Shown here piece after piece: positions 1-64,000 of a stretch of DNA of 64,000 bases. Made by a program: the position numbers and the translations under genes. Within the stretch, counting starts at the first letter, position 1; every line of letters starts with the position of its first letter. The notes beneath the pieces were generated by a model. The model was not told the DNA's origin and searched no databases. It saw only the letters and a list, made by a program, of their open reading frames with translations. The DNA comes from a virus (taxonomy: Duplodnaviria; Caudoviricetes). The DNA is taken from IMG/VR virus record IMGVR_UViG_3300027852_000032, positions 72,910-136,909 of that record; one strand, given 5' to 3'.

Positions 1-280
1 AGATAATGATCCTGCTTTGAACAGGAATGATCTCAGCTTTCTTTGCAGCATCCCCCCACCCATTTCTGCTCGCTAATTCTCCTAAATCACGGGTAAAATT
101 TCTCCCCACCTTCAGGGTATACCGCAAGTTAGACCCCAGATTATTCCAGTCTTGTCTCCAACCTAAGTCACTATATTTATCAAGAAAAGCTCTATTTGCA
201 ACACCTTTCCCTTTAACAGAACTCATGAAGGGGACAATATTTTTATAATACGCCATCACTACTTCTTCTAATTTTTCCAT
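1..280 (-). CDS. 5' part of a hypothetical protein (diverged second copy of 62460..63158), running off the window edge
   Basis: ATG at 280 reads MEKLEEVVMAYYKNIVPFMSSVKGKG, versus MENLREVVVAYYKNIVPFMSSVKGKG at 63158. Confidence 0.8.
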   Translation of the reverse strand, partial: MEKLEEVVMAYYKNIVPFMSSVKGKGVANRAFLDKYSDLGWRQDWNNLGSNLRYTLKVGRNFTRDLGELASRNGWGDAAKKAEIIPVQSRIII

Positions 281-1122
281 ATTTATACCTGCAATATTTT
301 ATCTTTATCGAAAGTGGAATTAACTAAGGTCACGGTTAAACCATCATCGACCACTAAATCGTATGTGTTGTCCGTAGCAACATAGTTAGTCATTTCCATC
401 GTAGCTTTAAAATAGAAACCTCTTGTGCAGTTAAAGACCTGAATACCGTCTATAGACTGAGGGGCAACGTAGACGGTACCTATGTAACCATCTCCAGTGG
501 GATCATGGAATTTGCAATCTTTAATCTTCAGGGTAGAGCTTCTGAATTCGATATTTTCACACGTGTCGAAGTCACAATCGATAAGATCAATCTCACCTGC
601 ACTACCCGCGGCCAGACCGAAAAACACGTCTTTCCATCTATAGAATTTTGAAGCGTACGCCAAGAGCTTATTGGTAAAACTGCTTCCGCCTTCGACAATA
701 AAATCAGCCATTGGGTAATCGGTATCGCCATCAATGGCTACATCCGGTGTGACAAGAGAACAGCCATTCACGGCATAACTGCCCTGGGTCTGGACATCTT
801 TTTTCCCAACTCTCAGAGTAGCATTATTTTTAACCCGCCAATCATGTTGAGCAGCTACACTGAACTGATTGTTAAAAACAAAGGTATTCTCCACTGCAAA
901 ATAAGTTGCTGTTGTTCCGTCGCCAAACTGCATTCCGTTCCAAAGCTCAATAAAAACATCTCTCAAACCAATTAAACCGTAACCAGGATCGGTTGATGGA
1001 TCAGAACCTACAGCATCCCATGTCGATAAACTCTCAATATCAGCAGGGCTGGCGGATGTACCTGCCGTTACCTGTACCGTATTGCCTGATTTCCACCAGT
1101 CAATTGCCAAGTCCGGATCGCC
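1..1122. repeat. Diverged direct repeat of 62879..64000 (offset 62878; one genome unit)
   Basis: Colinear alignment by eye with many third-position substitutions; nearly identical towards 780-1122. Confidence 0.95.
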
Positions 1123-1650
1123 ATTCTGAGTGTTTGGGTTTGTGAAATAAAATCTGACTTCAACTACCCGAACCGCTGTTAATGTTGCCCCGGTTCCCCC
1201 CACGGTCGTAGGGTTATCCCCAGAACAAATAAACCGGTTCCAAGAGGCAACTAAGGCAGGGAATAATCCATCTGTCGTATGACCTGTCAATTCCCACTCA
1301 ACGTAATCAGTCCCTGCCGTAGCAGTAGAATAAACCCGAACTACAATCGAATCTGATGGACCTAAGACCTGTTCTGATTTTGCAGTATAATAAAACCACC
1401 AAGTGAAATCGTTTGCCGTCCAGTCAATCGCGCTATCAACAGTCAAAACACGGCGGATATAACGCCAGGCATTTGAGCTGCTATAATCAAACTCAATTAA
1501 GTTTGAGCCCTGCTTCCTATTATCCGTAAAGTCATTCCCTGCGGAAAAACTAGACATATCATCCGCAAAGCCGGTTGTGATATCGCAGGTATGCAAGGTT
1601 TGTAAATCGGTTGTTCCATCCGCCCTTTTATATGAGAATGTTCCAGGCAT
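283..1650 (-). CDS. Putative virion appendage protein with C-terminal beta-helix-like region
   Basis: 455 aa ORF, Thr/Gly/Asp-rich, repetitive IxDCxF/IQVFNC beta-strands, located in the tail module. Confidence 0.55.
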   Translation of the reverse strand: MPGTFSYKRADGTTDLQTLHTCDITTGFADDMSSFSAGNDFTDNRKQGSNLIEFDYSSSNAWRYIRRVLTVDSAIDWTANDFTWWFYYTAKSEQVLGPSDSIVVRVYSTATAGTDYVEWELTGHTTDGLFPALVASWNRFICSGDNPTTVGGTGATLTAVRVVEVRFYFTNPNTQNGDPDLAIDWWKSGNTVQVTAGTSASPADIESLSTWDAVGSDPSTDPGYGLIGLRDVFIELWNGMQFGDGTTATYFAVENTFVFNNQFSVAAQHDWRVKNNATLRVGKKDVQTQGSYAVNGCSLVTPDVAIDGDTDYPMADFIVEGGSSFTNKLLAYASKFYRWKDVFFGLAAGSAGEIDLIDCDFDTCENIEFRSSTLKIKDCKFHDPTGDGYIGTVYVAPQSIDGIQVFNCTRGFYFKATMEMTNYVATDNTYDLVVDDGLTVTLVNSTFDKDKILQV

Positions 1651-1653
1651 ATC

Positions 1654-2073
1654 TTATTCCCATGTTTCTATCGTTACCCTTGTGTGGGGTGTTGTTTGCA
1701 CCGTAACATGCGAAGGTTCAGATGGACTTGTTCCATCATAAACCAAAACAGTATCGTTTGAGAAAAAACTTTCATTACCTGACGTATCATAAGCCGTCAG
1801 GTTGAAAATATTCTCCCCTTCAATCAAATTTTCAGCAACGATCTCAACACTGGTTGCCGTTGGGTCAGGGACTTCAATAAGAAGTTCTTTTGCGAGATAT
1901 ACTCTATATCCAGCAAGATCATCCTCCGTATTGGCTGTCCAAGAAACCCGTATACTTTTACTGATCGTATCTCCGGGAGCCGGAAAACTCGTTTTTTGGA
2001 AGAAAAGAAATAAAGATATCACCAACACCAACACTGTCATTATTCTTGTTTTTGTTTTTGTTTTTGTTTTCAT
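1654..2073 (-). CDS. Exported or membrane-anchored fibronectin type III-like protein
   Basis: N-terminal basic plus hydrophobic segment; VSWTANTEDDLAGYRVY and LTAYDTSGNES are FN3 hallmarks. Confidence 0.75.
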   Translation of the reverse strand: MKTKTKTKTRIMTVLVLVISLFLFFQKTSFPAPGDTISKSIRVSWTANTEDDLAGYRVYLAKELLIEVPDPTATSVEIVAENLIEGENIFNLTAYDTSGNESFFSNDTVLVYDGTSPSEPSHVTVQTTPHTRVTIETWE

Positions 2074-2105
2074 TATTCTAAATTCCTTTTTGATTTTTTA
2101 GCTTA

Positions 2106-3215
2106 TTATAAATTTGTTCTTACGTCTATTTCTTTAACAGGTGTCCCGTCACTCCAAGCACCCATAAACCTCTGTTTGTCAGTATTACCTAATCCGTATT
2201 CACGATTTTTATTGTAAAAAGCGGCATCAGTTAGACCGTCAAAAAGCTTCCATAAACCATAATAATCTAATGCATCAATTACTCTTCTTTCTTGAAAACT
2301 TGTTTTTGTTTTGACTATTTTTTCGTTTTCTTTTGGAGATTCTCCATTATATTTTATTGTTTTAATTTCACCATTTTTTTTCGATAAACTATTATAATGT
2401 GAAACCGGCGATGACGCTGTGAAATGGTTAGCTATTAATGGTGGGAACCCATGTTCATCGGATCTAAGCAATATATAATTTTTATTTTTAAGAAGGATTT
2501 TTGTACTTTCTTTAAAAATCCTTTTGGCATCAATATTTTTAACGACCCTGTCCTTGTCTCCCGCGATAGTCAAAAGTAAAGTATTTTTATTGATTTTTGC
2601 CAAATTTTCTAAAGGGATATTCATCCCCTCTGCTTTTTTCCATGTTACCCCAGGCAAAACGCACATTATAGAACGAGGAGTCGGAAGACCTTCTTTATTT
2701 GCAATAGCCCCCATGTTAGCGGAAATAATACCGCCGACGGAGTGACCTACTACAGCAAATCTAGATAAGTCAGGCTTTACATGCCCTTTCTCTGTTTGCA
2801 GAATCAAAATTGCATTTTTTACCGCTTTGATCGCATTATATGTGAGGTTTTTTGGAGGGGTCATGAGCCCTTTTTGATAGCGAGGAAAGATTACAATATT
2901 TCTCCGTTTTACGATATGATCTATCCATGCTCCGTAATTACTTGGGGTCATCGCCATCCATCCATGGTTAAATACAATAACAGGGGCTTTTTTAGGCTCA
3001 GGGTTATTTGGTTCAAAAATCCAAAATTCGTCGTTTCCTTTATTGTAATGAAACATAGTTACCGAATTATGCTTATATCTGAATTTATAAGTATCAACAA
3101 TTGGTATTTGTGGTTTAAGAGGTTGCTGCGGAGATAGGGTTTTAGTCTCTGCATATGATAAAGACTGAAAAAACAAAATTCCTGTAATGACGACGATTAA
3201 AGATTTTAAGCTCAA
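2106..3215 (-). CDS. Secreted alpha/beta-hydrolase (esterase/lipase/chlorophyllase-like)
   Basis: Signal-peptide-like N-terminus, oxyanion HG (FNHGW), nucleophile GHSVGG, candidate Asp (GDKD) and His (ANHF); TTG start with AAGGAGG RBS. Confidence 0.8.
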   Translation of the reverse strand: MSLKSLIVVITGILFFQSLSYAETKTLSPQQPLKPQIPIVDTYKFRYKHNSVTMFHYNKGNDEFWIFEPNNPEPKKAPVIVFNHGWMAMTPSNYGAWIDHIVKRRNIVIFPRYQKGLMTPPKNLTYNAIKAVKNAILILQTEKGHVKPDLSRFAVVGHSVGGIISANMGAIANKEGLPTPRSIMCVLPGVTWKKAEGMNIPLENLAKINKNTLLLTIAGDKDRVVKNIDAKRIFKESTKILLKNKNYILLRSDEHGFPPLIANHFTASSPVSHYNSLSKKNGEIKTIKYNGESPKENEKIVKTKTSFQERRVIDALDYYGLWKLFDGLTDAAFYNKNREYGLGNTDKQRFMGAWSDGTPVKEIDVRTNL

Positions 3216-3250
3216 AGTTCCTCCTTTATTAGATATTCGTTTGGTTGTTT

Positions 3251-3655
3251 TTATGAACTTGTTAAAATTCCAAATAAAGCCGCAATAAATGTAGCCGCGC
3301 CGGTAGACCCTGTATTGATTTTAATCCCAAACGATAGCCCCGAGGCGTAGCTTATTTTTTGAACGGGAACTATCGGGGGTCCGACAGATTGATCCGGCTG
3401 AGAAATGGCTGTCTGATGGGTAGTTCCTGTTAACCCTGCTAAGGTCACTTGCTGTATCCAGTCCCCCCCAGAAGCATCCCCTCCAAAATCAGCATCAACC
3501 AAACCCGCAAGGGTAGCAGAAACCGTATAAATTTTGACCATATGCGGTACCATAACTTTTCCAGAAGGAACCGTAAAAATAGTCTGTTTTGTTGTTGTTT
3601 GCCCATTGATTGAAACCGCCCCTAATAAGGTCATTGCGTGTTCTCTTAAATCCAT
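3251..3655 (-). CDS. Hypothetical virion protein
   Basis: 134 aa Gly/Thr-rich ORF tightly packed downstream of the tail-tip gene. Confidence 0.55.
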   Translation of the reverse strand: MDLREHAMTLLGAVSINGQTTTKQTIFTVPSGKVMVPHMVKIYTVSATLAGLVDADFGGDASGGDWIQQVTLAGLTGTTHQTAISQPDQSVGPPIVPVQKISYASGLSFGIKINTGSTGAATFIAALFGILTSS

Positions 3656-3659
3656 AAAA

Positions 3660-3845
3660 TTACCCTTCCCTTTTTATAATAACATTGTTGTCCATGCAAA
3701 CTACTTCATTGTTATGACAAATAATCCTATCTTGGCTATTATTATACATTTCGCGATCAATAATCTCCATGTCTGTTGTCATTATAACGTCCCATCCAGT
3801 GACACCATAATCAATTGTATGTAACCCATAATTTGTTGTCGCCAT
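3660..3845 (-). CDS. Hypothetical small tail-associated protein
   Basis: 61 aa, starts MATTNYGL, in operon spacing with neighbours. Confidence 0.55.
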   Translation of the reverse strand: MATTNYGLHTIDYGVTGWDVIMTTDMEIIDREMYNNSQDRIICHNNEVVCMDNNVIIKREG

Positions 3846-3851
3846 AATACT

Positions 3852-6800
3852 TTACTCCTTTATGCAGGTTATCTGGACTTGTGATGATTCGTAAGTCGTT
3901 TCATTTACTGTTCTATAGTTTAAAACCTTACATACAACAACATCGGCAAGTGATCCGTTGTCTGTAATATTCATAGCCGATGTATAAGTCCATGTATCAG
4001 AATCAACATCTGTTGTCGTTCTCATTAAAACGTCGGATACCCATATTTCAACTTCAAAATAACCTTCGTGTTCCCCTGTAGGAAGAATAACGCCTGGAAT
4101 ACCTGTACCAGCCCCAAGACCCCGCATTCTTGGGGACCATTCAAGTACAATATCAGATGTATATCCCGGAGTTAATATCTCTCCATTTGCTGTTAAATTT
4201 ACAGGGGGGTATGGGGTTTCAGCCTTCCCTTCAAAATTAATATTGATATTGGTTGCGTCGTTAATATCTCCGTAAAGCAACTCATTATAAGGAACCATTT
4301 TAAAGTCTTGTCCCACCCCAGAGATAAAAGTGCTATGCGTGATAGTCTCTGGAGAGTCTCCTAGAAAATAAAAAACAGAATTTTCTTCGTGAGATTGTTT
4401 TTCTGTTCCCATTCTCCCTCTTATCACATTATTAATTTTAAATCGGGAACCTGATATGAGGGTCATTGTTTCAAAAAAGATGATTTCGTCGCCTAAAAGA
4501 GCCACATTAATACTTCCATTAAGCGTTTGGGAGAAAGAAGCATCTTCAATTTGGTTTTCCCCATGTAAGAAATCGACAATTATTCCGTATTCGTTATCTA
4601 TTGTAAGTGTATCCTCGGAATACGCCTGAACTAAAACACCATAAGGAGTTATATTTTCTATAGCATCAAACATCAAATAAGATGCTCCGCCATCAGATGA
4701 TATATTGAATTCAAACCCTACATCTAAATCAGATTCAGCCCCTGCGATAGGAAGAACATGAATAATAGAAGCGTCTGTCACCATATCGTAAGGAAGCTCA
4801 ATGACTTCTTGGTTTGTAAACTGAATAATAGTGTAGTCAACTTCTTCCTCTGAAGGAGGCGAAGGATCCGAATATTCTGTTATTGTGCTTGAGGTTGAAA
4901 AAAAGTCTTCCGCTGCCTGAATGATAATTTTTTCAGAATTAAGTCCCTCTTCTGTAATAGATAACACACGACAAACCATATTCGATACACCATTGTCGAC
5001 AGAAGAAAATTTAAAGCAATCGCCAGGAGTTAACTGAAAAGAAGGTCTGTTCACAGTTAATTCAAGAATAGCGAATGGGTACGAAACCTTTTGCAGCGCA
5101 TTCTTACTTGCCCATACTGCGTACTTGTTTTTGGTAAACAGAGAAAAATCTAATGTTTTTGTTACTATTCTTCTCTGAACCCCATAATTCCCTGTATCAA
5201 AGGCTACAGGATCGCTTGAGGAAGCTCTCAAATTAATGATACTTGCATCTCGATCAAGAAGTGAATAGTTTGACTTAATTTCGTTCAACGTATCCGTCCA
5301 ACTTTTTCTTCTGAAAGATGGTTTTTCAACCAACACATTTTCATCAATTAAAGGAAGGTTATCGACTGAATAATCATCTCTAATTAATTTTGGATGAAAT
5401 TTACCATCAACTTGATATGTCATAATACAGTCTATATGTCTGAGCACATTAGAAATATAATTGTTTGCTGTTTTATAATCTCTTACTACTAAGCTAATCC
5501 CCATCCCTTCGGAATAGTTAAATTTTTTCAGCTCCCCTGTATTGGCTATCCCAAAAATAGTTGAATCGTATAAAATTAATGAAGTGACGTTTGTATCTCC
5601 AATAGAAGGAGCTACTTTTATCCAGGCGTCAACACCATTCCATTCTAATAAATACCCTGTGATTTCACCTCTATATAGCTTGTCTCTAAAAATAACTTTT
5701 TGAACACAACCTGTTTCTCTATATTCATATGCGGGGGCAACCAAAACCCAAGCATCGACACCATTCCATTCTAATAATTGCCCCGATCGACATGATCCGT
5801 ACAGCTTATCATTATAAACAATCAAAGAATAAATATAGGAATAGTTAGATAATTGAGGAGCGACTTTAATCAAAGAACCTCCTGAAAGCATCCATAATTG
5901 CGCAGGTATTCCAGAACCTATGTATAAATTGCCATTGTAATTACACATAGAATATATCTCGTTTAAATCTGATGTTGCTTGAGCTACTTTTATCCAGGCG
6001 TCAACGCCATTCCATTTAAGAAGGCATCTTGATCGTGTACCGTTATATAACTCCCCGTCAAAAACACATAAACAATTTGCAAATGAATTAGCATAAGGAT
6101 CACCTGTAAAATCTGGAGCAACTACAACCCAAGTATCAACACCATTCCATTCTAATAATCTTCCTCCATTTCCTGAATACTCTTGCGTTCCCCCATATAA
6201 TTTTCCATTAAAAACACATAATGTCCAGATTCCTCCGTCGACAGATATTGAATCCGCGACCGCAACCCATGTCTCATCCCCATCCCATTCATATAATTTT
6301 CCATCTGTGTATGATCCAAAATATAATTTTTCATTAAATTCGCATAAATTACTAGCCGTATGATGAGGGCTTACATCTGCAACTATTACCCATGAATCTC
6401 CTATGTTTCCACCGATTGTATCTGCCGTACTGGAAAAAGAAACAGAATCTAGCCATGTAGATGGCAAACAAACCAATTTTTCCAATATATACCATAATGC
6501 GTGAATTGGATTGTAATCATATTTATCGATAATATGATTATTATTAAAAGGTAATTCTGGGGTTTTCCTTACTACTACCCGCATAGAAGGCATTCGTTTT
6601 TGATCTATTCCTAAAATGCAATCTTTAAACAGTATCCAAAACAGACCTCTGTAAGGAGTATCAAGTGTCCCGTCAGGAATAACCCCATTAACAGCCAAAT
6701 ATGATTCCGTTCCTGCTAATTCAATTGCTTGATCTTGAGTGCCAAAGAAAACGACTACTTCTCCCTGAAGTCTGTTCATATTGCAAGTGAACCCCAAGAT

Positions 6801-7190
6801 TGGGGTAATAGTTTCTTTTCCTCCAGATGCCGGTAAATTTAACTCCCCATTCCATATTACTTTTTCATCTAAAAAAATTGTATACAGGGTATCAATTGGA
6901 CCCGCACAATAGCCTACTCCCCATGTCATATAATACCATTTTCGAGGAACCTTACCCCCTGATTTCCCTCTTTTTTTATACCATTCATTTCCAAAAAAAA
7001 GTAGAGTGCCGTTTAACTGCGATGTTCCTAATACCTCAGGGATCACGGTACCTATTTCATTTTGAGTTAACTGCAAGTCAGGGGTAGGAGCCCCAGGAGG
7101 AGTCGAAGGAGGAAAAAGATAATTATTTGTTACCCAAGAAACAACATAACTTGCAGCAAAATAAAAAAGAGCTCCTAAAAGGGTTGTCAT
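3852..7190 (-). CDS. Tail tip / central fibre (host-specificity) protein with internal beta-propeller repeats
   Basis: GTVIPEVLGT N-terminus, TPYRGL, NPIHAL and NVIRGRMGT motifs typical of GTA/siphophage tail-tip proteins; internal WNGVDAW repeats. Confidence 0.8.
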   Translation of the reverse strand: MTTLLGALFYFAASYVVSWVTNNYLFPPSTPPGAPTPDLQLTQNEIGTVIPEVLGTSQLNGTLLFFGNEWYKKRGKSGGKVPRKWYYMTWGVGYCAGPIDTLYTIFLDEKVIWNGELNLPASGGKETITPILGFTCNMNRLQGEVVVFFGTQDQAIELAGTESYLAVNGVIPDGTLDTPYRGLFWILFKDCILGIDQKRMPSMRVVVRKTPELPFNNNHIIDKYDYNPIHALWYILEKLVCLPSTWLDSVSFSSTADTIGGNIGDSWVIVADVSPHHTASNLCEFNEKLYFGSYTDGKLYEWDGDETWVAVADSISVDGGIWTLCVFNGKLYGGTQEYSGNGGRLLEWNGVDTWVVVAPDFTGDPYANSFANCLCVFDGELYNGTRSRCLLKWNGVDAWIKVAQATSDLNEIYSMCNYNGNLYIGSGIPAQLWMLSGGSLIKVAPQLSNYSYIYSLIVYNDKLYGSCRSGQLLEWNGVDAWVLVAPAYEYRETGCVQKVIFRDKLYRGEITGYLLEWNGVDAWIKVAPSIGDTNVTSLILYDSTIFGIANTGELKKFNYSEGMGISLVVRDYKTANNYISNVLRHIDCIMTYQVDGKFHPKLIRDDYSVDNLPLIDENVLVEKPSFRRKSWTDTLNEIKSNYSLLDRDASIINLRASSSDPVAFDTGNYGVQRRIVTKTLDFSLFTKNKYAVWASKNALQKVSYPFAILELTVNRPSFQLTPGDCFKFSSVDNGVSNMVCRVLSITEEGLNSEKIIIQAAEDFFSTSSTITEYSDPSPPSEEEVDYTIIQFTNQEVIELPYDMVTDASIIHVLPIAGAESDLDVGFEFNISSDGGASYLMFDAIENITPYGVLVQAYSEDTLTIDNEYGIIVDFLHGENQIEDASFSQTLNGSINVALLGDEIIFFETMTLISGSRFKINNVIRGRMGTEKQSHEENSVFYFLGDSPETITHSTFISGVGQDFKMVPYNELLYGDINDATNININFEGKAETPYPPVNLTANGEILTPGYTSDIVLEWSPRMRGLGAGTGIPGVILPTGEHEGYFEVEIWVSDVLMRTTTDVDSDTWTYTSAMNITDNGSLADVVVCKVLNYRTVNETTYESSQVQITCIKE

Positions 7191-7999
7191 ATTGTCGTCC
7201 TCTGAGCTGGATTTTCAATAGGGATATGTTTAAAAAATAACCCATTAATAACGTTATCAAATTTGTCTCTGCATGTTTCCGCCCTTCCATCGCACCCCGG
7301 ATAAGCGTCCACTGTACTTTCATTTATGAGATTTTTCATTTTATACCCAAGAGTCACCGTGTTTCCTTCATGAGCAATGATACCTCTATGCTCGGCCTCA
7401 AAACGAATTTCACCACCTGTAAAATAACCATTATCTTGTAATCCAAAATCCGAGCTCGTTAATTGTGTTTTTGAAGAGTCAAGATCAATCACCGTTGTTG
7501 TTTTATAATTTTCAATTACAATAGTGCAATTAGCGTCAAAAAGTTTATGGTTGCATGTAACTTGAAACCGCCATTGAGGAATGGGCATCTCAAGAAACCC
7601 CTCAAAACCTACACATTCGATTTCAGCCGCGACTCCTGAAAAAGCGACATTTTTTATTTGACCTAAAAAAAGAACATTCGCTTCAAAAGGATCTTGGTCC
7701 CTGTGAAGTTTTGAGATAGAAATCCAATAAATCTCAACTGGATTAATCTCAATAAAGTCAGAAAAAGGTGAAGTAATATTAATTGCTTGTATAGTCACTT
7801 CTGAAACATTCGATTCGCTATTTTTCTCAATTTCACCTTTTTCTATTGTTACGGGGGTATAAGTATTTGACTCAAAAATGATGCTATTATCTCCACTGGT
7901 GTAATAAAAATGCTCTTCCCCTTCCCTCCAAATATGGTAAATTTCAGCGGGCTTTCTTTGAGAGCTCTCTTCTTTTTCGATATAAGCTTCTGTTACCAT
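7187..7999 (-). CDS. Baseplate hub protein (DUF2163 / phage BR0599 family)
   Basis: CNHKLFDANC and C-terminal YPGCDGRAETCRDKFDN..F..IP Cys motif; YFTGG motif. Confidence 0.85.
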   Translation of the reverse strand: MVTEAYIEKEESSQRKPAEIYHIWREGEEHFYYTSGDNSIIFESNTYTPVTIEKGEIEKNSESNVSEVTIQAINITSPFSDFIEINPVEIYWISISKLHRDQDPFEANVLFLGQIKNVAFSGVAAEIECVGFEGFLEMPIPQWRFQVTCNHKLFDANCTIVIENYKTTTVIDLDSSKTQLTSSDFGLQDNGYFTGGEIRFEAEHRGIIAHEGNTVTLGYKMKNLINESTVDAYPGCDGRAETCRDKFDNVINGLFFKHIPIENPAQRTTI

Positions 8000-9214
8000 T
8001 TAATCTACCTCCGTTTCTTCAAGCAATAATCGAAAATTAAAATCAATTTGAGAAGAATAAAGCCCTTCAACATAATTAACTTTTACTTCATCTATTGAAA
8101 AGCAAACTAACATTAAAAAACTCACACTCATATCAGCAAGTTCTTCCGTTGATACTGAGGTTCCTATAGCCTCAGATAAAGTTATTTCCTCTCCCCCAGA
8201 ACTCACGTCTATAATTTTTTTTTGAGTGACTGATCCATCAGGAAACCGAAAAAAAAGATGTCTTCCTATTACATCTTCATCCATATAAAAAGAAGAATAC
8301 TCTATATCATCAATACTAACAATATCATCGGCAGCATCAAATGGTGCGTTTATCACGACGTCTTTTGACCAAGTAGAGAGCCAGAACTTCTGAAACATCC
8401 CTTGTTTTGAATCAAAAAAATTAAGTAAATCATGAATATCTTTTTTGCTTGATTTATAAAAAGATAAACCGATATCTAAGTTCGAAATATCGTAATCTGT
8501 TTGAGCATACTCCATTCCGTAAAATTTCATACGCAAAAAAGGATACTCATATGAATATTTTAAAGGAAAAGAAGGAGAAAAACTAAAAATATCTAACCCT
8601 TCATATGTCTGTTCTCCTGAAACGGGTAAAGTGTACTCAAATGCCCTCTCTTCTTCGTAAGCTTCTTCGGCTTTAATAGTAAAACTTTCAACATTTGAAA
8701 ACACTTGGGAAAAAGAGACAGGGTCAATATGATAATCGTATAAAGGAAGAACGTATGAACCAATTGCCCAACTGGAAACAAGGTTATCTTTTAATATGAT
8801 TTCATCTTCTGAAATACTTCCGGAATCTCCAGAAATTGTACAAACCTCGTACAACCGCCAATCAGTTGGATTGATAATAATAACATCTCTTTCTTCGTGA
8901 AATTGCCTATAAGATGTCTCTTTTACCTGAAGGCTTGTTTGACCAGAAGAAGCCTCAACCTCTAATGTTGTCAAGTCCCACCAACTTGGAATAGCCCAAA
9001 TTGATGCCCCGTATTTAAGAACATTTCTTTTTAAATAATTTATTTGGCTCGGGGTCTGATTGAAAAACTTACCTTGAAAACTAAAGTAAGGCCATGTCCT
9101 GAGGGCTGATCTGACCACTTTCCCTTTTATCGTTTTGAGGGTCGCCGTTTTCCATATATGAGAAAATGATACGAATTTAGGCTTAATCGTTAATACAACA
9201 TCAGAAATTGTCAT
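8000..9214 (-). CDS. Distal tail protein-like
   Basis: Position between tape measure and hub; FFDSKQGMFQKFW motif. Confidence 0.65.
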   Translation of the reverse strand: MTISDVVLTIKPKFVSFSHIWKTATLKTIKGKVVRSALRTWPYFSFQGKFFNQTPSQINYLKRNVLKYGASIWAIPSWWDLTTLEVEASSGQTSLQVKETSYRQFHEERDVIIINPTDWRLYEVCTISGDSGSISEDEIILKDNLVSSWAIGSYVLPLYDYHIDPVSFSQVFSNVESFTIKAEEAYEEERAFEYTLPVSGEQTYEGLDIFSFSPSFPLKYSYEYPFLRMKFYGMEYAQTDYDISNLDIGLSFYKSSKKDIHDLLNFFDSKQGMFQKFWLSTWSKDVVINAPFDAADDIVSIDDIEYSSFYMDEDVIGRHLFFRFPDGSVTQKKIIDVSSGGEEITLSEAIGTSVSTEELADMSVSFLMLVCFSIDEVKVNYVEGLYSSQIDFNFRLLLEETEVD

Positions 9215-9308
9215 TTGCCCCCCCCCTTTTTAAATACCCCTGAGAAACGCTCTCTATGGCCTTGCGGGCTGTTTAAAGTTTTCCGAAGGTATTCGTTCGT
9301 CTTTTTGT

Positions 9309-11879
9309 TTATACGCTGACTAACGACTGAATAAACCCTTTATTGAAAGAAAGAGCATTTTTAATCGCTTTTTTCCCATTAGAAGAGGCGAGATAAGCTC
9401 CGATCAATTGCGGGTCAACTATATTTGCGATATGAACTTCGTTTATAGGCACCTCTTCCTTCTGATCTTTTTGTTCCCCCATAATTAATGTGTTTTTAGG
9501 AATAACAGTTTCCCCTTTTTCTAATATTGCAGGAAACTCATTATTAGATAAACCTTTATGAAGCCGAGGGGCTTCTGCAAAAATAGACGGAGAGACCATC
9601 TTTTTAACTCTCCCGAAACCAGAACCAACGACCCCTCCCGCATGACCAACTGCTGTTGATGTACCTGCCGCCGCTGCTCCTCCTCCGCCACCACCAAAAC
9701 TACTCATTAACGTAGATATCCCTTTTTGAATCGCCATCTTTGTTACCATTTTGGCAAACTCTCTTCCGATTTCGGAAAAACTGACTTTTGATTCCCAAAG
9801 CATATCGTTTAAAGTATCAACAAAAGTGTTTCCCCATCCGCTAAACATTTCGCCCATTTCATCTGACCAAGTTGATGTCTCTTTTAATTGATCTTTCATA
9901 TACTTCTTATAGCTTTCATCAATTTTAGCCATTTCAGCAATATAGACTTCAGTAAATCTTTTGATCACTTCTTCATCGCCTTCGTACTTGTCCTCGAACA
10001 TTTTTTTCTCTTGTTGCAATGTATATCTTCTTGCATCAAATGGACCTTTAATCGCTGCAATCTCTCTTAATTTTAATGAGTCCATTATTCGGATTCTTTC
10101 TTTATGTTCCCCGTCAACAATTTGCGCCAAGCTTTTTTGGAGATTAATTCTTTCTTTTAGTCTGATTTCTCCTGTTGTTTTGTATATTCCTGATTCTTTC
10201 CCATAAGAAGCGGCTAATTTCCCTAATCTTTGATTAGTCTCCCAGTCAAAAAAATCGAGTCTTTCCATTGTTAATTCTTTTAATTTGGCGTTTAACTCGA
10301 TTTCCATTTCTTTTCTTTTTCTAATAGCCGTGTCGCTATCAGGCGCAGAATCAAAAGAACTTAAAACATCATCAACCACTGAAGAAGATTCCTTCATTCT
10401 TTTTTCTATGTTCGGGTCGCCTGTAATGGTAACTTTTTTATGGTAGTTTTCATCTGATGCTGCGGATATCAGTTCATCAACAAGGCTGTTATGAACCGAC
10501 ATCGTTTCTTTCAGTTCTTCTTTTAATCTAATTTGAGCTTCCCGGAAAGTCTCTTCTCCTTCTTTAATAGAGCTCCGCAATTCATCAGCATCAAATCTTA
10601 CTTTTTCTGATACTTTGTCCATTAAAGGGACATGGGATAAGGAAGTCGATACCATATCAAGAAAATCAGATAACTCCTCTTTCATTTTCCTGATAGTTCC
10701 TTTCCAACTGGTTTCAATCGCCGCCCAAACAACCTTGACCCCGTGTTCCAAATAATAGAATCCTTTAAGGGTACCATCTACCAAAGCAACACCCGCAAGT
10801 CTTGCTGTTTCAAATTGATCGGATAATTGCTTTCCTATCTGCCACCCTGCAAAAAGAGCAAAAAGACTTGCCGCTGCTTTAGCCGTCATTGAGAGGTTCC
10901 CATTGAAAATAACGAGTTGGGCGTTTGCCGCCATGATCGCTGTTTTTGTTAATTGAAATAGCTTAGGAAGAGCATAGAGCCCTCCCCCGACCGCTACAAT
11001 TTTAATTAACGCCCCTGTCCATTTGACCAAACTTACTATTTCTTCTTTATTTTTTCGGAAATAGGCGACAAGGTCTCGAGCAGTAACAAGCGTATCTCTT
11101 GCAACAGGAAGAAATTCGTTCCCTATTTCATTTCTAAGATCTTCCCATTTTGCCTTTGTATCTTTCAAAACATTCGCGAAAGACATACTTGTTCTCGCCA
11201 AATCCCCTATAGCGTCCCCAGACCCATCAACCATTATTGTATATGCCGCCAAAGCTTTGTGAGCATAAGACAAATCTCTTTTATGATCGACCAATCCCAT
11301 GTTCAATGCCTTTTGCTCTACCGTAGTAGCCGTAAGCATAACACCATATTTTTTCATCGTCTCATAATTACCTACAAGACCTGACTGGATATCTTCCATC
11401 ACTTTTTGAGTAGAAAAATTATTAAAAGAGCCTAAATCTGCGGCTAACTTAACAATTTCTTTTGATAGACCTGCGGCAGCTTTTCGATTTAACCCCATAG
11501 GGACAAGAAGATCCTGGATGTTGCCTAAATATTTCTTTGCTTCTGTTTCTGACATAGCAAAATCAGCTTGAAGATCTTTGACCCAATTAGTCGTATTCGC
11601 TACATCCCGAAAAACAGTCTCAAACTTTCCTGTAGCCTCTTCTAAATCAGAGGCACTTTGAACTAAATCCCACGACGCTCTTGTAATTTGAGTGAAAACA
11701 GCAGCGCTGACCAAAGCTGTAAAAGCACGACCTAAAGTATTGGTCGCTTTAGTCACTTTCTTCATATCTTTTTCAGCATTGTCAGTAAAACCATCAACGG
11801 CTTTGTTTGCCCTTTTTAACCCTGAAGTGTCCACCCCTATATGCGCAAGCAGGGTTCCGACATCTAATGTTTCACTCAT
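9309..11879 (-). CDS. Tail tape measure protein
   Basis: 856 aa helical Ala/Leu-rich protein; LAADLGSFNN, C-terminal HAGGVVG..PRLH..EFPAILEKGETVIP motif. Confidence 0.92.
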   Translation of the reverse strand: MSETLDVGTLLAHIGVDTSGLKRANKAVDGFTDNAEKDMKKVTKATNTLGRAFTALVSAAVFTQITRASWDLVQSASDLEEATGKFETVFRDVANTTNWVKDLQADFAMSETEAKKYLGNIQDLLVPMGLNRKAAAGLSKEIVKLAADLGSFNNFSTQKVMEDIQSGLVGNYETMKKYGVMLTATTVEQKALNMGLVDHKRDLSYAHKALAAYTIMVDGSGDAIGDLARTSMSFANVLKDTKAKWEDLRNEIGNEFLPVARDTLVTARDLVAYFRKNKEEIVSLVKWTGALIKIVAVGGGLYALPKLFQLTKTAIMAANAQLVIFNGNLSMTAKAAASLFALFAGWQIGKQLSDQFETARLAGVALVDGTLKGFYYLEHGVKVVWAAIETSWKGTIRKMKEELSDFLDMVSTSLSHVPLMDKVSEKVRFDADELRSSIKEGEETFREAQIRLKEELKETMSVHNSLVDELISAASDENYHKKVTITGDPNIEKRMKESSSVVDDVLSSFDSAPDSDTAIRKRKEMEIELNAKLKELTMERLDFFDWETNQRLGKLAASYGKESGIYKTTGEIRLKERINLQKSLAQIVDGEHKERIRIMDSLKLREIAAIKGPFDARRYTLQQEKKMFEDKYEGDEEVIKRFTEVYIAEMAKIDESYKKYMKDQLKETSTWSDEMGEMFSGWGNTFVDTLNDMLWESKVSFSEIGREFAKMVTKMAIQKGISTLMSSFGGGGGGAAAAGTSTAVGHAGGVVGSGFGRVKKMVSPSIFAEAPRLHKGLSNNEFPAILEKGETVIPKNTLIMGEQKDQKEEVPINEVHIANIVDPQLIGAYLASSNGKKAIKNALSFNKGFIQSLVSV

Positions 11880-11885
11880 TTGGGA

Positions 11886-12197
11886 TTATCCTTTTTTTAA
11901 TTTCTTCTTTTTTCTGGGCTTGACAATTAATCTGCCTTTAAACGCTTTCTCTAAACTTTTTTTAATTTGGTCTGTTGTTTGTTTTTCTTTTTTCACCTGA
12001 TCAAACCCGATTGTGAAGTCAGGGGCTGAATATTGCCGTGTCCCTTTTTTCGAGAATACATTAGCCAAAAAAGAGATCACTCTACCGATTTGAAGATTTT
12101 GAATTATCATCCCGAAGGGTTCGACCTCAGAATAAGCTACCCAATCAGTCAATTGTCGGCTGGTTAAGTTTAGATAATCGGGATGCCTTATGCCCAA
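11886..12197 (-). CDS. Tail assembly chaperone, C-terminal (gpGT-like) part reached by -1 frameshift
   Basis: The -1 frame is open from the A7 run at 12245-12251 (IRAQRITRFKFRLSLALGIRHPD...); W.AY..VEPFG motif. Confidence 0.8.
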   Translation of the reverse strand: MGIRHPDYLNLTSRQLTDWVAYSEVEPFGMIIQNLQIGRVISFLANVFSKKGTRQYSAPDFTIGFDQVKKEKQTTDQIKKSLEKAFKGRLIVKPRKKKKLKKG

Positions 12198-12251
12198 CGC
12201 AAGAGAAAGTCTAAACTTAAATCTGGTTATGCGTTGGGCTCTGATTTTTTT
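12192..12251 (-). promoter_or_regulatory. Programmed -1 ribosomal frameshift signal (A AAA AAA plus 10-bp stem)
   Basis: mRNA GUA AAA AAA UCAGA then GCCCAACGCA...UGCGUUGGGC perfect stem (arms 12230-12239 and 12192-12201). Confidence 0.8.
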
Positions 12252-12607
12252 ACTAACGCTTTGACTTCATCCTCCCCTAAGCCACTCAATCTTTTTGCAA
12301 CCCTGTACATTTCAACCATCATTCGCCCTGATATTTTTCCAATAGCCTGAGCATCCTCTAAAGAGAATATTTTGTTTCCTTCTCCATCAACGCAACTCAA
12401 CGCCAGTGTTTTAGCCCTCAGATTCTTAAGATTAATTTTATCCCCCTGGACAACACTTAATTCAAGAGTATCTCGGTCATCAACCGTAAGTTCCTGAATA
12501 ATAACTTCTCCCTCTAACCCATAAGGGGTACAATCAAAATTTTCCTGCACTAATTCTTTGGTTAAAATTTGCTCTTTGGTTAAAAGCATCGTTACCCTCC
12601 TGTACAT
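12227..12607 (-). CDS. Tail assembly chaperone (gpG-like)
   Basis: LLTKEQIL start, V.IQELT..DRD, SCVDGEGNKIF; lies between tail tube and tape measure genes. Confidence 0.85.
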   Translation of the reverse strand: MYRRVTMLLTKEQILTKELVQENFDCTPYGLEGEVIIQELTVDDRDTLELSVVQGDKINLKNLRAKTLALSCVDGEGNKIFSLEDAQAIGKISGRMMVEMYRVAKRLSGLGEDEVKALVKKSEPNA

Positions 12608-12658
12608 GAACTTTTTAAAATTATTCTAAAAAAATAAGATCTTTATCATCTTGTTTTA

Positions 12659-13087
12659 TTACGACGTCATTACGACCTGTCCTGTAATCTTGATTGATAC
12701 AGATGCTGTAACTTTATCATCCATAGGAATAGCCATACTCAGCCCTGTTACATACCCTGTAAAATCAAACTGAGTAGCCCCTGTATCGGGAAGAACGATT
12801 CTGTATTCAACAGAAGAATCAGATTCAAAATCATCGTTCAAATCATCATAACCATCACGGGTAAAATTCATTTCCAAAGAAACCTCCCCCGCATCACGAA
12901 AACTGGCGATAAACTCTTTGTACCCACCTACACTATCTAAGCTTGTGACGTCGATTGTTCCTCGAGTTTTATTTGGGCCGCTTATTGAGTTCACCTCGGC
13001 GATAGTCTCAAAAACACTTCCTGCTGAGGATGACGCCCCTGTCGCCCTTCTGAATGTTGTTCCTACCCCACTAAAAGCGTTACTCAT
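12659..13087 (-). CDS. Major tail tube protein
   Basis: IAEVNSISGP..TRGTIDVTSLDS.GGYKEFIASFRDAGEVS; ends IKITG. Confidence 0.92.
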   Translation of the reverse strand: MSNAFSGVGTTFRRATGASSSAGSVFETIAEVNSISGPNKTRGTIDVTSLDSVGGYKEFIASFRDAGEVSLEMNFTRDGYDDLNDDFESDSSVEYRIVLPDTGATQFDFTGYVTGLSMAIPMDDKVTASVSIKITGQVVMTS

Positions 13088-13117
13088 GGTATCCCCTCCT
13101 TTCCTTTTTATTTCTTT

Positions 13118-13513
13118 TTATTGGGTTCTATGTATCCGGACATTAACTGTAAACTCAGGTCTATCTTTTTTATCATATCCTGCAAAAAAGATATCTGACA
13201 TCAGCCAAATTCCAATATATCTTGCACCGTTTATTGTTTTATTATGAATCCCCCTTAAATATTCTTTAGCGTTTTCAATTAATGAATAAGCCTCCCTATA
13301 CCCATTTTGGTTTCCTCTAACACGCATTTGAATAGTAGGCCTATCGTACTTATAATTTGCTTGTGGGGCATATCCCCCAGTGTCGTAAAGAGTTAAACAT
13401 AAATCGGGGGTATCTGGTTGCTTAAAGCAAAAAAGATTAACTTTAAACTCTAACTCCGTGACACTGGGGGACTCAATCAAAATATCCTTTATGTCTTGTG
13501 AAGGGGCATTCAT
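13118..13513 (-). CDS. Tail terminator / minor capsid-type protein
   Basis: PD.PD.CLTLYDTGG, PTIQMRVRG, D..DRPEFTVN motifs; position. Confidence 0.8.
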   Translation of the reverse strand: MNAPSQDIKDILIESPSVTELEFKVNLFCFKQPDTPDLCLTLYDTGGYAPQANYKYDRPTIQMRVRGNQNGYREAYSLIENAKEYLRGIHNKTINGARYIGIWLMSDIFFAGYDKKDRPEFTVNVRIHRTQ

Positions 13514-13545
13514 TGTTACTCCTTATTTCACCTTATCTACCCTTG

Positions 13546-13908
13546 TTAAATTTTAACTTTTTTCTGAAACTCACCACCAAGTATTGATGCGGCTTCCTTT
13601 AAAGGGGTCTCTAAAAATTTTGCTTGAGCTCCTGGTTTTCTAAAGTTCGCCTCTACCATCTCATGTACATAAGGAGCATAATTAGCGGTGAGCCCAATTT
13701 CCGCAAATATTTTATCTTTTTTCTGTTGCAAAATTGGTCCGTACCAACTATTGATAAGATTGCCCGTATCACCTACAGGGGTCAGTCTCGTTCCTTTTTC
13801 TCTTACGGCTACCCCTACTTCCGTCAACATTTTTTTTGATTTTATAATGAAATTATCAACAGCTTTATCAACCCTTTTTTTGACTTCTTCTTTACCTTTT
13901 AATTTCAT
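13546..13908 (-). CDS. HK97 gp10-like tail completion protein
   Basis: TPVGDTGNLINS, YAPYVHE, AKFLE motifs. Confidence 0.85.
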   Translation of the reverse strand: MKLKGKEEVKKRVDKAVDNFIIKSKKMLTEVGVAVREKGTRLTPVGDTGNLINSWYGPILQQKKDKIFAEIGLTANYAPYVHEMVEANFRKPGAQAKFLETPLKEAASILGGEFQKKVKI

Positions 13909-13936
13909 TATAATTTACCCTTTTTAGCTGCGTGTT

Positions 13937-14302
13937 TTAGCTGCGTGCACTTGAAAGAAACGCGCTCGAAAAAAACTGATTCCCCTTTATGTTTGGTATT
14001 TTTTCAACTTTTTTAATCTCGTAAGCGTTATGCTCAAGAGAGGGATCGTCTCCACATTCAGAGGAAGAAAGATCATCTAATGTTCCTAAAAATAAATAAC
14101 CCCCCGCGTTTAATTCTTGATCTGAAAAAATTGAAGAATCTGAAAGAACTTCGTTACCGTCGGCATTAGTAAACCAATCAATTTTATCTTCCCATCTAAC
14201 GTCAATTTCTATGCCTGGGGTAAAAGCTTTTCCCCCGTACCCATCATCTTCAGCGGAAGCCCAATATACTGCTTTTTGATTTAAGAGTCTTTTTATTTTC
14301 AT
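13937..14302 (-). CDS. Head closure / stopper protein
   Basis: QKAVYW...DGYGG...EIDVRWED; position in neck module. Confidence 0.75.
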   Translation of the reverse strand: MKIKRLLNQKAVYWASAEDDGYGGKAFTPGIEIDVRWEDKIDWFTNADGNEVLSDSSIFSDQELNAGGYLFLGTLDDLSSSECGDDPSLEHNAYEIKKVEKIPNIKGNQFFSSAFLSSARS

Positions 14303-14305
14303 AAT

Positions 14306-14677
14306 TTAAGTATCCCTAAAATCATCTACTTTAATAACCACTCTTTTTTTCCCCAATTGGGACAATGTTCCAGAAGTATCAAGCAATAATACTTGCTGCC
14401 CAAACGAAGTGCCTTCAAGCCCTTTCCCCATTACAGAGGATTCATAATGGGTGCTCGCCGCGCCAATTGATTCTGATTTAATTTTTGGGTCCCTTATGGC
14501 TACCAAATGAGCAGCCATCCACCTTTCAATTTCCTTTAAAAGGGGCTCTCCTAAGTTTTTATCACTCAATTTTTGGTCAACAATCAAATGAGCAGCAGAT
14601 ATAAAAGGGAACAAATTTGTTAAATCAGTATCGATAATTGCCTGGACATCATCAGCCCTTACTCTTTCATTTGCCAT
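14306..14677 (-). CDS. Head-tail adaptor protein
   Basis: IERWMAAHL, SESIG, GTSFGQQ..LLDTSG motifs. Confidence 0.8.
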   Translation of the reverse strand: MANERVRADDVQAIIDTDLTNLFPFISAAHLIVDQKLSDKNLGEPLLKEIERWMAAHLVAIRDPKIKSESIGAASTHYESSVMGKGLEGTSFGQQVLLLDTSGTLSQLGKKRVVIKVDDFRDT

Positions 14678-15386
14678 GCCTTTTCCTCTTACTCAGCCAT
14701 TTTCTCCATAATCCGGGGTCAACAAAATCATTGGCTTTTTCTAAATCCCATTCAAGCCCAAGGTTATTGATCACTATTTGCATTTCGCTAAAATCACCCT
14801 GAACCATTCTTTGTGGCCAGACTTCTTGAATGTTTAACTTTTCATCAACCATGTCCTCGAACCGTTTTTCATGCTCCGCCACCCAACTTATCCAGCCTGA
14901 CCTTTTTTTATGAGCCCTCATGAATGATGTTCGAAGACAGCTATTAACAATATCTTCCGTTTCTCTTCGAACAATAACCCACTTAGCCCCGGGGAAAGCT
15001 TTATGCCAAATTTGCCATATAAGACACATCTTCGCACCTTTATAGAACCAAACACCTCCTTTATAACCTTCTTTGCTCATTATTTCCTGGACTTGACCCC
15101 TCCATTTATTACAAAAGGTACTTGTAAACTTTTCAATATCTTTTGTATCGGGAAGAGGAAATTGCCCCAATGGGTCGCAATTAATACTTTTTAGGAAAGG
15201 TTTGACTAATTGATTTCTAATACTTAAATTCTCAAACATTCCTTTTGAGTTATATTTATTGGGACCAGATAAACCTCCTCCAAAAACCCCTCCAACCGAA
15301 TGGATTAACCCTGCCGTCATCGACGTTCCTGAACGGGCACATCCGGTGATCAAAATAGGTTGTTCCATTTTACCCCTCACCCTCAC
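14667..15386 (-). CDS. Sulfotransferase-family protein
   Basis: 5'-PSB loop ILITGCARSGTS, N..G.FE, FPGAKWVIVRR...IVNS (3'-PB-like). Confidence 0.8.
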   Translation of the reverse strand: MRVRGKMEQPILITGCARSGTSMTAGLIHSVGGVFGGGLSGPNKYNSKGMFENLSIRNQLVKPFLKSINCDPLGQFPLPDTKDIEKFTSTFCNKWRGQVQEIMSKEGYKGGVWFYKGAKMCLIWQIWHKAFPGAKWVIVRRETEDIVNSCLRTSFMRAHKKRSGWISWVAEHEKRFEDMVDEKLNIQEVWPQRMVQGDFSEMQIVINNLGLEWDLEKANDFVDPGLWRKWLSKRKRHGK

Positions 15387-16023
15387 CCCACCATGTTTTT
15401 ATCCAAGGCGCGGTTGCTTCGCTCGGCCTTGGTCTGCCATGAAACATGATTATTTTTGCATCATCCGGCAAACTATTTCTGCAATGGTACTTATAAGAAT
15501 AAATACCGGGAACAACATCCTGAATAACCCTTATATCTACTTCTTTTCTGATTAACCAGTCAGATGAGTAAGCCTGCTCCCCTCCTTTTTTAAATTTTAT
15601 CATGTTCTTATCTGGAGCTCTACGAAAATCATGATAAATGCCGGTCCAGTCTCCACTCCAAACCATAACCCCTGAACTCCATTTTACTCCTCTCGCCAGA
15701 GCCCTCTTTTGAGGGCGGCACATATAAAAAGAGTCAAGGGGGCAATCAGAGGCTAATTTCTCTAAAGGGGCCAAAGATGAAGTAATAATAGTATCTAGCC
15801 CTGTCGCAATGACCGGACCTGTGATACGAAACATTTCTATTATTGACCACCACCCCTTCCAATTATGCCTCAAAGGATAATATCCAGGAACTTGAGGATC
15901 GTCCGACAAACAGACGAAATCTACATCTCGAGAAGAATGGCGTTCGACCATCTCTTTCATTCTCTCAACATAATTCGCATCATAATCTCCTCCTGTTTTA
16001 AGGACAACAAGGAAAGTTATCAT
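15370..16023 (-). CDS. Glycosyltransferase (GT-A, GT8-like)
   Basis: VLKTGGDY...YVERM, FVCLSD, GWW, GLDTII, SSGVMVW, G.EQAY, IIMFHGRPRP. Confidence 0.8.
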   Translation of the reverse strand: MITFLVVLKTGGDYDANYVERMKEMVERHSSRDVDFVCLSDDPQVPGYYPLRHNWKGWWSIIEMFRITGPVIATGLDTIITSSLAPLEKLASDCPLDSFYMCRPQKRALARGVKWSSGVMVWSGDWTGIYHDFRRAPDKNMIKFKKGGEQAYSSDWLIRKEVDIRVIQDVVPGIYSYKYHCRNSLPDDAKIIMFHGRPRPSEATAPWIKTWWGEGEG

Positions 16024-16508
16024 AACCTCTCCTCTTCAGGAACAAAGCCCATAAACCTTGCAGGAGCCCCAATATACTTCCCATAAGGAACTGTATTTCT
16101 GGTTACAACCGACCCCGCACCAATAAAAGATTCTCTTCTTATTTCGACCCCAGGCAAAACCAAGACCCCTATCGCTAATCTTGCCCCGTACCTAATGATA
16201 GGGGCTTTTTTATTAAAAGAGACTTTATCTCGACGTAAATGAACCATCCTTCTATCGTTCGCCCCAATATAACCGGGGGCGATGAAAACTTTATCTTCTA
16301 TTATCGTTCCCGCGGTTATATGACATTGAGCATGGATTAAACAGTCATCCCCTATTTTACAATCGCCCTCAAATACGGTTAAATGGCCGACAACTGTATT
16401 TTTTCCAATGATTGTTCTTTTTTTCAATACGCAATAATTACCAAGATAAGTCTTATCTCCTATCTTACACCCTTTTTCTATTACGACTCCAACACCGCAC
16501 CTATACAT
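16020..16508 (-). CDS. Hexapeptide-repeat (LbH) acyl/acetyltransferase
   Basis: IG.. hexapeptide repeats; ANDR, VLPGVEI...FIGAGSVVTR...GAPAR. Confidence 0.9.
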   Translation of the reverse strand: MYRCGVGVVIEKGCKIGDKTYLGNYCVLKKRTIIGKNTVVGHLTVFEGDCKIGDDCLIHAQCHITAGTIIEDKVFIAPGYIGANDRRMVHLRRDKVSFNKKAPIIRYGARLAIGVLVLPGVEIRRESFIGAGSVVTRNTVPYGKYIGAPARFMGFVPEEERL

Positions 16509-17223
16509 AGTTTAAAGCCTCCTCTGGTGTCATTATTGGAAAAACTTTAAGCGCCGAATTTGGCGTTGCGTTGATAATTTCCAAGCCCATAACCTTTGCA
16601 TCCCGGGCAATTGCTGGAAAAGGGACAAGGAATCTTTCATAAGGATTTTTCAATGGGCTGGGATGATCATTATGCCAATTAGGCTCATTGTTTACTCTTC
16701 TCATATCAAACCCCAAAAGAATAATTTTTTTCGCCCCTAAATGATAAGCCATGTTGATGGCAGATGCCCCAGAGCTTCTGTTCCAGGCGACAAACCGAGG
16801 GCGATTATCAATTCCTTGTGGTTTTCCTTTACATACCCCGTAGATGCCATCTTTCTTATGAAGTTTCTCTCTGCAACACGCGATCATTCCGGGGAAATCC
16901 CTAAGCCATTTTCTATGCCACCCAAACCATCGCTCATCTCCAAACCAACACAAATCAACCCATATGCGGGGGATATAATGGGTAGTCTCTTCCCCGGACC
17001 GGTCCTTCACCGGAGAACCGTAAGCGTTGTTAACTCCGATGACTCTAAATTTATGAAAAGGAGTTAAATCAACATCATTTAAAGAGGGACCACCCCCAAG
17101 AATTATACAGGTTTGCCCTCTCCAAATATCAATTACTTTCCACGCTTTATTCGACTGCGTCTTGGTCCTCATCTTCTGTTTCATCTTCTGTTTCATCTTT
17201 TTTTGTTTGATTTTCCAAAACAA
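16501..17223 (-). CDS. DUF115/Maf-like (sialyltransferase-type fold) glycosyltransferase
   Basis: CIILGGGPSL, IGVNNA, SSGASAINMAYHLGAKKIILLGFDM, IINATPNSAL.VFP. Confidence 0.75.
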   Translation of the reverse strand: MFWKIKQKKMKQKMKQKMRTKTQSNKAWKVIDIWRGQTCIILGGGPSLNDVDLTPFHKFRVIGVNNAYGSPVKDRSGEETTHYIPRIWVDLCWFGDERWFGWHRKWLRDFPGMIACCREKLHKKDGIYGVCKGKPQGIDNRPRFVAWNRSSGASAINMAYHLGAKKIILLGFDMRRVNNEPNWHNDHPSPLKNPYERFLVPFPAIARDAKVMGLEIINATPNSALKVFPIMTPEEALNYV

Positions 17224-17512
17224 GGTCGTCCGCTTCCTTAGAGGTCAATAATCGATCATTAATTGGAGATTCTGTTTCCATGTTAATGACATTATACTTG
17301 CCCCCGCCTTTATGCTCTTTTTTTAAGCGAGTAACGACCCAACGCAAAGGTTCTGGAGGCGGGGTATTGAGGACTTCGACCCGATGGGACATCCATTTTA
17401 TTTTGGAAAGGAGCTCCTCGAATATCTCCCCTTTCTTAATTACTTTTTCCCCGCATCGATGCCTTCCTGACAATAACTTAAACCGAATTTTTCTTTCTTT
17501 AGGGTTGAACAT
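17147..17512 (-). CDS. Hypothetical protein downstream of major capsid
   Basis: 121 aa ORF with RBS (GAGGAAAGGA) and acidic tail. Confidence 0.6.
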   Translation of the reverse strand: MFNPKERKIRFKLLSGRHRCGEKVIKKGEIFEELLSKIKWMSHRVEVLNTPPPEPLRWVVTRLKKEHKGGGKYNVINMETESPINDRLLTSKEADDLVLENQTKKDETEDETEDEDQDAVE

Positions 17513-17569
17513 ATTTTTCCTTTCCTCTTTGGTTAAAAGGTTAAAAGGCTAAGAGGTTAAAAAATAGAA

Positions 17570-18589
17570 TTACTCAGAATAGATGGCGATTCCACAATCA
17601 TCTTCCTGAGACTTTCTTGGCTGCGGAAGGATAATACACATAACCTTAAAGTTTTTCTTCAGACCACCTTCGCTGTCCCATTCAACAACTGTTACCTGAA
17701 GGCCGATTATCATTCGGATTACATCAGCAGTCAACTGAACCATTGCCACTTTATCAGAGCTCATTTTATCAGCTACCTGAATGAAGTCAATATTGGAAAT
17801 CTGATCTAATCTTTCCCGTATAGTCTTGGGATAATTAGAGACGTAATCTTCATCAAGCTTTGTTTCATAAGCAGTAGGGAGCCAAAGACCATAAGGACCG
17901 AAATGATGAGAATCAATCAACGCTTGTTTCATATTAACAATATCATCAACAATATTTGCGCCGGTTGTACCTGAAGCGTCCCAATGCCCATTTAAAGAGC
18001 CTGAGTTCACATTCGGAAAGTCTTCAATTCCTCTTATTGTACCACCTCCAAAACTGTACCCGTTATATCCCCGAAAGAATATCTGCTCTACCATTTCAGA
18101 TACTTTTCGGGCGGACATTTCTGCCATAGTAGTATCAAGGGGCATGTTCCCATTACGAGAGGCTGCGATTTCACGTATACTGAAGGAAAAATCTTTATGA
18201 ATAACAGGTAAAGGCATATACCCGATATCGTACTCAGGGCGGTCTCTGCGGCCTTTAGCAAGGGCATCCATATTGACCTCAGCGTCCTCGACGTCAGACA
18301 TATTCTGCCATGACAGCACAGTTTTACCCAATCCGTCAGGAATGTTATATGTTAACCCTCTACCAATCAGCTGCTGAACGGCGACTAATCTATCTTGCGC
18401 CGCCTTCAGAACCACTCGATCAACCTCTTTCCATTCATCGTAAAGTAAGGTGTCATTTGTCCGGAGGGAATTTACGTTGAAATTGGATTTCAATAATTTT
18501 TCCGCCACATCCCCTGTACTCTTGATGTTACCTCCATCAAAAGATAAAACGTCAATGTTAGCTGGAGTTCCCTGTTTAGTTCTGTCCAT
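17570..18589 (-). CDS. Major capsid protein (HK97 fold, linocin M18/encapsulin-like)
   Basis: 339 aa; PLPVIHKDFSFSIREIAASR, PLDTTMAE, FGPYGLWLP; follows decoration and protease genes. Confidence 0.88.
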   Translation of the reverse strand: MDRTKQGTPANIDVLSFDGGNIKSTGDVAEKLLKSNFNVNSLRTNDTLLYDEWKEVDRVVLKAAQDRLVAVQQLIGRGLTYNIPDGLGKTVLSWQNMSDVEDAEVNMDALAKGRRDRPEYDIGYMPLPVIHKDFSFSIREIAASRNGNMPLDTTMAEMSARKVSEMVEQIFFRGYNGYSFGGGTIRGIEDFPNVNSGSLNGHWDASGTTGANIVDDIVNMKQALIDSHHFGPYGLWLPTAYETKLDEDYVSNYPKTIRERLDQISNIDFIQVADKMSSDKVAMVQLTADVIRMIIGLQVTVVEWDSEGGLKKNFKVMCIILPQPRKSQEDDCGIAIYSE

Positions 18590-18666
18590 TTTTTTGCAAT
18601 CCTTCTTTTTTTAATAACATTAAATAACCGAAAACTTAGTCAAAAACTTAATATCCAGTTTCAATA

Positions 18667-19134
18667 TTAAATGACTTCAACTTTAATCGCTGTTGCAGAA
18701 TCTGAAGACGTAGACAAGTCGAGGGCTTCAAGCGCCTGAGCAACAATAGATCCAACGACGACATCCGCAACGGAAACTTCCGCATCAACCTTGCGTAAAG
18801 TACCATCTCCCTGACTTTCCAGATAATCCCCTACTGCAACACTTTCTCCCTGTGCCAATATTGCAGCAACCTCATCTCCTGGCCCGCAAACAACGAACTG
18901 GACCCTGCTGTTGATAGCGTAATTGTCCACAACACTATTCCCCTGCATTGAATCCTCTATGGCAAAAATAGCAGCCGCAGGGCCACCAGCAGTAGCGTGA
19001 ATCTTAACATTTCCAGCAGTGCTGCTCCGCTGAACCAAATGGCCGGGATAAATAGTCGCCGCCTCAGCTTTTCCTTCTTTTGGGATTGGCTCTCCTTCTC
19101 TCCCTGATTTTAAGAAAATAGTTCTAATCGCCAT
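18667..19134 (-). CDS. Capsid decoration/cement protein
   Basis: 155 aa Ala/Gly-rich; IYPGHLV, GDYLES.GDGTLR; directly upstream of the major capsid gene. Confidence 0.75.
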   Translation of the reverse strand: MAIRTIFLKSGREGEPIPKEGKAEAATIYPGHLVQRSSTAGNVKIHATAGGPAAAIFAIEDSMQGNSVVDNYAINSRVQFVVCGPGDEVAAILAQGESVAVGDYLESQGDGTLRKVDAEVSVADVVVGSIVAQALEALDLSTSSDSATAIKVEVI

Positions 19135-19217
19135 CTTTTACCTCCATCAAAATTATTTAATTTTAAACTACTTTAAACTACTTTAAACCACTTTAAACTA
19201 CTTTGGATTACTTTAAT

Positions 19218-20954
19218 TTACTCTTTAACTGACCCTTCCATTGCCGTGATCATACTCGGCATGTCTGGGACACCTTTTCCCTCTTCAGTTCTTTCATTTC
19301 TTTTAAAAGACTGATTTGAAAGGTTGCCTCCTCTTCCTAAATAATCAAGTACAGGAGCGACAGGGGAATTCATTCCCGCCAGATTGACCAACTGTTCCAA
19401 TTCAGTAATTTCTTTGGCTGCTAACTGATCTTTAGTAAAAGGGCAGGCCTCGTTTTTTGTTAGTACCCCTATCAAATCCTCTTTCTTTCTGTTTCTCATT
19501 ATCAGCCCTTCCCGGAGCATCTCTCCAATCTCCACGGGAGCATTTGCAATAAAATTTTCGGCAGAATTTTCGGCAGAATTTCCGGCATTACCATTGGTAT
19601 TATCATCAGCGTTTGTAGTATCAAGGTTTTTGTCGCCTTTTGTCCCGGTTTTCTGATTGGCCTCAAGATCGGCAATTGTTTTCTGAAAACTGGCAGTAGT
19701 TCTTTCATTAATTTTTGAAACGGTATCAAAAGTTGAATCATCAAGGCCGATCAGAAATTCACGGTCGGTTTCCTGGAAAGTTGATCCCTCATTGGAAATC
19801 AAAGCATCAATTTTTTCTTTTTTCTTATTCATCGTTGGTGTACCCCCTTCATTTGTTTTTTGTTTACTTGATTGTTTACTTGATTGTTTATTTGCTTCTT
19901 TATTTGCAGCGGCTACAAATTGCCTTTGTTCCCGGACTTCAGAAGGTGACCCCTTTGGAACTGCAACCTCATCTTTTATCTCAAAGTTCTGTTTGAATAA
20001 TTTGGTACCTTGCCCTTCTCCCCTCGCCTCATAAACGAAGTAATTCTCCTCCGTATAAACCGCAACTATATAGTGATAAGTTCCTGACTGAGGTTGTCCC
20101 TGAGTATCAAGCTGATCAACTTTAAGCTGCAATTGATCCCTTATCTCTCTATCGGAAACCCCATTATCAGTCAGCCGATTGCCAAAGAAACTTGCCAAAC
20201 TGGCAAGGCGTCGTGTTACCCAACTTTTCTTGGCTGGATCACCAAGACAGGTAATGAGGTCCTCCCCTGTTTTTTTCGCATCCTCTATTGTCAAAATTTT
20301 CGGCATCGCTCCCTCTCCCCCTTTATTTTCTTTTTGTTGTTCTTTTTTATTGAGTCTAACTCCGCAACCATCTTCCCAACTGCAAGCACCTTGTTGCCCC
20401 GGCAATAACGCTAAATGATCAGGAACAATATGTCTTACAACCCCTTCATAATTCTCTTCTTGCCATACACCTGAAGAATCATCATCATCTGAATAGAGAC
20501 CTGTTGAAACGTCCATATTAATATTACCCGATTGCAAATCACTAATTATTCCCTCATGGATTTTCTCTGCTTTCTGGATATCTATCCATGCTTCCGCCCT
20601 CAACCTCCCTTGGTCATCAACTGTAGTATTATATATTCTTCCGGCGTTATACCTTTCAATTATTTCAGGAGAATTACAAGAAACAGGGTCACCATTATCA
20701 TCTGTAGGGTGAATGATAGGGACAGGCATCCCATTCCATGCTTGATAATTAGCGGAGAACTCTTCTTTGAGGTAAAGTTTCGGTCCGTCTGATCCACTAT
20801 GGACACCTTCCACCATCATAATAACAGGGACGACCAAATGATTGCGACCTTCGTGAATTTCCGTTCTTGAAACAGCGCTACTCACTTTAAATTTGATTCC
20901 ATGTATTTTCATCTTCACCCTCTTTATTACACTTGCACAGGAATTGCTACGCAC
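19218..20954 (-). CDS. Prohead protease (DUF2213-like) with scaffold extension
   Basis: VEGV, HP, DVSTG, PDHLALLP..GACSW.DGCG motifs; long charged C-terminal region. Confidence 0.85.
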   Translation of the reverse strand: MRSNSCASVIKRVKMKIHGIKFKVSSAVSRTEIHEGRNHLVVPVIMMVEGVHSGSDGPKLYLKEEFSANYQAWNGMPVPIIHPTDDNGDPVSCNSPEIIERYNAGRIYNTTVDDQGRLRAEAWIDIQKAEKIHEGIISDLQSGNINMDVSTGLYSDDDDSSGVWQEENYEGVVRHIVPDHLALLPGQQGACSWEDGCGVRLNKKEQQKENKGGEGAMPKILTIEDAKKTGEDLITCLGDPAKKSWVTRRLASLASFFGNRLTDNGVSDREIRDQLQLKVDQLDTQGQPQSGTYHYIVAVYTEENYFVYEARGEGQGTKLFKQNFEIKDEVAVPKGSPSEVREQRQFVAAANKEANKQSSKQSSKQKTNEGGTPTMNKKKEKIDALISNEGSTFQETDREFLIGLDDSTFDTVSKINERTTASFQKTIADLEANQKTGTKGDKNLDTTNADDNTNGNAGNSAENSAENFIANAPVEIGEMLREGLIMRNRKKEDLIGVLTKNEACPFTKDQLAAKEITELEQLVNLAGMNSPVAPVLDYLGRGGNLSNQSFKRNERTEEGKGVPDMPSMITAMEGSVKE

Positions 20955-21907
20955 CTACAATTTGGATGGCGAGGAATCATTCCCTCTATCTCTTCAAGCG
21001 TAAAAGTTTGCCCTGCAAGACCTGCACAAATTGGACAAACGTTAAATCCCGCGGTTCCCCATTCAACTTTGACCTTGACTCCTTGTACACCCCATTGCCT
21101 AAATTCGTTTATATTTGCTACATGATGGGCACGAATAACTTCTGTTCTTGCCATTGTTTTCGCCCTATTTATTGCTCTCATCCCGCTTGCCGCTTCTGTT
21201 CCATTCTCCTCAAAAACATCGCTTAAAGTTCGGGCGATAACTAAAGGGCTTTTTCCTTCCATCAATCCTTGCGATAGAATTCTACTGATTTGTTGATCCA
21301 TTATTTGATCAATGCCCTTTAGCTCGCTAAAAGTCCGAGTATATAATACCCCTATTCTATCAGCATGCATTGGTTGATTCATCACAGCTGAGATGGCAAG
21401 GTTATCATCTGGTTCCAGCGCAGGAATAGAGGAGTCATTTTTCCTTAATTCTTGCCTACCCCTAAGTATTCCTTTTTGATAAGCTGCATGAACCCATATA
21501 TCTGTCCATGCTTCTTCAAAACCCCGTAATGCTCCCGGCCTTCTGGTTATTTCTAAAACCCCTCTTTCTTCTTGTTCATTCAACCAATCCATAAACTTTT
21601 CGATTTTGGTTGAGGTACGGGGGAAAGCGAATTGATCTGGCTCTGCTAAAACAGGGTCAGATAATGTTAAGATTCGGCTCCTAAAAGGGGTTTCTTCTGT
21701 TAACCCAAAACAATCATTATCAACTATACTCACCTTTATGGCGGTTCTTAGTTTTTTGAATCGTGAAGAACAAGCTCGAGCAAAACCGTTTCTTATTTGG
21801 GTCGTTTTAGTAGGGTCTCTTCTAAACGCAAGATTCAAAAAAGGATGTTTTCTTTCTACCCCTTCATTTAAGTTTACGACTTGTCGGGAACAATTACAAG
21901 AACTCAT
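20927..21907 (-). CDS. Head morphogenesis protein (Mu gpF / SPP1 gp7 family)
   Basis: RAKTMARTE, VCPIC, IPRHPNCRC. Confidence 0.92.
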   Translation of the reverse strand: MSSCNCSRQVVNLNEGVERKHPFLNLAFRRDPTKTTQIRNGFARACSSRFKKLRTAIKVSIVDNDCFGLTEETPFRSRILTLSDPVLAEPDQFAFPRTSTKIEKFMDWLNEQEERGVLEITRRPGALRGFEEAWTDIWVHAAYQKGILRGRQELRKNDSSIPALEPDDNLAISAVMNQPMHADRIGVLYTRTFSELKGIDQIMDQQISRILSQGLMEGKSPLVIARTLSDVFEENGTEAASGMRAINRAKTMARTEVIRAHHVANINEFRQWGVQGVKVKVEWGTAGFNVCPICAGLAGQTFTLEEIEGMIPRHPNCRCVAIPVQV

Positions 21908-21909
21908 TA

Positions 21910-23376
21910 TTACCCCTCTCCCCCAGGAATAGGGGCCATAGGGATTTGTGTTTGCCTCAATCTTTGCTCCCTTATCAACTCCTCTTCCTCTTTAATTGAT
22001 AGCTCATCGATATAGCCTTCCAGTATTGTTTCAATTTCCTGAATTCTATCATCATCATACTCAAGGAAATCACGTAAAAAGATTTCAGGAGGAATAATCT
22101 CATCAGCTCCTTGAGCATTCACATATTTCGATAGCGCATCCGTTTTTTTAACCGCCGTTTCTGCTCTATCTTTTTCCCCAGGGGTAAATAGACTCGGCCA
22201 AGTAATACTATATCCTTCCTCGCTCGGGGGAGTCAGTACCCCTACATCTATCAACTTATCAACAAACCTTCGTAAAATCATAGGCTCGGCATAATTTTCC
22301 CTTCTTTCATCAACTCTTGAGTTCCAATTAGTCTCATCTTGACTACTGGCTAACTCCCCTCTTTCTGACCCCTCTAAAATTCTTTTTGGGATACCTGTTG
22401 TTGCAGAGATCAAAGTTAATTGGACATCCACATGATCTTTTGGGGAAGAGACTTGAGGGGAAAGGGTCTGGACATCTAAACCCTGAGTCCTTATGAACCT
22501 CTGTAGCCCATGCACATAACTATCAATTTGATTTTTTAAATCATCTGTATCGACTGTTTCAACATCCGCCTCAGAATCGATCTTGAAGTTAAAACCGGGC
22601 AACGCTCCCCTCCAAAACATTTCCCCTGAACCACCGGCCACTGTTTCAAGATCCTGAAGCCGATTAAGGATAGCCTCTAATCTTGGGGTACCATATACAT
22701 CGTTTTCATCTGTATCTTCGGCAAGATGAAGAATTCTCGAATGATGGACATTAATCGTTTGGGTACCTGTCCTTTTAAAGTTACGCATCGTGACCTGGTA
22801 TATGTCAGGAAGCCCGTATCTTTCTGACTGGGGGTTAACGTCCCATGCCTGGATTCTAACGTACTTCTCGGAGTAAGGCATTAAGAATAATAATTTCCGT
22901 TCCGCTCCTTGTGTCGGGGCAATAACTTCCTCTGATAAGTTCTCCGCTCCATCATTCAGCCCTAATAGCAAAATACCGAACCTTCCTATCCCAGATATTC
23001 TGTCCGCTCTCGAAAGATAATGATAAATATGCTTATCTTTTACCAATAAAGCCCATTCTTTTTCGAACGGAGTATCTATTTTTTTCACGTCTCCTTTTAA
23101 TTCTGAGAGGGTAGGTTGTAGCCTCCATGTTGCGTCAACAGGCGCCTTTATGATTCTTTTTCCAATATCCCCCCTTTTATACCTTACCCAATAATCATCA
23201 AAAACAGGATTTTTAATGTAGCCCAAAGCATTGTAGATGTCTCGTTTGGCTGTTCCTGTTCTTTCACTATACCATGATCTTCCTAAACGATCAGAAAAAG
23301 CTCTGCCAAGAAGTTCATTAACAGCGTTGTTGATCATTCTCGAATTTTTAAAATCTATCTTTTTTGTATCAGCCAT
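21910..23376 (-). CDS. Portal protein (DUF1073-like)
   Basis: 488 aa after terminase; RYGLPDIY, VHHSRILH, ATTGIPKRIL.G. Confidence 0.88.
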   Translation of the reverse strand: MADTKKIDFKNSRMINNAVNELLGRAFSDRLGRSWYSERTGTAKRDIYNALGYIKNPVFDDYWVRYKRGDIGKRIIKAPVDATWRLQPTLSELKGDVKKIDTPFEKEWALLVKDKHIYHYLSRADRISGIGRFGILLLGLNDGAENLSEEVIAPTQGAERKLLFLMPYSEKYVRIQAWDVNPQSERYGLPDIYQVTMRNFKRTGTQTINVHHSRILHLAEDTDENDVYGTPRLEAILNRLQDLETVAGGSGEMFWRGALPGFNFKIDSEADVETVDTDDLKNQIDSYVHGLQRFIRTQGLDVQTLSPQVSSPKDHVDVQLTLISATTGIPKRILEGSERGELASSQDETNWNSRVDERRENYAEPMILRRFVDKLIDVGVLTPPSEEGYSITWPSLFTPGEKDRAETAVKKTDALSKYVNAQGADEIIPPEIFLRDFLEYDDDRIQEIETILEGYIDELSIKEEEELIREQRLRQTQIPMAPIPGGEG

Positions 23377-23382
23377 AATCTT

Positions 23383-24903
23383 TTACCAAGTCCCCGCTCT
23401 CTTTTTCTTCCCTTTTACATTTAGATAATTAAAAGCGCCAGAAGCACTATCCCATTGATCCTGAAAAGCTCCCGCTGGTGCGATTTCATGTTCATCAATA
23501 AATGCTTGTGTCCACTCTCCTATAACGACTTCTACTAATTTGTTCTCAATAAAAGATTGATAAGGCTCCGATCTGCTGATTTTATTTGTTGTTGCGGGAT
23601 CTCTTTTAGCTACATGCCCAATCAAGCCTCTAACTGTATTTTCCGCACTCTCTTTTCCTCCTGACCCACCTTCTTGCTCCACTACTACATGAACCCTCAA
23701 GTCCTTCCACCTTTGATCATCAAGTTCAGCTGTTTGTTTGATAATGTTTTCCCTCTTTCCTGCTGACCATTGACCCTTTCGACAGTCACAAATTCTAACA
23801 CAACCTGATTTCATCTTCACCATCAATGTTCCCGCGGTTCTTTTACCCCCTCCTTCCGTTCCCGCTTTATCCCAATATCTGACGGCTTTCGTTATCAAGT
23901 TACGGTGGGGGATCTCATTAACTAATTGAAAATGATCAATCTTAAATATGTTTCCCCCTCTGGAGGCCGGTCTTTGTTGTAATTGCCCGGCCTGGGCATG
24001 TTTTGTCATTTCTGACTCTAAAGTGCTAAGTGCTTTATCATGATATAGCCCCGGCCACAGGGGGTCGTTATCTTCTTTTCTCCAATCTTTTTTTAATAGA
24101 GGTGTACTAACGGGTGTTGGATGGGACTTCTCAAACCTTGCGGGCAAACATAGATGAACATAATCTATATCTTTCGCCAGTACATGCCCTGATAAATCCC
24201 TTTCGTGTATTCTTTGCATCACAATAACCTTCGCAGATTTTTCAGGATGATTAACTCGGGTACTCATGGACTCATCCCACCAACGCAAAGTCATCAACCT
24301 ATCTAACTCGCTTTCCCCTTTAATAACATTATGGGGATCATCAACGGTAATTCTATCTCCTCCTTCTCCTGTGCCTACACCTCTAATTGAAGTAGATAAA
24401 CGATAACCATGATTATCATTCTCAAACCTTGTCTTTTGATTTTGATCCCCTGCTATCTTAAAACGATGCCCCCATCTACTTTGGTACCAAGTTGACTGGA
24501 TCAACCTTCTACACTTGAGGGAATCTCGTGTAGAAAGAGTTTCTGCGTAAGATGAACAAAGCCACCGAGTATGGGGCATATTCATTGGTCCCCATTCCCA
24601 AGTCGGCCACATTACACTCACTAAAAGGGACTTCATATGTCGAGGGGGAAGGTTAATAAGTAAACGGGTAATTTGCCCTTTTGTGACAGCCTCTAAATGT
24701 TCACAAAGACAATCAATATGATACCCATCAATAAAAGGCGTATTGGGCTCGAGTATTTCCCAAGCTTGTTTAGTGTAATGTTTTAACCGTTTTTCCGCCA
24801 GGAGCATATCCGCTCCCATCCCCTGCATTATCAACTCCTTTATCAACTCCGTCTCTGTCACTTGTGGGATCAACTGCCTTTCGCATGATTCTTGATAACG
24901 CAA
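23383..24903 (-). CDS. terL: Terminase large subunit
   Basis: LLINLPPRHMKS Walker A, GEGGD.ITVDDPH Walker B, MQR.H..D, QQRP, nuclease YWDKA and DQWD. Confidence 0.95.
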   Translation of the reverse strand: MRYQESCERQLIPQVTETELIKELIMQGMGADMLLAEKRLKHYTKQAWEILEPNTPFIDGYHIDCLCEHLEAVTKGQITRLLINLPPRHMKSLLVSVMWPTWEWGPMNMPHTRWLCSSYAETLSTRDSLKCRRLIQSTWYQSRWGHRFKIAGDQNQKTRFENDNHGYRLSTSIRGVGTGEGGDRITVDDPHNVIKGESELDRLMTLRWWDESMSTRVNHPEKSAKVIVMQRIHERDLSGHVLAKDIDYVHLCLPARFEKSHPTPVSTPLLKKDWRKEDNDPLWPGLYHDKALSTLESEMTKHAQAGQLQQRPASRGGNIFKIDHFQLVNEIPHRNLITKAVRYWDKAGTEGGGKRTAGTLMVKMKSGCVRICDCRKGQWSAGKRENIIKQTAELDDQRWKDLRVHVVVEQEGGSGGKESAENTVRGLIGHVAKRDPATTNKISRSEPYQSFIENKLVEVVIGEWTQAFIDEHEIAPAGAFQDQWDSASGAFNYLNVKGKKKRAGTW

Positions 24904-25591
24904 TTAAATCCTCCTCTGAAAGATTCTGCAGTTTAGCTTTTCTTTCTCGTAACTCATAAATAAGGGGATCAGTAAAACCTGATCTCTCTTGGAACATACC
25001 TAAATGTTTTCCAAGACTCATCAATGCTGATTGTTTTCCGTCATGATGTACTTTTTTCAACCGCCCTTTATTTGCTTTCCCATCATGAAAATCAACACCT
25101 GTTATAGCTGCCGCTTCCCGCCTTGTTAATGATGATATATTTTTTAAAACTCCATTTGGAAGATATAAATCTTTAATATTGAAAAAAGCAATTGATGCAA
25201 TTTCTTGTAATACTCTTTCTTGGGATATTTCTAATCTTCTTGCTCGCTTGTATTGAAGATAAGATATTCTTTCAAGGACCTCTGGTTTTGCCATCAACCC
25301 ATAAATATAAGATGAAGCTGTTCCTTTTTTATACCCTGCTCTTTCCCCCGCATCTTTTATACACAAATCTATCAAATACTCTTGGCAAAACCTTTCTGTC
25401 TTCCCTGTTGTCAATGGTTTACTTCCCGGGATTTCCTTAGAGTTTTTCTTGCTATTATTATTATTATCTCTATAGTACCATTCACTTCTCAAACGGGTAA
25501 ATTTTTTTATCTTTTTATCATCAACTTTTTTTATCTTTTTTTTGTCTCCTTTATTTCTCTTATGTGTATATTTATTTGTTCGTTTCATCAT
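24770..25591 (-). CDS. terS: Terminase small subunit
   Basis: FCQEYLIDL...AG.RAGY HTH, RVLQEIASIAF, K..AL..LGKHLGMF. Confidence 0.88.
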   Translation of the reverse strand: MMKRTNKYTHKRNKGDKKKIKKVDDKKIKKFTRLRSEWYYRDNNNNSKKNSKEIPGSKPLTTGKTERFCQEYLIDLCIKDAGERAGYKKGTASSYIYGLMAKPEVLERISYLQYKRARRLEISQERVLQEIASIAFFNIKDLYLPNGVLKNISSLTRREAAAITGVDFHDGKANKGRLKKVHHDGKQSALMSLGKHLGMFQERSGFTDPLIYELRERKAKLQNLSEEDLIALSRIMRKAVDPTSDRDGVDKGVDNAGDGSGYAPGGKTVKTLH

Positions 25592-25640
25592 AACATCTAC
25601 TATCGCCCTTTTATCTATTTTGTTCTGTCTATTTTTTGTT

Positions 25641-25706
25641 TATCCTCGTTAAATAATTTTTCGTACTATAATAGATAAATATAATAAGAATTATTTAACG
25701 GGGATA
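25641..25706. promoter_or_regulatory. 18-bp inverted repeat (17/18) flanking an AT-rich core upstream of terS
   Basis: TATCCTCGTTAAATAATT (25641-25658) and AATTATTTAACGGGGATA (25689-25706). Confidence 0.6.
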
Positions 25707-25810
25707 GTTTTTTACCTCTTTTGACAGAGTTTTTTTTATCGGGTAACATTCAAGTAATATTTCTCAGTATACCCCGGGACTTTAAATAATAAAAGGGTTT
25801 TTTTATTTTG

Positions 25811-26473
25811 TTATTTTATTGGTTTATCTATTGGTTTATCTATTGGTTTATCTATTGGTTTATCTATTGGTTTATCTATTCTCGAGACTCCTTTATCTAT
25901 TTTAACCTGAAAAATCTTATCTCCTCCTTTGATAAGTGATGCTGAATGGGTAACAAGAATAATTTGGAGGTTTAATTTTTCAGATATTTCTTTCAGCATT
26001 ATACTTGCTTTTTCCTGATACTCTTGGCTAACGAATCTAAAAGGCTCATCAAGTATCAAGGTGTTTCTTGCCTTTGGTTGCGATAACGACCAAATGGTTA
26101 TTCTTAATGCCATTGCCGCAATATCAATCGCGCCTCCCCCTGAGCTTAAAAGGGGGTCAAATGTTTCTCCTCTTCTTTCGAATAATAATTTGCATTCTGT
26201 TTTCCCTCTTTTTGTTATAAAATTAGATTTAAATTTATAGGGGTCATCAAACACTGCTGTCAAAGCTAAACTAACAATTTCAGATACCCTGTACTCTAAC
26301 TCCTTTTGTGTTTTTTGAGCAACGAGCTGGACAATTAATTGCGCTTGCTCTGTATCAATAATTTCGTTCTCAATCATTTCATGTTTTTCTTGAGCAATCT
26401 TCAAATCGTTTTGAATTTGGATTCTCATCCCTTTTTTTTGTTCGATTTTTTGACGGTATTGGCTCAAGTCCAT
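25811..26473 (-). CDS. SbcC/Rad50-like ATPase, C-terminal half
   Basis: Coiled coil, signature-like LSSGGG, Walker B LILDEPF, H-switch IILVTH; DKPI repeats at C-terminus. Confidence 0.85.
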   Translation of the reverse strand: MDLSQYRQKIEQKKGMRIQIQNDLKIAQEKHEMIENEIIDTEQAQLIVQLVAQKTQKELEYRVSEIVSLALTAVFDDPYKFKSNFITKRGKTECKLLFERRGETFDPLLSSGGGAIDIAAMALRITIWSLSQPKARNTLILDEPFRFVSQEYQEKASIMLKEISEKLNLQIILVTHSASLIKGGDKIFQVKIDKGVSRIDKPIDKPIDKPIDKPIDKPIK

Positions 26474-26706
26474 TCAAATTTCTCCTCTAAAGATTTTACC
26501 CCTTTCTCAAGCTCAGATTCTTTTTTATCTAAATCTTTGCTCATCTTTTTTAATTTCTCTTCAGCTTCCTTAAGAGTGTTACATTTAAACTCTTTTTTCA
26601 AAGCCTCATATAACTGATCTTTTCTTCCTTTGAGTCTATCAATATCAGTTTTGGCGGTATCAATTCTTTCTTTCATACTCAAAAGTTTTTTAGATATATC
26701 ACTCAT
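26464..26706 (-). CDS. Small coiled-coil protein
   Basis: 80 aa, K/E/L heptads, overlaps next gene. Confidence 0.7.
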   Translation of the reverse strand: MSDISKKLLSMKERIDTAKTDIDRLKGRKDQLYEALKKEFKCNTLKEAEEKLKKMSKDLDKKESELEKGVKSLEEKFEWT

Positions 26707-26731
26707 TTATCCCTCTCTTTTATTTTCTACG

Positions 26732-27118
26732 TTACGCTAAACTTTTAAAAATTTCTTGGAAGGTTTTCTTTCTTTTTTCTTTGTCCTCAATTACAGGGTG
26801 GGTGAGCATTTCATCTGTTGCGTCTTTCCATTGTCTTAACCCTCTTTCATCATCTACACAAATAATATTGATCGTTACTACCCCTATATCGAAATAAAAC
26901 CCTGTATAATTCCCTTCTCTCATCTTTTCGTTTTGATATATTGGAATATCATGGGACTCCAATATATCTGATATGGTCTTTGCATCTGTAAATAACATAA
27001 CTATATCTACATCACTGCTTGCCGTGACCGGTCCATATACCTGAGTTCCTGTAAGAGCAAACTTTATTTGCTCGGACTGTTTTTTTATCTTTTTTTTCAT
27101 TCTTTTCATAACCTCCAT
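26732..27118 (-). CDS. Minimal nucleotidyltransferase-like protein (Pol beta superfamily)
   Basis: hhhGT..YG.....SDVDIV resembles the GS-x-DxD motif. Confidence 0.6.
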   Translation of the reverse strand: MEVMKRMKKKIKKQSEQIKFALTGTQVYGPVTASSDVDIVMLFTDAKTISDILESHDIPIYQNEKMREGNYTGFYFDIGVVTINIICVDDERGLRQWKDATDEMLTHPVIEDKEKRKKTFQEIFKSLA

Positions 27119-27303
27119 TTATATTTACAATAACAAGCGACAATTACAAGGATGATTCTTTTTATACCTCTGTTATTCGTTTTCCTCAATCTCCTTTTTT
27201 CTAAACTGACACGAATTACATTCCCATATCCCGTCATATAGCTCAATGCTTCCCCCACATTCACAGGGGTAACTCTCTCGTTCATTTTCAGGAATTTCAT
27301 CAA
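27106..27303 (-). CDS. Hypothetical protein
   Basis: 65 aa ORF in operon spacing. Confidence 0.35.
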   Translation of the reverse strand: MMKFLKMNERVTPVNVGEALSYMTGYGNVIRVSLEKRRLRKTNNRGIKRIILVIVACYCKYKWRL

Positions 27304-27312
27304 AAGACATAA

Positions 27313-27642
27313 TTATCTCCTTTTGCCCGATCTTTCAGTGGCTGTATTACCCCCCATAACAATTAATTCAACAGAGACGTTTTTTATCTGTCCATCGGGC
27401 ATTTCAACAATCGCTGTTGAGAAGTTTCCAACTCCTTCCGGTAACTCTTCGTAAGCACAGCCGAACGCTCGAAAAATTCCCTCTCCAATTGCCACTTTAC
27501 TAAGTGACCCGCCACCCGCACCCCTTATATATTTATATTCGTGAACAACAACTTTTCTTCCTTTCATTTTAGTTTTCTCCTGTTTACCAATCGCTGTCAC
27601 AATCCGTCTTGTCACAATCTTGTATATAAACCCGTATACCAC
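27313..27642 (-). CDS. Hypothetical protein (probable start at MKG, ~27567)
   Basis: GEGIFRAFG..YEE...G.GNFSTAIVE.PDG motif; RBS CAGGAG. Confidence 0.65.
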   Translation of the reverse strand: MVYGFIYKIVTRRIVTAIGKQEKTKMKGRKVVVHEYKYIRGAGGGSLSKVAIGEGIFRAFGCAYEELPEGVGNFSTAIVEMPDGQIKNVSVELIVMGGNTATERSGKRR

Positions 27643-27895
27643 AATATGCTTTAACGACCCTGTGACAGTGTAGACATCTGAAATTCTTTACCCCTGCGCC
27701 ATAGGCTGTTGTATGTCCGTACACTACTTCTGGTACAAAGTGTTCTTTCCCACAATATGGGCATCTCATTTTCTTTCCTTTAACTTTGTTATAGTTTGGA
27801 TAAGTCTCTTGTTTTTTGTATTGTGGATTGAAGTTGCTCTGCTTTTTTCTATTGGCAGCCCTTTTAACTAACCTTAACATTCTACCGCTTCCCAT
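27584..27895 (-). CDS. Zinc-ribbon hypothetical protein
   Basis: CPYC ... CLHC. Confidence 0.55.
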   Translation of the reverse strand: MGSGRMLRLVKRAANRKKQSNFNPQYKKQETYPNYNKVKGKKMRCPYCGKEHFVPEVVYGHTTAYGAGVKNFRCLHCHRVVKAYCGIRVYIQDCDKTDCDSDW

Positions 27896-28794
27896 ATTTT
27901 ATTCTGAACTGCTTTTTTTGTTCGGTTTACTTTAAAGTATTCCTCAAGGTTTTTCTCAAAAGATAACTCGATTTCAAAATCATCTTTTATTCGGGTTACA
28001 AACTTATCCATCCTAATATCCCTTTGCTTTTTATCCTCAAGATGGGTTCGAGTTATAACCTTCTTTTTAACCGGTAAATGAACAAATTCAATCTTATTGG
28101 TATTAGAAAACCATTTATATACTCGAGGGAGATAATCAATTTGAGCCGCCGTCATTCTCATCATGGAGCCAGCATTAACCAGTAATCTCCCTTCGTACTC
28201 GGCCACAAAAGGGTTATGGTTGTCTCCTGTTACTATGAGTTCATATTGTGGAAATTTTTTTAATAACTGGTTTCCTTTTGGAGCTTGTTGCCCCGGCCAT
28301 AAGGGTTTTTTTTCAATCACCATTTGATGAACCATTGCAATCTTGGGATACGAGCAATTATCATCTTCTGGTTTTTGTACCTGTACCCCATACGGGAAAG
28401 GGTACAGGTCGAATTCCCCGTTAACCGTTCTTTTTTCATTAGCTATCGATATCAAACCACCGGCATTAAGAACCCCGCATCCACTTTTTTCCACATATTT
28501 CAATCTATGTTCAGGCAAGTCATGTTGCCCGGGAATTACTATTATTTCTACATTATTTTTGCTTATCACATTTATTGTTTTTTCCAGCAACCAGTTAGGC
28601 CACTGACTTTTGTCCCCTACGTCTCCGGCGACCAATAAAGGGCAATTGTTTTCCTCGCATAAACCAAGGATGAAATCAAGTTTTCGAAATTGCGCTGATA
28701 AATAATCGTCCGTTCTGCATAAAGGGGTATCAGCCCGAAGATGCAAATCTGCAGCAAGAATGGCCGATGCTTTTTCTTTCTTTTTCCTTTTCAT
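27874..28794 (-). CDS. SbcD/Mre11-like metallophosphoesterase nuclease
   Basis: ADLH, AGDVGD, PGQHD, VH, TGDNH, NAGS motifs. Confidence 0.9.
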   Translation of the reverse strand: MKRKKKEKASAILAADLHLRADTPLCRTDDYLSAQFRKLDFILGLCEENNCPLLVAGDVGDKSQWPNWLLEKTINVISKNNVEIIVIPGQHDLPEHRLKYVEKSGCGVLNAGGLISIANEKRTVNGEFDLYPFPYGVQVQKPEDDNCSYPKIAMVHQMVIEKKPLWPGQQAPKGNQLLKKFPQYELIVTGDNHNPFVAEYEGRLLVNAGSMMRMTAAQIDYLPRVYKWFSNTNKIEFVHLPVKKKVITRTHLEDKKQRDIRMDKFVTRIKDDFEIELSFEKNLEEYFKVNRTKKAVQNKIWEAVEC

Positions 28795-29870
28795 TATTTC
28801 GCCCCCTTTAAAGCCTTTTTTACTGTTTGTTCACATAAAGGACATACTTCAGGCATTTGCAATTTAAACTCTTTCCTTTCTTTATCAGTCTCTTTCTTTC
28901 TTTTTTTAATTCTGTTTTCCAACAAAATTATTTTATGTATAATACCGGAAAAATCAAATTTCTCCTGCTCTTTTCTTTTGTAATCTTCCAAAATTACAAT
29001 CAATTTATCATTTTGTTTTTTCGCAAGGGTCATTGCAAATAAACTACTTATTTTATCCTCGACAACAGAGATATTATCTACTGTTTTGAAAATTGCATTA
29101 ATAAGATCGTTTTTTTCATCAATAGAATCATCAAGATCAATTAGCTTCATTATTTTCTTTTCAAACAATAATGGTTTTTTCCTTTGCTCTAAATCTTCGT
29201 TTATTTCTTCTATTCTTTCGATATATCTTCTTAAAGTAAAAATTGAGCCAGTTATTTGATGAACATCTTTTTGCAGAGTTTCCAGTTTCAGTAAGATCTT
29301 ATCCGCGGAAGACAACCATTGGTACTCTTTAAGCCCCTTTTTTTTATCAGCTATTGTATCTTCTATTCCTACTTTCAAGAGCCTTTCACTATTCAACATA
29401 GCCGTCATCTCTGTTTGCGTCTTGTTGATCACATCTAACCGAACAGCTTTGTTAATTACTTTCCCAACGTCTCCCGCGGATTTACTCAATAAGAATGGAG
29501 CGTCCATCTGCCTTTGGATACTGACATCATTCATATTGATTATTTCTCCAACTTCTTCCGGTACCCCTGTTCCAAAAGCCTTAAACTCAATATCATCTTT
29601 AGAGTCACAAAAAACAGTATATAAACTCTCTTTTCCTTTTTTTCTTGAAACAATCTTATCCTCAACCTCTATGCAAACCTCCGTTTCTTCTCCCCAATAA
29701 GATATAAATGAATCTCCCCCAGGACGATTGAAAACAACCAAAGACAAAGCTCTCAAGAGAGCGCTTTTACCGCTATCACTTGCCCCAACGATCACATTGA
29801 CTTTAGGTGAAAATTTAAGCTCCGCTGACTTCCAGCTTTGAAAATCAGAAACCGTTAGCGTTTTAATCAT
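28794..29870 (-). CDS. SbcC/Rad50-like ATPase, N-terminal half ending at the zinc hook
   Basis: FQSW, Walker A GASDSGKS, Q-loop IQRQ, coiled coil, C-terminal CPLC. Confidence 0.88.
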   Translation of the reverse strand: MIKTLTVSDFQSWKSAELKFSPKVNVIVGASDSGKSALLRALSLVVFNRPGGDSFISYWGEETEVCIEVEDKIVSRKKGKESLYTVFCDSKDDIEFKAFGTGVPEEVGEIINMNDVSIQRQMDAPFLLSKSAGDVGKVINKAVRLDVINKTQTEMTAMLNSERLLKVGIEDTIADKKKGLKEYQWLSSADKILLKLETLQKDVHQITGSIFTLRRYIERIEEINEDLEQRKKPLLFEKKIMKLIDLDDSIDEKNDLINAIFKTVDNISVVEDKISSLFAMTLAKKQNDKLIVILEDYKRKEQEKFDFSGIIHKIILLENRIKKRKKETDKERKEFKLQMPEVCPLCEQTVKKALKGAK

Positions 29871-30384
29871 TTTTCTTAGCCTTTATCTTTTCATCAATTA
29901 TTTTCAAACATTCCTTAAATTCTTTGCTGATTTTCCCGCTCTTGGGGAACTCAGGTAACTTTTTTCTTTTCGGGAATATTTCAAAATAATATTTCAAAAT
30001 ACGATTAAATTCTCTTTTCCCCAATTTTTTTGGCCTGGGGTTTTCATCAGGGTGGATAAACCTTCCTTTTATTGGTGGGTTCTCAATATAGTTCGCAAGG
30101 TTTCTCAACGCTTCTGGCAAGGAAATATTAAACTTATGCATCCCGTACCGAACAAAAGCGTTTGTAACCTTTCCTTCCCAGCTATTAGCTTGGGCATGTA
30201 AGACCCCCCGCAATAGACCTTTCCCTTCATCTCCTATCCTTTCTTTTTTTGTTTTATGTTTATGATCCATCACGGCTTTATCAAACGGTATTTTTTGCCC
30301 TAAAATGGGGCATCTTTCTTTTTGCTTGCCCCATTGCGCCCGACGTAAAGCTTTCATTTCATCATAAGTAATTTTTCTATTCAC
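29863..30384 (-). CDS. Endonuclease VII-like Holliday junction resolvase
   Basis: Q..RCPIL, VMDHKH, RGVLH..AN..EGK. Confidence 0.85.
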   Translation of the reverse strand: MNRKITYDEMKALRRAQWGKQKERCPILGQKIPFDKAVMDHKHKTKKERIGDEGKGLLRGVLHAQANSWEGKVTNAFVRYGMHKFNISLPEALRNLANYIENPPIKGRFIHPDENPRPKKLGKREFNRILKYYFEIFPKRKKLPEFPKSGKISKEFKECLKIIDEKIKAKKND

Positions 30385-31496
30385 GAATATTTCCTTTTTC
30401 TTTTGAGTTTAATTTGGTCTTCAATTAGCAACCATGCCTCAGCCGTTATTCTCTGCAAATCTTTTTGCAAATCTTTTTCCTCAATCTCCCGAATTAGCTT
30501 TGTTTTTGTCTGAAGTAAATCAAGCCCTTTCGCTTGAATCATTGTTCCTTTTTTCTTCCAATATCCAGAAGAGACTAAAAAGTCAACGCAACTGGAAAGA
30601 TCATCTACCCCATAATCATAATAAATATCAAAGTTTACATCTCTTATCTTCCCTGTGATTTTATTTTTTTTCACGCTGGCTACTATTTTGTTCCCTGTTT
30701 TTCTTTTTAGTTTTTTCACCTCCTTTACAATCGAAGACAGCATATTCAGCCAAACTTGGTGAGAACTGTAAAAGTACGGAGCCATCCCTCCGCTGGTAGA
30801 TTTTTTAGGACCAAACGAAACCCCTATTTTAGCCCTCTCTTGCTGAACGATAAATAACGCACTTTTACTATGCTTAATTTTACCATTTACCATTCTTAGT
30901 GTTTCGCCAATAGCCTTCGCTTTTTCGGTCTTATAACTACCTTTTAACTCCTGGACAGCTTCAGGGGTTTTCGCCTTGACTAAAGCTTGGTTATATTCTC
31001 TCCTAAGCTCTTCATCACTTGTAAGGCTGTCCAAGCTATCTAAAATATAGATGCAAGGTCTTTCTTTTTCCATTCTTGTTAAAATACTTGCTTTGAAGTC
31101 TTGTATAGTTCCACTATGCAGGGGTTTTCCATTTTCATCTACTCCAGGAGGAGAAATTCTTTTTGATAAAGCTTCTCCAAAAAGATACTCGATATTAAAC
31201 CCATCAAAAGTCTCTTCTCCGTCATCATAAATGAAGTCGTAATCATCAAACCTCTTGTTTCTGGCGCATTCAGCTAGCATAGTTAGCATCAACATTGTTT
31301 TTCCACTGGCCGATCCTCCAGGAAGGGTCACGATCCTGCCCAACACGAACGCTCCTGAAGGGTCATCTGAACATGCTAAATTCAACATCGTGCTACCAGA
31401 AGGAATAAGCTCGTCTTTCTCTGCCTTTTTTTTTACTTTCTTTTTTGCTAATGCCTCTATTTGCTGAGACAAAAGACTACTTTTCCTTCTCATCAA
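30381..31496 (-). CDS. recA: RecA/UvsX-like recombinase
   Basis: IPSGS..LNLA, Walker A GGSASGKT, ILDSLDSL, SGG.A..FYSS, KNKI. Confidence 0.88.
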   Translation of the reverse strand: MMRRKSSLLSQQIEALAKKKVKKKAEKDELIPSGSTMLNLACSDDPSGAFVLGRIVTLPGGSASGKTMLMLTMLAECARNKRFDDYDFIYDDGEETFDGFNIEYLFGEALSKRISPPGVDENGKPLHSGTIQDFKASILTRMEKERPCIYILDSLDSLTSDEELRREYNQALVKAKTPEAVQELKGSYKTEKAKAIGETLRMVNGKIKHSKSALFIVQQERAKIGVSFGPKKSTSGGMAPYFYSSHQVWLNMLSSIVKEVKKLKRKTGNKIVASVKKNKITGKIRDVNFDIYYDYGVDDLSSCVDFLVSSGYWKKKGTMIQAKGLDLLQTKTKLIREIEEKDLQKDLQRITAEAWLLIEDQIKLKRKRKYS

Positions 31497-31674
31497 CGTT
31501 TCCTTCTTCTAACATTCTAAGTAACAATTTTTCATCAATTCTCCACCTACCTCCAATCTTAATTCCAATTTTATAAATTTTCGCCCATTTGATGATTGAT
31601 GGCAATGACACGGGGATCGTTTTTTTACTTTCACAAACCTTCAAAGCCTCTGTGGTAGAAATCATTTTTTTCAT
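31477..31674 (-). CDS. Small helix-turn-helix DNA-binding protein (excisionase-like fold)
   Basis: ISTTEA...SLPSIIKW...KIGGRWRI. Confidence 0.7.
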   Translation of the reverse strand: MKKMISTTEALKVCESKKTIPVSLPSIIKWAKIYKIGIKIGGRWRIDEKLLLRMLEEGNVDEKEK

Positions 31675-31719
31675 TAGTTTCTCTTTTTTTTGAATAACGT
31701 TCTAAGTCGTTTTTCTTTT

Positions 31720-33051
31720 TTAATTTTCTTTAGACCCTTTCCTCGCCCTTGATCTTGTTTTTGGTTTTTCTTTTTCTTTTTCTTCGGTTTTTGCCTTTGA
31801 TCTTGATCTTGTTTTTGGTTTTTCTTCGGTTTTTGCCTTTGACCTTGATCTTGTTTTTGGTTTTTCTTTTTCTTCGGTTTTTGCCTTTGATCTTGTTTTT
31901 GCCTTTGATCTTGATCTTGTTTTTGGTTTTTCTTCGGTTTTTGCCTTTGATCTTGATCTTGTTTTTGGTTTTTCTTCGGTTTTTGCTTTTTTCATTTCAT
32001 CCTGCTTCTCAACACAGCGTTGAAAAATTTCTTCCTCGCAATTTTCGCAATCCCGAGAATCAAGATCACAGCCTGCACCAAATTCATTACCTACAGGGCA
32101 AATATCGTCTGATTCACTTTCCCAAGGACCATCACCCTCCTGCTCCTGATCACAGCCTGCACCAAATTCATCACCTTCCTGCCCATCATCTGATCCACTT
32201 TCCCAAGGGTCACCACCCTCCTGCTCCTGATCATCGCCGGGACCATCACCTTCCTGCCCACCGTCTGGGTCCATGCCAAGATGGGCTCTTGCAATTTCCT
32301 CATAAGTCGAAATAACCATCATTTTATCTAAAGGATAGACTTTGTCCAGTATGCTCTCTTCGTACTGATCTCTTTCTTTAAACGAAATTGAATGATATTC
32401 AATAAAGGTATTTTTACCCAATCTTTTCTCACGCCCCTTGAACTCGACACTGGAGCCCATTTCCAAGTCGCTAAAGGTAATAATACCTTCGTCATCTGTT
32501 TCCATCGCTTCTTGCAGGATTTCTTCAAAAAGGTAATAAGAAACATCTTCCCATAATTGGACGGGATCTCCTTCCCCTTCGTAGTCGTAAACATTATAAA
32601 AACATCTCCAGCTCGCTTTTAAGGAGTCAACCTTCTCTTTATCTTGCTCGCTTTTTTCTTTGTCCCATTCAGCATATAACTCTTCGCAAATAGGACATTT
32701 TTTCCCGAAAGCCATTCTGGGGCATACGAAAATATCGTTGTTTTCTCCTATGTTACGATGAATAGGAATCTCAAGCTTATAATCCGTAAACCCGACATCA
32801 AGCCCAATTACACTGCCTGAAACACTCTTCAAATCCTTATACCATTCTTGGGTAATCTCAAAAGGAAGAATATCAATATAATTCACCTCTCTTCCTGAGC
32901 CCGGCTCGTACCTAATTATTTTCCTATCACCCGCTTTTGAAAAATCTAAGGCTGATTTCCTCCCTAATCCTTTTTGACCTCTTTCTGTTACCCCTTTTTT
33001 AGTCCTGTTCTTAAGAGCCTCTCTTCTTTGGGCTGCTGATACTCTTGGCAT
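31720..33051 (-). CDS. ssDNA-binding protein (gp32-like) with acidic, Cys-rich and basic repeat tail
   Basis: IDILPF, H..IG, CP....KKCPICE, R.FYNV core; position among recombination genes. Confidence 0.7.
   Translation of the reverse strand: MPRVSAAQRREALKNRTKKGVTERGQKGLGRKSALDFSKAGDRKIIRYEPGSGREVNYIDILPFEITQEWYKDLKSVSGSVIGLDVGFTDYKLEIPIHRNIGENNDIFVCPRMAFGKKCPICEELYAEWDKEKSEQDKEKVDSLKASWRCFYNVYDYEGEGDPVQLWEDVSYYLFEEILQEAMETDDEGIITFSDLEMGSSVEFKGREKRLGKNTFIEYHSISFKERDQYEESILDKVYPLDKMMVISTYEEIARAHLGMDPDGGQEGDGPGDDQEQEGGDPWESGSDDGQEGDEFGAGCDQEQEGDGPWESESDDICPVGNEFGAGCDLDSRDCENCEEEIFQRCVEKQDEMKKAKTEEKPKTRSRSKAKTEEKPKTRSRSKAKTRSKAKTEEKEKPKTRSRSKAKTEEKPKTRSRSKAKTEEKEKEKPKTRSRARKGSKEN
31745..31986. 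repeat. Tandem ~42-bp coding repeat (KAKTEEKPKTRSRS)n
   Basis: Repeated GATCTTGTTTTTGGTTTTTCTTCGGTTTTTGCCTTT units. Confidence 0.9.
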
Positions 33052-33191
33052 GTTCTCTCCTCTTTATCTCAAAAAACGTCTTAATAAAAATAACCGAAAA
33101 AATTCTTGCGACAATAGAAAATAATAAAAAAAATAAGGCTACTATCAAAAAACATTGCGATATCTGTATGAGTAATCCCATATATATCTCT

Positions 33192-33728
33192 TTATTTTTT
33201 CTTTTTCTTTTTGTTCATAGCTGCTCTCACTGCTTTTGTATTTTCATCTTTGTTTTTGGCCCCGATACTCTTTTTCGGATCAATCTGTTTTTTCTCTACA
33301 GGAACAGAAAAATAATCCGCCAGCCACAATTTAACTTCATTTTCAAGTGCAGTTTTTCTATCATCGAAAGCTTGTACGGCATTTTTTGCCATACTCAAAT
33401 CGTACTCATCACTAATCAATTCATTTTGCAAAAAAGATAATTCTTTTTTTGCAGAAGAATCTTCTGACAAACCAGCCACCACCGCTTCTATCTGCTGCAT
33501 CGTGTACTTTGGGAACCTCTCTTTGGCTTGTAAAATGAACCTTGAAAGTTCATCCGTCACTGCGGATTTCTTTAAACCAATTGATAATTTTTTCTGTTTG
33601 CAAACTTTATCAAGATGAGAAACCTCGGCAGCGTATTTATACCTGAAAGACGCATGGTTTTTCCACTCTTCTTGTAAATCATCAAGGTCTATTTTCATTT
33701 CTTCTTCAAAATTAAATTTTTTTTCCAT
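33192..33728 (-). CDS. UvsY-like recombination mediator
   Basis: Helical; KIDLDDL.EEW..H, AF..RK.ALEN.VKLW...YF. Confidence 0.6.
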   Translation of the reverse strand: MEKKFNFEEEMKIDLDDLQEEWKNHASFRYKYAAEVSHLDKVCKQKKLSIGLKKSAVTDELSRFILQAKERFPKYTMQQIEAVVAGLSEDSSAKKELSFLQNELISDEYDLSMAKNAVQAFDDRKTALENEVKLWLADYFSVPVEKKQIDPKKSIGAKNKDENTKAVRAAMNKKKKKK

Positions 33729-33775
33729 TTTTCTTTCCTTTTCTTTTTAAATCTCAAATAGAGGGTTTCATAAAT

Positions 33776-33875
33776 AAATTAAATACTCGCCTCATTAAAG
33801 ATCCTCTATCAAGACGGGAGGATCTTTAACGAATCAATGTCATCGTACCTCTTTTCAAATTGAATGGGCTTTAAC
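33776..33875. repeat. Dispersed ~100-bp element, copy A
   Basis: TTAAAGATCCTC-N11-GAGGATCTTTAA hairpin plus TCAATGTCATCGTAC; aligns with 46941 and inverted 49621. Confidence 0.9.
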
Positions 33876-33888
33876 AGTATATTAAGCT

Positions 33889-34824
33889 CTATTCTAAAGA
33901 TTGATATGTTGCCAGAACAATCCCGGGCATACCTGAGTAAAATGAAGGCTCTTTAAAAAGATCGATAATTAATGCGGCTTGAGGATCCCCTCCGTTCAAC
34001 AAGACGGCGGACATATACCCTAAAATGGCTCTCCTGAACTTTTCAGGATCAGTTCCCTTCAGCTTTTTCAAAATTGAAGACGCTTTTTTCCAACTGGAAC
34101 CTTTGAGCATTGCTTGACAAAGTTCTCTCACATCTTTTTCTTCTACCTTTGCATTTTTAACCGCACCGAGCATCTCTTCTTCAGGAAGATCAATGACCTG
34201 ATCTAACGTCACTAATGCTTGCCGAGGGCAGCCATCAGAAACCTCAACAATTTCATCTTTTACATCATCAGGTATACCAACGTCCTCTTCTGTCGAAACC
34301 CAATTTAATAGCTGATAAAGCCCTTTATCGTTTACATTCTCAACCTCAAAAGTAGAGCACCTGTTAAGGATCGTCTTGAGCAATTTCTCTGGCTCAGTCG
34401 TGCAAAGAAGGAAGTATGTGTGTTCGGGGGAATCCTCTAACGCTTTAAGCAACGAATTTTGAAAATCTTTTGTTGCTTGATGAACTTCATCAAGGAGCCA
34501 AACTCTACACTCAGAAATCGCAGGATGATAATGCATTGTTTGCATTATTGATCTGGCGGTATCTATCCCTCTGTTGTTACTTGCGTTAATCTCGATAAAG
34601 TCCCCGTTTGGCTCATCATTAATCTTTTCGGGGCAGCCTAATTTTTCGGCAACTATCCTTGCTAACGTTGTTTTCCCGCACCCGCTCTGGCCTGAAAATA
34701 ACATAGCGTGAGGAATATTTTCTTTTTCCCGAGACAGAATAGATTTCAAACTTGAGATAACGCCTTTATTTCCAATGACCTCTTCAAAACTTTGGGGTCT
34801 GTAATCTATATGTAAACTTCCCAT
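33889..34824 (-). CDS. dnaX: Clamp loader, DNA polymerase III gamma/tau-like
   Basis: YRPQSFEEVIG, GQSGCGKTT, LLDEVH, NSLLKALE, TILNRC. Confidence 0.92.
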   Translation of the reverse strand: MGSLHIDYRPQSFEEVIGNKGVISSLKSILSREKENIPHAMLFSGQSGCGKTTLARIVAEKLGCPEKINDEPNGDFIEINASNNRGIDTARSIMQTMHYHPAISECRVWLLDEVHQATKDFQNSLLKALEDSPEHTYFLLCTTEPEKLLKTILNRCSTFEVENVNDKGLYQLLNWVSTEEDVGIPDDVKDEIVEVSDGCPRQALVTLDQVIDLPEEEMLGAVKNAKVEEKDVRELCQAMLKGSSWKKASSILKKLKGTDPEKFRRAILGYMSAVLLNGGDPQAALIIDLFKEPSFYSGMPGIVLATYQSLE

Positions 34825-34828
34825 ATTT

Positions 34829-37800
34829 TTATTTCCTTTTTTCCAATAAACTCACTTTATTTACGAAGTTTTCAATCCCTTTTTGAAAAGGAATTGAATT
34901 GTCTTTTTTACTTTTCAAAACAAAAGAGGGATCGACGCACCAACAACACCAAGCCCCGATGCTTTCCACCCATTCTGTTTCCCCACTCATCTCTAAAATT
35001 CCCTCTTTTCGCCCTGTTAAAGAGTAAAGAGCCGTATCTCCGCAAGCAAGAATAATTCTGGATTGTATTTTTCTCGATTCTTCGTGCAACCAACGATGAC
35101 ACGAATCAATTTCAAAATGAGTTGGTTTTTTTGTTTGGCTCGGCCAGCAACGGCAACAATGGGTAATATGAAAAAACCTTCGAGAATAACCATACTTTTT
35201 TAATTCTTTCCATAACAAATCTCCCGCCCGACCAACACCCCCTTTTTTCTCTTCGTCCTCAATTCTTCCCGGGAACCCTAACAGTATTATTGCATTATAT
35301 ACTCCCAAAGAAGATAAGATCGCTCTATTTTTTACATATTTTCTTAAATCACAATTATTGCAACGGAAAACCTTATCTTCAACCCTAAATCTTTTTCTTT
35401 TAATGAGGTTATCGGGAATTTCAGATGACTCAAGATTTAAACTTGCAAAATCAGGTAAATCCTTTAAAGAAATATTCTCCTCAAACAATTCTACTAACTG
35501 TGAATATTTTTCAATTTTACTTCCTTGCAAATCAATATGAGGGAAATATTTACTCAGAACAGATACAGGTAAAATCGCATCTATTTCATCAACACATAAA
35601 TCTAATAATATTTCATCAAATCGTGTGTTTGAAGTTTCTTTTACGACCTGACTTTTAAAAAAACCTTGGAGCCTATTTTTTCTAACAGGCTCTAAACACT
35701 TAGAGGCATTATTTTCCCCGATCCCATTAATTTCAATAAATGGGATATATAGGGTACCCCCTATAAACCTCCATTCTTTTGCATTTGAAAAATTCCTTTT
35801 AGGGGTAATAATCATATACCCCTGTTGTCTGACCTCAGATAACAAAGAATTTTTATGTTTGTTTGGATCAGTTGCCTTTTCATTCCATTCTCCATATGTA
35901 AGGCTTGCAGCAAAAAATTCTTTTTCGTAATGTGTTTTAAGATATGCCGTTTGATACGCAATTAAAGCGTATGCAGTCGCATGACTTTTATTAAACCCAT
36001 AACTTGACCATTTTAAAAGACCCTCCCAAAACTCCTCCGCCTCCTTTTGGGAGAAAGTTTTCATCTTCCTGCACCCCTGCGAAAATTGCTCCCAAAACGG
36101 TTTAAACTCTTTTGGGTCTCTTTTTTTGCCGATGACCTTTCGAATTTTATCGGCTATTGATTCGCTCAGCCCTGCTACTCTAGAAATAACTTGCATAACT
36201 TGTTCTTGGTACACCAGCAATCCATATGTTTCTTTTGTTACCTCCTCATAAATAGGATGTAAAGGTTTCCATTTTTGCCCATGCTTTCTTTTTACATATT
36301 CTTCTGTCATTCCACTATCGGTCGGTCCTGGCCGAGCTAAAGCAATTCCTGCGACAATATCCATAAATGAATGTATTTCCATTTTTTTGCAAAGTTCGGT
36401 GCAGGAACGCCCCGACAATTGGAACATGCCTGAAGTTTTTCCAGATGTAATTTTATCAAAGGTTTCTTTATCTTCTATCGGAATTTTATCAAAAGAGAAC
36501 TCAATTTGTTTGTAATCTTTATATTTTTCTTCGAACTCAACTTCCATAATTTTCAAAATCAAATAACGCCCTGTTACAGGATCTTGAAAAAGGCCAGTTG
36601 AACTACAATCATCGTTAATGAGTCGGCGGCATTCCGACAAAACGGAAAGGGTTGAAAGTCCAAGTATGTCTAATTTCATCAACCCCATGTACTCGCTATC
36701 TTCCATATCCCAATTACAAACAATTCTATCATTTCTTTTGACCAAAACACATTTTCCTGCGGTCGTTAAATCCTCTTTTGAAACAACAACGGCGGCAGCA
36801 TGGGCACCTGCACCTCTTATTTGCCCCTCCATTTTCAATATCAAGCGAACTACTTTCGGGTATTTTGCAGCGAAATATCTACCTTCCTCTGTATTATCGA
36901 TGGAAGATTGGATAGCGCTACCCTCAATATGTTCTCCCTTTCTTATTGAGTTCGCGAAAAAATTGGTATCTTTTTGGGAAACCTCCATCACCCTGCAAAC
37001 ATCTCTAATTGCCGCTCTGGACTGCATCCTCATAACTGTTGAAATACCACAGGTATTATTTTTTCCGTAAACCTCTTTTATTCGAAGAATGACCTCTTTT
37101 CTATACCTCTTCTCAAAGTCAATATCAATATCAGGCCAGTCCCCTCGATCTTCAGAAATAAACCGGCTAAAAGACAGGCCGAACACAATTGGGTCAACTT
37201 GAGTGATTCCGAGAAGATAAGCGATAAGTGACCCCCCTACACTGCCTCTGCCCGGTCCGACCATTATCCCTTTTTTTCTCGACCAGTCAATTAAATCGTG
37301 GACAATAAGGAAATATCTTTCAAACTTTTTCTCCGTAATTAATTTGAGCTCTTGGGAATATCTTTTTTGGTACTCAGCAGAAAAGACCTCTGTTCCAAAT
37401 ATTTTTAGATATCCTTGCGTACACAAATCACCTAACACTTTTTTTTCACTCTGCTTTTGAATTCCTGGAGGTTTTGGCAAAGATATTTCTTTTTCCGAAA
37501 GTTTAAATTTAGAACATTGTTCAGCAATCTTTATCGTGTTTTTCATTGCTTGAATCGCGGTATCTTTTGACCAATCTTTTTGATCTTCAAAAGCCTGTAA
37601 CATCTCACCCGCTGTCCTCAAATGAAGACCTTTAAACCCAAAAGACCATCTTGCGGGATCTTTCCATTTCGCCCTTCTATTGATCGCGAGTAACATATCT
37701 TGTGATTCCCATTCATCTTCTTTTGTATAATGACAATCATTCGTCGCGATGAAAGGAATATTTTTGTATTTTTTAGCCAATTTCTTTATTTTACTATGAA

Positions 37801-38323
37801 TGTCTTTTTGCGATGGAATATTATGTGGCATTATTTCAAAATAAACATCCGTTTTTTTATCCAATTCTTTTAACAGGTCTTCTGCCCCAGGCAAATTCAA
37901 GAATGATCCTGAACAAGCAGTAGAAATAATCAACCCCGACAAATCAGAATTCAAAAGCAGATTATAATCAATTCTGGGGGAATAATAAAAACCGGATAAA
38001 TTCGCTTCCGTCAAGAGAGAGCAAAGGGTTTTCCATCCGTCTTCGTTTGCAACAAACAAGCTGATGTGTCCTTTTTTTTCTTTTTGCTTAATATGTCTGT
38101 CAGGAACGATATAGGCTTCACACCCTAAAACATGATTAATATTTTGTTTTTCGCATTCTTTTTGCCATTGCAAAAGGCCATCAATATTCCCATGATTTGT
38201 TAACCCTATATATTGAAAACCAAGATCCTTTGCTTCCTTTATATATTTTTGCGAAGATCCGTACCCGTCAAGATGCGAATGCTCTGAGTGTAAATGCAAA
38301 TGTGCAAAATCTTTGTTATTCAC
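34829..38323 (-). CDS. dnaE: DNA polymerase III alpha subunit with C-terminal uracil-DNA glycosylase-like domain
   Basis: PHP HLHLHS..S.LDG and ATNDCHY; GPGRGS, PDIDIDF, HAAAVV, KLDILGL, YQEQVM, YGFNKSH; C-terminal CNNC...CCRCWP...SC...ILACG. Confidence 0.95.
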   Translation of the reverse strand: MNNKDFAHLHLHSEHSHLDGYGSSQKYIKEAKDLGFQYIGLTNHGNIDGLLQWQKECEKQNINHVLGCEAYIVPDRHIKQKEKKGHISLFVANEDGWKTLCSLLTEANLSGFYYSPRIDYNLLLNSDLSGLIISTACSGSFLNLPGAEDLLKELDKKTDVYFEIMPHNIPSQKDIHSKIKKLAKKYKNIPFIATNDCHYTKEDEWESQDMLLAINRRAKWKDPARWSFGFKGLHLRTAGEMLQAFEDQKDWSKDTAIQAMKNTIKIAEQCSKFKLSEKEISLPKPPGIQKQSEKKVLGDLCTQGYLKIFGTEVFSAEYQKRYSQELKLITEKKFERYFLIVHDLIDWSRKKGIMVGPGRGSVGGSLIAYLLGITQVDPIVFGLSFSRFISEDRGDWPDIDIDFEKRYRKEVILRIKEVYGKNNTCGISTVMRMQSRAAIRDVCRVMEVSQKDTNFFANSIRKGEHIEGSAIQSSIDNTEEGRYFAAKYPKVVRLILKMEGQIRGAGAHAAAVVVSKEDLTTAGKCVLVKRNDRIVCNWDMEDSEYMGLMKLDILGLSTLSVLSECRRLINDDCSSTGLFQDPVTGRYLILKIMEVEFEEKYKDYKQIEFSFDKIPIEDKETFDKITSGKTSGMFQLSGRSCTELCKKMEIHSFMDIVAGIALARPGPTDSGMTEEYVKRKHGQKWKPLHPIYEEVTKETYGLLVYQEQVMQVISRVAGLSESIADKIRKVIGKKRDPKEFKPFWEQFSQGCRKMKTFSQKEAEEFWEGLLKWSSYGFNKSHATAYALIAYQTAYLKTHYEKEFFAASLTYGEWNEKATDPNKHKNSLLSEVRQQGYMIITPKRNFSNAKEWRFIGGTLYIPFIEINGIGENNASKCLEPVRKNRLQGFFKSQVVKETSNTRFDEILLDLCVDEIDAILPVSVLSKYFPHIDLQGSKIEKYSQLVELFEENISLKDLPDFASLNLESSEIPDNLIKRKRFRVEDKVFRCNNCDLRKYVKNRAILSSLGVYNAIILLGFPGRIEDEEKKGGVGRAGDLLWKELKKYGYSRRFFHITHCCRCWPSQTKKPTHFEIDSCHRWLHEESRKIQSRIILACGDTALYSLTGRKEGILEMSGETEWVESIGAWCCWCVDPSFVLKSKKDNSIPFQKGIENFVNKVSLLEKRK

Positions 38324-38350
38324 GAATTACCCCTCATAGTTCAAAAATTA

Positions 38351-39370
38351 TTAAGAAGACAAACAAAGGGCATGTTCAAAACCTTTCCCTGTAAAAAGCA
38401 AGCGATCCCCTATAACCATAGATGTAGATTTACCCAATACCTCAACCAAAAATCCAGGGTGGGCTCTCACATCGATACCTTTACCTTTGTAATTGACTTT
38501 GATCTCATCGGAAACAGAACCATGTTTCCCTTTCCCTGTACATACAATTTTCCCTTCCCCAATTTTTAAATCAACCACCCGATCCAAATCAAAATCAGCT
38601 ATTACCAAAGAAGAAACTCTGTCGACCATCTCTCCAAAAGAAGAGGGAAGCTTTATTTTTTTTCCTTTCACAACAAAAAAATCATCTATAGCGGAGGGGT
38701 AAGGTTTCCCAGAGTAAGTTCTGCAAGAAAAAAAGGTTTTATCTTTATTAGAAAAATGTAACCATCCATCTGCACTTATAGCGACTTTACAAATATCATA
38801 CCCTTTTAACTCTTTGGCGGAAATAGCAGGGAGTAAAAAAGAACCATCAAAAGAAGCTTTCATTTTCTGCTTTGTGGCTCTATAAGAATCGGAGGAAAAA
38901 ACATATTTCCCGGAAATATTTAAGCAAGATAATTCGGGTATATTCATATTTTTAGAAACGGAAAAAAGCCCTAATTCAATAGCGGTATTAAAATCAGAGG
39001 GAAGGTCTTTCCAGTCAGAAGACTTATCTGCCGGCCTTTTAATTTTTACAATTTTAATCTCTTTATCAATTTTTATGGAGGCTTTTAATGTCTCTCCCGT
39101 AATAACAAAAGCATCGTCCGTCTGGTTAATTCCAATTTCTTTATCAACCATTTTCTTTATCAAGTTATAAAACTCTGAAGCTTTCACAGCGCCCATGAGA
39201 CCTGTTTTGATTTCCTGAAAAATTGCGATGTCGTCGTTATAAGTTCTTATTGAGTTCTTTTCAAAAATAAAATGAGTAGACTGTTCAATAATTTCATCAT
39301 TACTTAATCCCGGTTTCACTTTATCTAAAACAGAAAGTAATTCGTCTCTCAATATGATCTTTTTTGGCAT
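38351..39370 (-). CDS. dnaN: Sliding clamp (DNA polymerase III beta-like)
   Basis: 339 aa; SSDSYR, YP motif, position next to dnaE and dnaX. Confidence 0.8.
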   Translation of the reverse strand: MPKKIILRDELLSVLDKVKPGLSNDEIIEQSTHFIFEKNSIRTYNDDIAIFQEIKTGLMGAVKASEFYNLIKKMVDKEIGINQTDDAFVITGETLKASIKIDKEIKIVKIKRPADKSSDWKDLPSDFNTAIELGLFSVSKNMNIPELSCLNISGKYVFSSDSYRATKQKMKASFDGSFLLPAISAKELKGYDICKVAISADGWLHFSNKDKTFFSCRTYSGKPYPSAIDDFFVVKGKKIKLPSSFGEMVDRVSSLVIADFDLDRVVDLKIGEGKIVCTGKGKHGSVSDEIKVNYKGKGIDVRAHPGFLVEVLGKSTSMVIGDRLLFTGKGFEHALCLSS

Positions 39371-39371
39371 T

Positions 39372-40394
39372 TTACTTTTCCTTTTTCAATAATTGTAAAT
39401 AATGATCCCATGCGTCTTTTTGTGTTCCTTTTTTCAAAACATAATAATACGAAAACAGAAAAAGAACTTTTTTTGGATTTGCTCTTAATATAGCTTTTTC
39501 AACAAAAGGAAGCGTGTGTCTACATACAGTCGCGAAAGCTATGTTATTTTTAACTTCCTTTTGAAGTTGAAGAAAATAAAAAATATTCCACGCCGCCCTT
39601 TCTTTATAGCTTTTTCTCATCTCCTCAAAATCAAATCCGTAATCAGTGATGATTTGTTCTATCATTTTTTTCCATTCAAAAGGGCGCGCATCGAACAACC
39701 TTTTGTTTTTGCCTTCCTCTTGAGGTATGTCGAAAAAAGATAAGGTTTTTCGAGAATCTTCGATCTTCTTTCGAGAAGAAATATTAATGACTAAAGGGGT
39801 CGATTTCCAAACAAACTTTTTACTTTTGATAGCTCCAGGAACATAAATACCCCCGTACGCCGTTGATTGCCTCCATGACCCGCTATCAACACTCTCCCAA
39901 GGGAAATTATTCATCAGCCTAAAAGACGTCGCTGCGTACCCATGGAACTTAACAAGGGGTTTTCCTTTAGAGTCACAAAGGATCTTCATACACCTCTTTA
40001 GCCATTCCGCTCTGACTGGGGTGATTTTATCATTTGCAGGAGAAATTCCTATAAACTTGGGTCCAAAATCCTTCAATTTTTGCAACCATTTGAAATCCTC
40101 TCCTTGATGGAAAATGTGCATCAGTTTATCTTTTGAAACTTTTTTTTTCAACATGTATTGATAGTTATCCCACCCTTTTTCAGCTGACCCCTCAATATCA
40201 TCTTTCGTCAAAACTTTCTGCCCAAATACTCCGGGGATAACGTCTAAATTAGCAATATGAGATAACTGCCCTTGGTGTTCTTTTGCAAAATCAATATAAG
40301 AGTCTATGTCAATTTCCACCCGCTTTGTCCAGGCTGTAAAAGCCCCCGAATCCAACATTAGTTCAACCTTACTTTTTGAAGGTGCTCGTGACAT
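39372..40394 (-). CDS. dpdA: DNA 7-deazaguanine transglycosylase (DpdA, TGT-like fold)
   Basis: LMLDSGAFT, ANLDVI, IFHQGE, KFHGYA, PWESVDSGSW; adjacent to que genes. Confidence 0.8.
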   Translation of the reverse strand: MSRAPSKSKVELMLDSGAFTAWTKRVEIDIDSYIDFAKEHQGQLSHIANLDVIPGVFGQKVLTKDDIEGSAEKGWDNYQYMLKKKVSKDKLMHIFHQGEDFKWLQKLKDFGPKFIGISPANDKITPVRAEWLKRCMKILCDSKGKPLVKFHGYAATSFRLMNNFPWESVDSGSWRQSTAYGGIYVPGAIKSKKFVWKSTPLVINISSRKKIEDSRKTLSFFDIPQEEGKNKRLFDARPFEWKKMIEQIITDYGFDFEEMRKSYKERAAWNIFYFLQLQKEVKNNIAFATVCRHTLPFVEKAILRANPKKVLFLFSYYYVLKKGTQKDAWDHYLQLLKKEK

Positions 40395-40773
40395 TTATTT
40401 TCACCCCTCCTCTCGCATTAAATTCACCCGTGACAGTTAATTCGATAGGGGAGCAAAGACGGACAAGATCATCCCTTATCAAGTTAACGATAGTCTCCAT
40501 AAAACCTTGATAATTTCTATAAGCGAAAAAGTACAATTTGAGGCTCTTTGACTCTATACAAAGTTTATCAGGTACATAATCAATTTTTATTGTCGCGAAA
40601 TCAGGTTGCCCGGTTTTAGGACAACAACTGGTAAACTCCGGGAAAATAAGATTGACTTCATACCCATAACCTGTATACCTGTTTTCAAACGCCTCAAGAA
40701 TCCCTTCCGGCTTTTCATATTCGTATTCAGTTCTTTCTGATCCTAAATGTTTTAGCTCTTGGCCTTCTTTCAT
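40369..40773 (-). CDS. queF: NADPH-dependent preQ0 reductase
   Basis: PEFTSCCPKTGQPDFA, QueF motif ESKSLKLY, FNARGG. Confidence 0.93.
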   Translation of the reverse strand: MKEGQELKHLGSERTEYEYEKPEGILEAFENRYTGYGYEVNLIFPEFTSCCPKTGQPDFATIKIDYVPDKLCIESKSLKLYFFAYRNYQGFMETIVNLIRDDLVRLCSPIELTVTGEFNARGGVKINVTSTFKK

Positions 40774-41681
40774 TTTTTCATCCTCGCTATGAATTCATCT
40801 TTACACCCATCTTTATTCTCTGAGAAATACCCTGTAGCCGATATGACTTCAAAAGGACTATTGAACTTTTTTACTCCCCTCATTTCTTTGCACAAATGCC
40901 TTGCACTCATGACTAATATCATTCCTTTTGAGTTGATCTTTTCGTCCAGGTGATTGACAATATCAAAAACAAGTCTTTCTGCTATTTGCAATCTTGCTGA
41001 AAAGTAATCAACTACCCTTGCAATTTTACTGGCTCCAATTAACAAGTCAGAGGGAATATACCCGAAGCTATACTCACCAAAAAAGGGTAACATATGGTGC
41101 TCACAATATGAAAAGAAATACCCCTCATCCCTCAACATCGTGTCGTACTTGACTCCATCTGAACCATCGTTCGCGAAAACAGTCACTTTTGGAAGACAAG
41201 CAGGGTTATATCCCTTAAAGGTTTCTTTCCACATTTTAGTGACCCTTTTCGGGGTATCTTTTAATCCCGGGCGATTAGGGTTTTCCCCAATTACCTGGAT
41301 CATTCTGGTCACAGCATCCTCGGCCGGATTTTCTTTTGATTCTTTTTCCCAAAAAAACTCAACCCATCCATGCGCCATCTGGGCAAAAATAAACGGGTGC
41401 AAAACCAACTCGTTTTTTTTATACAAACAAGCAAAATCATTATTGGGGTATCTTTCTCTTGTTTCTCCCGAATCAACTATATCGTCAACAACCAATGTAT
41501 TTTTTGTAACATCTTTAGCACTGACTAAAGGTTTTTTTAACAAAGCCGATAATGCTAAAGCGACATAGACGCCCCCCCGAGGAACACCATATATATTTGA
41601 GTATCTTAAATTTGCCGCTGAAATATTACTTGCCAAACAACCAACAAGATAATTGAATTTTTCCAGATTACAAACCTCCAT
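40770..41681 (-). CDS. folE: Fusion: type I phosphoribosyltransferase (N-terminal) plus GTP cyclohydrolase I (C-terminal)
   Basis: IYGVPRGG and PRPP-binding LVVDDIVDSGET; then GENPNRPGLKDTPKRV, SYCEHHMLPFFG, GASKIARVV, LQIAERL, HLCKEMRG. Confidence 0.9.
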   Translation of the reverse strand: MEVCNLEKFNYLVGCLASNISAANLRYSNIYGVPRGGVYVALALSALLKKPLVSAKDVTKNTLVVDDIVDSGETRERYPNNDFACLYKKNELVLHPFIFAQMAHGWVEFFWEKESKENPAEDAVTRMIQVIGENPNRPGLKDTPKRVTKMWKETFKGYNPACLPKVTVFANDGSDGVKYDTMLRDEGYFFSYCEHHMLPFFGEYSFGYIPSDLLIGASKIARVVDYFSARLQIAERLVFDIVNHLDEKINSKGMILVMSARHLCKEMRGVKKFNSPFEVISATGYFSENKDGCKDEFIARMKK

Positions 41682-42375
41682 TATTTTTTACCCCCTCAAA
41701 ATATAATCTTCGAACCAATGGGTCTTGTACCCCTGCTCTTGAAAAACCATCTTCCCTTAATTTGCAAGCAGGGCACTTGCCACATGGGGGAACTTGCCCT
41801 TCGTAACAAGTATGACTATAAGCCAAAGCATCCATGCACCCAGGCAAAGATTTTGCCATTTCAACCGCTTCTTTTTTATCTTTATTCATTAATGGGGTAT
41901 GAATACAAAAGCCATTTCTCGAAGAACCAAAACCTCTATTCAACGTCTGTTGCAAAGAGGTAATTGATTCTTGTCTGCAATCAGGGTACCCAGAAGAATC
42001 AGTCTGACAAACGCCCGTCACAATACTTGATATTTGATGCTTATAAGCAAGGGCTGCGGCAATTGTTAAGAAAATAATGTTTCTCCCGGGAACAAAAGAT
42101 GCAGGTAAATCTTTATCTATTACATGAGGATCCGAGACCTCCCCGCCATCAACCAAAGCCGAATTGCCAACTTTTCGGAATAGATCTGTCTCAAAAAACC
42201 GATAAGGGACATTCGCCAGTTTCGCAATTTTTCTGGCGGACTCTATTTCTATCGCATGCCTTTGGCTGTAATAAATATTAAGAGCAAGAACTTTCCCGAA
42301 TATTCTTTTCGCCCAGAACAAACACGTCGTTGAATCTTGTCCACCAGATAAAAGAACAATTGCTTTTATACTCAT
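41668..42375 (-). CDS. queC: 7-cyano-7-deazaguanine synthase
   Basis: LLSGGQDSTTCL, QRH..E, VPGRN, GYPDCR, TCY...CGKCPAC.LR. Confidence 0.96.
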   Translation of the reverse strand: MSIKAIVLLSGGQDSTTCLFWAKRIFGKVLALNIYYSQRHAIEIESARKIAKLANVPYRFFETDLFRKVGNSALVDGGEVSDPHVIDKDLPASFVPGRNIIFLTIAAALAYKHQISSIVTGVCQTDSSGYPDCRQESITSLQQTLNRGFGSSRNGFCIHTPLMNKDKKEAVEMAKSLPGCMDALAYSHTCYEGQVPPCGKCPACKLREDGFSRAGVQDPLVRRLYFEGVKNNGGL

Positions 42376-42383
42376 TTTAACTC

Positions 42384-42941
42384 CTATTTACTTTCGCGAG
42401 GTTTTACTAATCTTCCAACTTCCTCCAAACACCGAACCACCTTTTTTACATCAGACAATAATGTCAAGATAGTGCTATCGGTACAGGTCAAGCCGTCTTC
42501 ATCCAAATGCTTACGAATTTGATCTTTTGTAATTTTGTCGTTCGCGCAAATCAACTTACAAATTTTCGCTGTTACAGACACCTTTTTTTTGGGTTTGGAT
42601 TTAGCGGCTGGGGTATTATTAGGATCAGGATCAGGGTCGGTATCAGGATCAGGATCAGGGTCAGTATCAGGATCAGAATCAGGATCAGGGTCGGAATCAG
42701 GGTCGGGATCAGGGGCGGGATCGGTATCAGGGGCTGGGGGAATATCAGCTCCAAGGCCAATCAAAACAGACCTCGTCTCATCAGAAAGATAATCTCCTTC
42801 TTGAAGGGATTTGGCGGCTTCCAAAATATCTTTTCGAAGAGAAGCAACAGAAATTTTTCTCCCTGTTTTTATAGATTCTTCAAAAAAATCACTTATTTCT
42901 TTTGCAGCTTCTTCTAATTGTTTTTTTGTAGCTCTTCTCAT
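42384..42941 (-). CDS. Hypothetical two-domain protein with Pro-Asp repeat linker
   Basis: 185 aa; (PD/TD/SD)n linker; C-terminal helical, possibly wHTH, domain. Confidence 0.7.
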   Translation of the reverse strand: MRRATKKQLEEAAKEISDFFEESIKTGRKISVASLRKDILEAAKSLQEGDYLSDETRSVLIGLGADIPPAPDTDPAPDPDPDSDPDPDSDPDTDPDPDPDTDPDPDPNNTPAAKSKPKKKVSVTAKICKLICANDKITKDQIRKHLDEDGLTCTDSTILTLLSDVKKVVRCLEEVGRLVKPRESK

Positions 42942-42946
42942 TGTTT

Positions 42947-43146
42947 CCCTCTTATATATTTATTTATTTTTAAGCCCCCAGTAAAGGGGGCGACAATAAT
43001 TATATTCTATCTTATTCGTGTTTTATTATATTCTATCTTATTTGCGTTTTATTATATTTTGGCGATGTCTCAGTATCTCATTTTATCCCCCTCTTATATA
43101 TTTATTTATTTTTAAGCCCCCAGTAAAGGGGGCGACAATAATTATA
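42947..43146. repeat. 58-bp perfect direct repeat (42947-43004; 43089-43146) with GCCCCC-N6-GGGGGC hairpin and RBS
   Basis: Identical CCCTCTTATATATTTATTTATTTTTAAGCCCCCAGTAAAGGGGGCGACAATAATTATA in both copies. Confidence 0.95.
43000..43081 (-). pseudogene. Miniature, internally deleted remnant of the adjacent DUF262-like gene
   Basis: Begins ATGAGATACTGAGACAT (gene: ATGAGATACTCAGACAT) and ends GAATAAGATAGAATATAA (gene: GAACAAGACAGAGTATAA). Confidence 0.7.
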
Positions 43147-43669
43147 CTCTGTCTTGTTCGTCTTCCAAAAGGTTTCTTACCTGTTGAATCTCAAGAGCAG
43201 AATGAACTCTCCCACCTTCATTTAACTCAATGTACCATTTCAAAACATCAGCTTTTTCTGGAAGATTATCGATAAACCATTTGAACCGACAAGTCTTGGG
43301 CATTTTCCCTTTTATTTCACTGTAATAAGCAAGACAAAAAACAGGAAACTCATCTGCAAGAAAATCCCTAACCGCTGTTACTCTTTGAAGACCATCAATA
43401 ATTTGATACTGCACTTCTTGATCACCTATCCGCCCTGAACGATTACAAGAAACTCTATCAGCGTCAAGACCACCTTGAAGTTTATACTCTACATATGCGA
43501 TACTTTCTGCCTTTGTCCAAGTATTCTCTTTCAAAAAATCACGGCTGAGGTCACCTTCAATGGAAGAGTCTTCTATTATAGTAGAAATATGTTTTTCAAG
43601 ATCTTCCCATTTAACATCACAAGAATGACGGCTGCTATTTTCAAATTTGTTTATGTCTGAGTATCTCAT
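43142..43669 (-). CDS. DUF262 / ParB-Srx-like domain protein
   Basis: WT..E, YQIIDGLQRVTA..F, WY..LN.GG. Confidence 0.75.
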   Translation of the reverse strand: MRYSDINKFENSSRHSCDVKWEDLEKHISTIIEDSSIEGDLSRDFLKENTWTKAESIAYVEYKLQGGLDADRVSCNRSGRIGDQEVQYQIIDGLQRVTAVRDFLADEFPVFCLAYYSEIKGKMPKTCRFKWFIDNLPEKADVLKWYIELNEGGRVHSALEIQQVRNLLEDEQDRV

Positions 43670-43724
43670 TTTATTTTCCCCTTTTGTTTAATTAATTAAT
43701 AATACCAACGTTTATCTTATAAAC

Positions 43725-43844
43725 AATATAAACAATATAAAGAATATAGTCAACCTCAGTTATAGCCGGTTATAGCCGGTTATGGATAACTATATACGAT
43801 TAGAAAGATAGAACCGTTTATTTCTTTAATTAACTAAAAAGTTC
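43725..43844 (-). promoter_or_regulatory. Sigma70-type promoter P1 with upstream 10-bp repeats and TAAAAAGTTC box
   Basis: TTGACT-N17-TATATT; GTTATAGCCG repeats 43759-43788; box at 43835. Confidence 0.8.
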
Positions 43845-43930
43845 ATTTAATTTAGTTTTTCTTTCTTTTTAGTTAACATTTTTACTATATTTACTATACA
43901 AAATCCCTTCTCTTCTTTTAGATATTCATT

Positions 43931-44611
43931 TTATAAAAGCAAATTATTTTTAATTTCATCTACCTTGATCAACTTATGAATTTGAATATTTAAAACAATA
44001 TCCTTACACCCATATTTAATCATCTCTTCGGCCAGCCACAAAGCGTTATTCTTTCCGCCATTCATCATGGGGCTTAAAGCGTAATTCGCTCTACAGGCAT
44101 CTTTCTTCAAAATATCAATAAAATTAATAGAGCTAATAAAATCACAACGATCAATTATTACAAATTTAATCCAGTCTTTTTCTGTTAACCGCCTATGATT
44201 TTCTAAACACATATAATCAGGATTCGCTAATTTATAATCAAGAACCCACCCCAAATCGCTTGATTCAATTTCTGGAAAGGGAAGGCTCCCATTTGTTTCT
44301 ACCGAAACAACATTTTTTTTATAAAGCAAAGCCTCAATTAACTCGGCCGTCTCTCTTTGCAATAAAGGCTCCCCTCCTGTAATCGTAACTTTTCCTTTAG
44401 GGATGAGGTCAACAATTTGGGAAACAGACATCTCTTTTTTATTGGTCAATTTTCTTGCCTGGGGCGTATCGCAATAAGTACAATTTAAATTACACCCTTG
44501 AAAACGAATAAAAGTTGTAAGAGCCCCTTGCCCCTTAAAGTTCACCTCTCCGTCAATACCCGTGAATATTTCATTTATATATAACATTATTTTGAAAGCC
44601 CCTTCACCCAT
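43931..44611 (-). CDS. queE: 7-carboxy-7-deazaguanine synthase (radical SAM)
   Basis: EIF..IDGE, FIRFQGCNLNCTYCDT, ITGGEPLLQ, VETNGS, IKFVI, QIHK. Confidence 0.93.
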   Translation of the reverse strand: MGEGAFKIMLYINEIFTGIDGEVNFKGQGALTTFIRFQGCNLNCTYCDTPQARKLTNKKEMSVSQIVDLIPKGKVTITGGEPLLQRETAELIEALLYKKNVVSVETNGSLPFPEIESSDLGWVLDYKLANPDYMCLENHRRLTEKDWIKFVIIDRCDFISSINFIDILKKDACRANYALSPMMNGGKNNALWLAEEMIKYGCKDIVLNIQIHKLIKVDEIKNNLLL

Positions 44612-45009
44612 GTTGCATAATTAAAAGATGTTTCCCAAACTCTTACTTTGACTACAAAAACATCATGAGGCAAAAGTTTTTGGATAGCTTCTGAAAAACA
44701 AAGGGATAATACTTCAGCCGTTGGATTATGAAAAAAAACATTTAGGCAGGAATGATCATATGTATCTATAATACTTCTCTTCACGATTTCTTTTAAATTG
44801 TTAAAATCTATTATCATTCCCGCTTCTGGCCCTGTAGTTTTTATTTCTCCAGTCACAGTCACCTCAAGTTTAAAATTATGGCCATGGTCATTTTTACATT
44901 TTCCTTCATGAGATGGGAGATAATGAGACGCTGCGAATTCAAAAATCTTAGTAACATTTACCATTTTTTTTACTTCCTTTTTAGTCTGAGTTTTCTTAAG
45001 TTTTTTCAA
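44587..45009 (-). CDS. queD: 6-carboxy-5,6,7,8-tetrahydropterin synthase
   Basis: FAASHYL, C.N.HGHN, GMIIDF, DHSCLN, NPTAE, VWET. Confidence 0.93.
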   Translation of the reverse strand: MKKLKKTQTKKEVKKMVNVTKIFEFAASHYLPSHEGKCKNDHGHNFKLEVTVTGEIKTTGPEAGMIIDFNNLKEIVKRSIIDTYDHSCLNVFFHNPTAEVLSLCFSEAIQKLLPHDVFVVKVRVWETSFNYATWVKGLSK

Positions 45010-45072
45010 GTATTTTTACTTACATTATATTATACAAAATCAATTTTCTTTTTTTAAGTATTTATCATTTTT

Positions 45073-45492
45073 CTAATATTTTCTTGAAACTCTATGAGCT
45101 TCGGGATTTCCCTGTACTTTGTCTCCATAGCGATTACCAATCCCAAACCCCCTTAAAATATCTTTATTTTCCAGAGATAAAAGAAGATCGTAATATTTTT
45201 CCACGAAAACAGATCTACTTTCAATACATGCTATTTTTTCTCTTTGCCGATTTATTGAATTTATTTCCCGTGTCAAGACAGCCCTTTCTGTCCCCTCTGC
45301 CCTCTCTCTTTTATTTTCGCAAAATTCCTCAACTATATCAAAAAAAGTCGCCATATTTTCCTGAAGGGTCACTAAAGGTGAATACCGAACATCCATCAAA
45401 AGAAGCAAGGTTTTTTTTAAATCCTTAGAAGAAAGAAAAAACAACTTTTGCTGATTGATAATTACCATTTCCCCTCTTTTTTCATTTTTCAT
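45073..45492 (-). CDS. Hypothetical protein
   Basis: 139 aa ORF abutting the helicase stop. Confidence 0.6.
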   Translation of the reverse strand: MKNEKRGEMVIINQQKLFFLSSKDLKKTLLLLMDVRYSPLVTLQENMATFFDIVEEFCENKRERAEGTERAVLTREINSINRQREKIACIESRSVFVEKYYDLLLSLENKDILRGFGIGNRYGDKVQGNPEAHRVSRKY

Positions 45493-45494
45493 TT

Positions 45495-46907
45495 TTATTG
45501 CTCCGCTATTCGGGAATCCAAATATGGTTTCCCTATTTTTAGTTGATGTAAGACCAACACTTGTTGAGTAAGATCAAAGTAATCGTCTCTTTGCTTTAAT
45601 ACCATCGCCCTCATTATTCCTTTTTTCTTATCCTCAGGGGACATATTAATCGCCATTCCTCCGTCACATAATTCAAGTTTAGCGATCGCCTCTGCCCAAT
45701 CACCTTGCTGAATAACTTTTCCCGTCCTCGCCGTATTAGACTGACTTGCGGTAAGCACTAAACAATTTTTTTCCTGCGCAAGCGACTTATGGGACTCCCA
45801 TATTTCCGACAATTGATGTCTTTTTTGCTGTCTGGGATCCTCCGCCTTAAATTTATCAGCGTAATCCGTCACGATGACATCAGGTATAAAATTATCATAA
45901 TGTTCCAAATTATACAAATAAGCTTTTACATCGCTCATTGTAGCTGATCGAGAAGGATAAGTAACGAGCCGAAAAGAGTTTCCCCGTACCAAGCCTGACC
46001 TCTTAATAGCCAGACTTTTCCGAATTGCTTCTCTGGGGGATAATGCTTTTCTGTCCTCTTTTTTATATTTTATTTCATCGTTTTTATCAAAATAAGGAAT
46101 CTCTAATTCTTCCCCCCATCTTTTTGTCGGCTTTCCATTAATCCAATGATGAATCCTTCTTGTCATTTGTTTTTCAGACATCTCCATTGATATAAAAACA
46201 ACATTAAATCCAGAAAATAACGCTCTCAATGCGGAAATCATTAGCCACCAACTTTTTCCCGTTCCCGAAGAACCTACAAAAGAAAAGAGCCATCCCCTTT
46301 CAAAAACACCAATAGTTTTTCCCAGCACCCCAGGCAAACTGAAAAGCCGATCACCTGCTTCATCGCTTAATGCAGATACAATTGTATCTTTGTCAAAAAC
46401 AGGATCAACTCCTCTCGTTTGAACCCTCGTCACCCTAGTGTACCCTTTTATTAACGCTTCAGCTTCCTCTATTCTATTTCCAATTAATGCCTTTCTTATT
46501 TCATCCGTCAGATTTCTAAGAGATAGCTCCCTAAAATAATTTTCCGCTTTATCTAATATGTATTCCGCATTAAACGTATTATTTTTCTCCCTTTCAACAT
46601 ACTCAGAAGACACATCTTCCAAAAAAGACTCGATCATATTTACTTCATCAGGATCAAGCAAGTCGTTTTTTTTAATCCTAAAAATATCTTCTATGTAATT
46701 GTTAGGGGCAACTTTATATTGCTGAAAATATTCCAAACACCATCTGGCTATGATTTGGGCAAAAGGTACTTTTAAACATTTTTCCTGATAAATTGGCTCG
46801 ATTCCTTTTAAGAATTCGGTGCTAATAATCATCCCTGTGACAATTTGCCTTTCGAACCTTGTATTCGTTGCTTTCTTTCTTCTGACTATCTCATTTATAG
46901 CTGCCAT
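45495..46907 (-). CDS. dnaB: Replicative DnaB-like helicase
   Basis: GSSGTGKSW, FISMEMS, VIVTDYAD, LTASQ, KQRD. Confidence 0.9.
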   Translation of the reverse strand: MAAINEIVRRKKATNTRFERQIVTGMIISTEFLKGIEPIYQEKCLKVPFAQIIARWCLEYFQQYKVAPNNYIEDIFRIKKNDLLDPDEVNMIESFLEDVSSEYVEREKNNTFNAEYILDKAENYFRELSLRNLTDEIRKALIGNRIEEAEALIKGYTRVTRVQTRGVDPVFDKDTIVSALSDEAGDRLFSLPGVLGKTIGVFERGWLFSFVGSSGTGKSWWLMISALRALFSGFNVVFISMEMSEKQMTRRIHHWINGKPTKRWGEELEIPYFDKNDEIKYKKEDRKALSPREAIRKSLAIKRSGLVRGNSFRLVTYPSRSATMSDVKAYLYNLEHYDNFIPDVIVTDYADKFKAEDPRQQKRHQLSEIWESHKSLAQEKNCLVLTASQSNTARTGKVIQQGDWAEAIAKLELCDGGMAINMSPEDKKKGIMRAMVLKQRDDYFDLTQQVLVLHQLKIGKPYLDSRIAEQ

Positions 46908-46940
46908 TTAGTCTCCATTGGAATCTCCCACCTAATAAGC

Positions 46941-47039
46941 AAATTAAATACTCACCTCGCTAAAGATCTACTATCAAAATGAAAGGATCTATAATAAATC
47001 AATGTCATCGTACCGCTTACCAAATTGAAGGGCTTTAAA
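46941..47039. repeat. Dispersed ~100-bp element, copy B
   Basis: Same orientation as A; GATC-N17-GATC and TCAATGTCATCGTAC. Confidence 0.9.
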
Positions 47040-47121
47040 CACCCCCTGAGCCCGTCAGCCTTGTTTTAACTATTTTTTGATTATATTGTACAGTTTTTTT
47101 CTTTTTTTTTGAAAAAATACT

Positions 47122-48432
47122 TCAATCTCTTGGCTCCCAATCAGAAGTATTGACCCATCCTTCGCTACAGATATTTATCCGAAGGGCAAAAGAAGTCTCT
47201 ATCTCCCTAATAAACATCTTGAACAATTTAGAATCAACATCGAAAGCATCTACCTTTATTCCATCAATCCATCCTCTCCACCAATTATCGATACAAAGAA
47301 GATATTGAGAAAGAAGATTATCAAGAGGATTTATTTTTTCTTTTAATGCCCCTCCGCCATCAATACTGTAATCTACTTTTTCAAGCCATTCCTGTATCGA
47401 TACAAATTTTTTAAATAACTTAATTTTGCAAGGGTTATAATTTGGAAGCCATATATCTTTCTTTATAATTTCAAAAACATATTCTTCAAAAATATTCTGC
47501 CATTCTTCTAAAGTCACAATCTCGATAAACCCATATGGTTGTGTCCTAAATACTCTTGCTCTTGAATAAGGTTTACTTATCAAAGGGAAACCTCTTGGGG
47601 ATAACTTTTCCTCTTTTGATGGAAGTTTGTTTTTTGTTAATAGATCACTTTCTTTTCTGAAGACAATTAAAGGTTGTGCTTCATCAACAAACTTATGTAA
47701 ACCTCTTTGGAGGAAATCTTCTAATGTCCATTTATAGCTCCAAAAATATTCGGGGTTCTTTAAAACTTCTGAGTAATTATGGAACGCTTTAAATATTTCT
47801 TCTTGGTTATAATCTTTTAAAGCTTTCGTTATTGCTGCCTTTTTTTTGGATGTTATCTTTTTATGGGTTATTATCTTTTTTTCGTTCCATTCTTTAAGAA
47901 AATCTATATTTATATTTTTATTAAGAGTATTTAAAGCATTTAAGGTAATAGTACTTAAAGCATTTGTATCAGGGTTCCCCAGACCCTGGAGAATCCCATG
48001 CTCACGTTTTTCCGGAGGGTGGGATTGAGGGAAAAGATTTTCTTTTTTCCACCAGATAAACTTGACATAAACATAATGACCTATGATTTTTTTTGTTTTT
48101 TTATCTCTTATCGTAGAATCCTCAATTAATCCAGTTTTTTTGAGTTCTTTTTTTGCCCTTCTAACTCTTTCTTCTGACCAACGCAACCCTTTAGCAGTAT
48201 AAGAAGTAGTCGCTTTCACGCTATTTGTTTCTTGCCATTTTGCAGTATAATAATAAAACCAATATAACGCCATTAAATCGCCTGGACGCTTGTAAACTTC
48301 CCCTTCATCTGGATCATTATTTAACAAGATATCTGATGTCGCTTTACTTATGACCATAGGCTCATTTTGATTATCATACATATCTTTCCGAACAACCTCT
48401 TCTTTTTTGACAAAATGCTCCCTACGTCTCAT
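47122..48432 (-). CDS. Replication initiator-like protein (N-terminal wHTH)
   Basis: LMALYWFY...TAKGLRWSEERVRRAKKELKKTGLI; located between primase and helicase. Confidence 0.65.
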   Translation of the reverse strand: MRRREHFVKKEEVVRKDMYDNQNEPMVISKATSDILLNNDPDEGEVYKRPGDLMALYWFYYYTAKWQETNSVKATTSYTAKGLRWSEERVRRAKKELKKTGLIEDSTIRDKKTKKIIGHYVYVKFIWWKKENLFPQSHPPEKREHGILQGLGNPDTNALSTITLNALNTLNKNINIDFLKEWNEKKIITHKKITSKKKAAITKALKDYNQEEIFKAFHNYSEVLKNPEYFWSYKWTLEDFLQRGLHKFVDEAQPLIVFRKESDLLTKNKLPSKEEKLSPRGFPLISKPYSRARVFRTQPYGFIEIVTLEEWQNIFEEYVFEIIKKDIWLPNYNPCKIKLFKKFVSIQEWLEKVDYSIDGGGALKEKINPLDNLLSQYLLCIDNWWRGWIDGIKVDAFDVDSKLFKMFIREIETSFALRINICSEGWVNTSDWEPRD

Positions 48433-48456
48433 TTTATACCCTCCTTTAAGTGCTGA

Positions 48457-49365
48457 TTAGATATTTAACTCTTTCATAATTTCATCCGCAATGTTTTGGG
48501 GCAAGTCTCCAGGGTCGGTCTCTTTTTTAATAAAAGATAATATTTCTACCTCCATCTTATTGCTGAACCCCCCTGTAAGAATATAACTTAATTCCTCTGC
48601 TCTCTGTTGTGCTTGTATCTCGGAATCAAAAAAGATAAACGCCAAATCGAAATTTTTTGAAATTAAATTAGCTTGCTGTTTTGTGAATGATATCCCAAAA
48701 ACCCCAATACATCCGATACCCATTCGCCATACATCCGTTATTCCTTCTGTTATCAAGCATTTTCGAGAATGAGAGGCAGCTTGATCAAGTCCGTAAACAC
48801 AATTTTGATGAGGGATTACCTCGTCTTCTTGTTTACATGCAAGATATTTTTGAGGATGGTTCCCTGTAATATCTCTGGATTGATAAGATACTAATCTGTT
48901 ATTTTGATAAATGGGAGCAAGAATTCTATTCTTATAGAGTCCTACATGTTTAGTTGATGAAATCCCCCAAAGACGGGCAAGTTTATCTGCATCAAACTTT
49001 CTTCCAGCAAGATACCTTCTTGCTTTCTGGGATAATGGTTCGTGATCAGGAAGACGAATTTTATTTTTGCGAACTATTTTTTTATCTTGGAATGCTTTAT
49101 CAACAGAAGAGTATTTTTTTAGAATTTCCTTTACAGTCTGATAATTTTGACCTGTTAACTTTTGGATTGTTTTTGAAAGAGAGGAAAAGCCGCACCTATG
49201 GCAATTATAATATCCTTTTTGAATGTTGAATCCTCCATGGTACCCCGAATGACCAGAACATCCCATTTGGCAAACGATATTAACCCATCCGGGGCGATAA
49301 TGTTTCCCCCCTTTAGAATAATCAATATTATAATCTTGGCAAAATTTCAGAGCGTTAAATGACAT
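48457..49365 (-). CDS. DNA primase (zinc finger plus TOPRIM)
   Basis: C..C...H, YNCHRCG, YL..R, ITEGITD, FFDSE, DPGD. Confidence 0.88.
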   Translation of the reverse strand: MSFNALKFCQDYNIDYSKGGKHYRPGWVNIVCQMGCSGHSGYHGGFNIQKGYYNCHRCGFSSLSKTIQKLTGQNYQTVKEILKKYSSVDKAFQDKKIVRKNKIRLPDHEPLSQKARRYLAGRKFDADKLARLWGISSTKHVGLYKNRILAPIYQNNRLVSYQSRDITGNHPQKYLACKQEDEVIPHQNCVYGLDQAASHSRKCLITEGITDVWRMGIGCIGVFGISFTKQQANLISKNFDLAFIFFDSEIQAQQRAEELSYILTGGFSNKMEVEILSFIKKETDPGDLPQNIADEIMKELNI

Positions 49366-49588
49366 TTTTTTTCCTATTAAACCGGAGAGAGCTCTCTTCT
49401 TTTTTCTTTTTATATGAAGAAGAAATATAAACGTTCCCCTCTTCGTTTATTCTACTGCCATCTATATCGACAACATTTTCATTACTCATCCAGGGTCTAT
49501 ATTTAAAATCTTTTATCATTTTAATAGCGATACCAAACGAAGCGGCGTTATATTCTTTTTCTAAAATTCCGGGTTTTTTCTTGCTCAT
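49355..49588 (-). CDS. Hypothetical protein
   Basis: 77 aa ORF with AAGGAG RBS. Confidence 0.55.
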   Translation of the reverse strand: MSKKKPGILEKEYNAASFGIAIKMIKDFKYRPWMSNENVVDIDGSRINEEGNVYISSSYKKKKEESSLRFNRKKNVI

Positions 49589-49620
49589 GATTTTTCTCCT
49601 TCTGTATGTTTGATAATCGG

Positions 49621-49720
49621 TTTTAAGCCCCTTTAATTTAGAAAGGAGTACGATGACATTGACTCGTTATAGATCGTTTCGCCTTGGTAGTAGATCTTTA
49701 GCGAGGTAGGTGTTTATTTT
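49621..49720. repeat. Dispersed ~100-bp element, copy C (inverted)
   Basis: GTACGATGACATTGA ... GATC-N17-GATC; reverse complement aligns with A and B. Confidence 0.9.
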
Positions 49721-49721
49721 G

Positions 49722-49768
49722 TTTCTTCCTCCTTGGGAATAGCTGTTATTTACCCCAAGGAGGAGAAA
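49722..49768. terminator. Strong stem-loop, probable terminator
   Basis: TCCTCCTTGGG (49727-49737) pairs with CCCAAGGAGGA (49754-49764), immediately after the 49770 stop. Confidence 0.65.
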
Positions 49769-49769
49769 A

Positions 49770-50213
49770 CTACTTTAATTTACATATCATCCGGAAATGA
49801 AGACATTGTATATTGTAACCCCCTGCATAAATAAATTCATAAGAAAAATGTTTTATTCCGTTTATTAACCATTCAGCGCTCATTTCATCAAAATGGAGTA
49901 ATTCAATAGTATCGATTTTAACCCCTTTTAATTTTTTATACGCCGCTTTTTCAGCGCTTAGAAATTTGGCATCGGCGTCTTTTTTAATCTTTGCTTTTAG
50001 ATCACTTTTTGATTTATGAAAATACTGAGACATTGATTTGGTATACCCTCTCTCTTTTTTCAAAGCATCCGCCTCATAAGCATTTTTAGTAATATGATAA
50101 ACCTCAGATGTACAATATTTCTCCATTTTTTTTATGAAATTAAATTTTGCTGCCGCATACTTTTCAAGAATTGGAGTGACTGTTTCTTTTAATTTGTTTA
50201 TTATTTCTTCCAT
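49770..50213 (-). CDS. Hypothetical early protein
   Basis: 147 aa; C-terminal IYAGGYNIQCLHFR; AGGAGG RBS downstream of promoter P2. Confidence 0.75.
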   Translation of the reverse strand: MEEIINKLKETVTPILEKYAAAKFNFIKKMEKYCTSEVYHITKNAYEADALKKERGYTKSMSQYFHKSKSDLKAKIKKDADAKFLSAEKAAYKKLKGVKIDTIELLHFDEMSAEWLINGIKHFSYEFIYAGGYNIQCLHFRMICKLK

Positions 50214-50246
50214 TTTCCCTCCTTAATTAAATTAAATGTTATAAAC

Positions 50247-50366
50247 AATATAAACAATATAAATAATATGGTCAACCTCAGTTATAGATGATTATAGATG
50301 ATTATAGATGATTATAGATGGCTATAAAGACATTTATCTTTTTTACATAGTTTATCTAAAAAGTTC
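50247..50366 (-). promoter_or_regulatory. Sigma70-type promoter P2 with 10-bp repeats and TAAAAAGTTC box
   Basis: TTGACC-N17-TATATT; RTTATAGATG x4 at 50281-50320; box at 50357. Confidence 0.8.
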
Positions 50367-52037
50367 TTTATTTTTCATTTGATCAATTAAATCAGAAAGA
50401 ACCGTACCCTCGGAAACAGCCTTTCCTTCTAATATATTTGATAAGACCTTTTGTTTTTTACTGATGATGTCAGCTATATCTTCTTCAATTGTGTTACTTG
50501 CTACTAAATACCAGATATTAACACTATTTGATTTCTGGCCTATTCTATGCACTCTGTCTTCAGCTTGTTCTAATTCTCCCGGAGCCCATGGAAATTCTAA
50601 AAAACAGACGTTTGACGAAGCAGTCAAGGTAATCCCTACTCCAGCGGCTTTAATATTCCCTATAAACAATTTAACCCAAGGGTCGTTTTGAAAATCGTCA
50701 ACTGCTTTTTGACGAATACGACTTGGAGTTGATCCGTCAATCTTAACCGCTATATGGCTGAAGTTATCCATTAAAGAATCAATTACTTTTTTATGAGAAC
50801 AAAAAACAATTAATTTTTGATCTGATTCTACAAAATCATTAATCCATCTTATAGATTGTTTCATTTTTCCATCTACGGCAAGCTGCTTTAATTTCTCAAA
50901 GGCAACTAATGATTTTGCTTTTTTTGCTTTTTTTGCTTCTTCCTCCCCTTCGTTTTCTTTAATCCATTTGATAATATCTTTTTCAGCTGACTTATATTTC
51001 TTTGAATTATCAATTTCAAGAGAGATAACAGTCTTTGTTTTTGCAGGTAACTCCTTTAAAACGTCCTCTTTTTTTCGTCTAATCATAATTGTTTTGGTCA
51101 ATATTTCGTGCAACTCTTGTGTATTTGTGGCTCCTGTAAAGTCCCACCCCCATCCATTATTCTTTGCTCCGCAATATCTATGAGCAAATTTCCATCGACT
51201 GGGGAAAAGCTTAGGGTCAATAATTTTAATTATATTGAAAAATTCAATCGGCCGGTTAACAATCGGCGTTCCTGATAAAGCTATTACCTTGTCTATCTTT
51301 TTGCAAATCTTGATAACGGATTTTGTACGTTTAGCTTTGGAGTTTTTGCAATAATGACATTCATCCAAAATAACCGCTTTGAAATTATGACTCAGTATTC
51401 TTTTTTCTTGCTTCAACAAAATATCATAATTAATAATGACTATATCCCCATGTAAAGGGATATCTATTATTTTTGTTGAAGCACCCGAACAAATCTGGAC
51501 GTTTGTATTTTCTAAAGAATCAGACATCCATTTATTTATTTCCTTTTTCCAATTGAGCTTCAAACTTGCGGGAACAATGATTAAGGCTGGCCTTAATTCA
51601 AGATGCTTCTGGAGATATGCTAAGGCTTGCGCGGTTTTCCCCAAGCCCATATCGTCTCCAATAAGAGCCCTCCCATCTTTATTTTCAATAAAAGAAACCC
51701 CTGTTTTTTGATAAGCGTATAATTCCTTTTTAAGCCCAAAAATTTTAAATTCGTTGGGTTTATTGGGTTTATTGGGTTTATTGGGAGCGAACTTCTCTTT
51801 CATAAGTTGATTGATATATTTGGGCATTGATCTTTTTATATAGGCGATTTGTTTTTTCGACAAAGACTTTTTATTCAAGATCTGCTTTACTATATCTGAC
51901 ATGAGCTTCTCGTCGATTAAAGTAAAGCCGTTGTTAATGGTTCTTCCTGAATTTTTCTTAGAGTGAATTTTTAGAAGAGATGCGATCGCCCATTCATCAT
52001 TTGTTTTAATTAATTTTATTAATTCTTCTTTTTTCAT
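50352..52037 (-). CDS. SNF2-family helicase/ATPase
   Basis: LYAYQ, DDMGLGKT, VPASLKLNW, LDECH, LSGTP, GVGITLT, QAEDRVHRIGQ. Confidence 0.95.
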   Translation of the reverse strand: MKKEELIKLIKTNDEWAIASLLKIHSKKNSGRTINNGFTLIDEKLMSDIVKQILNKKSLSKKQIAYIKRSMPKYINQLMKEKFAPNKPNKPNKPNEFKIFGLKKELYAYQKTGVSFIENKDGRALIGDDMGLGKTAQALAYLQKHLELRPALIIVPASLKLNWKKEINKWMSDSLENTNVQICSGASTKIIDIPLHGDIVIINYDILLKQEKRILSHNFKAVILDECHYCKNSKAKRTKSVIKICKKIDKVIALSGTPIVNRPIEFFNIIKIIDPKLFPSRWKFAHRYCGAKNNGWGWDFTGATNTQELHEILTKTIMIRRKKEDVLKELPAKTKTVISLEIDNSKKYKSAEKDIIKWIKENEGEEEAKKAKKAKSLVAFEKLKQLAVDGKMKQSIRWINDFVESDQKLIVFCSHKKVIDSLMDNFSHIAVKIDGSTPSRIRQKAVDDFQNDPWVKLFIGNIKAAGVGITLTASSNVCFLEFPWAPGELEQAEDRVHRIGQKSNSVNIWYLVASNTIEEDIADIISKKQKVLSNILEGKAVSEGTVLSDLIDQMKNKELFR

Positions 52038-52046
52038 TTTTACCCT

Positions 52047-52544
52047 TTATAAAATTTGGCTGATTTCTTTAAAAGCTTTTGTAATGGCGGGGATTTTCCA
52101 TCCTTTAAGACGAAGGTACCCAGACAATTGATGTTTGTTTAAAGTAGATTTAGGGAGCATATCCACTAAATCTAAAGGAGCGTGAAGAACTGTTTCTATA
52201 ATTTCTTTTGCCTCTTGGGATAAATTTTTAATCTTATCTGAAAAAATACATCTATCTTCCTGAGAAGGAGGGTGTATAGGTTCCCATTCTTCAATCCCGA
52301 CAATCTCCGCCTTATATTTTGAACATCTTGATTTGATACACATATTTTGCAGATGGTTTTTAATAGCTGTATAGAGGTAGGTTGAAAACTTTCCTTTTTC
52401 TTCTTTAAAATTATGCTGGCATTCAACAAACTGTAGATTTGCTTCCGCTACTAACTCTTCTAATTCAATACCTGTAATTCTATTATATTTCCATGCTAAT
52501 TTCAGTATTAATTTTTCGTAATCTGCATAATTTTTATATTCCAT
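52047..52544 (-). CDS. Phage sigma70-like factor (region 2)
   Basis: LILKLAWKY...LEELVAEA...F....GKFSTYLY..IKN. Confidence 0.8.
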   Translation of the reverse strand: MEYKNYADYEKLILKLAWKYNRITGIELEELVAEANLQFVECQHNFKEEKGKFSTYLYTAIKNHLQNMCIKSRCSKYKAEIVGIEEWEPIHPPSQEDRCIFSDKIKNLSQEAKEIIETVLHAPLDLVDMLPKSTLNKHQLSGYLRLKGWKIPAITKAFKEISQIL

Positions 52545-52601
52545 TTTATTTCCACTCCCTTTTAAATTAAATTAAATTAAATTAAATTAAAAACTATAAG
52601 T

Positions 52602-52721
52602 AATATAAAAGATATAAAGGGTATCGTCAACCCCGACCATAGATAGTTATAGATAGTTATAGATAGTTATGAGGATTAAGGAAAACAAATAGACTTTTTT
52701 CTTATATTATTTAAAAAGTTC
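52602..52721 (-). promoter_or_regulatory. Sigma70-type promoter P3 with 10-bp repeats and TAAAAAGTTC box
   Basis: TTGACG-N17-TATATT; ATAGATAGTT x3 at 52639-52668; box at 52712. Confidence 0.8.
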
Positions 52722-52889
52722 GTTTATTTACCGTTGTTTTCAACAAAACTTAACAAAACTTAATGAAATTTATTAAAATTTGTTAAAAAAAGTAGATGTA
52801 TCTTGTATAATAAAGCATTAAGCAAAAACATTAGTCAAACATTAGTCAAACATTAGTCAAACATTAACCAAGTAAAAAAGGAAAATAAA

Positions 52890-53171
52890 ATGGACGCGAA
52901 CACTTATAAGGAAAAATCAAAAGAGCTTAAAGAAAAATACAGAAAAGACAAAAGAGTTCTCGATAAACATTATGCTTTGTCAAATAGTGAAGTAAAGATC
53001 GGAGACTTTATCGATAACGGCCGATGGAGAATTAAGGTTGCCCAAATACTTCTTTGTTATTTTACAGATACCCCAGAATGCGCTTACAAAGGAAAGAGGT
53101 ACACCAAGGAAATGAGAGAATTCAAAACAGGCGAAACAGCGGTAATTTACCAACACGAAAAGTTGGTATGA
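52890..53171 (+). CDS. Hypothetical early protein
   Basis: 93 aa ORF with AAGGA RBS; TGTATAAT at 52804-52811 upstream. Confidence 0.7.
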   Translation: MDANTYKEKSKELKEKYRKDKRVLDKHYALSNSEVKIGDFIDNGRWRIKVAQILLCYFTDTPECAYKGKRYTKEMREFKTGETAVIYQHEKLV

Positions 53172-53182
53172 TCCAATAGTCA

Positions 53183-53326
53183 GTCACGGCTACTCCTTTA
53201 CGCTTTTCCCCGCGGATATTTAAGCGTAGCAAACAAAACCCCTTTACGACTCTTCCGTTAGCCGTGACATTTCATTTATTGCGGAAGGATGCTGGCGCAT
53301 CAGCAAAGGGGAGCGGGGTTCAACCC
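53183..53326 (+). ncRNA. Candidate structured RNA (unassigned)
   Basis: Several complementary segments in a GC-richer intergenic region (see findings); strand uncertain. Confidence 0.4.
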
Positions 53327-53357
53327 ATAATATCTATATGAACAAGGAGAGTGAATT

Positions 53358-53978
53358 GTGACAAACATAGTCAGTTTCAGCGGAGGAAAAGATTCGACAG
53401 CCATGCTTTTAATGATGCTTGAGAAAAAAGAAAAAATTCACTCTGCTGTTCATTTTGAAACAGAAAGAGAGTTTCCTGAAATACTTTCTCATATAGAAAA
53501 AATAACAAAGGAAGTAGACGTAAAAATCCAAAAGGTGAGATATTGGATAGATTTCGACTTTCTTGAAGACAGGTATGGAAGACCGCATCCGTCAGGTGGA
53601 TGGTGCGCTGCGAGAAAGGCGAATGAGTGCAACAAGTATATGAGGTTAATGGTAAAAGATAATCCTAAGGCCGTCGAGTGCATAGGATTCGCATCAGATG
53701 AAAGAAATAGAGCTGAAAAATTATTGCTCTCGAAAAGTAAAAAATGGCCTCTTCGATTTCCATTAATCGAATGGGAAATAACCGAAAAAATGGCTTTGGA
53801 ATATTGCTACGACAAAGGTTATCTTTTCGATAACATTTATGATTGGATGCCGTCCAAACGGGTCAGCTGTTATGATTGCGTCAAACAGTCTGAAGCAGAT
53901 TGGAACGCCATAAAGAAGTATCACCCTGAATTGTTAAAAGGTAAAAAATACATAGATTTCAAAAGGAAAAATAAATAA
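53358..53978 (+). CDS. PAPS-reductase-family (PP-loop) protein
   Basis: VSFSGGKDS, WC..K, IGF..DE..R, FPLIEW, RVSCYDC. Confidence 0.85.
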   Translation: MTNIVSFSGGKDSTAMLLMMLEKKEKIHSAVHFETEREFPEILSHIEKITKEVDVKIQKVRYWIDFDFLEDRYGRPHPSGGWCAARKANECNKYMRLMVKDNPKAVECIGFASDERNRAEKLLLSKSKKWPLRFPLIEWEITEKMALEYCYDKGYLFDNIYDWMPSKRVSCYDCVKQSEADWNAIKKYHPELLKGKKYIDFKRKNK

Positions 53979-54151
53979 AATAACAAAACCTTCTATTGTG
54001 CATGGCGAGACCTGCGTCAAGGCGCCCATATAAACGAAGGTTATTTACACATGGTTGTTTGTATTGTGAGAGGTGTCATCGGGCAATATAATTAAAACAA
54101 CCAATAGAGCGAAATTTTTATTAACGAAAACAATCAAAAAGAAGGAGCATT

Positions 54152-54487
54152 ATGTCTAAAAGAAAACCTACTGCAAAAAAAGAAAAAACAAAACCAGCCC
54201 CCAGTCTCGTATCCAAAAAAGAATTTATAGCAAAAATTCAGTTGAAATTGTCTCTGGATAATTTAGGGCAAGCGGAAGAGGTTCTCGACGCTATTAATGA
54301 AATAATGGTGAAAGCTATGATAGAGGGGAGATGTATCTCTCTTTCTAAAATCGGAAGATTTTCTACAAAAAACAGGCCCGCCAGGAAAGGAAGAAACCCC
54401 CGGTCAGGAGAAACAATTGACATCGCTGCAAAAAATACCCCTGTTTTTAAACCTTGTTTATTTTTAAAAGAAATTATAAATGAATGA
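54152..54487 (+). CDS. HU/IHF-family DNA-binding protein
   Basis: IGRFS...RPARKGRNPRSGETIDI.AK..P.FKP. Confidence 0.93.
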   Translation: MSKRKPTAKKEKTKPAPSLVSKKEFIAKIQLKLSLDNLGQAEEVLDAINEIMVKAMIEGRCISLSKIGRFSTKNRPARKGRNPRSGETIDIAAKNTPVFKPCLFLKEIINE

Positions 54488-54599
54488 AGAAAATGAAGAA
54501 AATGAAGAGAATGAAGAAAATGAAGAGGTAGAGTTAATGCCCGATTTTTCCTTACCTATCGCAGGATTATCGGAAATCATAAAAAAATTAAAAAAATAA
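54480..54599 (+). CDS. Small acidic protein, 39 aa (not in ORF track)
   Basis: MNEENEENEENEENEEVELMPDFSLPIAGLSEIIKKLKK*; overlaps the HU stop and ends 2 nt before the next ATG. Confidence 0.55.
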   Translation: MNEENEENEENEENEEVELMPDFSLPIAGLSEIIKKLKK

Positions 54600-54601
54600 A
54601 T

Positions 54602-55006
54602 ATGAGAAATTCTAGGCCAAGTTATTTAGTGAAATGTCCTGATTGCCTGCAAGAAAGATCAATTTCTTATGCAATATACAGAAGGGTAACTATAGGGGAG
54701 CTTTCAGGTCGTTGCTTAAAATGCGGAATCAAATATAGAGACAAGAAAAAGTTACTCAATATAAAAGAAGAAATAAGTGAACCTTATATCCGTCTACACG
54801 GATGTAAAATTTTTAAACACCCCCCGATGTTTTCTTCAAAAAGATGCGACCATTTTTTTGAATGCGTACATCGCAAAGATTGTCTTAATACGATAGCATT
54901 AAAAAAATGGGCAGGTTTTTTATCTGATAGCAAAGGTTTTGAAGAGGGAAGGAAATCTGAAATAAAAGGAGACTCATTTAATGGAAATAGAAGAATCTCA
55001 GATTAA
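54602..55006 (+). CDS. Cys-rich (zinc-binding) hypothetical protein
   Basis: CPDC, CLKC and further C/H clusters. Confidence 0.65.
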   Translation: MRNSRPSYLVKCPDCLQERSISYAIYRRVTIGELSGRCLKCGIKYRDKKKLLNIKEEISEPYIRLHGCKIFKHPPMFSSKRCDHFFECVHRKDCLNTIALKKWAGFLSDSKGFEEGRKSEIKGDSFNGNRRISD

Positions 55007-55247
55007 AACTATCAAGGAGATTCCAACACTAACAAGGTGTATTATTGATAAAAAAACAATACCTAATTGGGAAGATGTTGTCGAAGGTATTTATCAATCT
55101 GAAAAAGCCCTTTTCCTCCTCAAGAAAATAGCGGAGGGATTTTACCCAGACCTTTATCGCTGGAAAATGCCCGATTCCCAAGAACGAATGAAAAGGGAAG
55201 GGGTTCAGATTAACCAACAAGTTCCTCAAGAGAAAAGATTAAGGTAA
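54981..55247 (+). CDS. Hypothetical protein
   Basis: 88 aa with AAGGAG RBS. Confidence 0.6.
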   Translation: MEIEESQIKTIKEIPTLTRCIIDKKTIPNWEDVVEGIYQSEKALFLLKKIAEGFYPDLYRWKMPDSQERMKREGVQINQQVPQEKRLR

Positions 55248-55249
55248 CT

Positions 55250-55298
55250 TTTTTTATGGGTACTTAGGTCAATTCAAAACCTGAGTACCCATATTTGT
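55250..55298. terminator. Bidirectional terminator between convergent gene blocks
   Basis: TATGGGTACTTAGGT pairs with ACCTGAGTACCCATA (one G.T); T-rich flanks. Confidence 0.8.
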
Positions 55299-55682
55299 TT
55301 ATAATTCGGGATTCCATTCTACTGTTTTTTTATGAAAATATCCCGGGATCACTATAACCCCAGATCTTTTTATATTCCGAAATCCAAACGATGTCTTTCT
55401 GTAACACATCATTTCATAATACACATTCGCCGCTATTAATTTTGAAACAACAGGGCTTGAATTTTTCCTGCTTAAATAATCGTGTATTAATCCGGAAACA
55501 GGAGAGCCTCCCCTAAAGAAAAGGATAGTTTCCCAATCCATATAAAAATTGAATGGGATTTCCACTTGCCATTTAAGCCCAGCTTTCCTTAAAACATCAC
55601 TTTCGAAATAAAAAGGCGATATTAGTTTAGAAATAGGAGGCTCCACCATTTTTGTGGCGGGCATACTAAGAATATGCGTCAT
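55299..55682 (-). CDS. DUF1353-like protein
   Basis: IPFNFYMD, LIHDYL, A..VY.E. Confidence 0.6.
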   Translation of the reverse strand: MTHILSMPATKMVEPPISKLISPFYFESDVLRKAGLKWQVEIPFNFYMDWETILFFRGGSPVSGLIHDYLSRKNSSPVVSKLIAANVYYEMMCYRKTSFGFRNIKRSGVIVIPGYFHKKTVEWNPEL

Positions 55683-56263
55683 TCAAAAACCCTCATGATG
55701 GCTAAACATATTGCTCTAGCCATTCTTTTTTGATTTTCAATTTTAGTTAAAAATTTTAATTGCTCAGGGTTACTCATAAATTCGCATTCAATTAAAATTG
55801 AAGGTATTTTATACGTTTCCCTCAATACATAAAAATTTGATTTACGAGTATCTCTCGACCTATGCATCGGGAAAAAAATCTTCAGCTTTCTTCCAACCTC
55901 TTCACTTAAATCGAAATCACTAAGGCTCGGAACAGGGGGGATATGAACCGTCATCCCTTCCGTTGTTTTTGAATGCCAAGCATCGCAATGAATAGAGATA
56001 AAAGCATCAGCGCGATAAGCTTTTGCAATTTGGACTCTTTTTTCTAACGAAACATCTTCGTCTTTTTCCCTTGTTAAGAAAGCGTCAAAATCACGAAGTA
56101 GAAGTTCGTATTGAAGAAAAGAACTAATAGATAAATTAAACTCGTCTTCCGCCCTCCCCCCGTATTTCGCCCCGTTATCTTCTCCCCCGTGTCCAGGATC
56201 AATCACTATTAACTTTTTCATTTCTTTTTTCCTTTTTTCGCCTGTCATATATCTCAAAGGCAT
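55679..56263 (-). CDS. Endolysin, N-acetylmuramoyl-L-alanine amidase (Amidase_3)
   Basis: IDPGHGG.D.GA, E...N, LTRE.D, L..R, FISIHCDA, FYVLR, PSILIECEFMSN. Confidence 0.95.
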   Translation of the reverse strand: MPLRYMTGEKRKKEMKKLIVIDPGHGGEDNGAKYGGRAEDEFNLSISSFLQYELLLRDFDAFLTREKDEDVSLEKRVQIAKAYRADAFISIHCDAWHSKTTEGMTVHIPPVPSLSDFDLSEEVGRKLKIFFPMHRSRDTRKSNFYVLRETYKIPSILIECEFMSNPEQLKFLTKIENQKRMARAICLAIMRVFE

Positions 56264-56411
56264 GCGGGATGGTTATAAAGAAAAATGTTACAATAACAAT
56301 AAATAAAGCAAAGAGATTTGTTAACCCTTCGCAAGTGTGAGGGAGTTTATCGTAAATCATCCCCGACCCCCCAATTAAATATCCCCAAATCTCCCTCCAC
56401 TCAAAGCCCAT
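56199..56411 (-). CDS. Putative holin
   Basis: 70 aa, transmembrane segment plus basic C-tail, overlaps the endolysin start. Confidence 0.55.
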   Translation of the reverse strand: MGFEWREIWGYLIGGSGMIYDKLPHTCEGLTNLFALFIVIVTFFFITIPHAFEIYDRRKKEKRNEKVNSD

Positions 56412-56444
56412 TAGACCCCTCCTTTTTAATGTAACGGAAAGTTT

Positions 56445-56729
56445 TTATTCAAATTTTTTATAAATTTCAAAATAAACGGTTTCTCCTAACCCAGACCACC
56501 CAGGAAGGGCTACTTTCGCTTGCAAAGCATATCGGCCTTTTTCGGAAAAATCGTCAACTTTAGTAACATAACGAAGGTAATTGGTACCTTGTATATTTGC
56601 ATCCCATGTCTCTTCGATTCCGCTTGGTTTAAGAACAATAAGGCTTCTAGATGTGGCAGTTGAAATATCGCAGCCACAATCAACATCGATTATGGTCCCT
56701 ACCTCGTTTTCATAATGTTTCCCAGACAT
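56445..56729 (-). CDS. Hypothetical virion protein (BppU-N-like beta sandwich)
   Basis: GT.I....G.DIS.A, KPSG, LRY.T...DF...G.Y..Q. Confidence 0.6.
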   Translation of the reverse strand: MSGKHYENEVGTIIDVDCGCDISTATSRSLIVLKPSGIEETWDANIQGTNYLRYVTKVDDFSEKGRYALQAKVALPGWSGLGETVYFEIYKKFE

Positions 56730-56905
56730 TACACCTCCTCTAATTCCAATAAGGATATTGTATTTATAGACGTATTAAGTACAGATGCAATATCGACATT
56801 CTGCTTGACTAAACTTTTTAAATTTATATTGTTCGGTACCTCGCTAATAATGATAGAGGATGTGTAAATTTCTGATTTCAAATTTAGATATTCATAATCA
56901 GGCAT
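56729..56905 (-). CDS. Small hypothetical protein, 58 aa (not in ORF track)
   Basis: MPDYEYLNLKSEI...LELEEV*; TAATG overlap with the next gene; GAGG RBS. Confidence 0.55.
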   Translation of the reverse strand: MPDYEYLNLKSEIYTSSIIISEVPNNINLKSLVKQNVDIASVLNTSINTISLLELEEV

Positions 56906-56916
56906 ATGACCTCATG

Positions 56917-57183
56917 TTACTTAAAAATTGAAGCTTTCTCTGGCATTAAGCGCCCGCACCGAGCAAATTGCCAGGGCTTCTTTTCGTCTATTTGTATTTG
57001 TTTGTAAAAGTCTATTTCGTTTTCGGCGACTTCGCCAGAATTATAGAAGCCCCATGCAATTTTGTTCAATTTAAAAACCGCTTTTTTATGTTGATAAATC
57101 TCCTCCATCAATTCTTTTATTGGCTTAACTTTACCACTATCAGTTACACATTCATCTAAGCTTGGTATATTGTATTTACTCAA
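56917..57183 (-). CDS. Hypothetical protein
   Basis: 88 aa ORF in operon spacing. Confidence 0.55.
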   Translation of the reverse strand: MSKYNIPSLDECVTDSGKVKPIKELMEEIYQHKKAVFKLNKIAWGFYNSGEVAENEIDFYKQIQIDEKKPWQFARCGRLMPEKASIFK

Positions 57184-57196
57184 ATTAACCCCCCGG

Positions 57197-57337
57197 TTAT
57201 AATTTAGAGTTCAGACTCAAGGTCGTCAGAATAAAAGATTTTAATTTTAAAAATTCCCTTACAATTACCCCGACGAAACCCTTACCTCCTAACCCTTTTG
57301 TTAAAATAGATTTACTCCCTAACCCTTTTGTTATCAA
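57197..57337 (-). CDS. Small hypothetical protein, 46 aa (not in ORF track)
   Basis: TTG start overlapping the upstream stop; MITKGLGSKSILTKGLGGKG...; AGGAGG RBS. Confidence 0.5.
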   Translation of the reverse strand: MITKGLGSKSILTKGLGGKGFVGVIVREFLKLKSFILTTLSLNSKL

Positions 57338-58830
57338 ACCCGCCTCCTTTCAAAAACTTCTACCTCCTCTCCCGCTATATTTCCAGAAGCATCGTACAAA
57401 TTGAATCGGGCAATCTCCGTTGTATTGTCCTCTCTATAAAAAATCATTTCAGTTCCGTCTCTCGCCCATCTGCCCCCTTCAATGTTTTTGATAAAGTTTA
57501 GGGCATACCCCATCGTTCCCTCTGTAGCGCAACATTCAGATGACTCTTCCCAAACTAAATGGGCAGTTGTATCGTTAATCAATGTTACACCTGAAGGGAT
57601 GTCTCCAACCAACTTCGCCTCTCCACCTAAATGAACAGTCCCTGCTGTGTTCGATGGACCCACCGTAACATTTCCCGCGCCGTGCTTAATGAAAATAGCA
57701 TCGGCTGAGGTCATGTTCATAACCTCCACTGATAGATTTGAATCTGCCATCCCTGCTTTTGCGGAACCCTGCATATCGAAAACTACGTTATCGCTTGTTA
57801 ACCCATAACACGCGAAAAACCTTGCCCATTCTGTTTGACTAAACGAAATGTTTCCCTGCAATCCGCACTCTGAAAATACCCCAGCCAGATTTTCCATACC
57901 GTCAATAATACACCTATCAGCGCGGATAGGCTCGGCACAATCCCCTATCAATATCATATTCGAAAAGTCCGAGTTAACAACATGTTGCCCATTCAAGTCC
58001 AAGGTTAAAAGCAAAATGTTATCAGAAACAGCAGTTCCCTCGGAAAAAGATTCCTCGACTATAAAAGTCCCCCTGCCGTTGAATTTTGTGATCCCTTCCC
58101 TCCTCGCGATAGCGAGGGCATCTGGCAAATTATTCGATGGTGTTCCGGCTGTTCCAATTGGGTAGTCGGTCCCGGCCACGCCTGTATGATCATTCACAAA
58201 AATAACATCCCAGAGGATAGACGAAACATCAGAGATAGTGGCACTGGAAGAACTTGATTTTACGACCTGCACATTAGGGGATTGCATGACTGGAGATAGC
58301 TCAGAACCAGTGTCATCTACCGCAACCAAGTTTCCCCCCAAAATATTACACTGCACATTGGGATAGGTCATATAGCGGTCGCCGTCTACCCAATCATCAC
58401 GAGTACCTCCGGACAAAGGAAACATTCTTAACTCCGTTTCTGACACCACTTCTGATACACCTGCCATGGAAACAGAATCCAGATTAAAAACAGTACACCC
58501 CCTGTAAATTTCGTCTGTAAGAAAGCTTCCGGCAGAGGCAACAAGAGTATCACCTTTTACGTTATCAGCAGTACAGAGGCCGACGTCCCCTATTGGTACA
58601 GTTCTGCCGGAAAACATCAACCTGGCGTTCTGCAGGGTAGCTGTAATTCCTACAGTCACACCGCCGCCCAAGTTTTCCTTCCCTGCTGCTGAGATCAATC
58701 TTTCATATGATAAATTATCGTCCTCCCAATCGCGAAGGGTATCAACTATTTCCTGAACACTAATATCTGTGGTCGGAGATAATATTTCAATTATTCTTGG
58801 TGACAGATGTGTGTGAACTTTGATTTGCAT
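57334..58830 (-). CDS. Putative virion structural protein
   Basis: 498 aa, acidic, Gly/Ser/Thr-rich, beta-helix-like middle; late operon. Confidence 0.55.
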   Translation of the reverse strand: MQIKVHTHLSPRIIEILSPTTDISVQEIVDTLRDWEDDNLSYERLISAAGKENLGGGVTVGITATLQNARLMFSGRTVPIGDVGLCTADNVKGDTLVASAGSFLTDEIYRGCTVFNLDSVSMAGVSEVVSETELRMFPLSGGTRDDWVDGDRYMTYPNVQCNILGGNLVAVDDTGSELSPVMQSPNVQVVKSSSSSATISDVSSILWDVIFVNDHTGVAGTDYPIGTAGTPSNNLPDALAIARREGITKFNGRGTFIVEESFSEGTAVSDNILLLTLDLNGQHVVNSDFSNMILIGDCAEPIRADRCIIDGMENLAGVFSECGLQGNISFSQTEWARFFACYGLTSDNVVFDMQGSAKAGMADSNLSVEVMNMTSADAIFIKHGAGNVTVGPSNTAGTVHLGGEAKLVGDIPSGVTLINDTTAHLVWEESSECCATEGTMGYALNFIKNIEGGRWARDGTEMIFYREDNTTEIARFNLYDASGNIAGEEVEVFERRRV

Positions 58831-58972
58831 CTCTTTGCTTATCCTCCAAGTTCCTTACAATTCTCTGGTATTCACGTTTGGTTTCAAGTTCCCCATCGAT
58901 AGCTTTCTCGAACACCTTAATATTATCGTCACATTTCTTAACTACATTTCTCATTGCTTCAAGATCGTACAT
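58787..58972 (-). CDS. Small coiled-coil hypothetical protein
   Basis: 61 aa with AAGGA RBS. Confidence 0.55.
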   Translation of the reverse strand: MYDLEAMRNVVKKCDDNIKVFEKAIDGELETKREYQRIVRNLEDKQRDANQSSHTSVTKNN

Positions 58973-58987
58973 ACTTTTTTATCCTTT

Positions 58988-59021
58988 AGGGTGCAGGGGT
59001 TATACCAGCCCCCGCACCTTT
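58988..59021 (-). terminator. Stem-loop after the 834-aa gene
   Basis: GGTGCAGGGG ... CCCCGCACC. Confidence 0.5.
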
Positions 59022-59024
59022 AGT

Positions 59025-61529
59025 TTATGATTTAATCGTGTCTTCCGTTCTAATTGTCGCGATCGACCTGTCGGACCCACTTGTGGCATCATCGGTTGAG
59101 AATGGGATAATCGGAGTACTGTTTGCAGAATTTCTGACAACAACCCTGAAATAGATAGGGTCAGCGTAAACAATAGACGTACTCGCCTCAGTTGCGACTG
59201 CATGCTGGTCAAGAAGAGGAACGAACACATCGTCTAATGTGTTAATCGCAATCGGGCAACAATTCAACTCAATAGAATCTGTCGAAGTCTGGCCTGCAAT
59301 GGCCGGAGATATCTGAATAGTGTCGTCATCGTCAACACTGGTAACATACGATACCTCTGACAGAGTGTGGTTGTAAACCAAATCACCTCGTTTAGCACTC
59401 GCAAATGCGCCTGATTCTACGATGGTATCTGTGTCTGTCCCCGCATCTGCACTGGGCACAACAATGTTCGCCAAGGTAAATGTAGATGTTGACCATGAGT
59501 CATACCGAATCCTATATTCTTTATTGTTATCGGATTCATCCCTGATCCTTAACACACCTCCGGCAGTCTTTCCGGGGACGTCCTGGGCAATAACTGAATC
59601 AACCACCAATGTTGCGTCACCAATAGCCTCGCCACCCGCAGCTGAATACTCAGTCTTGTCAATGCTGCCACCTAACCCAGTAAGTCTGAATATCGTCACT
59701 CTGTCGTCGGTAACTGAGGTCTGATCCACACCTATGAGGTTTGAAACTTCGATTGTAATGGCTGTCGGTCTGGTCTTAGTTCCTCCCTCGATAGGAGTTA
59801 ACTGAAAGGCATTTTCATCTGCCGCTAACCAGTCAGCTAAAAGAACCCCTCTTGCACCGAAAAATGTCCCACCCGCGAAGGTACCAAAAGGGGACTGCTT
59901 CTTCGGGGAGAATGTTACAGCTGCGGTGTCAGGTGTAACCGTACCGCTGTTAGTATTCTCAGTTATAACGCCGGTTGTATTGAATGTTCCTCTAACATTC
60001 CTGAGCAACATAACTTTATCAGTGGCGTCGTATGACTGGATAACTCCTGTTGCCCCGGAACCAGCCTGCGTAACATCTTCGCCTTCCGTAATTGTACCTG
60101 TTACAGTTCCTGACCATTCGAGATAAACTTCCCCACCAATATACTGTTCAGCTTCCAAGCCGTCGGTGTCCGTAGTTACGGTGTTCCCTCTACGAGTTAC
60201 ATATTTTAACCACTCGTAAACCTCAGTCAGAGGGTTCTGGTTGCAATCAATAGTTATGGCGTAATTCTCATCCAAACCGTCATCATCGATATCGTAATTT
60301 ACATGCGTATGACCACCAGCACCGACGGTCGGGGGCGTATTCGCAGTGAACCATGTGCTCAAAGCTGGACCCTGATCAGCAGGAGCGCTTCCGTTCTTTG
60401 TCCCTGTTCCGGTATCATCTTCATTTGTCAATGTTTCAGCTGCGGTCTGAAAATCAGTCTGGGGATCATCAAGCAGATAGTAATGGACAGTTTGAGTTGC
60501 TCCTGGAGTATCTATCTTAGTAATGATTGCGCGGGCGCCAGAAGTATCCCCCAATATCTCATTACCAACAGCCCAATTGCCGGCAGCAGCAGTGAAGGTA
60601 ATACTCTTATATCCAGTGGTATTATCAAGATCAGGAGCGGTCGCCAGCGGAATTGGATTCCTACCACCAGATGTGATAGAATTCGCAGCCTCGTAACTGT
60701 CGTATAGAGTACTGCCCTTTCTTGCAAAAATGGATACATACCCGCCATCAATTATAGGATTATCGGCTTGTGTAAAATCCCTAATGTAAAGGCATCTATC
60801 AATATGTCCATCTCCCCACCAATCCTGCGTATCATCAGCAATTGATACGAGTCTTTCTCTTTCACCATCGGCTACTGCGCCTCGGTAAATATAGATATGA
60901 GTATCCGCCTCAATTGTACCAATAGAGTACAGGTTTGCCCATATTTGCTCACCAGAAGTCGCTGCTGCTGACTGAGCGGCAGTATGAGCATTACAGGTGA
61001 GATTACCGGATGCGCTGTTAAAGTCGTCCGCAAGGGCGTTTGTGTCTGGACGGATCACCAGATAATCTGTTGTGCCCCCAACATCAATCACATCGAGCAA
61101 TGTCCCTGCATCGCCATCGGCGTGAGTGATATCAAGCCCAATATCGTCAGCAACTATATTATTTGTCGCATTAGTAACAGGGGCGACAACAAGCCCTATT
61201 GCACCAGTTCCGTCACCGGGAAGGCTTCTCGTCCATCCAGCGGTCTTTAAAGCGCCACCTGTCATATGCTCCATGCTCTCATATGAGATATACCAAGGAT
61301 TTAGATCCCCTGAGTCAATTGCTCCTACTGTATACTCAACAGGAGTCTGCGCGGACATAGGGACACCGTCATCCATCTGTAAAGAATTGTCAAAATGATC
61401 CTGCAGTGCCGAGTATAACTCATTCATTGTATTCGTACCAGTAGCTGCCCCTGTCCAAACAAGCCGCTTCTGCCTGTTTTCGTCAAGATAGTAAATTGTA
61501 AAATTACCACCCAAAATAGTATCGCTCAT
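59025..61529 (-). CDS. Large putative virion structural/appendage protein
   Basis: 834 aa, very Thr/Asp/Gly-rich; repeated G..SGA.(A/G) motifs; AGGAGG RBS. Confidence 0.6.
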   Translation of the reverse strand: MSDTILGGNFTIYYLDENRQKRLVWTGAATGTNTMNELYSALQDHFDNSLQMDDGVPMSAQTPVEYTVGAIDSGDLNPWYISYESMEHMTGGALKTAGWTRSLPGDGTGAIGLVVAPVTNATNNIVADDIGLDITHADGDAGTLLDVIDVGGTTDYLVIRPDTNALADDFNSASGNLTCNAHTAAQSAAATSGEQIWANLYSIGTIEADTHIYIYRGAVADGERERLVSIADDTQDWWGDGHIDRCLYIRDFTQADNPIIDGGYVSIFARKGSTLYDSYEAANSITSGGRNPIPLATAPDLDNTTGYKSITFTAAAGNWAVGNEILGDTSGARAIITKIDTPGATQTVHYYLLDDPQTDFQTAAETLTNEDDTGTGTKNGSAPADQGPALSTWFTANTPPTVGAGGHTHVNYDIDDDGLDENYAITIDCNQNPLTEVYEWLKYVTRRGNTVTTDTDGLEAEQYIGGEVYLEWSGTVTGTITEGEDVTQAGSGATGVIQSYDATDKVMLLRNVRGTFNTTGVITENTNSGTVTPDTAAVTFSPKKQSPFGTFAGGTFFGARGVLLADWLAADENAFQLTPIEGGTKTRPTAITIEVSNLIGVDQTSVTDDRVTIFRLTGLGGSIDKTEYSAAGGEAIGDATLVVDSVIAQDVPGKTAGGVLRIRDESDNNKEYRIRYDSWSTSTFTLANIVVPSADAGTDTDTIVESGAFASAKRGDLVYNHTLSEVSYVTSVDDDDTIQISPAIAGQTSTDSIELNCCPIAINTLDDVFVPLLDQHAVATEASTSIVYADPIYFRVVVRNSANSTPIIPFSTDDATSGSDRSIATIRTEDTIKS

Positions 61530-61544
61530 GCCGATTCCCTCCTT

Positions 61545-62459
61545 TTAAAGATTCAAATCTTCCGTTAAATTAACAATAATGTTCAATCCATTCGCTGTGA
61601 TCTTTCCGTAAACGGTAACAGGAATATATCTTAAACCCCCTCCTATAACGCTGGATTTTCTTACTCTTATCTCTACATCCAGGTCAGATGTGTGGAGAAA
61701 GACCTCTGTTGCCTTGCCGGACGCCACTTGCTCATTCATATATACTGTATGGGTAACGGCATCTCTTATCTGTACACCTGCAAGATTAACATTGCAGTTG
61801 ACAGTTAAGTGGCAATATGTACCATTCACATCTTTCACCCTTCCGGTGCAATTGCCGCCATTCAAAACTGTAAAATCATTGGTTTTACAGTCGATATACT
61901 GGTTATCTGCTGTGAGCTTACAGTTATTAAGCTCAAGATCATATTCGCAAACAAAGTTTATCCCATCCGTCGTTGAGATAACTTCAAGCACACCCGCCTG
62001 TGGGTTATCAACAGCTTCGACCTGCATATAGTCGTATAATTCGTCAAGCGTATGATTCGAGGTCATTGTTATTTCGCCTGTTGTATGGTTTACGCTTATT
62101 CCCGCATACGCTATGACCGTAGCCTTGGTTGCTTCAGTAATATAGGCATTTTCAGTTAAATAAAAAATACTTATCAACGCTTCCGTAACATCCTGACTTA
62201 TAGTAAACGGTTCTAATCCGTATTTTAAGCATCGGATATCATGCGGATTTCTGGCCGTTGTGGTTGTTGTTGATGTCGTAACCGAATGAGAATTGGCCTC
62301 TACCTTTTGCTGATCTATAACCCCCTGAGCGTCCGTAGTTTGGTTTACTACTGAGGTATCGCTCACATTCAAAGCGTATATTTTTACTCCTGCTTCAACG
62401 CTCCCTCCCTCGTAGGTGGTCACATCCCATGTATATTTTTCTAATACAGTCGCAGCCAT
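61545..62459 (-). CDS. Putative virion protein
   Basis: 304 aa, Thr-rich, TLDELYD motif shared with the next gene's TMNELYS. Confidence 0.55.
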   Translation of the reverse strand: MAATVLEKYTWDVTTYEGGSVEAGVKIYALNVSDTSVVNQTTDAQGVIDQQKVEANSHSVTTSTTTTTARNPHDIRCLKYGLEPFTISQDVTEALISIFYLTENAYITEATKATVIAYAGISVNHTTGEITMTSNHTLDELYDYMQVEAVDNPQAGVLEVISTTDGINFVCEYDLELNNCKLTADNQYIDCKTNDFTVLNGGNCTGRVKDVNGTYCHLTVNCNVNLAGVQIRDAVTHTVYMNEQVASGKATEVFLHTSDLDVEIRVRKSSVIGGGLRYIPVTVYGKITANGLNIIVNLTEDLNL

Positions 62460-63158
62460 TTAAACCTCTATCAGATTAGATTTACATTCATCGCAAAGTA
62501 TCCGATCGAACTTCATTACTTTAGACTGAGCAAAATTTGGAATATCCCATTGTTTCTGCATGTCTGTTACTGTTGTTTCTTTCCGTAAATGGCGGATGTC
62601 TCTTGCTGAATAAGTTTCAGATACACACGAAAACGACCACCTGATCGCCCCGATTAATCCCTCAAGCAAAGCGAAGGCTTCCGTGCCTTCTGTAGTCAGA
62701 TGCCATTCATTTGCAGTAATTTGACCGATGCAATACCGTGTGTAGATCATCGCTTTCTTCTGGTCATCTACAAAGGCATCAATCAGAGTCCCAAATCCTT
62801 CCTTATAATCCATTGTTTTCCACCAGTTATAAGTGCGGATTGGCGCCAATTCACACTTATCGCACAAGGGCTCTTTCAAGATAATAATTCTGCTTTGAAC
62901 AGGAATGATCTCAGCTTTCTTTGCAGCATCCCCCCATCCGTTTTTGGCCACTAATTCTCCTAAATCACGGGTAAAGTTTCGTCCAACTTTTAGGGTATAC
63001 CGTAAATTAGACCCCAAGTTGTTCCAGTCTTGTCTCCAGCTCAAGTCGCTATACTTATCGAGAAAAGCCCTGTTTGCAACGCCTTTTCCTTTTACAGAAC
63101 TCATGAAGGGGACAATATTTTTATAATACGCCACCACTACTTCTCTTAAATTTTCCAT
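62460..63158 (-). CDS. Hypothetical protein with two CxxC motifs
   Basis: LCDKC and LCDEC. Confidence 0.7.
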   Translation of the reverse strand: MENLREVVVAYYKNIVPFMSSVKGKGVANRAFLDKYSDLSWRQDWNNLGSNLRYTLKVGRNFTRDLGELVAKNGWGDAAKKAEIIPVQSRIIILKEPLCDKCELAPIRTYNWWKTMDYKEGFGTLIDAFVDDQKKAMIYTRYCIGQITANEWHLTTEGTEAFALLEGLIGAIRWSFSCVSETYSARDIRHLRKETTVTDMQKQWDIPNFAQSKVMKFDRILCDECKSNLIEV

Positions 63159-63160
63159 AT

Positions 63161-64000
63161 TTACACCTGCAATATTTTATCTTTATCGAAAGTAGAGTTC
63201 ACCAGTGTCACGGTTAAACCGTCATCAACCACTAAGTCATATGTATTGTCTGTGGCAACATAATTCGTCACTTCCATCGTGGCTTTAAAATAAAAACCTC
63301 TTATACAGTTAAAGACCTGAATACCGTCTATAGACTGAGGGGCAACGTAGATGGTACCTATGTAACCATCTCCAGTGGGATCATGGAATTTGCAATCTTT
63401 AATCTTCAGGGTAGAACTCCTGAACTCTATGTTTTCGCATGTGTCAAAGTCGCAATCGATAAGATCAATCTCACCCGCACTACCCGCAGCCAGACCAAAA
63501 AACACATCCTTCCATCTGTAAAATTTTGAAGCGTATGCCAAAAGCTTGTTGGTAAAACTACTTCCACCTTCAACAATAAAATCGGCCATAGGATAATCGG
63601 TATCACCATCAATAGACACATCAGGCGTAACAAGAGAACAGCCATTCATGGCATAACTGCCCTGGGTCTGGACATCTTTTTTCCCAACTCTCAGAGTAGC
63701 ATTATTTTTAACCCGCCAATCGTGTTGAGCAGCTACACTGAACTGATTGTTAAAAACAAAAGTATTCTCCACTGCAAAATAAGTTGCTGTTGTTCCGTCG
63801 CCAAACTGCATTCCGTTCCAAAGCTCAATAAAAACATCTCTCAAACCGATTAAACCGTAACCAGGATCAGTTGATGGATCAGAACCTACAGTATCCCATG
63901 CCGATAAACTCTCAATATCAGCAGGGCTGGCGGATGTACCTGCCGTTACCTGTACCGTATTGCCTGATTTCCACCAGTCAATTGCCAAGTCCGGATCGCC
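63161..64000 (-). CDS. 3' part of second copy of the 283..1650 protein (5' end outside the window)
   Basis: About 7 amino-acid differences over ~275 aa relative to 283..1650. Confidence 0.85.
   Translation of the reverse strand, partial: GDPDLAIDWWKSGNTVQVTAGTSASPADIESLSAWDTVGSDPSTDPGYGLIGLRDVFIELWNGMQFGDGTTATYFAVENTFVFNNQFSVAAQHDWRVKNNATLRVGKKDVQTQGSYAMNGCSLVTPDVSIDGDTDYPMADFIVEGGSSFTNKLLAYASKFYRWKDVFFGLAAGSAGEIDLIDCDFDTCENIEFRSSTLKIKDCKFHDPTGDGYIGTIYVAPQSIDGIQVFNCIRGFYFKATMEVTNYVATDNTYDLVVDDGLTVTLVNSTFDKDKILQV

Follow-up and report, generated by a model that had tools for sequence, protein, structure and literature searches.

The genes between the major capsid gene and the DUF4054 adaptor gene of this phage are one compact version of a fast-changing island; the ends of the island are constant, and the genes between them vary. 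We lean towards the view that the island encodes a cytoplasmic pathway of glycosylation and sulfation. Its genes would be co-transcribed with the head genes late in infection, and its target would be at least one protein of the phage's own virion, most likely from the head. All coordinates refer to the window, a stretch of 64,000 nucleotides from an IMG/VR virus record.

Gene layout and enzyme assignments

An earlier sequence-only reading had placed a four-gene cassette between capsid and neck genes. The ORF map confirmed this: four close-packed minus-strand genes (g1 to g4) lie between the major capsid gene and the adaptor gene. The major capsid protein at the upstream boundary (17570-18589, minus strand) has an HK97 fold of the DUF6260/Linocin-like type (PF19774 7e-23, PF04454 5e-13, phrog_771, phrog_264); a head decoration protein is encoded at 18667-19134 on the same strand (phrog_766, 3.8e-10). 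The downstream boundary is the gene for a putative head-tail adaptor (14306-14677, minus strand), which matched phrog_37884 (1.6e-11), phrog_302 and, below the cut-off, PF13262 (1.2e-4). The successive ORFs of g1 to g4 overlap by 8, 4, and 17 nt, the g4 ORF shares 11 nt with the adaptor gene, and the start side of the g1 ORF overlaps a 121-aa post-capsid ORF, p121 (17147-17512, minus strand). The alignment of homologs places the g1 start probably at the ATG at 17172, and the g4 start is probably the ATG at 15368, which matches the 233-aa database form; with these starts the overlap between g1 and p121 is reduced to 26 nt, and the overlap between g3 and g4 disappears. The proposed placement in the late structural operon held as well: the overlapping genes have the same orientation as the genes from terminase through tail, and no promoter or terminator signals above chance level were found across the island genes. 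No membrane segment was detected in g1 to g4 (the highest 19-residue Kyte-Doolittle mean is at most 1.39 in each), in agreement with the claim that none has an obvious membrane anchor.

The conserved small gene p121, located between the capsid gene and g1, is a fifth member of the cassette. Its ribosome-binding site is good, the protein has an acidic linker or tail that varies, and the alignment of homologs shows the motif H-x-G-G-G-x-Y-[ND]-V-[IV]-N ... G-K-x-[IV]-N. Searches against Pfam, PHROG, NCBIfam, and PADLOC returned no match; in the ESM Atlas, p121 matched viral hypothetical clusters only, and its model was of low confidence.

The g1 gene (16501-17223, minus strand) encodes a Maf/GT42 (Cst-II)-like transferase, as judged from phrog_4603 (6.5e-33), the predicted structure, and the family profile. 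Its match to PF01973 (8e-7) is under the Pfam gathering cut-off (29.4 bits versus 34.6) and covers residues 151-175 only. The AlphaFold model (pLDDT 93.1) had Maf 5mu5 as its best Foldseek match (E 4e-5, TMq 0.60). In VIA, the Z-score to 5mu5 was 15.2 (rmsd 4.2, 196 residues aligned to 5mu5 residues 243-513), and those to Cst-I and Cst-II were 12.7 and 12.3, respectively. The sialyltransferase-like (GT-A variant 2) catalytic fold of Maf 5mu5 is present in the model; the N- and C-terminal domains that flank it in Maf are absent, and the whole chain of 223-240 aa covers only the central domain of 5mu5. The g1 family profile also matched Cst-II (4.5e-5), and the alignment brought together their GGGPS, N, and SG..A...A..LG...I.L.G.D motifs; IIGGGPSL was paired with IAGNGPSL, and SG.SAINLA..LGAK.I.LLGFD with SGVYMCAVAIALGYKEIYLSGID. 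In both sequence and fold, g1 conforms to GT42 and has the G-x-G-P-S nucleotide-binding motif. D79, D156, and an S-G-x-S-A motif are invariant in the alignment of 31 g1 homologs; in Maf, E324, D415, and a conserved Ser are needed for activity (bioRxiv 10.1101/2020.06.03.131540). Going by the model, g1 would work like the catalytic domain of Maf without being a full Maf. Its donor is probably a CMP-activated ulosonic or nonulosonic acid, e.g., CMP-Kdo; Maf enzymes, which O-glycosylate flagellin at Ser/Thr, can use CMP-Kdo (bioRxiv 10.1101/2020.06.03.131540).

The product of g2 (16020-16508, minus strand) is a left-handed beta-helix (LbH) sugar acetyltransferase, with hexapeptide repeats (Hexapep 7.7e-22, four stretches) and likeness to sugar N- and O-acetyltransferases. 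The best solved relatives are the WxcM-like 4mzu (3e-17), the N-acetyltransferase 7s43 (1e-16), QdtC (2e-12), and WlbB (1e-10). No NCBIfam model reached its cut-off; the NeuD/PglB/VioB subfamily (6e-17) was far under it. The sequence-only reading had inferred an acylated glycan; because g2 is nearest to N-acetyltransferases of nucleotide-linked amino sugars (WxcM-like, QdtC, WlbB), it may tailor the donor sugar and not the finished glycan.

A GT8-like retaining GT-A glycosyltransferase is encoded by g3 (15370-16023, minus strand), which matched phrog_1962 ('glycosyltransferase', 3e-28) and no Pfam family, including Glyco_transf_8, at E<=0.1. The AlphaFold model (pLDDT 95.7) has a GT-A fold nearest to glycogenin and LgtC. 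The VIA Z-scores were 16.3 for glycogenin, 16.2 for LgtC, and 16.1 for GlyE (about 198 of 217 residues), and 13.9 for A64R of PBCV-1; the best Foldseek match was the metal-independent BoGT6a. This fold is common to cytoplasmic protein-glycan transferases (glycogenin, GlyE, Skp1 AgtA) and the PBCV-1 capsid glycosyltransferase A64R. At the presumed site of the DxD metal motif, g3 has G-L-D, where most homologs have D-L-D; in the alignment, the second Asp (D77) is the only invariant one. The homologs also conserve a C-terminal F-H-G-x-P-R-P motif.

The last gene, g4 (14667-15386, minus strand), encodes a PAPS-type sulfotransferase (Sulfotransfer_3, PF13469, 1.3e-6, 29.3 bits versus a cut-off of 27, residues 10-213). 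Its PAPS-binding residues, in the 5'-phosphosulfate loop and the 3'-phosphate motif, proved invariant in 37 homologs (G-[CA]-A-R-S-G-T-S and V-R-R..D/E-I..S-C; G15, A17, R18, S19, G20, T21, S22, R140, R141, and S149). The original enzyme assignments are upheld: Maf/DUF115-like, LbH, GT8-like with GLD as the putative counterpart of DxD, and sulfotransferase.

Conservation and turnover of the island

Capsids of this type are encoded on at least 583 contigs in IMG/VR. The sulfotransferase gene was located between capsid and neck genes in each of the 80 sulfotransferase-anchored loci, and in 77 of them an adaptor homolog was found just downstream; the position is also conserved in capsid-anchored loci. 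This arrangement is far beyond chance. Among the 42 evaluable capsid-anchored loci, g1 was present in every one, p121 in 39 (always between the capsid gene and g1), the sulfotransferase in 37, g3 in 35, and g2, an optional component, in 14. The smallest islands in the capsid-anchored loci consist of p121, g1, and the sulfotransferase only. Related islands contain GT2, GT-D, GT9-like, and DXD transferases, methyltransferases, and extra sulfotransferases, as well as a formyltransferase with a DegT aminotransferase, epimerase/dehydratase, SDR, split transketolase, and radical SAM genes; in one locus (L012), an 805-aa multidomain transferase-methyltransferase protein is encoded. The 318 island ORFs fall into 93 families, and the mean Jaccard similarity was 0.44 at 70-80% capsid identity. 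Across loci, the sulfotransferase sequences are 50-62% identical, similar to the capsid protein, whereas the neighbouring glycosyltransferases are 23-49% identical.

Homologs of g4 number more than 1000 in metagenomes, and none was found in 50,697 isolate phage genomes. The family comprises 415 clusters at E<=1e-30, and viruses account for most of the nearest Atlas clusters. Among 185,579 species genomes, it occurred at only seven loci; all examined ones with recognisable neighbours were prophage-like. On these sequence matches, the g4 family is largely virus-specific.

An APS kinase adjoins the sulfotransferase in 19 related loci (phmmer); in L028, L024, and L050 it lies directly beside the sulfotransferase, with PF01583 matches of 6e-20, 5.8e-18, and 5.9e-18, respectively. 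APS kinase is absent from the record studied here, so PAPS would be supplied by the host. Some relatives encode, within the head operon, a homolog of KdsB (CMP-Kdo synthetase) between terminase and portal; such homologs were found in 10 of 79 capsid-anchored loci, and all 13 PDB matches were CMP-Kdo synthetases (best 1.4e-48). Both neighbours support the chemistry predicted here, in which a CMP-activated acidic sugar is transferred and PAPS-dependent sulfation follows.

The isolate Euryhalocaulis caribicus carries a prophage with another type of head module, in which g1 and the sulfotransferase are again paired: the two genes are adjacent and their ends overlap. In Pseudomonas phages PMG1/D3, too, g1 homologs are found in the interval from capsid to adaptor; in Caulobacter phage CcrColossus they are next to tail genes, and in P1 they belong to the late pmg operon.

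Predicted product, acceptor, and alternatives

In the proposed pathway, g1 would attach an acidic sugar to the acceptor, drawing on a CMP-activated donor that is probably CMP-Kdo of the host or a related acid of the ulosonic or nonulosonic type; g3 would add a further sugar from a UDP-sugar, g2 would N- or O-acetylate the sugar or a nucleotide-linked precursor, and g4 would add sulfate from host PAPS. Because g1 and g4 are constant while the genes between them vary, the acceptor of g4 is probably a conserved part of the structure. Such a pathway would cover the virion with a glycan coat that is strongly anionic and varies between strains. We infer which donors are used, in what order the enzymes act, what the acceptor is, and which biological role (shielding, charge, or adhesion) the glycan has.

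A head protein is favoured as the target by the head position of the island, its late co-transcription, the lack of export machinery, and the separate 7-deazaguanine cluster (QueF, FolE, QueC, and a radical-SAM QueE-like gene), which is located at 40-44.6 kb in the replication module. Lineage-wide membership in the head module, together with the APS kinase and KdsB of relatives, likewise points to the particle. The earlier proposal that the glycan is built on the phage's own particle thereby gains comparative evidence; the modification of virion proteins itself is what we infer. The same reading had counted many Ser/Thr-rich virion proteins as available acceptors, which is true of the tail tube (24% S+T) and some distal tail proteins, but not of the capsid and decoration proteins, which are average. 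As a weak lead, a Ser-rich C-terminal loop of the decoration protein is a candidate acceptor. The loop D-[ML]-S-x-S-S (S141, S143, S144) is kept in 78 homologs, and the Brevundimonas phage MaInes, which has no island, shows the degraded form D-N-S-G-G-A-T; a single loop and a single relative without the island are behind this lead.

Several observations count against the particle as target. The g1 protein is of Cst-II size and without the flanking domains of Maf, and Cst-II acts on a lipooligosaccharide sugar, not on a protein. The PF01973 match is under the cut-off, the head proteins are not Ser/Thr-rich, and pmgO and pmgQ of P1 are dispensable. The position of a gene in a late operon is no proof of a virion target.

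No membrane protein, flippase, polymerase, or lipid-carrier transferase was found in 48 islands. This speaks against modification of a host envelope glycoconjugate (LPS core, lipooligosaccharide, or capsule precursor) at the cytoplasmic face of the inner membrane, a reading that we consider unlikely. The effect would be a late change of the cell surface that blocks superinfection or the sticking of progeny to debris. The single-domain g1 has the size and motifs of Cst-II, which sialylates lipooligosaccharide, the LPS core contains Kdo and some relatives encode KdsB, and variable glycan loci are typical of surface polysaccharides. Moreover, phage kdsB and glycosyltransferase genes are usually read as host-surface modifiers (PMC12801897; see also bioRxiv 10.64898/2026.09.14.751636). 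However, the genes are part of the head operon and are not placed like lysogeny or moron genes, they lack a separate promoter, the island is fixed across the whole capsid lineage, and late expression would give new LPS hardly any time to get to the surface.

The better conservation of the sulfotransferase relative to the glycosyltransferases suggests a constant acceptor, and the smallest islands hold only g1 and the sulfotransferase besides p121. Both would agree with the sulfotransferase acting directly on a Tyr, Ser, or Thr side chain of a virion or assembly protein, without any dependence on the glycan, and with the glycosyltransferases serving a separate modification. We regard this as improbable: protein-tyrosine sulfotransferases are among the nearest solved profile matches, but these matches are non-significant (E 0.13-0.2), PF13469 also includes carbohydrate sulfotransferases, and the sulfotransferase nearly always occurs with g1, being adjacent with overlapping ends in another phage type, which fits a shared product.

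That the enzymes modify a host surface protein (flagellin or pilin), changing motility or blocking the entry of competing phages, seems very doubtful. In structure, g1 comes closest to a flagellin glycosyltransferase, and g1 homologs occur in Caulobacter phages; yet g1 is without the extra Maf domains, the sulfotransferase family is almost confined to phages, and the head-operon position would be left unexplained. Late DNA-modifying phage genes exist, e.g., mom of Mu, but we give very little credence to hypermodification of phage DNA with sugar or sulfate before or during packaging, because the replication module already contains a 7-deazaguanine pathway, no hydroxymethylase or other base-activating enzyme was found near the cassette, the sugar-nucleotide tailoring enzymes of the island fit glycan synthesis, and GT42/Maf-like and PAPS sulfotransferase enzymes are not, to our knowledge, active on DNA. 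Phage glycosyltransferases are nevertheless best known from DNA modification (review PMC12619734).

The head-protein reading can be extended, more tentatively and with somewhat less than an even chance in our estimation, to a sulfated Kdo-type acidic glycan on head proteins, made by a cytoplasmic head-operon pathway in a large clade of uncultured siphophages and in scattered cultured phages with the same core enzymes, with middle genes that turn over as fast as an O-antigen locus. If true, this would be the first known sulfated glycoprotein capsid of a bacterial virus, and it would provide a function for the long-unexplained pmgO/P/Q genes of P1. We found no description in the literature of an acidic sulfated sugar on the virion of any phage.

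Comparison with known glycosylation systems

By sequence similarity, the closest cultured homologs are PmgO, PmgP, and PmgQ of P1 (P7 HdmD). With the g1 profile, the matches are PmgO at 1e-28 and PmgP at 8e-8; PmgQ is matched by g3, both as a profile (3e-38) and in tblastn (4e-13). As in the island, these genes are part of a late ('putative morphogenetic') operon; in contrast to the island, they are not between capsid and adaptor, and sulfotransferase, LbH, and p121 genes do not accompany them. The trio is also found in Citrobacter phage phiNP and Xanthomonas phage XacN1. In P1, pmgO and pmgQ were non-essential in CRISPRi and knockout screens under laboratory conditions (PMC10695390).

The Maf systems for flagellin O-glycosylation (Magnetospirillum 5mu5; Geobacillus, Clostridium) share the catalytic fold (Z 15.2) and the GGGPS motif with g1, and probably also its acidic and Ser motifs. 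In these systems, Ser/Thr residues of a structural protein are glycosylated in the cytoplasm; the sugars that Maf transfers are CMP-activated nonulosonic acids and also Kdo, and its genes are located in variable glycosylation islands. However, Maf is about 630 aa long, whereas g1, at about 220 aa, corresponds to the central domain only, and the acceptor of g1 is presumed to be a phage protein. We know of no flagellin system in which a sulfotransferase is part of the pairing. Cst-I and Cst-II of Campylobacter jejuni (GT42) share the domain size of g1, with a profile match of 4.5e-5 and Z-scores of 12-13. Cst-II acts on lipooligosaccharide sugars, and the donor of g1 is likely of the Kdo type and not sialic acid; in our alignment, the catalytic His188 of Cst-II is not paired with a conserved residue of the g1 family, which has its own conserved N-W-H.

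In the chlorovirus PBCV-1, soluble virus-encoded enzymes build the glycan of the major capsid protein; A64R resembles g3 (Z 13.9), and multidomain transferase-methyltransferase proteins occur in both systems. PBCV-1 differs in being a eukaryotic giant virus with N-linked atypical glycans, without sulfation or a Maf-like enzyme.

Mycobacteriophages encode transferases whose substrates are capsid and tail-tube proteins (Freeman et al. 2023, Cell Host Microbe 31:1216, as cited in PMC11600133). According to the available portions of the citing papers, soluble transferases and methyltransferases of phages Corndog, Che8, and Myrna act on the phages' own capsid and tail-tube subunits in the cytoplasm, and the transferase genes are arranged in tandem, as in the island (PMC11600133, PMC12619734). 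The same portions mention no Maf/GT42-like enzyme, sulfotransferase, APS kinase, or KdsB for these phages. Their hosts are actinobacterial, and modification is proven there, whereas here it is predicted from genes. In contrast to the mycobacteriophage genes, the island is fixed in position, between capsid and adaptor, and its middle is variable while its ends are conserved.

Gene content of the head region and enzyme identities

The genes of the head region are all minus-strand and form a single dense, co-oriented run. It begins with the terminase large subunit (23383-24903) and continues through the portal (21910-23376), a MuF-like protein (20927-21907), the scaffold (19218-20954), the head decoration protein (18667-19134), and the major capsid protein (17570-18589). 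The gene for p121, a small protein of 121 aa (17147-17512), lies between the capsid gene and the cassette genes g1 (16501-17223), g2 (16020-16508), g3 (15370-16023), and g4 (14667-15386). The DUF4054 adaptor gene (14306-14677) follows, with neck, tail-tube, and tape-measure genes 3' of it. The g1-g4 ORFs overlap one another and the neighboring gene on either side. The sequence-only reading had described this four-gene cassette, and both the observation and the coordinates of its genes were correct; the true starts are likely 17172 for g1 and 15368 for g4. In a scan, promoter-like and terminator-like sites near the cassette occurred at chance level only. Because the genes overlap, carry no expression signals of their own, and belong to an island fixed across the lineage, we rejected the view of the cassette as a moron equipped with separate expression signals. 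A tRNA search of the 64-kb window was negative. The replication module contains, on the minus strand at 40369-44611, the 7-deazaguanine pathway genes for QueF (3e-28), FolE with a fused N-terminal extension (1e-47), QueC (1e-67), and a radical-SAM QueE-like protein.

The IMG/VR record (136,909 bp) appears to join two different phages end to end. Its GC content is about 0.43 for 1-74.5 kb and about 0.37 for 74.5-137 kb, and both halves have a terminase, a portal, and a capsid gene of their own. A 6.4-kb block comes after each half (window 1-1122, record 67580-74031; window 57550-64000, record 130459-136909), the two copies being 89.7% identical. The block encodes proteins of 498/507, 834, 304/308, 232, and 455 aa, the last with a beta-helix; these are probably tail-fibre or tailspike genes.

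The enzymology of the cassette is well supported. The g1 protein matched PHROG 4603 (6.5e-33), and its match to PF01973 was below the cut-off. A model built from 31 homologs (pLDDT 93.1) has as its best structural match the catalytic domain of Maf, a flagellin glycosyltransferase (5mu5, Z 15.2); Cst-I and Cst-II, sialyltransferases from Campylobacter, come second (Z 12.3-12.7). The g1 family profile matched Cst-II at 4.5e-5, and the GGGPS and SG...LG...G.D motifs align. In the model g1 is a catalytic domain only, and for this reason we liken its predicted working to that of Maf or Cst-II and not to a full Maf. An MptE-like pterin pyrophosphokinase is less likely, the archaeal pterin kinase MptE being only the third structural match (Z 10.2, profile E 0.074).

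The g2 product is a hexapeptide-repeat acetyltransferase (7.7e-22) whose closest solved relatives, WxcM-like, QdtC, and WlbB, are N-acetyltransferases for nucleotide-linked amino sugars. The g3 protein had no Pfam match; its model (pLDDT 95.7) has a GT8-like retaining GT-A fold, with Z scores of 16.3 to glycogenin, 16.2 to LgtC, 16.1 to GlyE, and 13.9 to the PBCV-1 capsid glycosyltransferase A64R. The GLD motif previously noticed in g3 was confirmed; D-L-D stands in its place in most homologs, and within the motif only the second Asp is invariant. The g4 product is a Sulfotransfer_3 protein, barely over the Pfam cut-off, with two PAPS-binding motifs invariant in 37 homologs. None of the four proteins has a membrane-like segment. 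Single-sequence phmmer searches of the PDB gave no match for g1, g3, or g4, PADLOC assigned no cassette protein to a defence family, and NCBIfam gave weak LbH hits only. For p121 there was no family match and the Atlas model was poor; no p121 homolog lies beside g1 in P1, PMG1, phiNP, XacN1, CcrColossus, or the Euryhalocaulis prophage.

Spread and turnover of the island and its probable sugar and sulfate donors

Isolate phages returned no match in a DNA-level search with window 14000-19200, in a tblastn search with g4 (50,697 isolate phage genomes), or in a search for the decoration protein. Close homologs of g4 in metagenomes number more than 1000. A single-sequence pattern scan of IMG/VR for g4 found nothing, and an alignment-based scan found 305 contigs. 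In a library of 1.84 billion proteins the family comprises 415 clusters at E<=1e-30, and the Atlas clusters nearest g4 are mostly viral. The g4 gene lies between capsid and neck genes in all 80 fetched loci, with an adaptor homolog next in 77.

A capsid-anchored search, in which the cassette enzymes play no part, recovered at least 583 IMG/VR contigs with the window's capsid type. Among 42 evaluable loci from this search, g1 was present in all 42, p121 in 39, the sulfotransferase in 37, g3 in 35, and the LbH gene in 14; minimal islands consist of p121, g1, and the sulfotransferase, or of g1 by itself. Grouping of the 318 ORFs from 48 different islands gave 93 families, including 58 singletons, and phages with 70-80% capsid protein identity have fewer than half of their island families in common. 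The ends of the island are constant, and the gene content between them changes fast. The variable genes encode transferases (GT2, GT-D, GT9-like, DXD), several methyltransferases, an epimerase/dehydratase, an SDR, a Zn-dehydrogenase, a split transketolase, radical SAM/B12 enzymes, extra sulfotransferases, and a formyltransferase that adjoins a DegT aminotransferase. Such a set is typical of sugar-nucleotide tailoring and glycan assembly. Flippases, polymerases, lipid-carrier transferases, and other membrane proteins are absent from the islands.

The GT8-like domain is, in many islands, part of a large multidomain protein together with methyltransferase and GT9-like domains (L012:5590-8004 and similar ORFs of 500-830 aa), which recalls the multidomain capsid-glycan enzymes of chloroviruses. 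Some relatives (L008:9242-14297, and also L007, L027, and L073) have an extra segment of about 5 kb inserted after the adaptor and ahead of the next neck gene; its ORFs in L008 encode 704 and 417 aa.

In 19 related loci an APS kinase gene (PF01583, about 1e-18 to 1e-20) directly adjoins the sulfotransferase gene, from which we predict that the enzyme uses PAPS. A cytidylyltransferase gene occurs in the terminase-portal region of two related genomes (PF02348 search) and of 10 of 79 capsid-anchored loci (phmmer). The CMP-Kdo synthetase (KdsB/KpsU) homologs at L176:10082-10810 and L177:6263-6991 are inserted between the terminase large subunit and portal genes and overlap both. All 13 solved relatives of the cytidylyltransferase are CMP-Kdo synthetases (best 1.4e-48), and this neighbor fits a g1 enzyme that would depend on a CMP-sugar. 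Maf enzymes are capable of placing Kdo on Ser/Thr (bioRxiv 10.1101/2020.06.03.131540). Both the APS kinase and the cytidylyltransferase gene are missing from the window's own record, so CMP-Kdo and PAPS would need to come from the host.

A PAPS-reductase-family (PP-loop) gene is located in the early region on the plus strand (53358-53978; PF01507, 2.4e-13), with weak similarity to QueC and DndC; a 70%-identical copy is present in the record's other phage (record 40306-40856). A tie to the sulfotransferase is possible but unsupported.

The probable target

We consider it somewhat probable that the cassette acts on the virion, most likely on a head protein. Four features of gene position argue for the particle. 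The island keeps a fixed position within the head module throughout the lineage, and KdsB is encoded in the same operon in relatives. The pair of g1 and sulfotransferase recurs in a different head module, in the interval between the portal and DUF2213 protein genes of the prophage of a Euryhalocaulis caribicus isolate. Finally, g1 homologs sit in the capsid-adaptor interval of Pseudomonas phages PMG1/D3, within the late pmg operon of phage P1, and after the tail genes, with further transferases, in Caulobacter phage CcrColossus.

A host target, the LPS core or capsule precursors, is unlikely; it would agree with the match of g1 to Cst-II in size and motifs, and the literature takes phage kdsB genes in this way (PMC12801897; bioRxiv 10.64898/2026.09.14.751636). 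Direct sulfation of protein by g4 is more doubtful still. It would account for the high conservation of g4, but has no significant sequence support: the g4 family profile gave non-significant PDB matches only, to SgdX2 (0.024) and to tyrosine sulfotransferases (0.13-0.2), and we counted none of these as evidence of protein sulfation. Host flagellin or pilin is a very improbable substrate, and phage DNA the least probable, because the phage already has its own 7-deazaguanine genes in the replication module.

If the particle is the target, the decoration protein is a weak lead as candidate acceptor. Its C-terminal loop, D-[ML]-S-x-S-S, has S141 in 95%, S143 in 91%, and S144 in 75% of 78 homologs, a few of which have a Thr-rich variant. 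The cultured Brevundimonas phage vB_BpoS-MaInes (ON529866.1, 20250-39248) shares the head gene order, at 41% capsid identity, but its capsid and adaptor genes are not separated by an island, and g1, the sulfotransferase, and p121 are absent. At the loop position it has D-N-S-G-G-A-T, which is one comparison and not a test. Ser and Thr make up 24% of the tail tube protein; their content in other head proteins is average.

The portal of the Euryhalocaulis caribicus prophage (L088:5433-7328) has a C-terminal Acb1 (anti-CBASS phosphodiesterase) domain (PF23474, 2e-34).

Significance and known systems

If the particle is indeed decorated, an entire, abundant environmental phage lineage would be covered by a variable glycan layer of negative charge. 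This layer would matter for phage adhesion to, or avoidance of, surfaces, debris, and mucus, for escape from inactivation, and for the selection of viral glycan diversity. Phage kdsB, cysC-like, and glycosyltransferase genes are normally labelled auxiliary metabolic or host cell-wall modification, and this usual reading would change. Cultured systems offer handles: P1 pmgO/P/Q, Pseudomonas D3/PMG1 orf7, CcrColossus, and the Euryhalocaulis caribicus prophage; vB_BpoS-MaInes might provide the natural negative control. Protein glyco-engineering could be a use for the Maf-like and sulfotransferase enzymes.

Literature searches found no published description of the island and no demonstration of a sulfated bacteriophage particle. 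To our knowledge, particle glycosylation in bacteriophages has been demonstrated for some mycobacteriophages only. The nearest cultured homologs are PmgO, PmgP, and PmgQ of P1; the g1 profile matches both PmgO and its distant paralog PmgP. Two Maf-like genes and one PmgQ-type GT8-like gene are found together in P1 (L002:5132-7690), phiNP (L003:4858-6642), and XacN1 (L093:3002-5645); the first Maf-like ORF of phiNP (4858-5460) is without annotation. The P1 trio has no assigned function, and pmgO and pmgQ are dispensable (PMC10695390). The predicted system would work in a manner similar to virion glycosylation in mycobacteriophages and to flagellin glycosylation islands; it differs in its enzyme families, in the addition of sulfation, and in the combination of constant ends with a variable middle.

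What the first reader, a model, noticed from the sequence alone, without database searches (positions are those of the whole stretch)
34829..35370. DnaE ends in a family-4 UDG-like domain with a rewired active site
Seen: after the polymerase core, where an OB fold and tau-binding domain would normally lie, is CNNCDLR...ILLGFPG..ED...GGVGRAG.LL...ITHCCRCWP...PT..EI.SC..WL..E...ILACG..A...CVDPS. Established: family-4 UDGs have GEAPG, FVG, TN..KC and HPS/A plus four Fe-S cysteines. Here the cysteines are kept, but the uracil-pocket residues read LGFPG, GVG, TH and DPS. Inference: it is not a normal uracil glycosylase, and may be a reader of modified guanine, an abasic-site shield for DpdA intermediates, or a structural Fe-S module.
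Basis: partly seen in the sequence, partly recalled or inferred. Interest (0 to 1): 0.7.

Follow-up and report, generated by a model that had tools for sequence, protein, structure and literature searches.

The report
Phage DnaE polymerase, dead UDG tail
An uncultured phage's main DNA-copying enzyme ends in a well-folded iron-sulfur uracil-glycosylase domain that has lost every residue needed to recognise and cut out uracil. This is a one-lineage offshoot of a polymerase-glycosylase fusion that is common in phages and already noted in print, and it is not tied to the phage's 7-deazaguanine genes.

Summary
The last ~180 residues of the 1164-aa DnaE ORF (34829-38323, minus strand) form a family-4 UDG fold: Pfam 1.4e-11, TM0511 6e-12, AF2 pLDDT 95.7, TM 0.83-0.84. 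All four Fe-S cysteines are kept. The pocket reads LGFPG / GVG / TH / DPSFVLK instead of GEAPG / FVG / TN / HPS..R.

The dpdA-linked interpretation is not supported. Among the 150 nearest relatives, of which 106 carry detectable DnaE sequence in the same protein, 125 keep all four canonical residues. This copy is the only one with all four changed. Twelve relatives share the same que-dpdA-clamp-dnaE-clamp loader layout, two of them with queF, and all keep canonical sites. The nearest relative (58% identity) keeps E, N and H. No closer relative exists in any collection searched, so conservation of the new residues cannot be tested.

Best reading: a glycosylase-dead domain kept for a non-catalytic replisome or DNA-binding role. 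At least one catalytic residue was lost about 10 separate times in this family, nearly always with the cysteines kept.

DnaE with UDG replacing the OB and CTD domains was reported by Timinskas et al. 2014. PolA-UDG fusions, active and inactive, are known. This scan has met the DnaE-UDG fusion on other DNA many times. Interest is modest.

The parts
34829..38323 (-). dnaE-type (C-family) DNA polymerase ORF, 1164 aa, GTG start
   Evidence: Pfam PHP, DNA_pol3_alpha and finger domains; phrog_405 DNA polymerase at 1e-267
37826..38302 (-). PHP domain (residues 8-166), begins HLHLHSEHSHLDG
   Evidence: Pfam PF02811 at 4.9e-29
36659..37438 (-). Pol III alpha catalytic core (residues 296-555)
   Evidence: Pfam PF07733 at 3e-77
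36065..36526 (-). fingers domain (residues 600-753)
   Evidence: Pfam PF17657 at 1.2e-43
35678..36055 (-). region after the fingers (residues 757-882), at the position of the beta-binding/(HhH)2 domain; not detected by Pfam
   Evidence: phrog_405 match runs to residue 908; AF2 model is helical plus a small sheet, pLDDT 70-94
35369..35677 (-). linker (residues 883-985): disordered stretch 883-895, short helices 901-960, QLVELF at 942-947 (35483-35500), basic KRKRFR at 975-980; no OB fold
   Evidence: pLDDT below 50 at model residues 127-139; only 19% mean identity to relatives
34832..35368 (-). family-4 UDG-fold domain (residues 986-1164)
35351..35362 (-). C988-x2-C991, first two Fe-S cluster ligands
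   Evidence: aligned with the CxxC of TM0511 and TthUDGA; present in 140 of 140 relatives
35147..35149 (-). C1059, third cluster ligand
   Evidence: 149 of 150
35099..35101 (-). C1075, fourth cluster ligand
   Evidence: 150 of 150
35267..35281 (-). motif A, LGFPG instead of GEAPG; the catalytic Glu is Gly1016 and the Ala is Phe1017
   Evidence: family has E in 142 of 147; G here is unique
35231..35239 (-). GVG instead of FVG; the base-stacking Phe is lost (Gly1029)
   Evidence: family has F in 112 of 147; nearest relatives have Ala
35159..35161 (-). His1055 in place of the uracil-binding Asn
   Evidence: family has N in 138 of 150 and H in 4
34913..34933 (-). motif B, DPSFVLK instead of HP(S/A)xxxR; His to Asp1131 and Arg to Lys1137
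   Evidence: family has H in 138 of 149; D is unique to this copy
33889..34824 (-). clamp-loader (DnaX-like) gene, 4 nt downstream of dnaE
   Evidence: phrog_5846 at 4e-64
38351..39370 (-). sliding-clamp gene upstream of dnaE
   Evidence: phrog_947 at 3e-18
39372..40394 (-). DpdA/TGT-like gene
   Evidence: phrog_887 at 1.4e-42; no Pfam or NCBIfam hit
40369..45009 (-). queF, folE, queC, two unknown genes, queE, queD (preQ1 pathway)
   Evidence: Pfam hits

Best explanation
The 3' end of this phage's dnaE gene encodes a genuine family-4-type UDG fold with its [4Fe-4S] cysteines. It sits where cellular Pol III alpha has the OB and tau-binding domains. The fusion is standard in a large clade of uncultured-phage DnaE polymerases, and most of them keep intact UDG motifs. 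By analogy with PolA-UDG fusions, those probably survey the template for uracil during replication. In this one lineage the base pocket lost every uracil-recognition and catalytic residue: E to G, F to G, N to H, H to D, R to K. The fold, the cluster ligands and the DNA-backbone loops (G1031-x-A-G1034, P1132-S1133) were kept. It is therefore most likely a glycosylase-dead pseudo-enzyme retained for the domain's non-catalytic job. That job would be holding template or duplex DNA, or acting as a structural part of the replisome, as an OB-domain substitute or processivity aid. The fold, the residue losses, their uniqueness and the lack of a dpdA link are shown here. Loss of activity and the retained DNA-binding or structural role are inferred.
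For: Fold and homology. Of 150 nearest representatives, 125 keep all of E, F, N and H, and this protein alone has all four changed; the four cysteines are essentially invariant. 106 of the 150 carry DnaE sequence in the same polypeptide, and the domain ends a median of 6 residues from the C-terminus. Compared with its sister L002, the extra divergence is confined to the UDG domain: 39.9% against 44.8% identity to 45 outgroups, while other domains are about equal. It is also concentrated at highly conserved positions, with 6 unique departures against 0 (P1001A, V1002I, E1016G, N1055H, N1096D, H1131D). The domain as a whole is as conserved between the two as the polymerase core, 59% against 60-71%. 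Loss of at least one of E, N or H happened about 10 times on the family tree (15 of 144 rows), and all but one of those rows (P0124 lacks C1059) keep the cysteines. This argues that the domain has a use beyond catalysis. The ORF is intact and identical in three assemblies. The roles of the lost residues are documented for family-4 UDG and UdgX (PMC10359453). Precedents exist: N4-like PolA with an inactive UDG domain, active SPO1- and SP15-like fusions (PMC13697223), and a proposed processivity role for UDG domains and vaccinia D4-A20 (PMC3201878).
Against: No biochemistry exists. Other UDG families work without a motif-A acid (family 5) or a motif-B His (family 2), so absence of the canonical residues does not prove absence of all glycosylase activity (from my own knowledge). 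With no relative between 58% and 100% identity, purifying selection on the new residues or on the domain cannot be measured. The family tree is a FastTree with weak support, so 'about 10 losses' is approximate. I had no model coordinates and could not inspect the pocket geometry.
Confidence: 0.6

Rival explanations
1. Neofunctionalised pocket: the new residues (Phe1017, Gly1029, His1055, Asp1131) form a site that reads, shields or excises something other than uracil. Candidates are preQ1-type 7-deazaguanine in the phage's own DNA, or the abasic or covalent intermediates of DpdA.
For: The changes are concentrated in the pocket rather than spread over the domain. Phe-to-Gly enlarges the pocket. 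An Asp and a His are still present in it. The gene sits two genes from dpdA and the preQ1 pathway. Asn-to-His recurs in three other relatives.
Against: Twelve relatives with the same que-dpdA-clamp-dnaE layout, including L078 and L079 with queF, keep canonical GE(A/S/G)PG, F, N and HP(A/S). The substitutions occur in one phage only. The only other degenerate relative with a usable flank (P0098) has no que or dpdA genes in 10 kb upstream.
Confidence: 0.1
2. Neutral decay: the domain has no function in this lineage and is drifting toward loss.
For: The new residues are unique and unconserved. The UDG domain is the only part of the protein that is clearly faster-evolving than in the sister L002.
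Against: There is no stop codon, frameshift or truncation. The four Fe-S cysteines and most core positions are kept. AF2 is very confident. Domain identity to L002 (59%) is like that of the polymerase core. Relatives with degenerate sites also keep the fold and, in all but one (P0124), the cysteines.
Confidence: 0.15
3. Still a working uracil (or deaminated-base) glycosylase that uses non-canonical residues.
For: UDG families 2, 5 and 6 lack one or another canonical residue yet are active (from my own knowledge). The DNA-backbone loops are retained.
Against: Here the water-activating Glu, the stacking Phe, the Asn and the His that bind uracil, and the intercalation-loop Arg are all changed at once. 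Single losses of E52 already cut F4/UdgX-type activity strongly (PMC10359453).
Confidence: 0.07

Closest known systems
DnaE variant ('DnaEX') with OB and CTD replaced by a PF03167 UDG domain, in Yersinia pestis pMT1 and Salmonella pHCM2 (Timinskas et al., NAR 2014, PMC3919608)
   Same: A C-family polymerase whose OB and tau-binding C-terminus is replaced by a UDG-superfamily domain, on a phage-type replicon.
   Different: The pHCM2 tail is far more degenerate. It has no Pfam UDG hit at E<=0.01 and no BLASTP similarity to this domain. The window's domain is a clear Fe-S family-4 fold from a separate, large clade of uncultured phages. The paper gives the architecture in one sentence and no function.
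Family-4 UDGs (Thermotoga TM0511 1L9G/1VK2, Thermus UDGA 1UI0, Sulfolobus 4ZBX) and UdgX
   Same: Fold (TM 0.83-0.84), the four Fe-S cysteines and the GxAG and PS backbone loops.
   Different: Motif A Glu, the stacking Phe, the Asn and the motif B His and Arg are all replaced. It scores below the TIGR00758 cut-off (68.7 against 125.3). It is fused to a polymerase.
N4-like A-family phage polymerases with an inactive N-terminal UDG domain (Czernecki et al., as cited in PMC13697223)
   Same: A replicative phage polymerase carrying a UDG-fold domain that has lost its catalytic residues.
   Different: Different polymerase family (A, not C), opposite terminus, independent fusion.
SPO1-like and SP15-like (YerA41, phiLo) PolA-UDG fusions (Missoury et al. 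2026, PMC13697223)
   Same: A UDG domain in cis with the replicase. The phiLo domain is type IV and appears in the Foldseek list (9qhs). This is the likely model for what the canonical members of the DnaE-UDG clade do.
   Different: Those domains are active and N-terminal, and the phages have T-modified genomes. This copy lacks the catalytic residues.
Vaccinia D4 UDG with A20 as polymerase processivity factor (cited in PMC4889955 and PMC3201878)
   Same: A UDG fold serving the replisome in a structural or DNA-binding way.
   Different: D4 is a separate family-1-like protein and remains an active UDG. It is a eukaryotic virus protein with no Fe-S cluster.

Membership tests
UDG superfamily (Pfam PF03167) | Profile match above the gathering score | tested here: met
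   45.1 bits against 24.3, E 1.4e-11
Family-4 UDG | alpha/beta UDG fold superposable on solved family-4 enzymes | tested here: met
   AF2 pLDDT 95.7; Foldseek TM 0.83-0.84, rmsd 2.2-2.5 A to 1l9g and 1ui0
Family-4 UDG | Four cysteines that bind the [4Fe-4S] cluster | tested here: met
   C988, C991, C1059 and C1075 align with the ligands of TM0511 and TthUDGA; invariant in relatives. Cluster binding itself is not testable here.
Family-4 UDG | Motif A GE(A/G)PG with the water-activating Glu | tested here: not met
   LGFPG; Gly1016 at the Glu position
Family-4 UDG | Uracil-recognising Asn (N91 of UdgX) and stacking Phe of FVG | tested here: not met
   His1055 and Gly1029
Family-4 UDG | Motif B HP(S/A)xxxR | tested here: not met
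   DPSFVLK
Family-4 UDG | Curated NCBIfam TIGR00758 cut-off | tested here: not met
   68.7 bits against 125.3. Canonical-motif relatives L002 and L078 also fall below it at about 80 bits.
Family-4 UDG | Uracil excision activity | not testable with these tools
   Needs an enzyme assay
C-family (DnaE-type) DNA polymerase | PHP + Pol3 core + fingers | tested here: met
   Pfam PF02811, PF07733, PF17657
C-family (DnaE-type) DNA polymerase | C-terminal OB fold and tau-binding CTD of DnaE1 | tested here: not met
   No Pfam hit. The AF2 model of residues 757-1164 shows helices only, then the UDG fold.
Phage DnaE::family-4-UDG fusion clade (uncultured phages) | UDG-fold domain at the extreme C-terminus of a DnaE, closest to other members | tested here: met
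   E 1e-50 to 1e-19 to 149 representatives; 106 with DnaE in the same chain; 80 IMG/VR loci
Phage DnaE::family-4-UDG fusion clade (uncultured phages) | Canonical UDG catalytic residues, the majority state | tested here: not met
   It is the only one of 150 with all four changed

The most novel reading that the evidence does not exclude
In this one phage lineage the emptied uracil pocket was rebuilt (Phe1017, Gly1029, His1055, Asp1131) into a site that recognises a non-uracil ligand while the Fe-S fold rides on the replicase. The ligand would be a 7-deazaguanine (preQ1-type) base in the phage's own DNA, or the abasic or covalent intermediate of DpdA base exchange. That would couple replication to G modification.
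Probability: 0.07. Interest if true: 0.75.

Novelty: new member of a known kind. Interest (0 to 1): 0.3.

Why it matters
The finding adds a clean natural example to a growing pattern. Phage replicases of different families (A and C) have independently captured UDG folds, and in several lineages they switched off the chemistry while keeping the fold. This suggests the domain does something for the replisome besides removing uracil. The window's protein has a sister (L002) that retains E, N and H and many fully canonical cousins. Together they make a ready comparison set for asking what that second job is. It does not open a new link between DNA glycosylases and 7-deazaguanine modification.

Tried and rejected
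- **Co-variation with dpdA:** rejected. One caveat applies. The IMG/VR scan pattern demanded HP[AS], so it could not recover His-less copies. The unbiased HMMER search covers that gap.
- **Closer relatives that share the rewired residues:** none found. I tried the word-index search in the near-length band for the fusion and for the domain alone, IMG/VR with the single protein, and JGI metagenomes (best 44%). The 90% cluster holds only the same protein.
- **Cultured or GenBank phages with the fusion:** none. No DnaE hit in INPHARED reaches past residue 959. The two UDG-domain hits I followed up are not DnaE: H44 lies at the start of a gene annotated only 'DNA polymerase' with no DnaE similarity, and H42 has no DnaE similarity.
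- **Prokaryote genomes:** two MAG contigs only.
- **A uracil-containing genome as the reason for inactivation:** no support. The record has ThyX, no ThyA, no dUTPase and no second UDG. However, ThyX lies in the other half of a record that may join two phages, so this test is weak.
- **pMT1/pHCM2 'DnaEX' as a close relative:** rejected. There is no detectable similarity of the tails.
- **Literature on a C-family polymerase plus UDG:** word searches found nothing. A note from this scan then led me to PMC3919608, which I read and confirmed.
- **Pocket geometry:** could not be measured, because model coordinates are not exposed.

Full report
**What is there.** The window is the right-hand 64 kb of a 136,909-bp IMG/VR virus record. 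The ORF at 34829-38323 on the minus strand encodes a 1164-aa C-family polymerase. Pfam finds four domains:

| Domain | Residues | E-value |
|---|---|---|
| PHP | 8-166 | 4.9e-29 |
| Pol III alpha core | 296-555 | 3e-77 |
| fingers | 600-753 | 1.2e-43 |
| UDG superfamily (PF03167) | 1018-1141 | 1.4e-11 |

The last 213 residues hit solved family-4 UDGs directly: Thermotoga TM0511 at 6e-12 and Thermus UDGA at 4e-10. NCBIfam's best model is TIGR00758 (family-4 UDG) at 4.8e-19, although at 68.7 bits it is under the curated cut-off of 125.3. An AlphaFold2 model of residues 972-1164, built on a 71-sequence alignment, has mean pLDDT 95.7 and pTM 0.92. Foldseek superposes it on 1l9g and 1ui0 at TM 0.83-0.84 and rmsd 2.2-2.5 A.

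A second model of residues 757-1164 shows three parts:
- a confident post-fingers region;
- a disordered stretch at 883-895 and a few short helices at 901-960;
- then the UDG fold.

There is no OB barrel and no Pfam OB or HHH_6 hit.

**The active site.** In the HMMER alignments to TM0511 and TthUDGA and in my alignment of relatives, C988, C991, C1059 and C1075 occupy the Fe-S ligand positions. The pocket residues differ as follows:

| Element | Canonical | This copy |
|---|---|---|
| Motif A | GE(A/G)PG | LGFPG (Glu to Gly1016, Ala to Phe1017) |
| Stacking Phe | FVG | GVG (Gly1029) |
| Uracil-binding Asn | TN | TH (His1055) |
| Motif B | HP(S/A)xxxR | DPSFVLK (Asp1131, Lys1137) |

The UdgX/family-4 literature assigns these residues the following roles (PMC10359453):
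- E52 activates the nucleophile.
- N91 and H178 hydrogen-bond uracil and stabilise the uracilate.
- R184 helps recruit the substrate.

The loops that contact the DNA backbone (G1031-x-A1033-G1034, P1132-S1133) are kept.

**How common the fusion is.** A full HMMER search of 1.84 billion representatives with the 213-aa tail gave 5994 hits, 402 below 1e-10 and 75 below 1e-30. Of the best 150:
- 106 carry DnaE sequence in the same polypeptide, 68 of them from the N-terminus.
- The rest are short proteins of 115-443 aa with no detectable DnaE; many may be contig-end fragments, as several short IMG/VR loci are.
- The domain always ends within a few residues of the C-terminus, median 6.

IMG/VR yielded 110 matching stretches, of which 80 loci were kept. 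The 185,579-species genome set yielded only two MAG contigs. No GenBank phage record carries the fusion. It is thus a large clade of uncultured phages.

**Is the rewiring conserved?** It is not. In the 150 relatives the consensus is canonical:

| Position | Canonical residue | Count in relatives |
|---|---|---|
| Motif A | Glu | 142 of 147 |
| Stacking position | Phe | 112 of 147 |
| Uracil-binding position | Asn | 138 of 150 |
| Motif B | His | 138 of 149 |

The four cysteines are essentially invariant. 125 of the 150 keep all four pocket residues, and this protein is the only one with all four changed. Its nearest relative, L002, is 62% identical in the core and 58% in the domain. L002 reads LEAPG / AVG / N / HPS, so the losses of Glu, Asn and His post-date that split.

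Searches for anything closer found only the same protein, identical in JGI, ENA and Logan assemblies, with one synonymous difference in one of them. Conservation of the new residues therefore cannot be tested.

**Is it linked to dpdA?** The gene does sit in a replisome and preQ1 block. The order is queD, queE, two unknown genes, queC, folE, queF, a dpdA-like gene, sliding clamp, dnaE::UDG and clamp loader. Twelve IMG/VR relatives show the same layout with dpdA and que genes upstream. L078 and L079 also have queF. All twelve keep GE(A/S/G)PG, Phe, Asn and HP(A/S).

L002 has no dpdA within 10 kb. The degenerate relative P0098 has none in 10 kb upstream. For P0150 the flank is too short to tell. 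The scan pattern required HP[AS], which biases that set towards His. The unbiased set nevertheless tells the same story. The DpdA-linked readings therefore lack comparative support.

**Decay or retained domain?** Against 45 outgroups, the window protein and L002 are about equally distant in the PHP, palm, fingers and post-fingers regions. In the UDG domain the window copy is more distant: 39.9% against 44.8% identity, and L002 is closer in 44 of 45 comparisons.

At positions conserved in at least 85% of relatives, the window copy has six private departures: P1001A, V1002I, E1016G, N1055H, N1096D and H1131D. L002 has none. The change is therefore focused on the pocket and its loops. Overall domain identity to L002 (59%) matches the polymerase core (60-71%).

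On a FastTree of 144 domains with the trait columns masked, loss of at least one of Glu, Asn or His maps to about 10 changes across 15 rows. All of those rows keep the four cysteines except P0124, which lacks C1059. Recurrent loss of chemistry with retention of the fold and cluster is what one expects if the domain also serves a non-catalytic purpose.

**Comparison with what is known.**
- *Timinskas et al. [quoted passage not shown] PF03167'. I reached this paper through earlier notes of this scan and verified the sentence myself.
- *That pMT1/pHCM2 tail.* It is much more degenerate than the present one. It has no Pfam UDG hit and no BLASTP similarity, so the clades are distinct, but the architecture is published.
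- *A-family polymerases.* N-terminal UDG fusions are well described. SPO1-like and SP15-like domains are active, with cryo-EM showing the domain handling the template strand. N4-like domains have lost the catalytic residues (PMC13697223).
- *A processivity role.* Kazlauskas and Venclovas proposed one for such domains by analogy with vaccinia D4-A20 (PMC3201878).
- *This scan.* It has already met the DnaE-UDG fusion in at least 17 other genomes, including other disabled copies. Those notes are unchecked by me except as stated.

**Verdict.** 'Not a normal UDG' is very probably right. The favoured mechanism is a glycosylase-dead Fe-S UDG fold kept as a DNA-binding or structural module of a phage DnaE replicase (confidence about 0.6). 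The rivals are neutral decay (0.15), a repurposed pocket (0.10) and residual non-canonical glycosylase activity (0.07). This is a new, unusually complete case of inactivation within a known kind of fusion, and interest is modest.

**Caveat on the record.** Genome positions 67580-74031 are 90% identical to 130459-136909, and positions 1-533 are 89% identical to 74381-74915. The repeat carries tail-fibre-like genes. The 137-kb record may therefore be two related phages joined at a shared module. Whole-record statements (one UDG, ThyX present, no dUTPase) should be read with that in mind.

Noticed in passing
window 57550-64000 (genome 130459-136909) against genome 67580-74031; genome 1-533 against 74381-74915: A ~6.5-7.3 kb block of tail-fibre-like genes (834, 304, 232 and 275 aa; beta-helix) occurs twice at ~90% identity, and the record's two ends nearly meet inside one copy. 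The 137-kb record has two structural modules. It may be two related phages joined at the shared block, or one genome with a diverged repeat. By my reckoning coordinates, the 56-kb ENA contig of the same phage ends close to these repeat boundaries.
   Followed up: partly
L087:2176-3387 (context of relative P0015): A DnaE::UDG phage carries an adenylosuccinate-synthetase-family gene (Pfam Adenylsucc_synt) about 7 kb upstream of dnaE. This may be a PurZ-like enzyme of 2-aminoadenine (Z-base) genomes.
   Followed up: no
L049, L052, L057, L058, L060 (UDG domains of relatives): Five relatives have GQDPG as motif A, i.e. the family-1 style Gln-Asp, on the Fe-S family-4 scaffold.
   Followed up: no
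L085:10001-13729 and L086:920-5038: The DnaE::UDG genes of relatives P0098 and P0150 contain Pfam Intein_splicing domains. An SNF2 helicase next to P0098 is also intein-rich.
   Followed up: no
window 35483-35500 (-), residues 942-947: QLVELF in the linker resembles the beta-clamp-binding consensus QL(S/D)LF. Relatives have a loosely conserved YP(N/K)L...F motif at the same place, but L002 lacks a good match.
   Followed up: partly
window 39372-40394 (-): The DpdA-like gene is recognised only by PHROG 887 (1.4e-42). It has no Pfam or NCBIfam hit, so it is a divergent DpdA subgroup.
   Followed up: no
family alignment, positions 997, 1057, 1127, 1129: Besides the four cluster ligands, the DnaE-fused clade has further frequently conserved cysteines: C997 in 107 of 140, C1129 in 109 of 149, C1127 in 65 and C1057 in 54. 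The window copy lacks C997 but has C1056, C1057, C1126, C1127 and C1129. A second metal site or a disulfide is possible.
   Followed up: no
window 53358-53978 (+): A PAPS-reductase / PP-loop (DndC-like) gene stands alone on the plus strand between the early and lysis regions.
   Followed up: no
window 43142-43669 (-) and 42384-42941 (-): Two unassigned genes are wedged inside the que cluster. One has a weak GmrSD_N/DUF262-like hit and the other has an acidic Pro/Glu-rich repeat.
   Followed up: no
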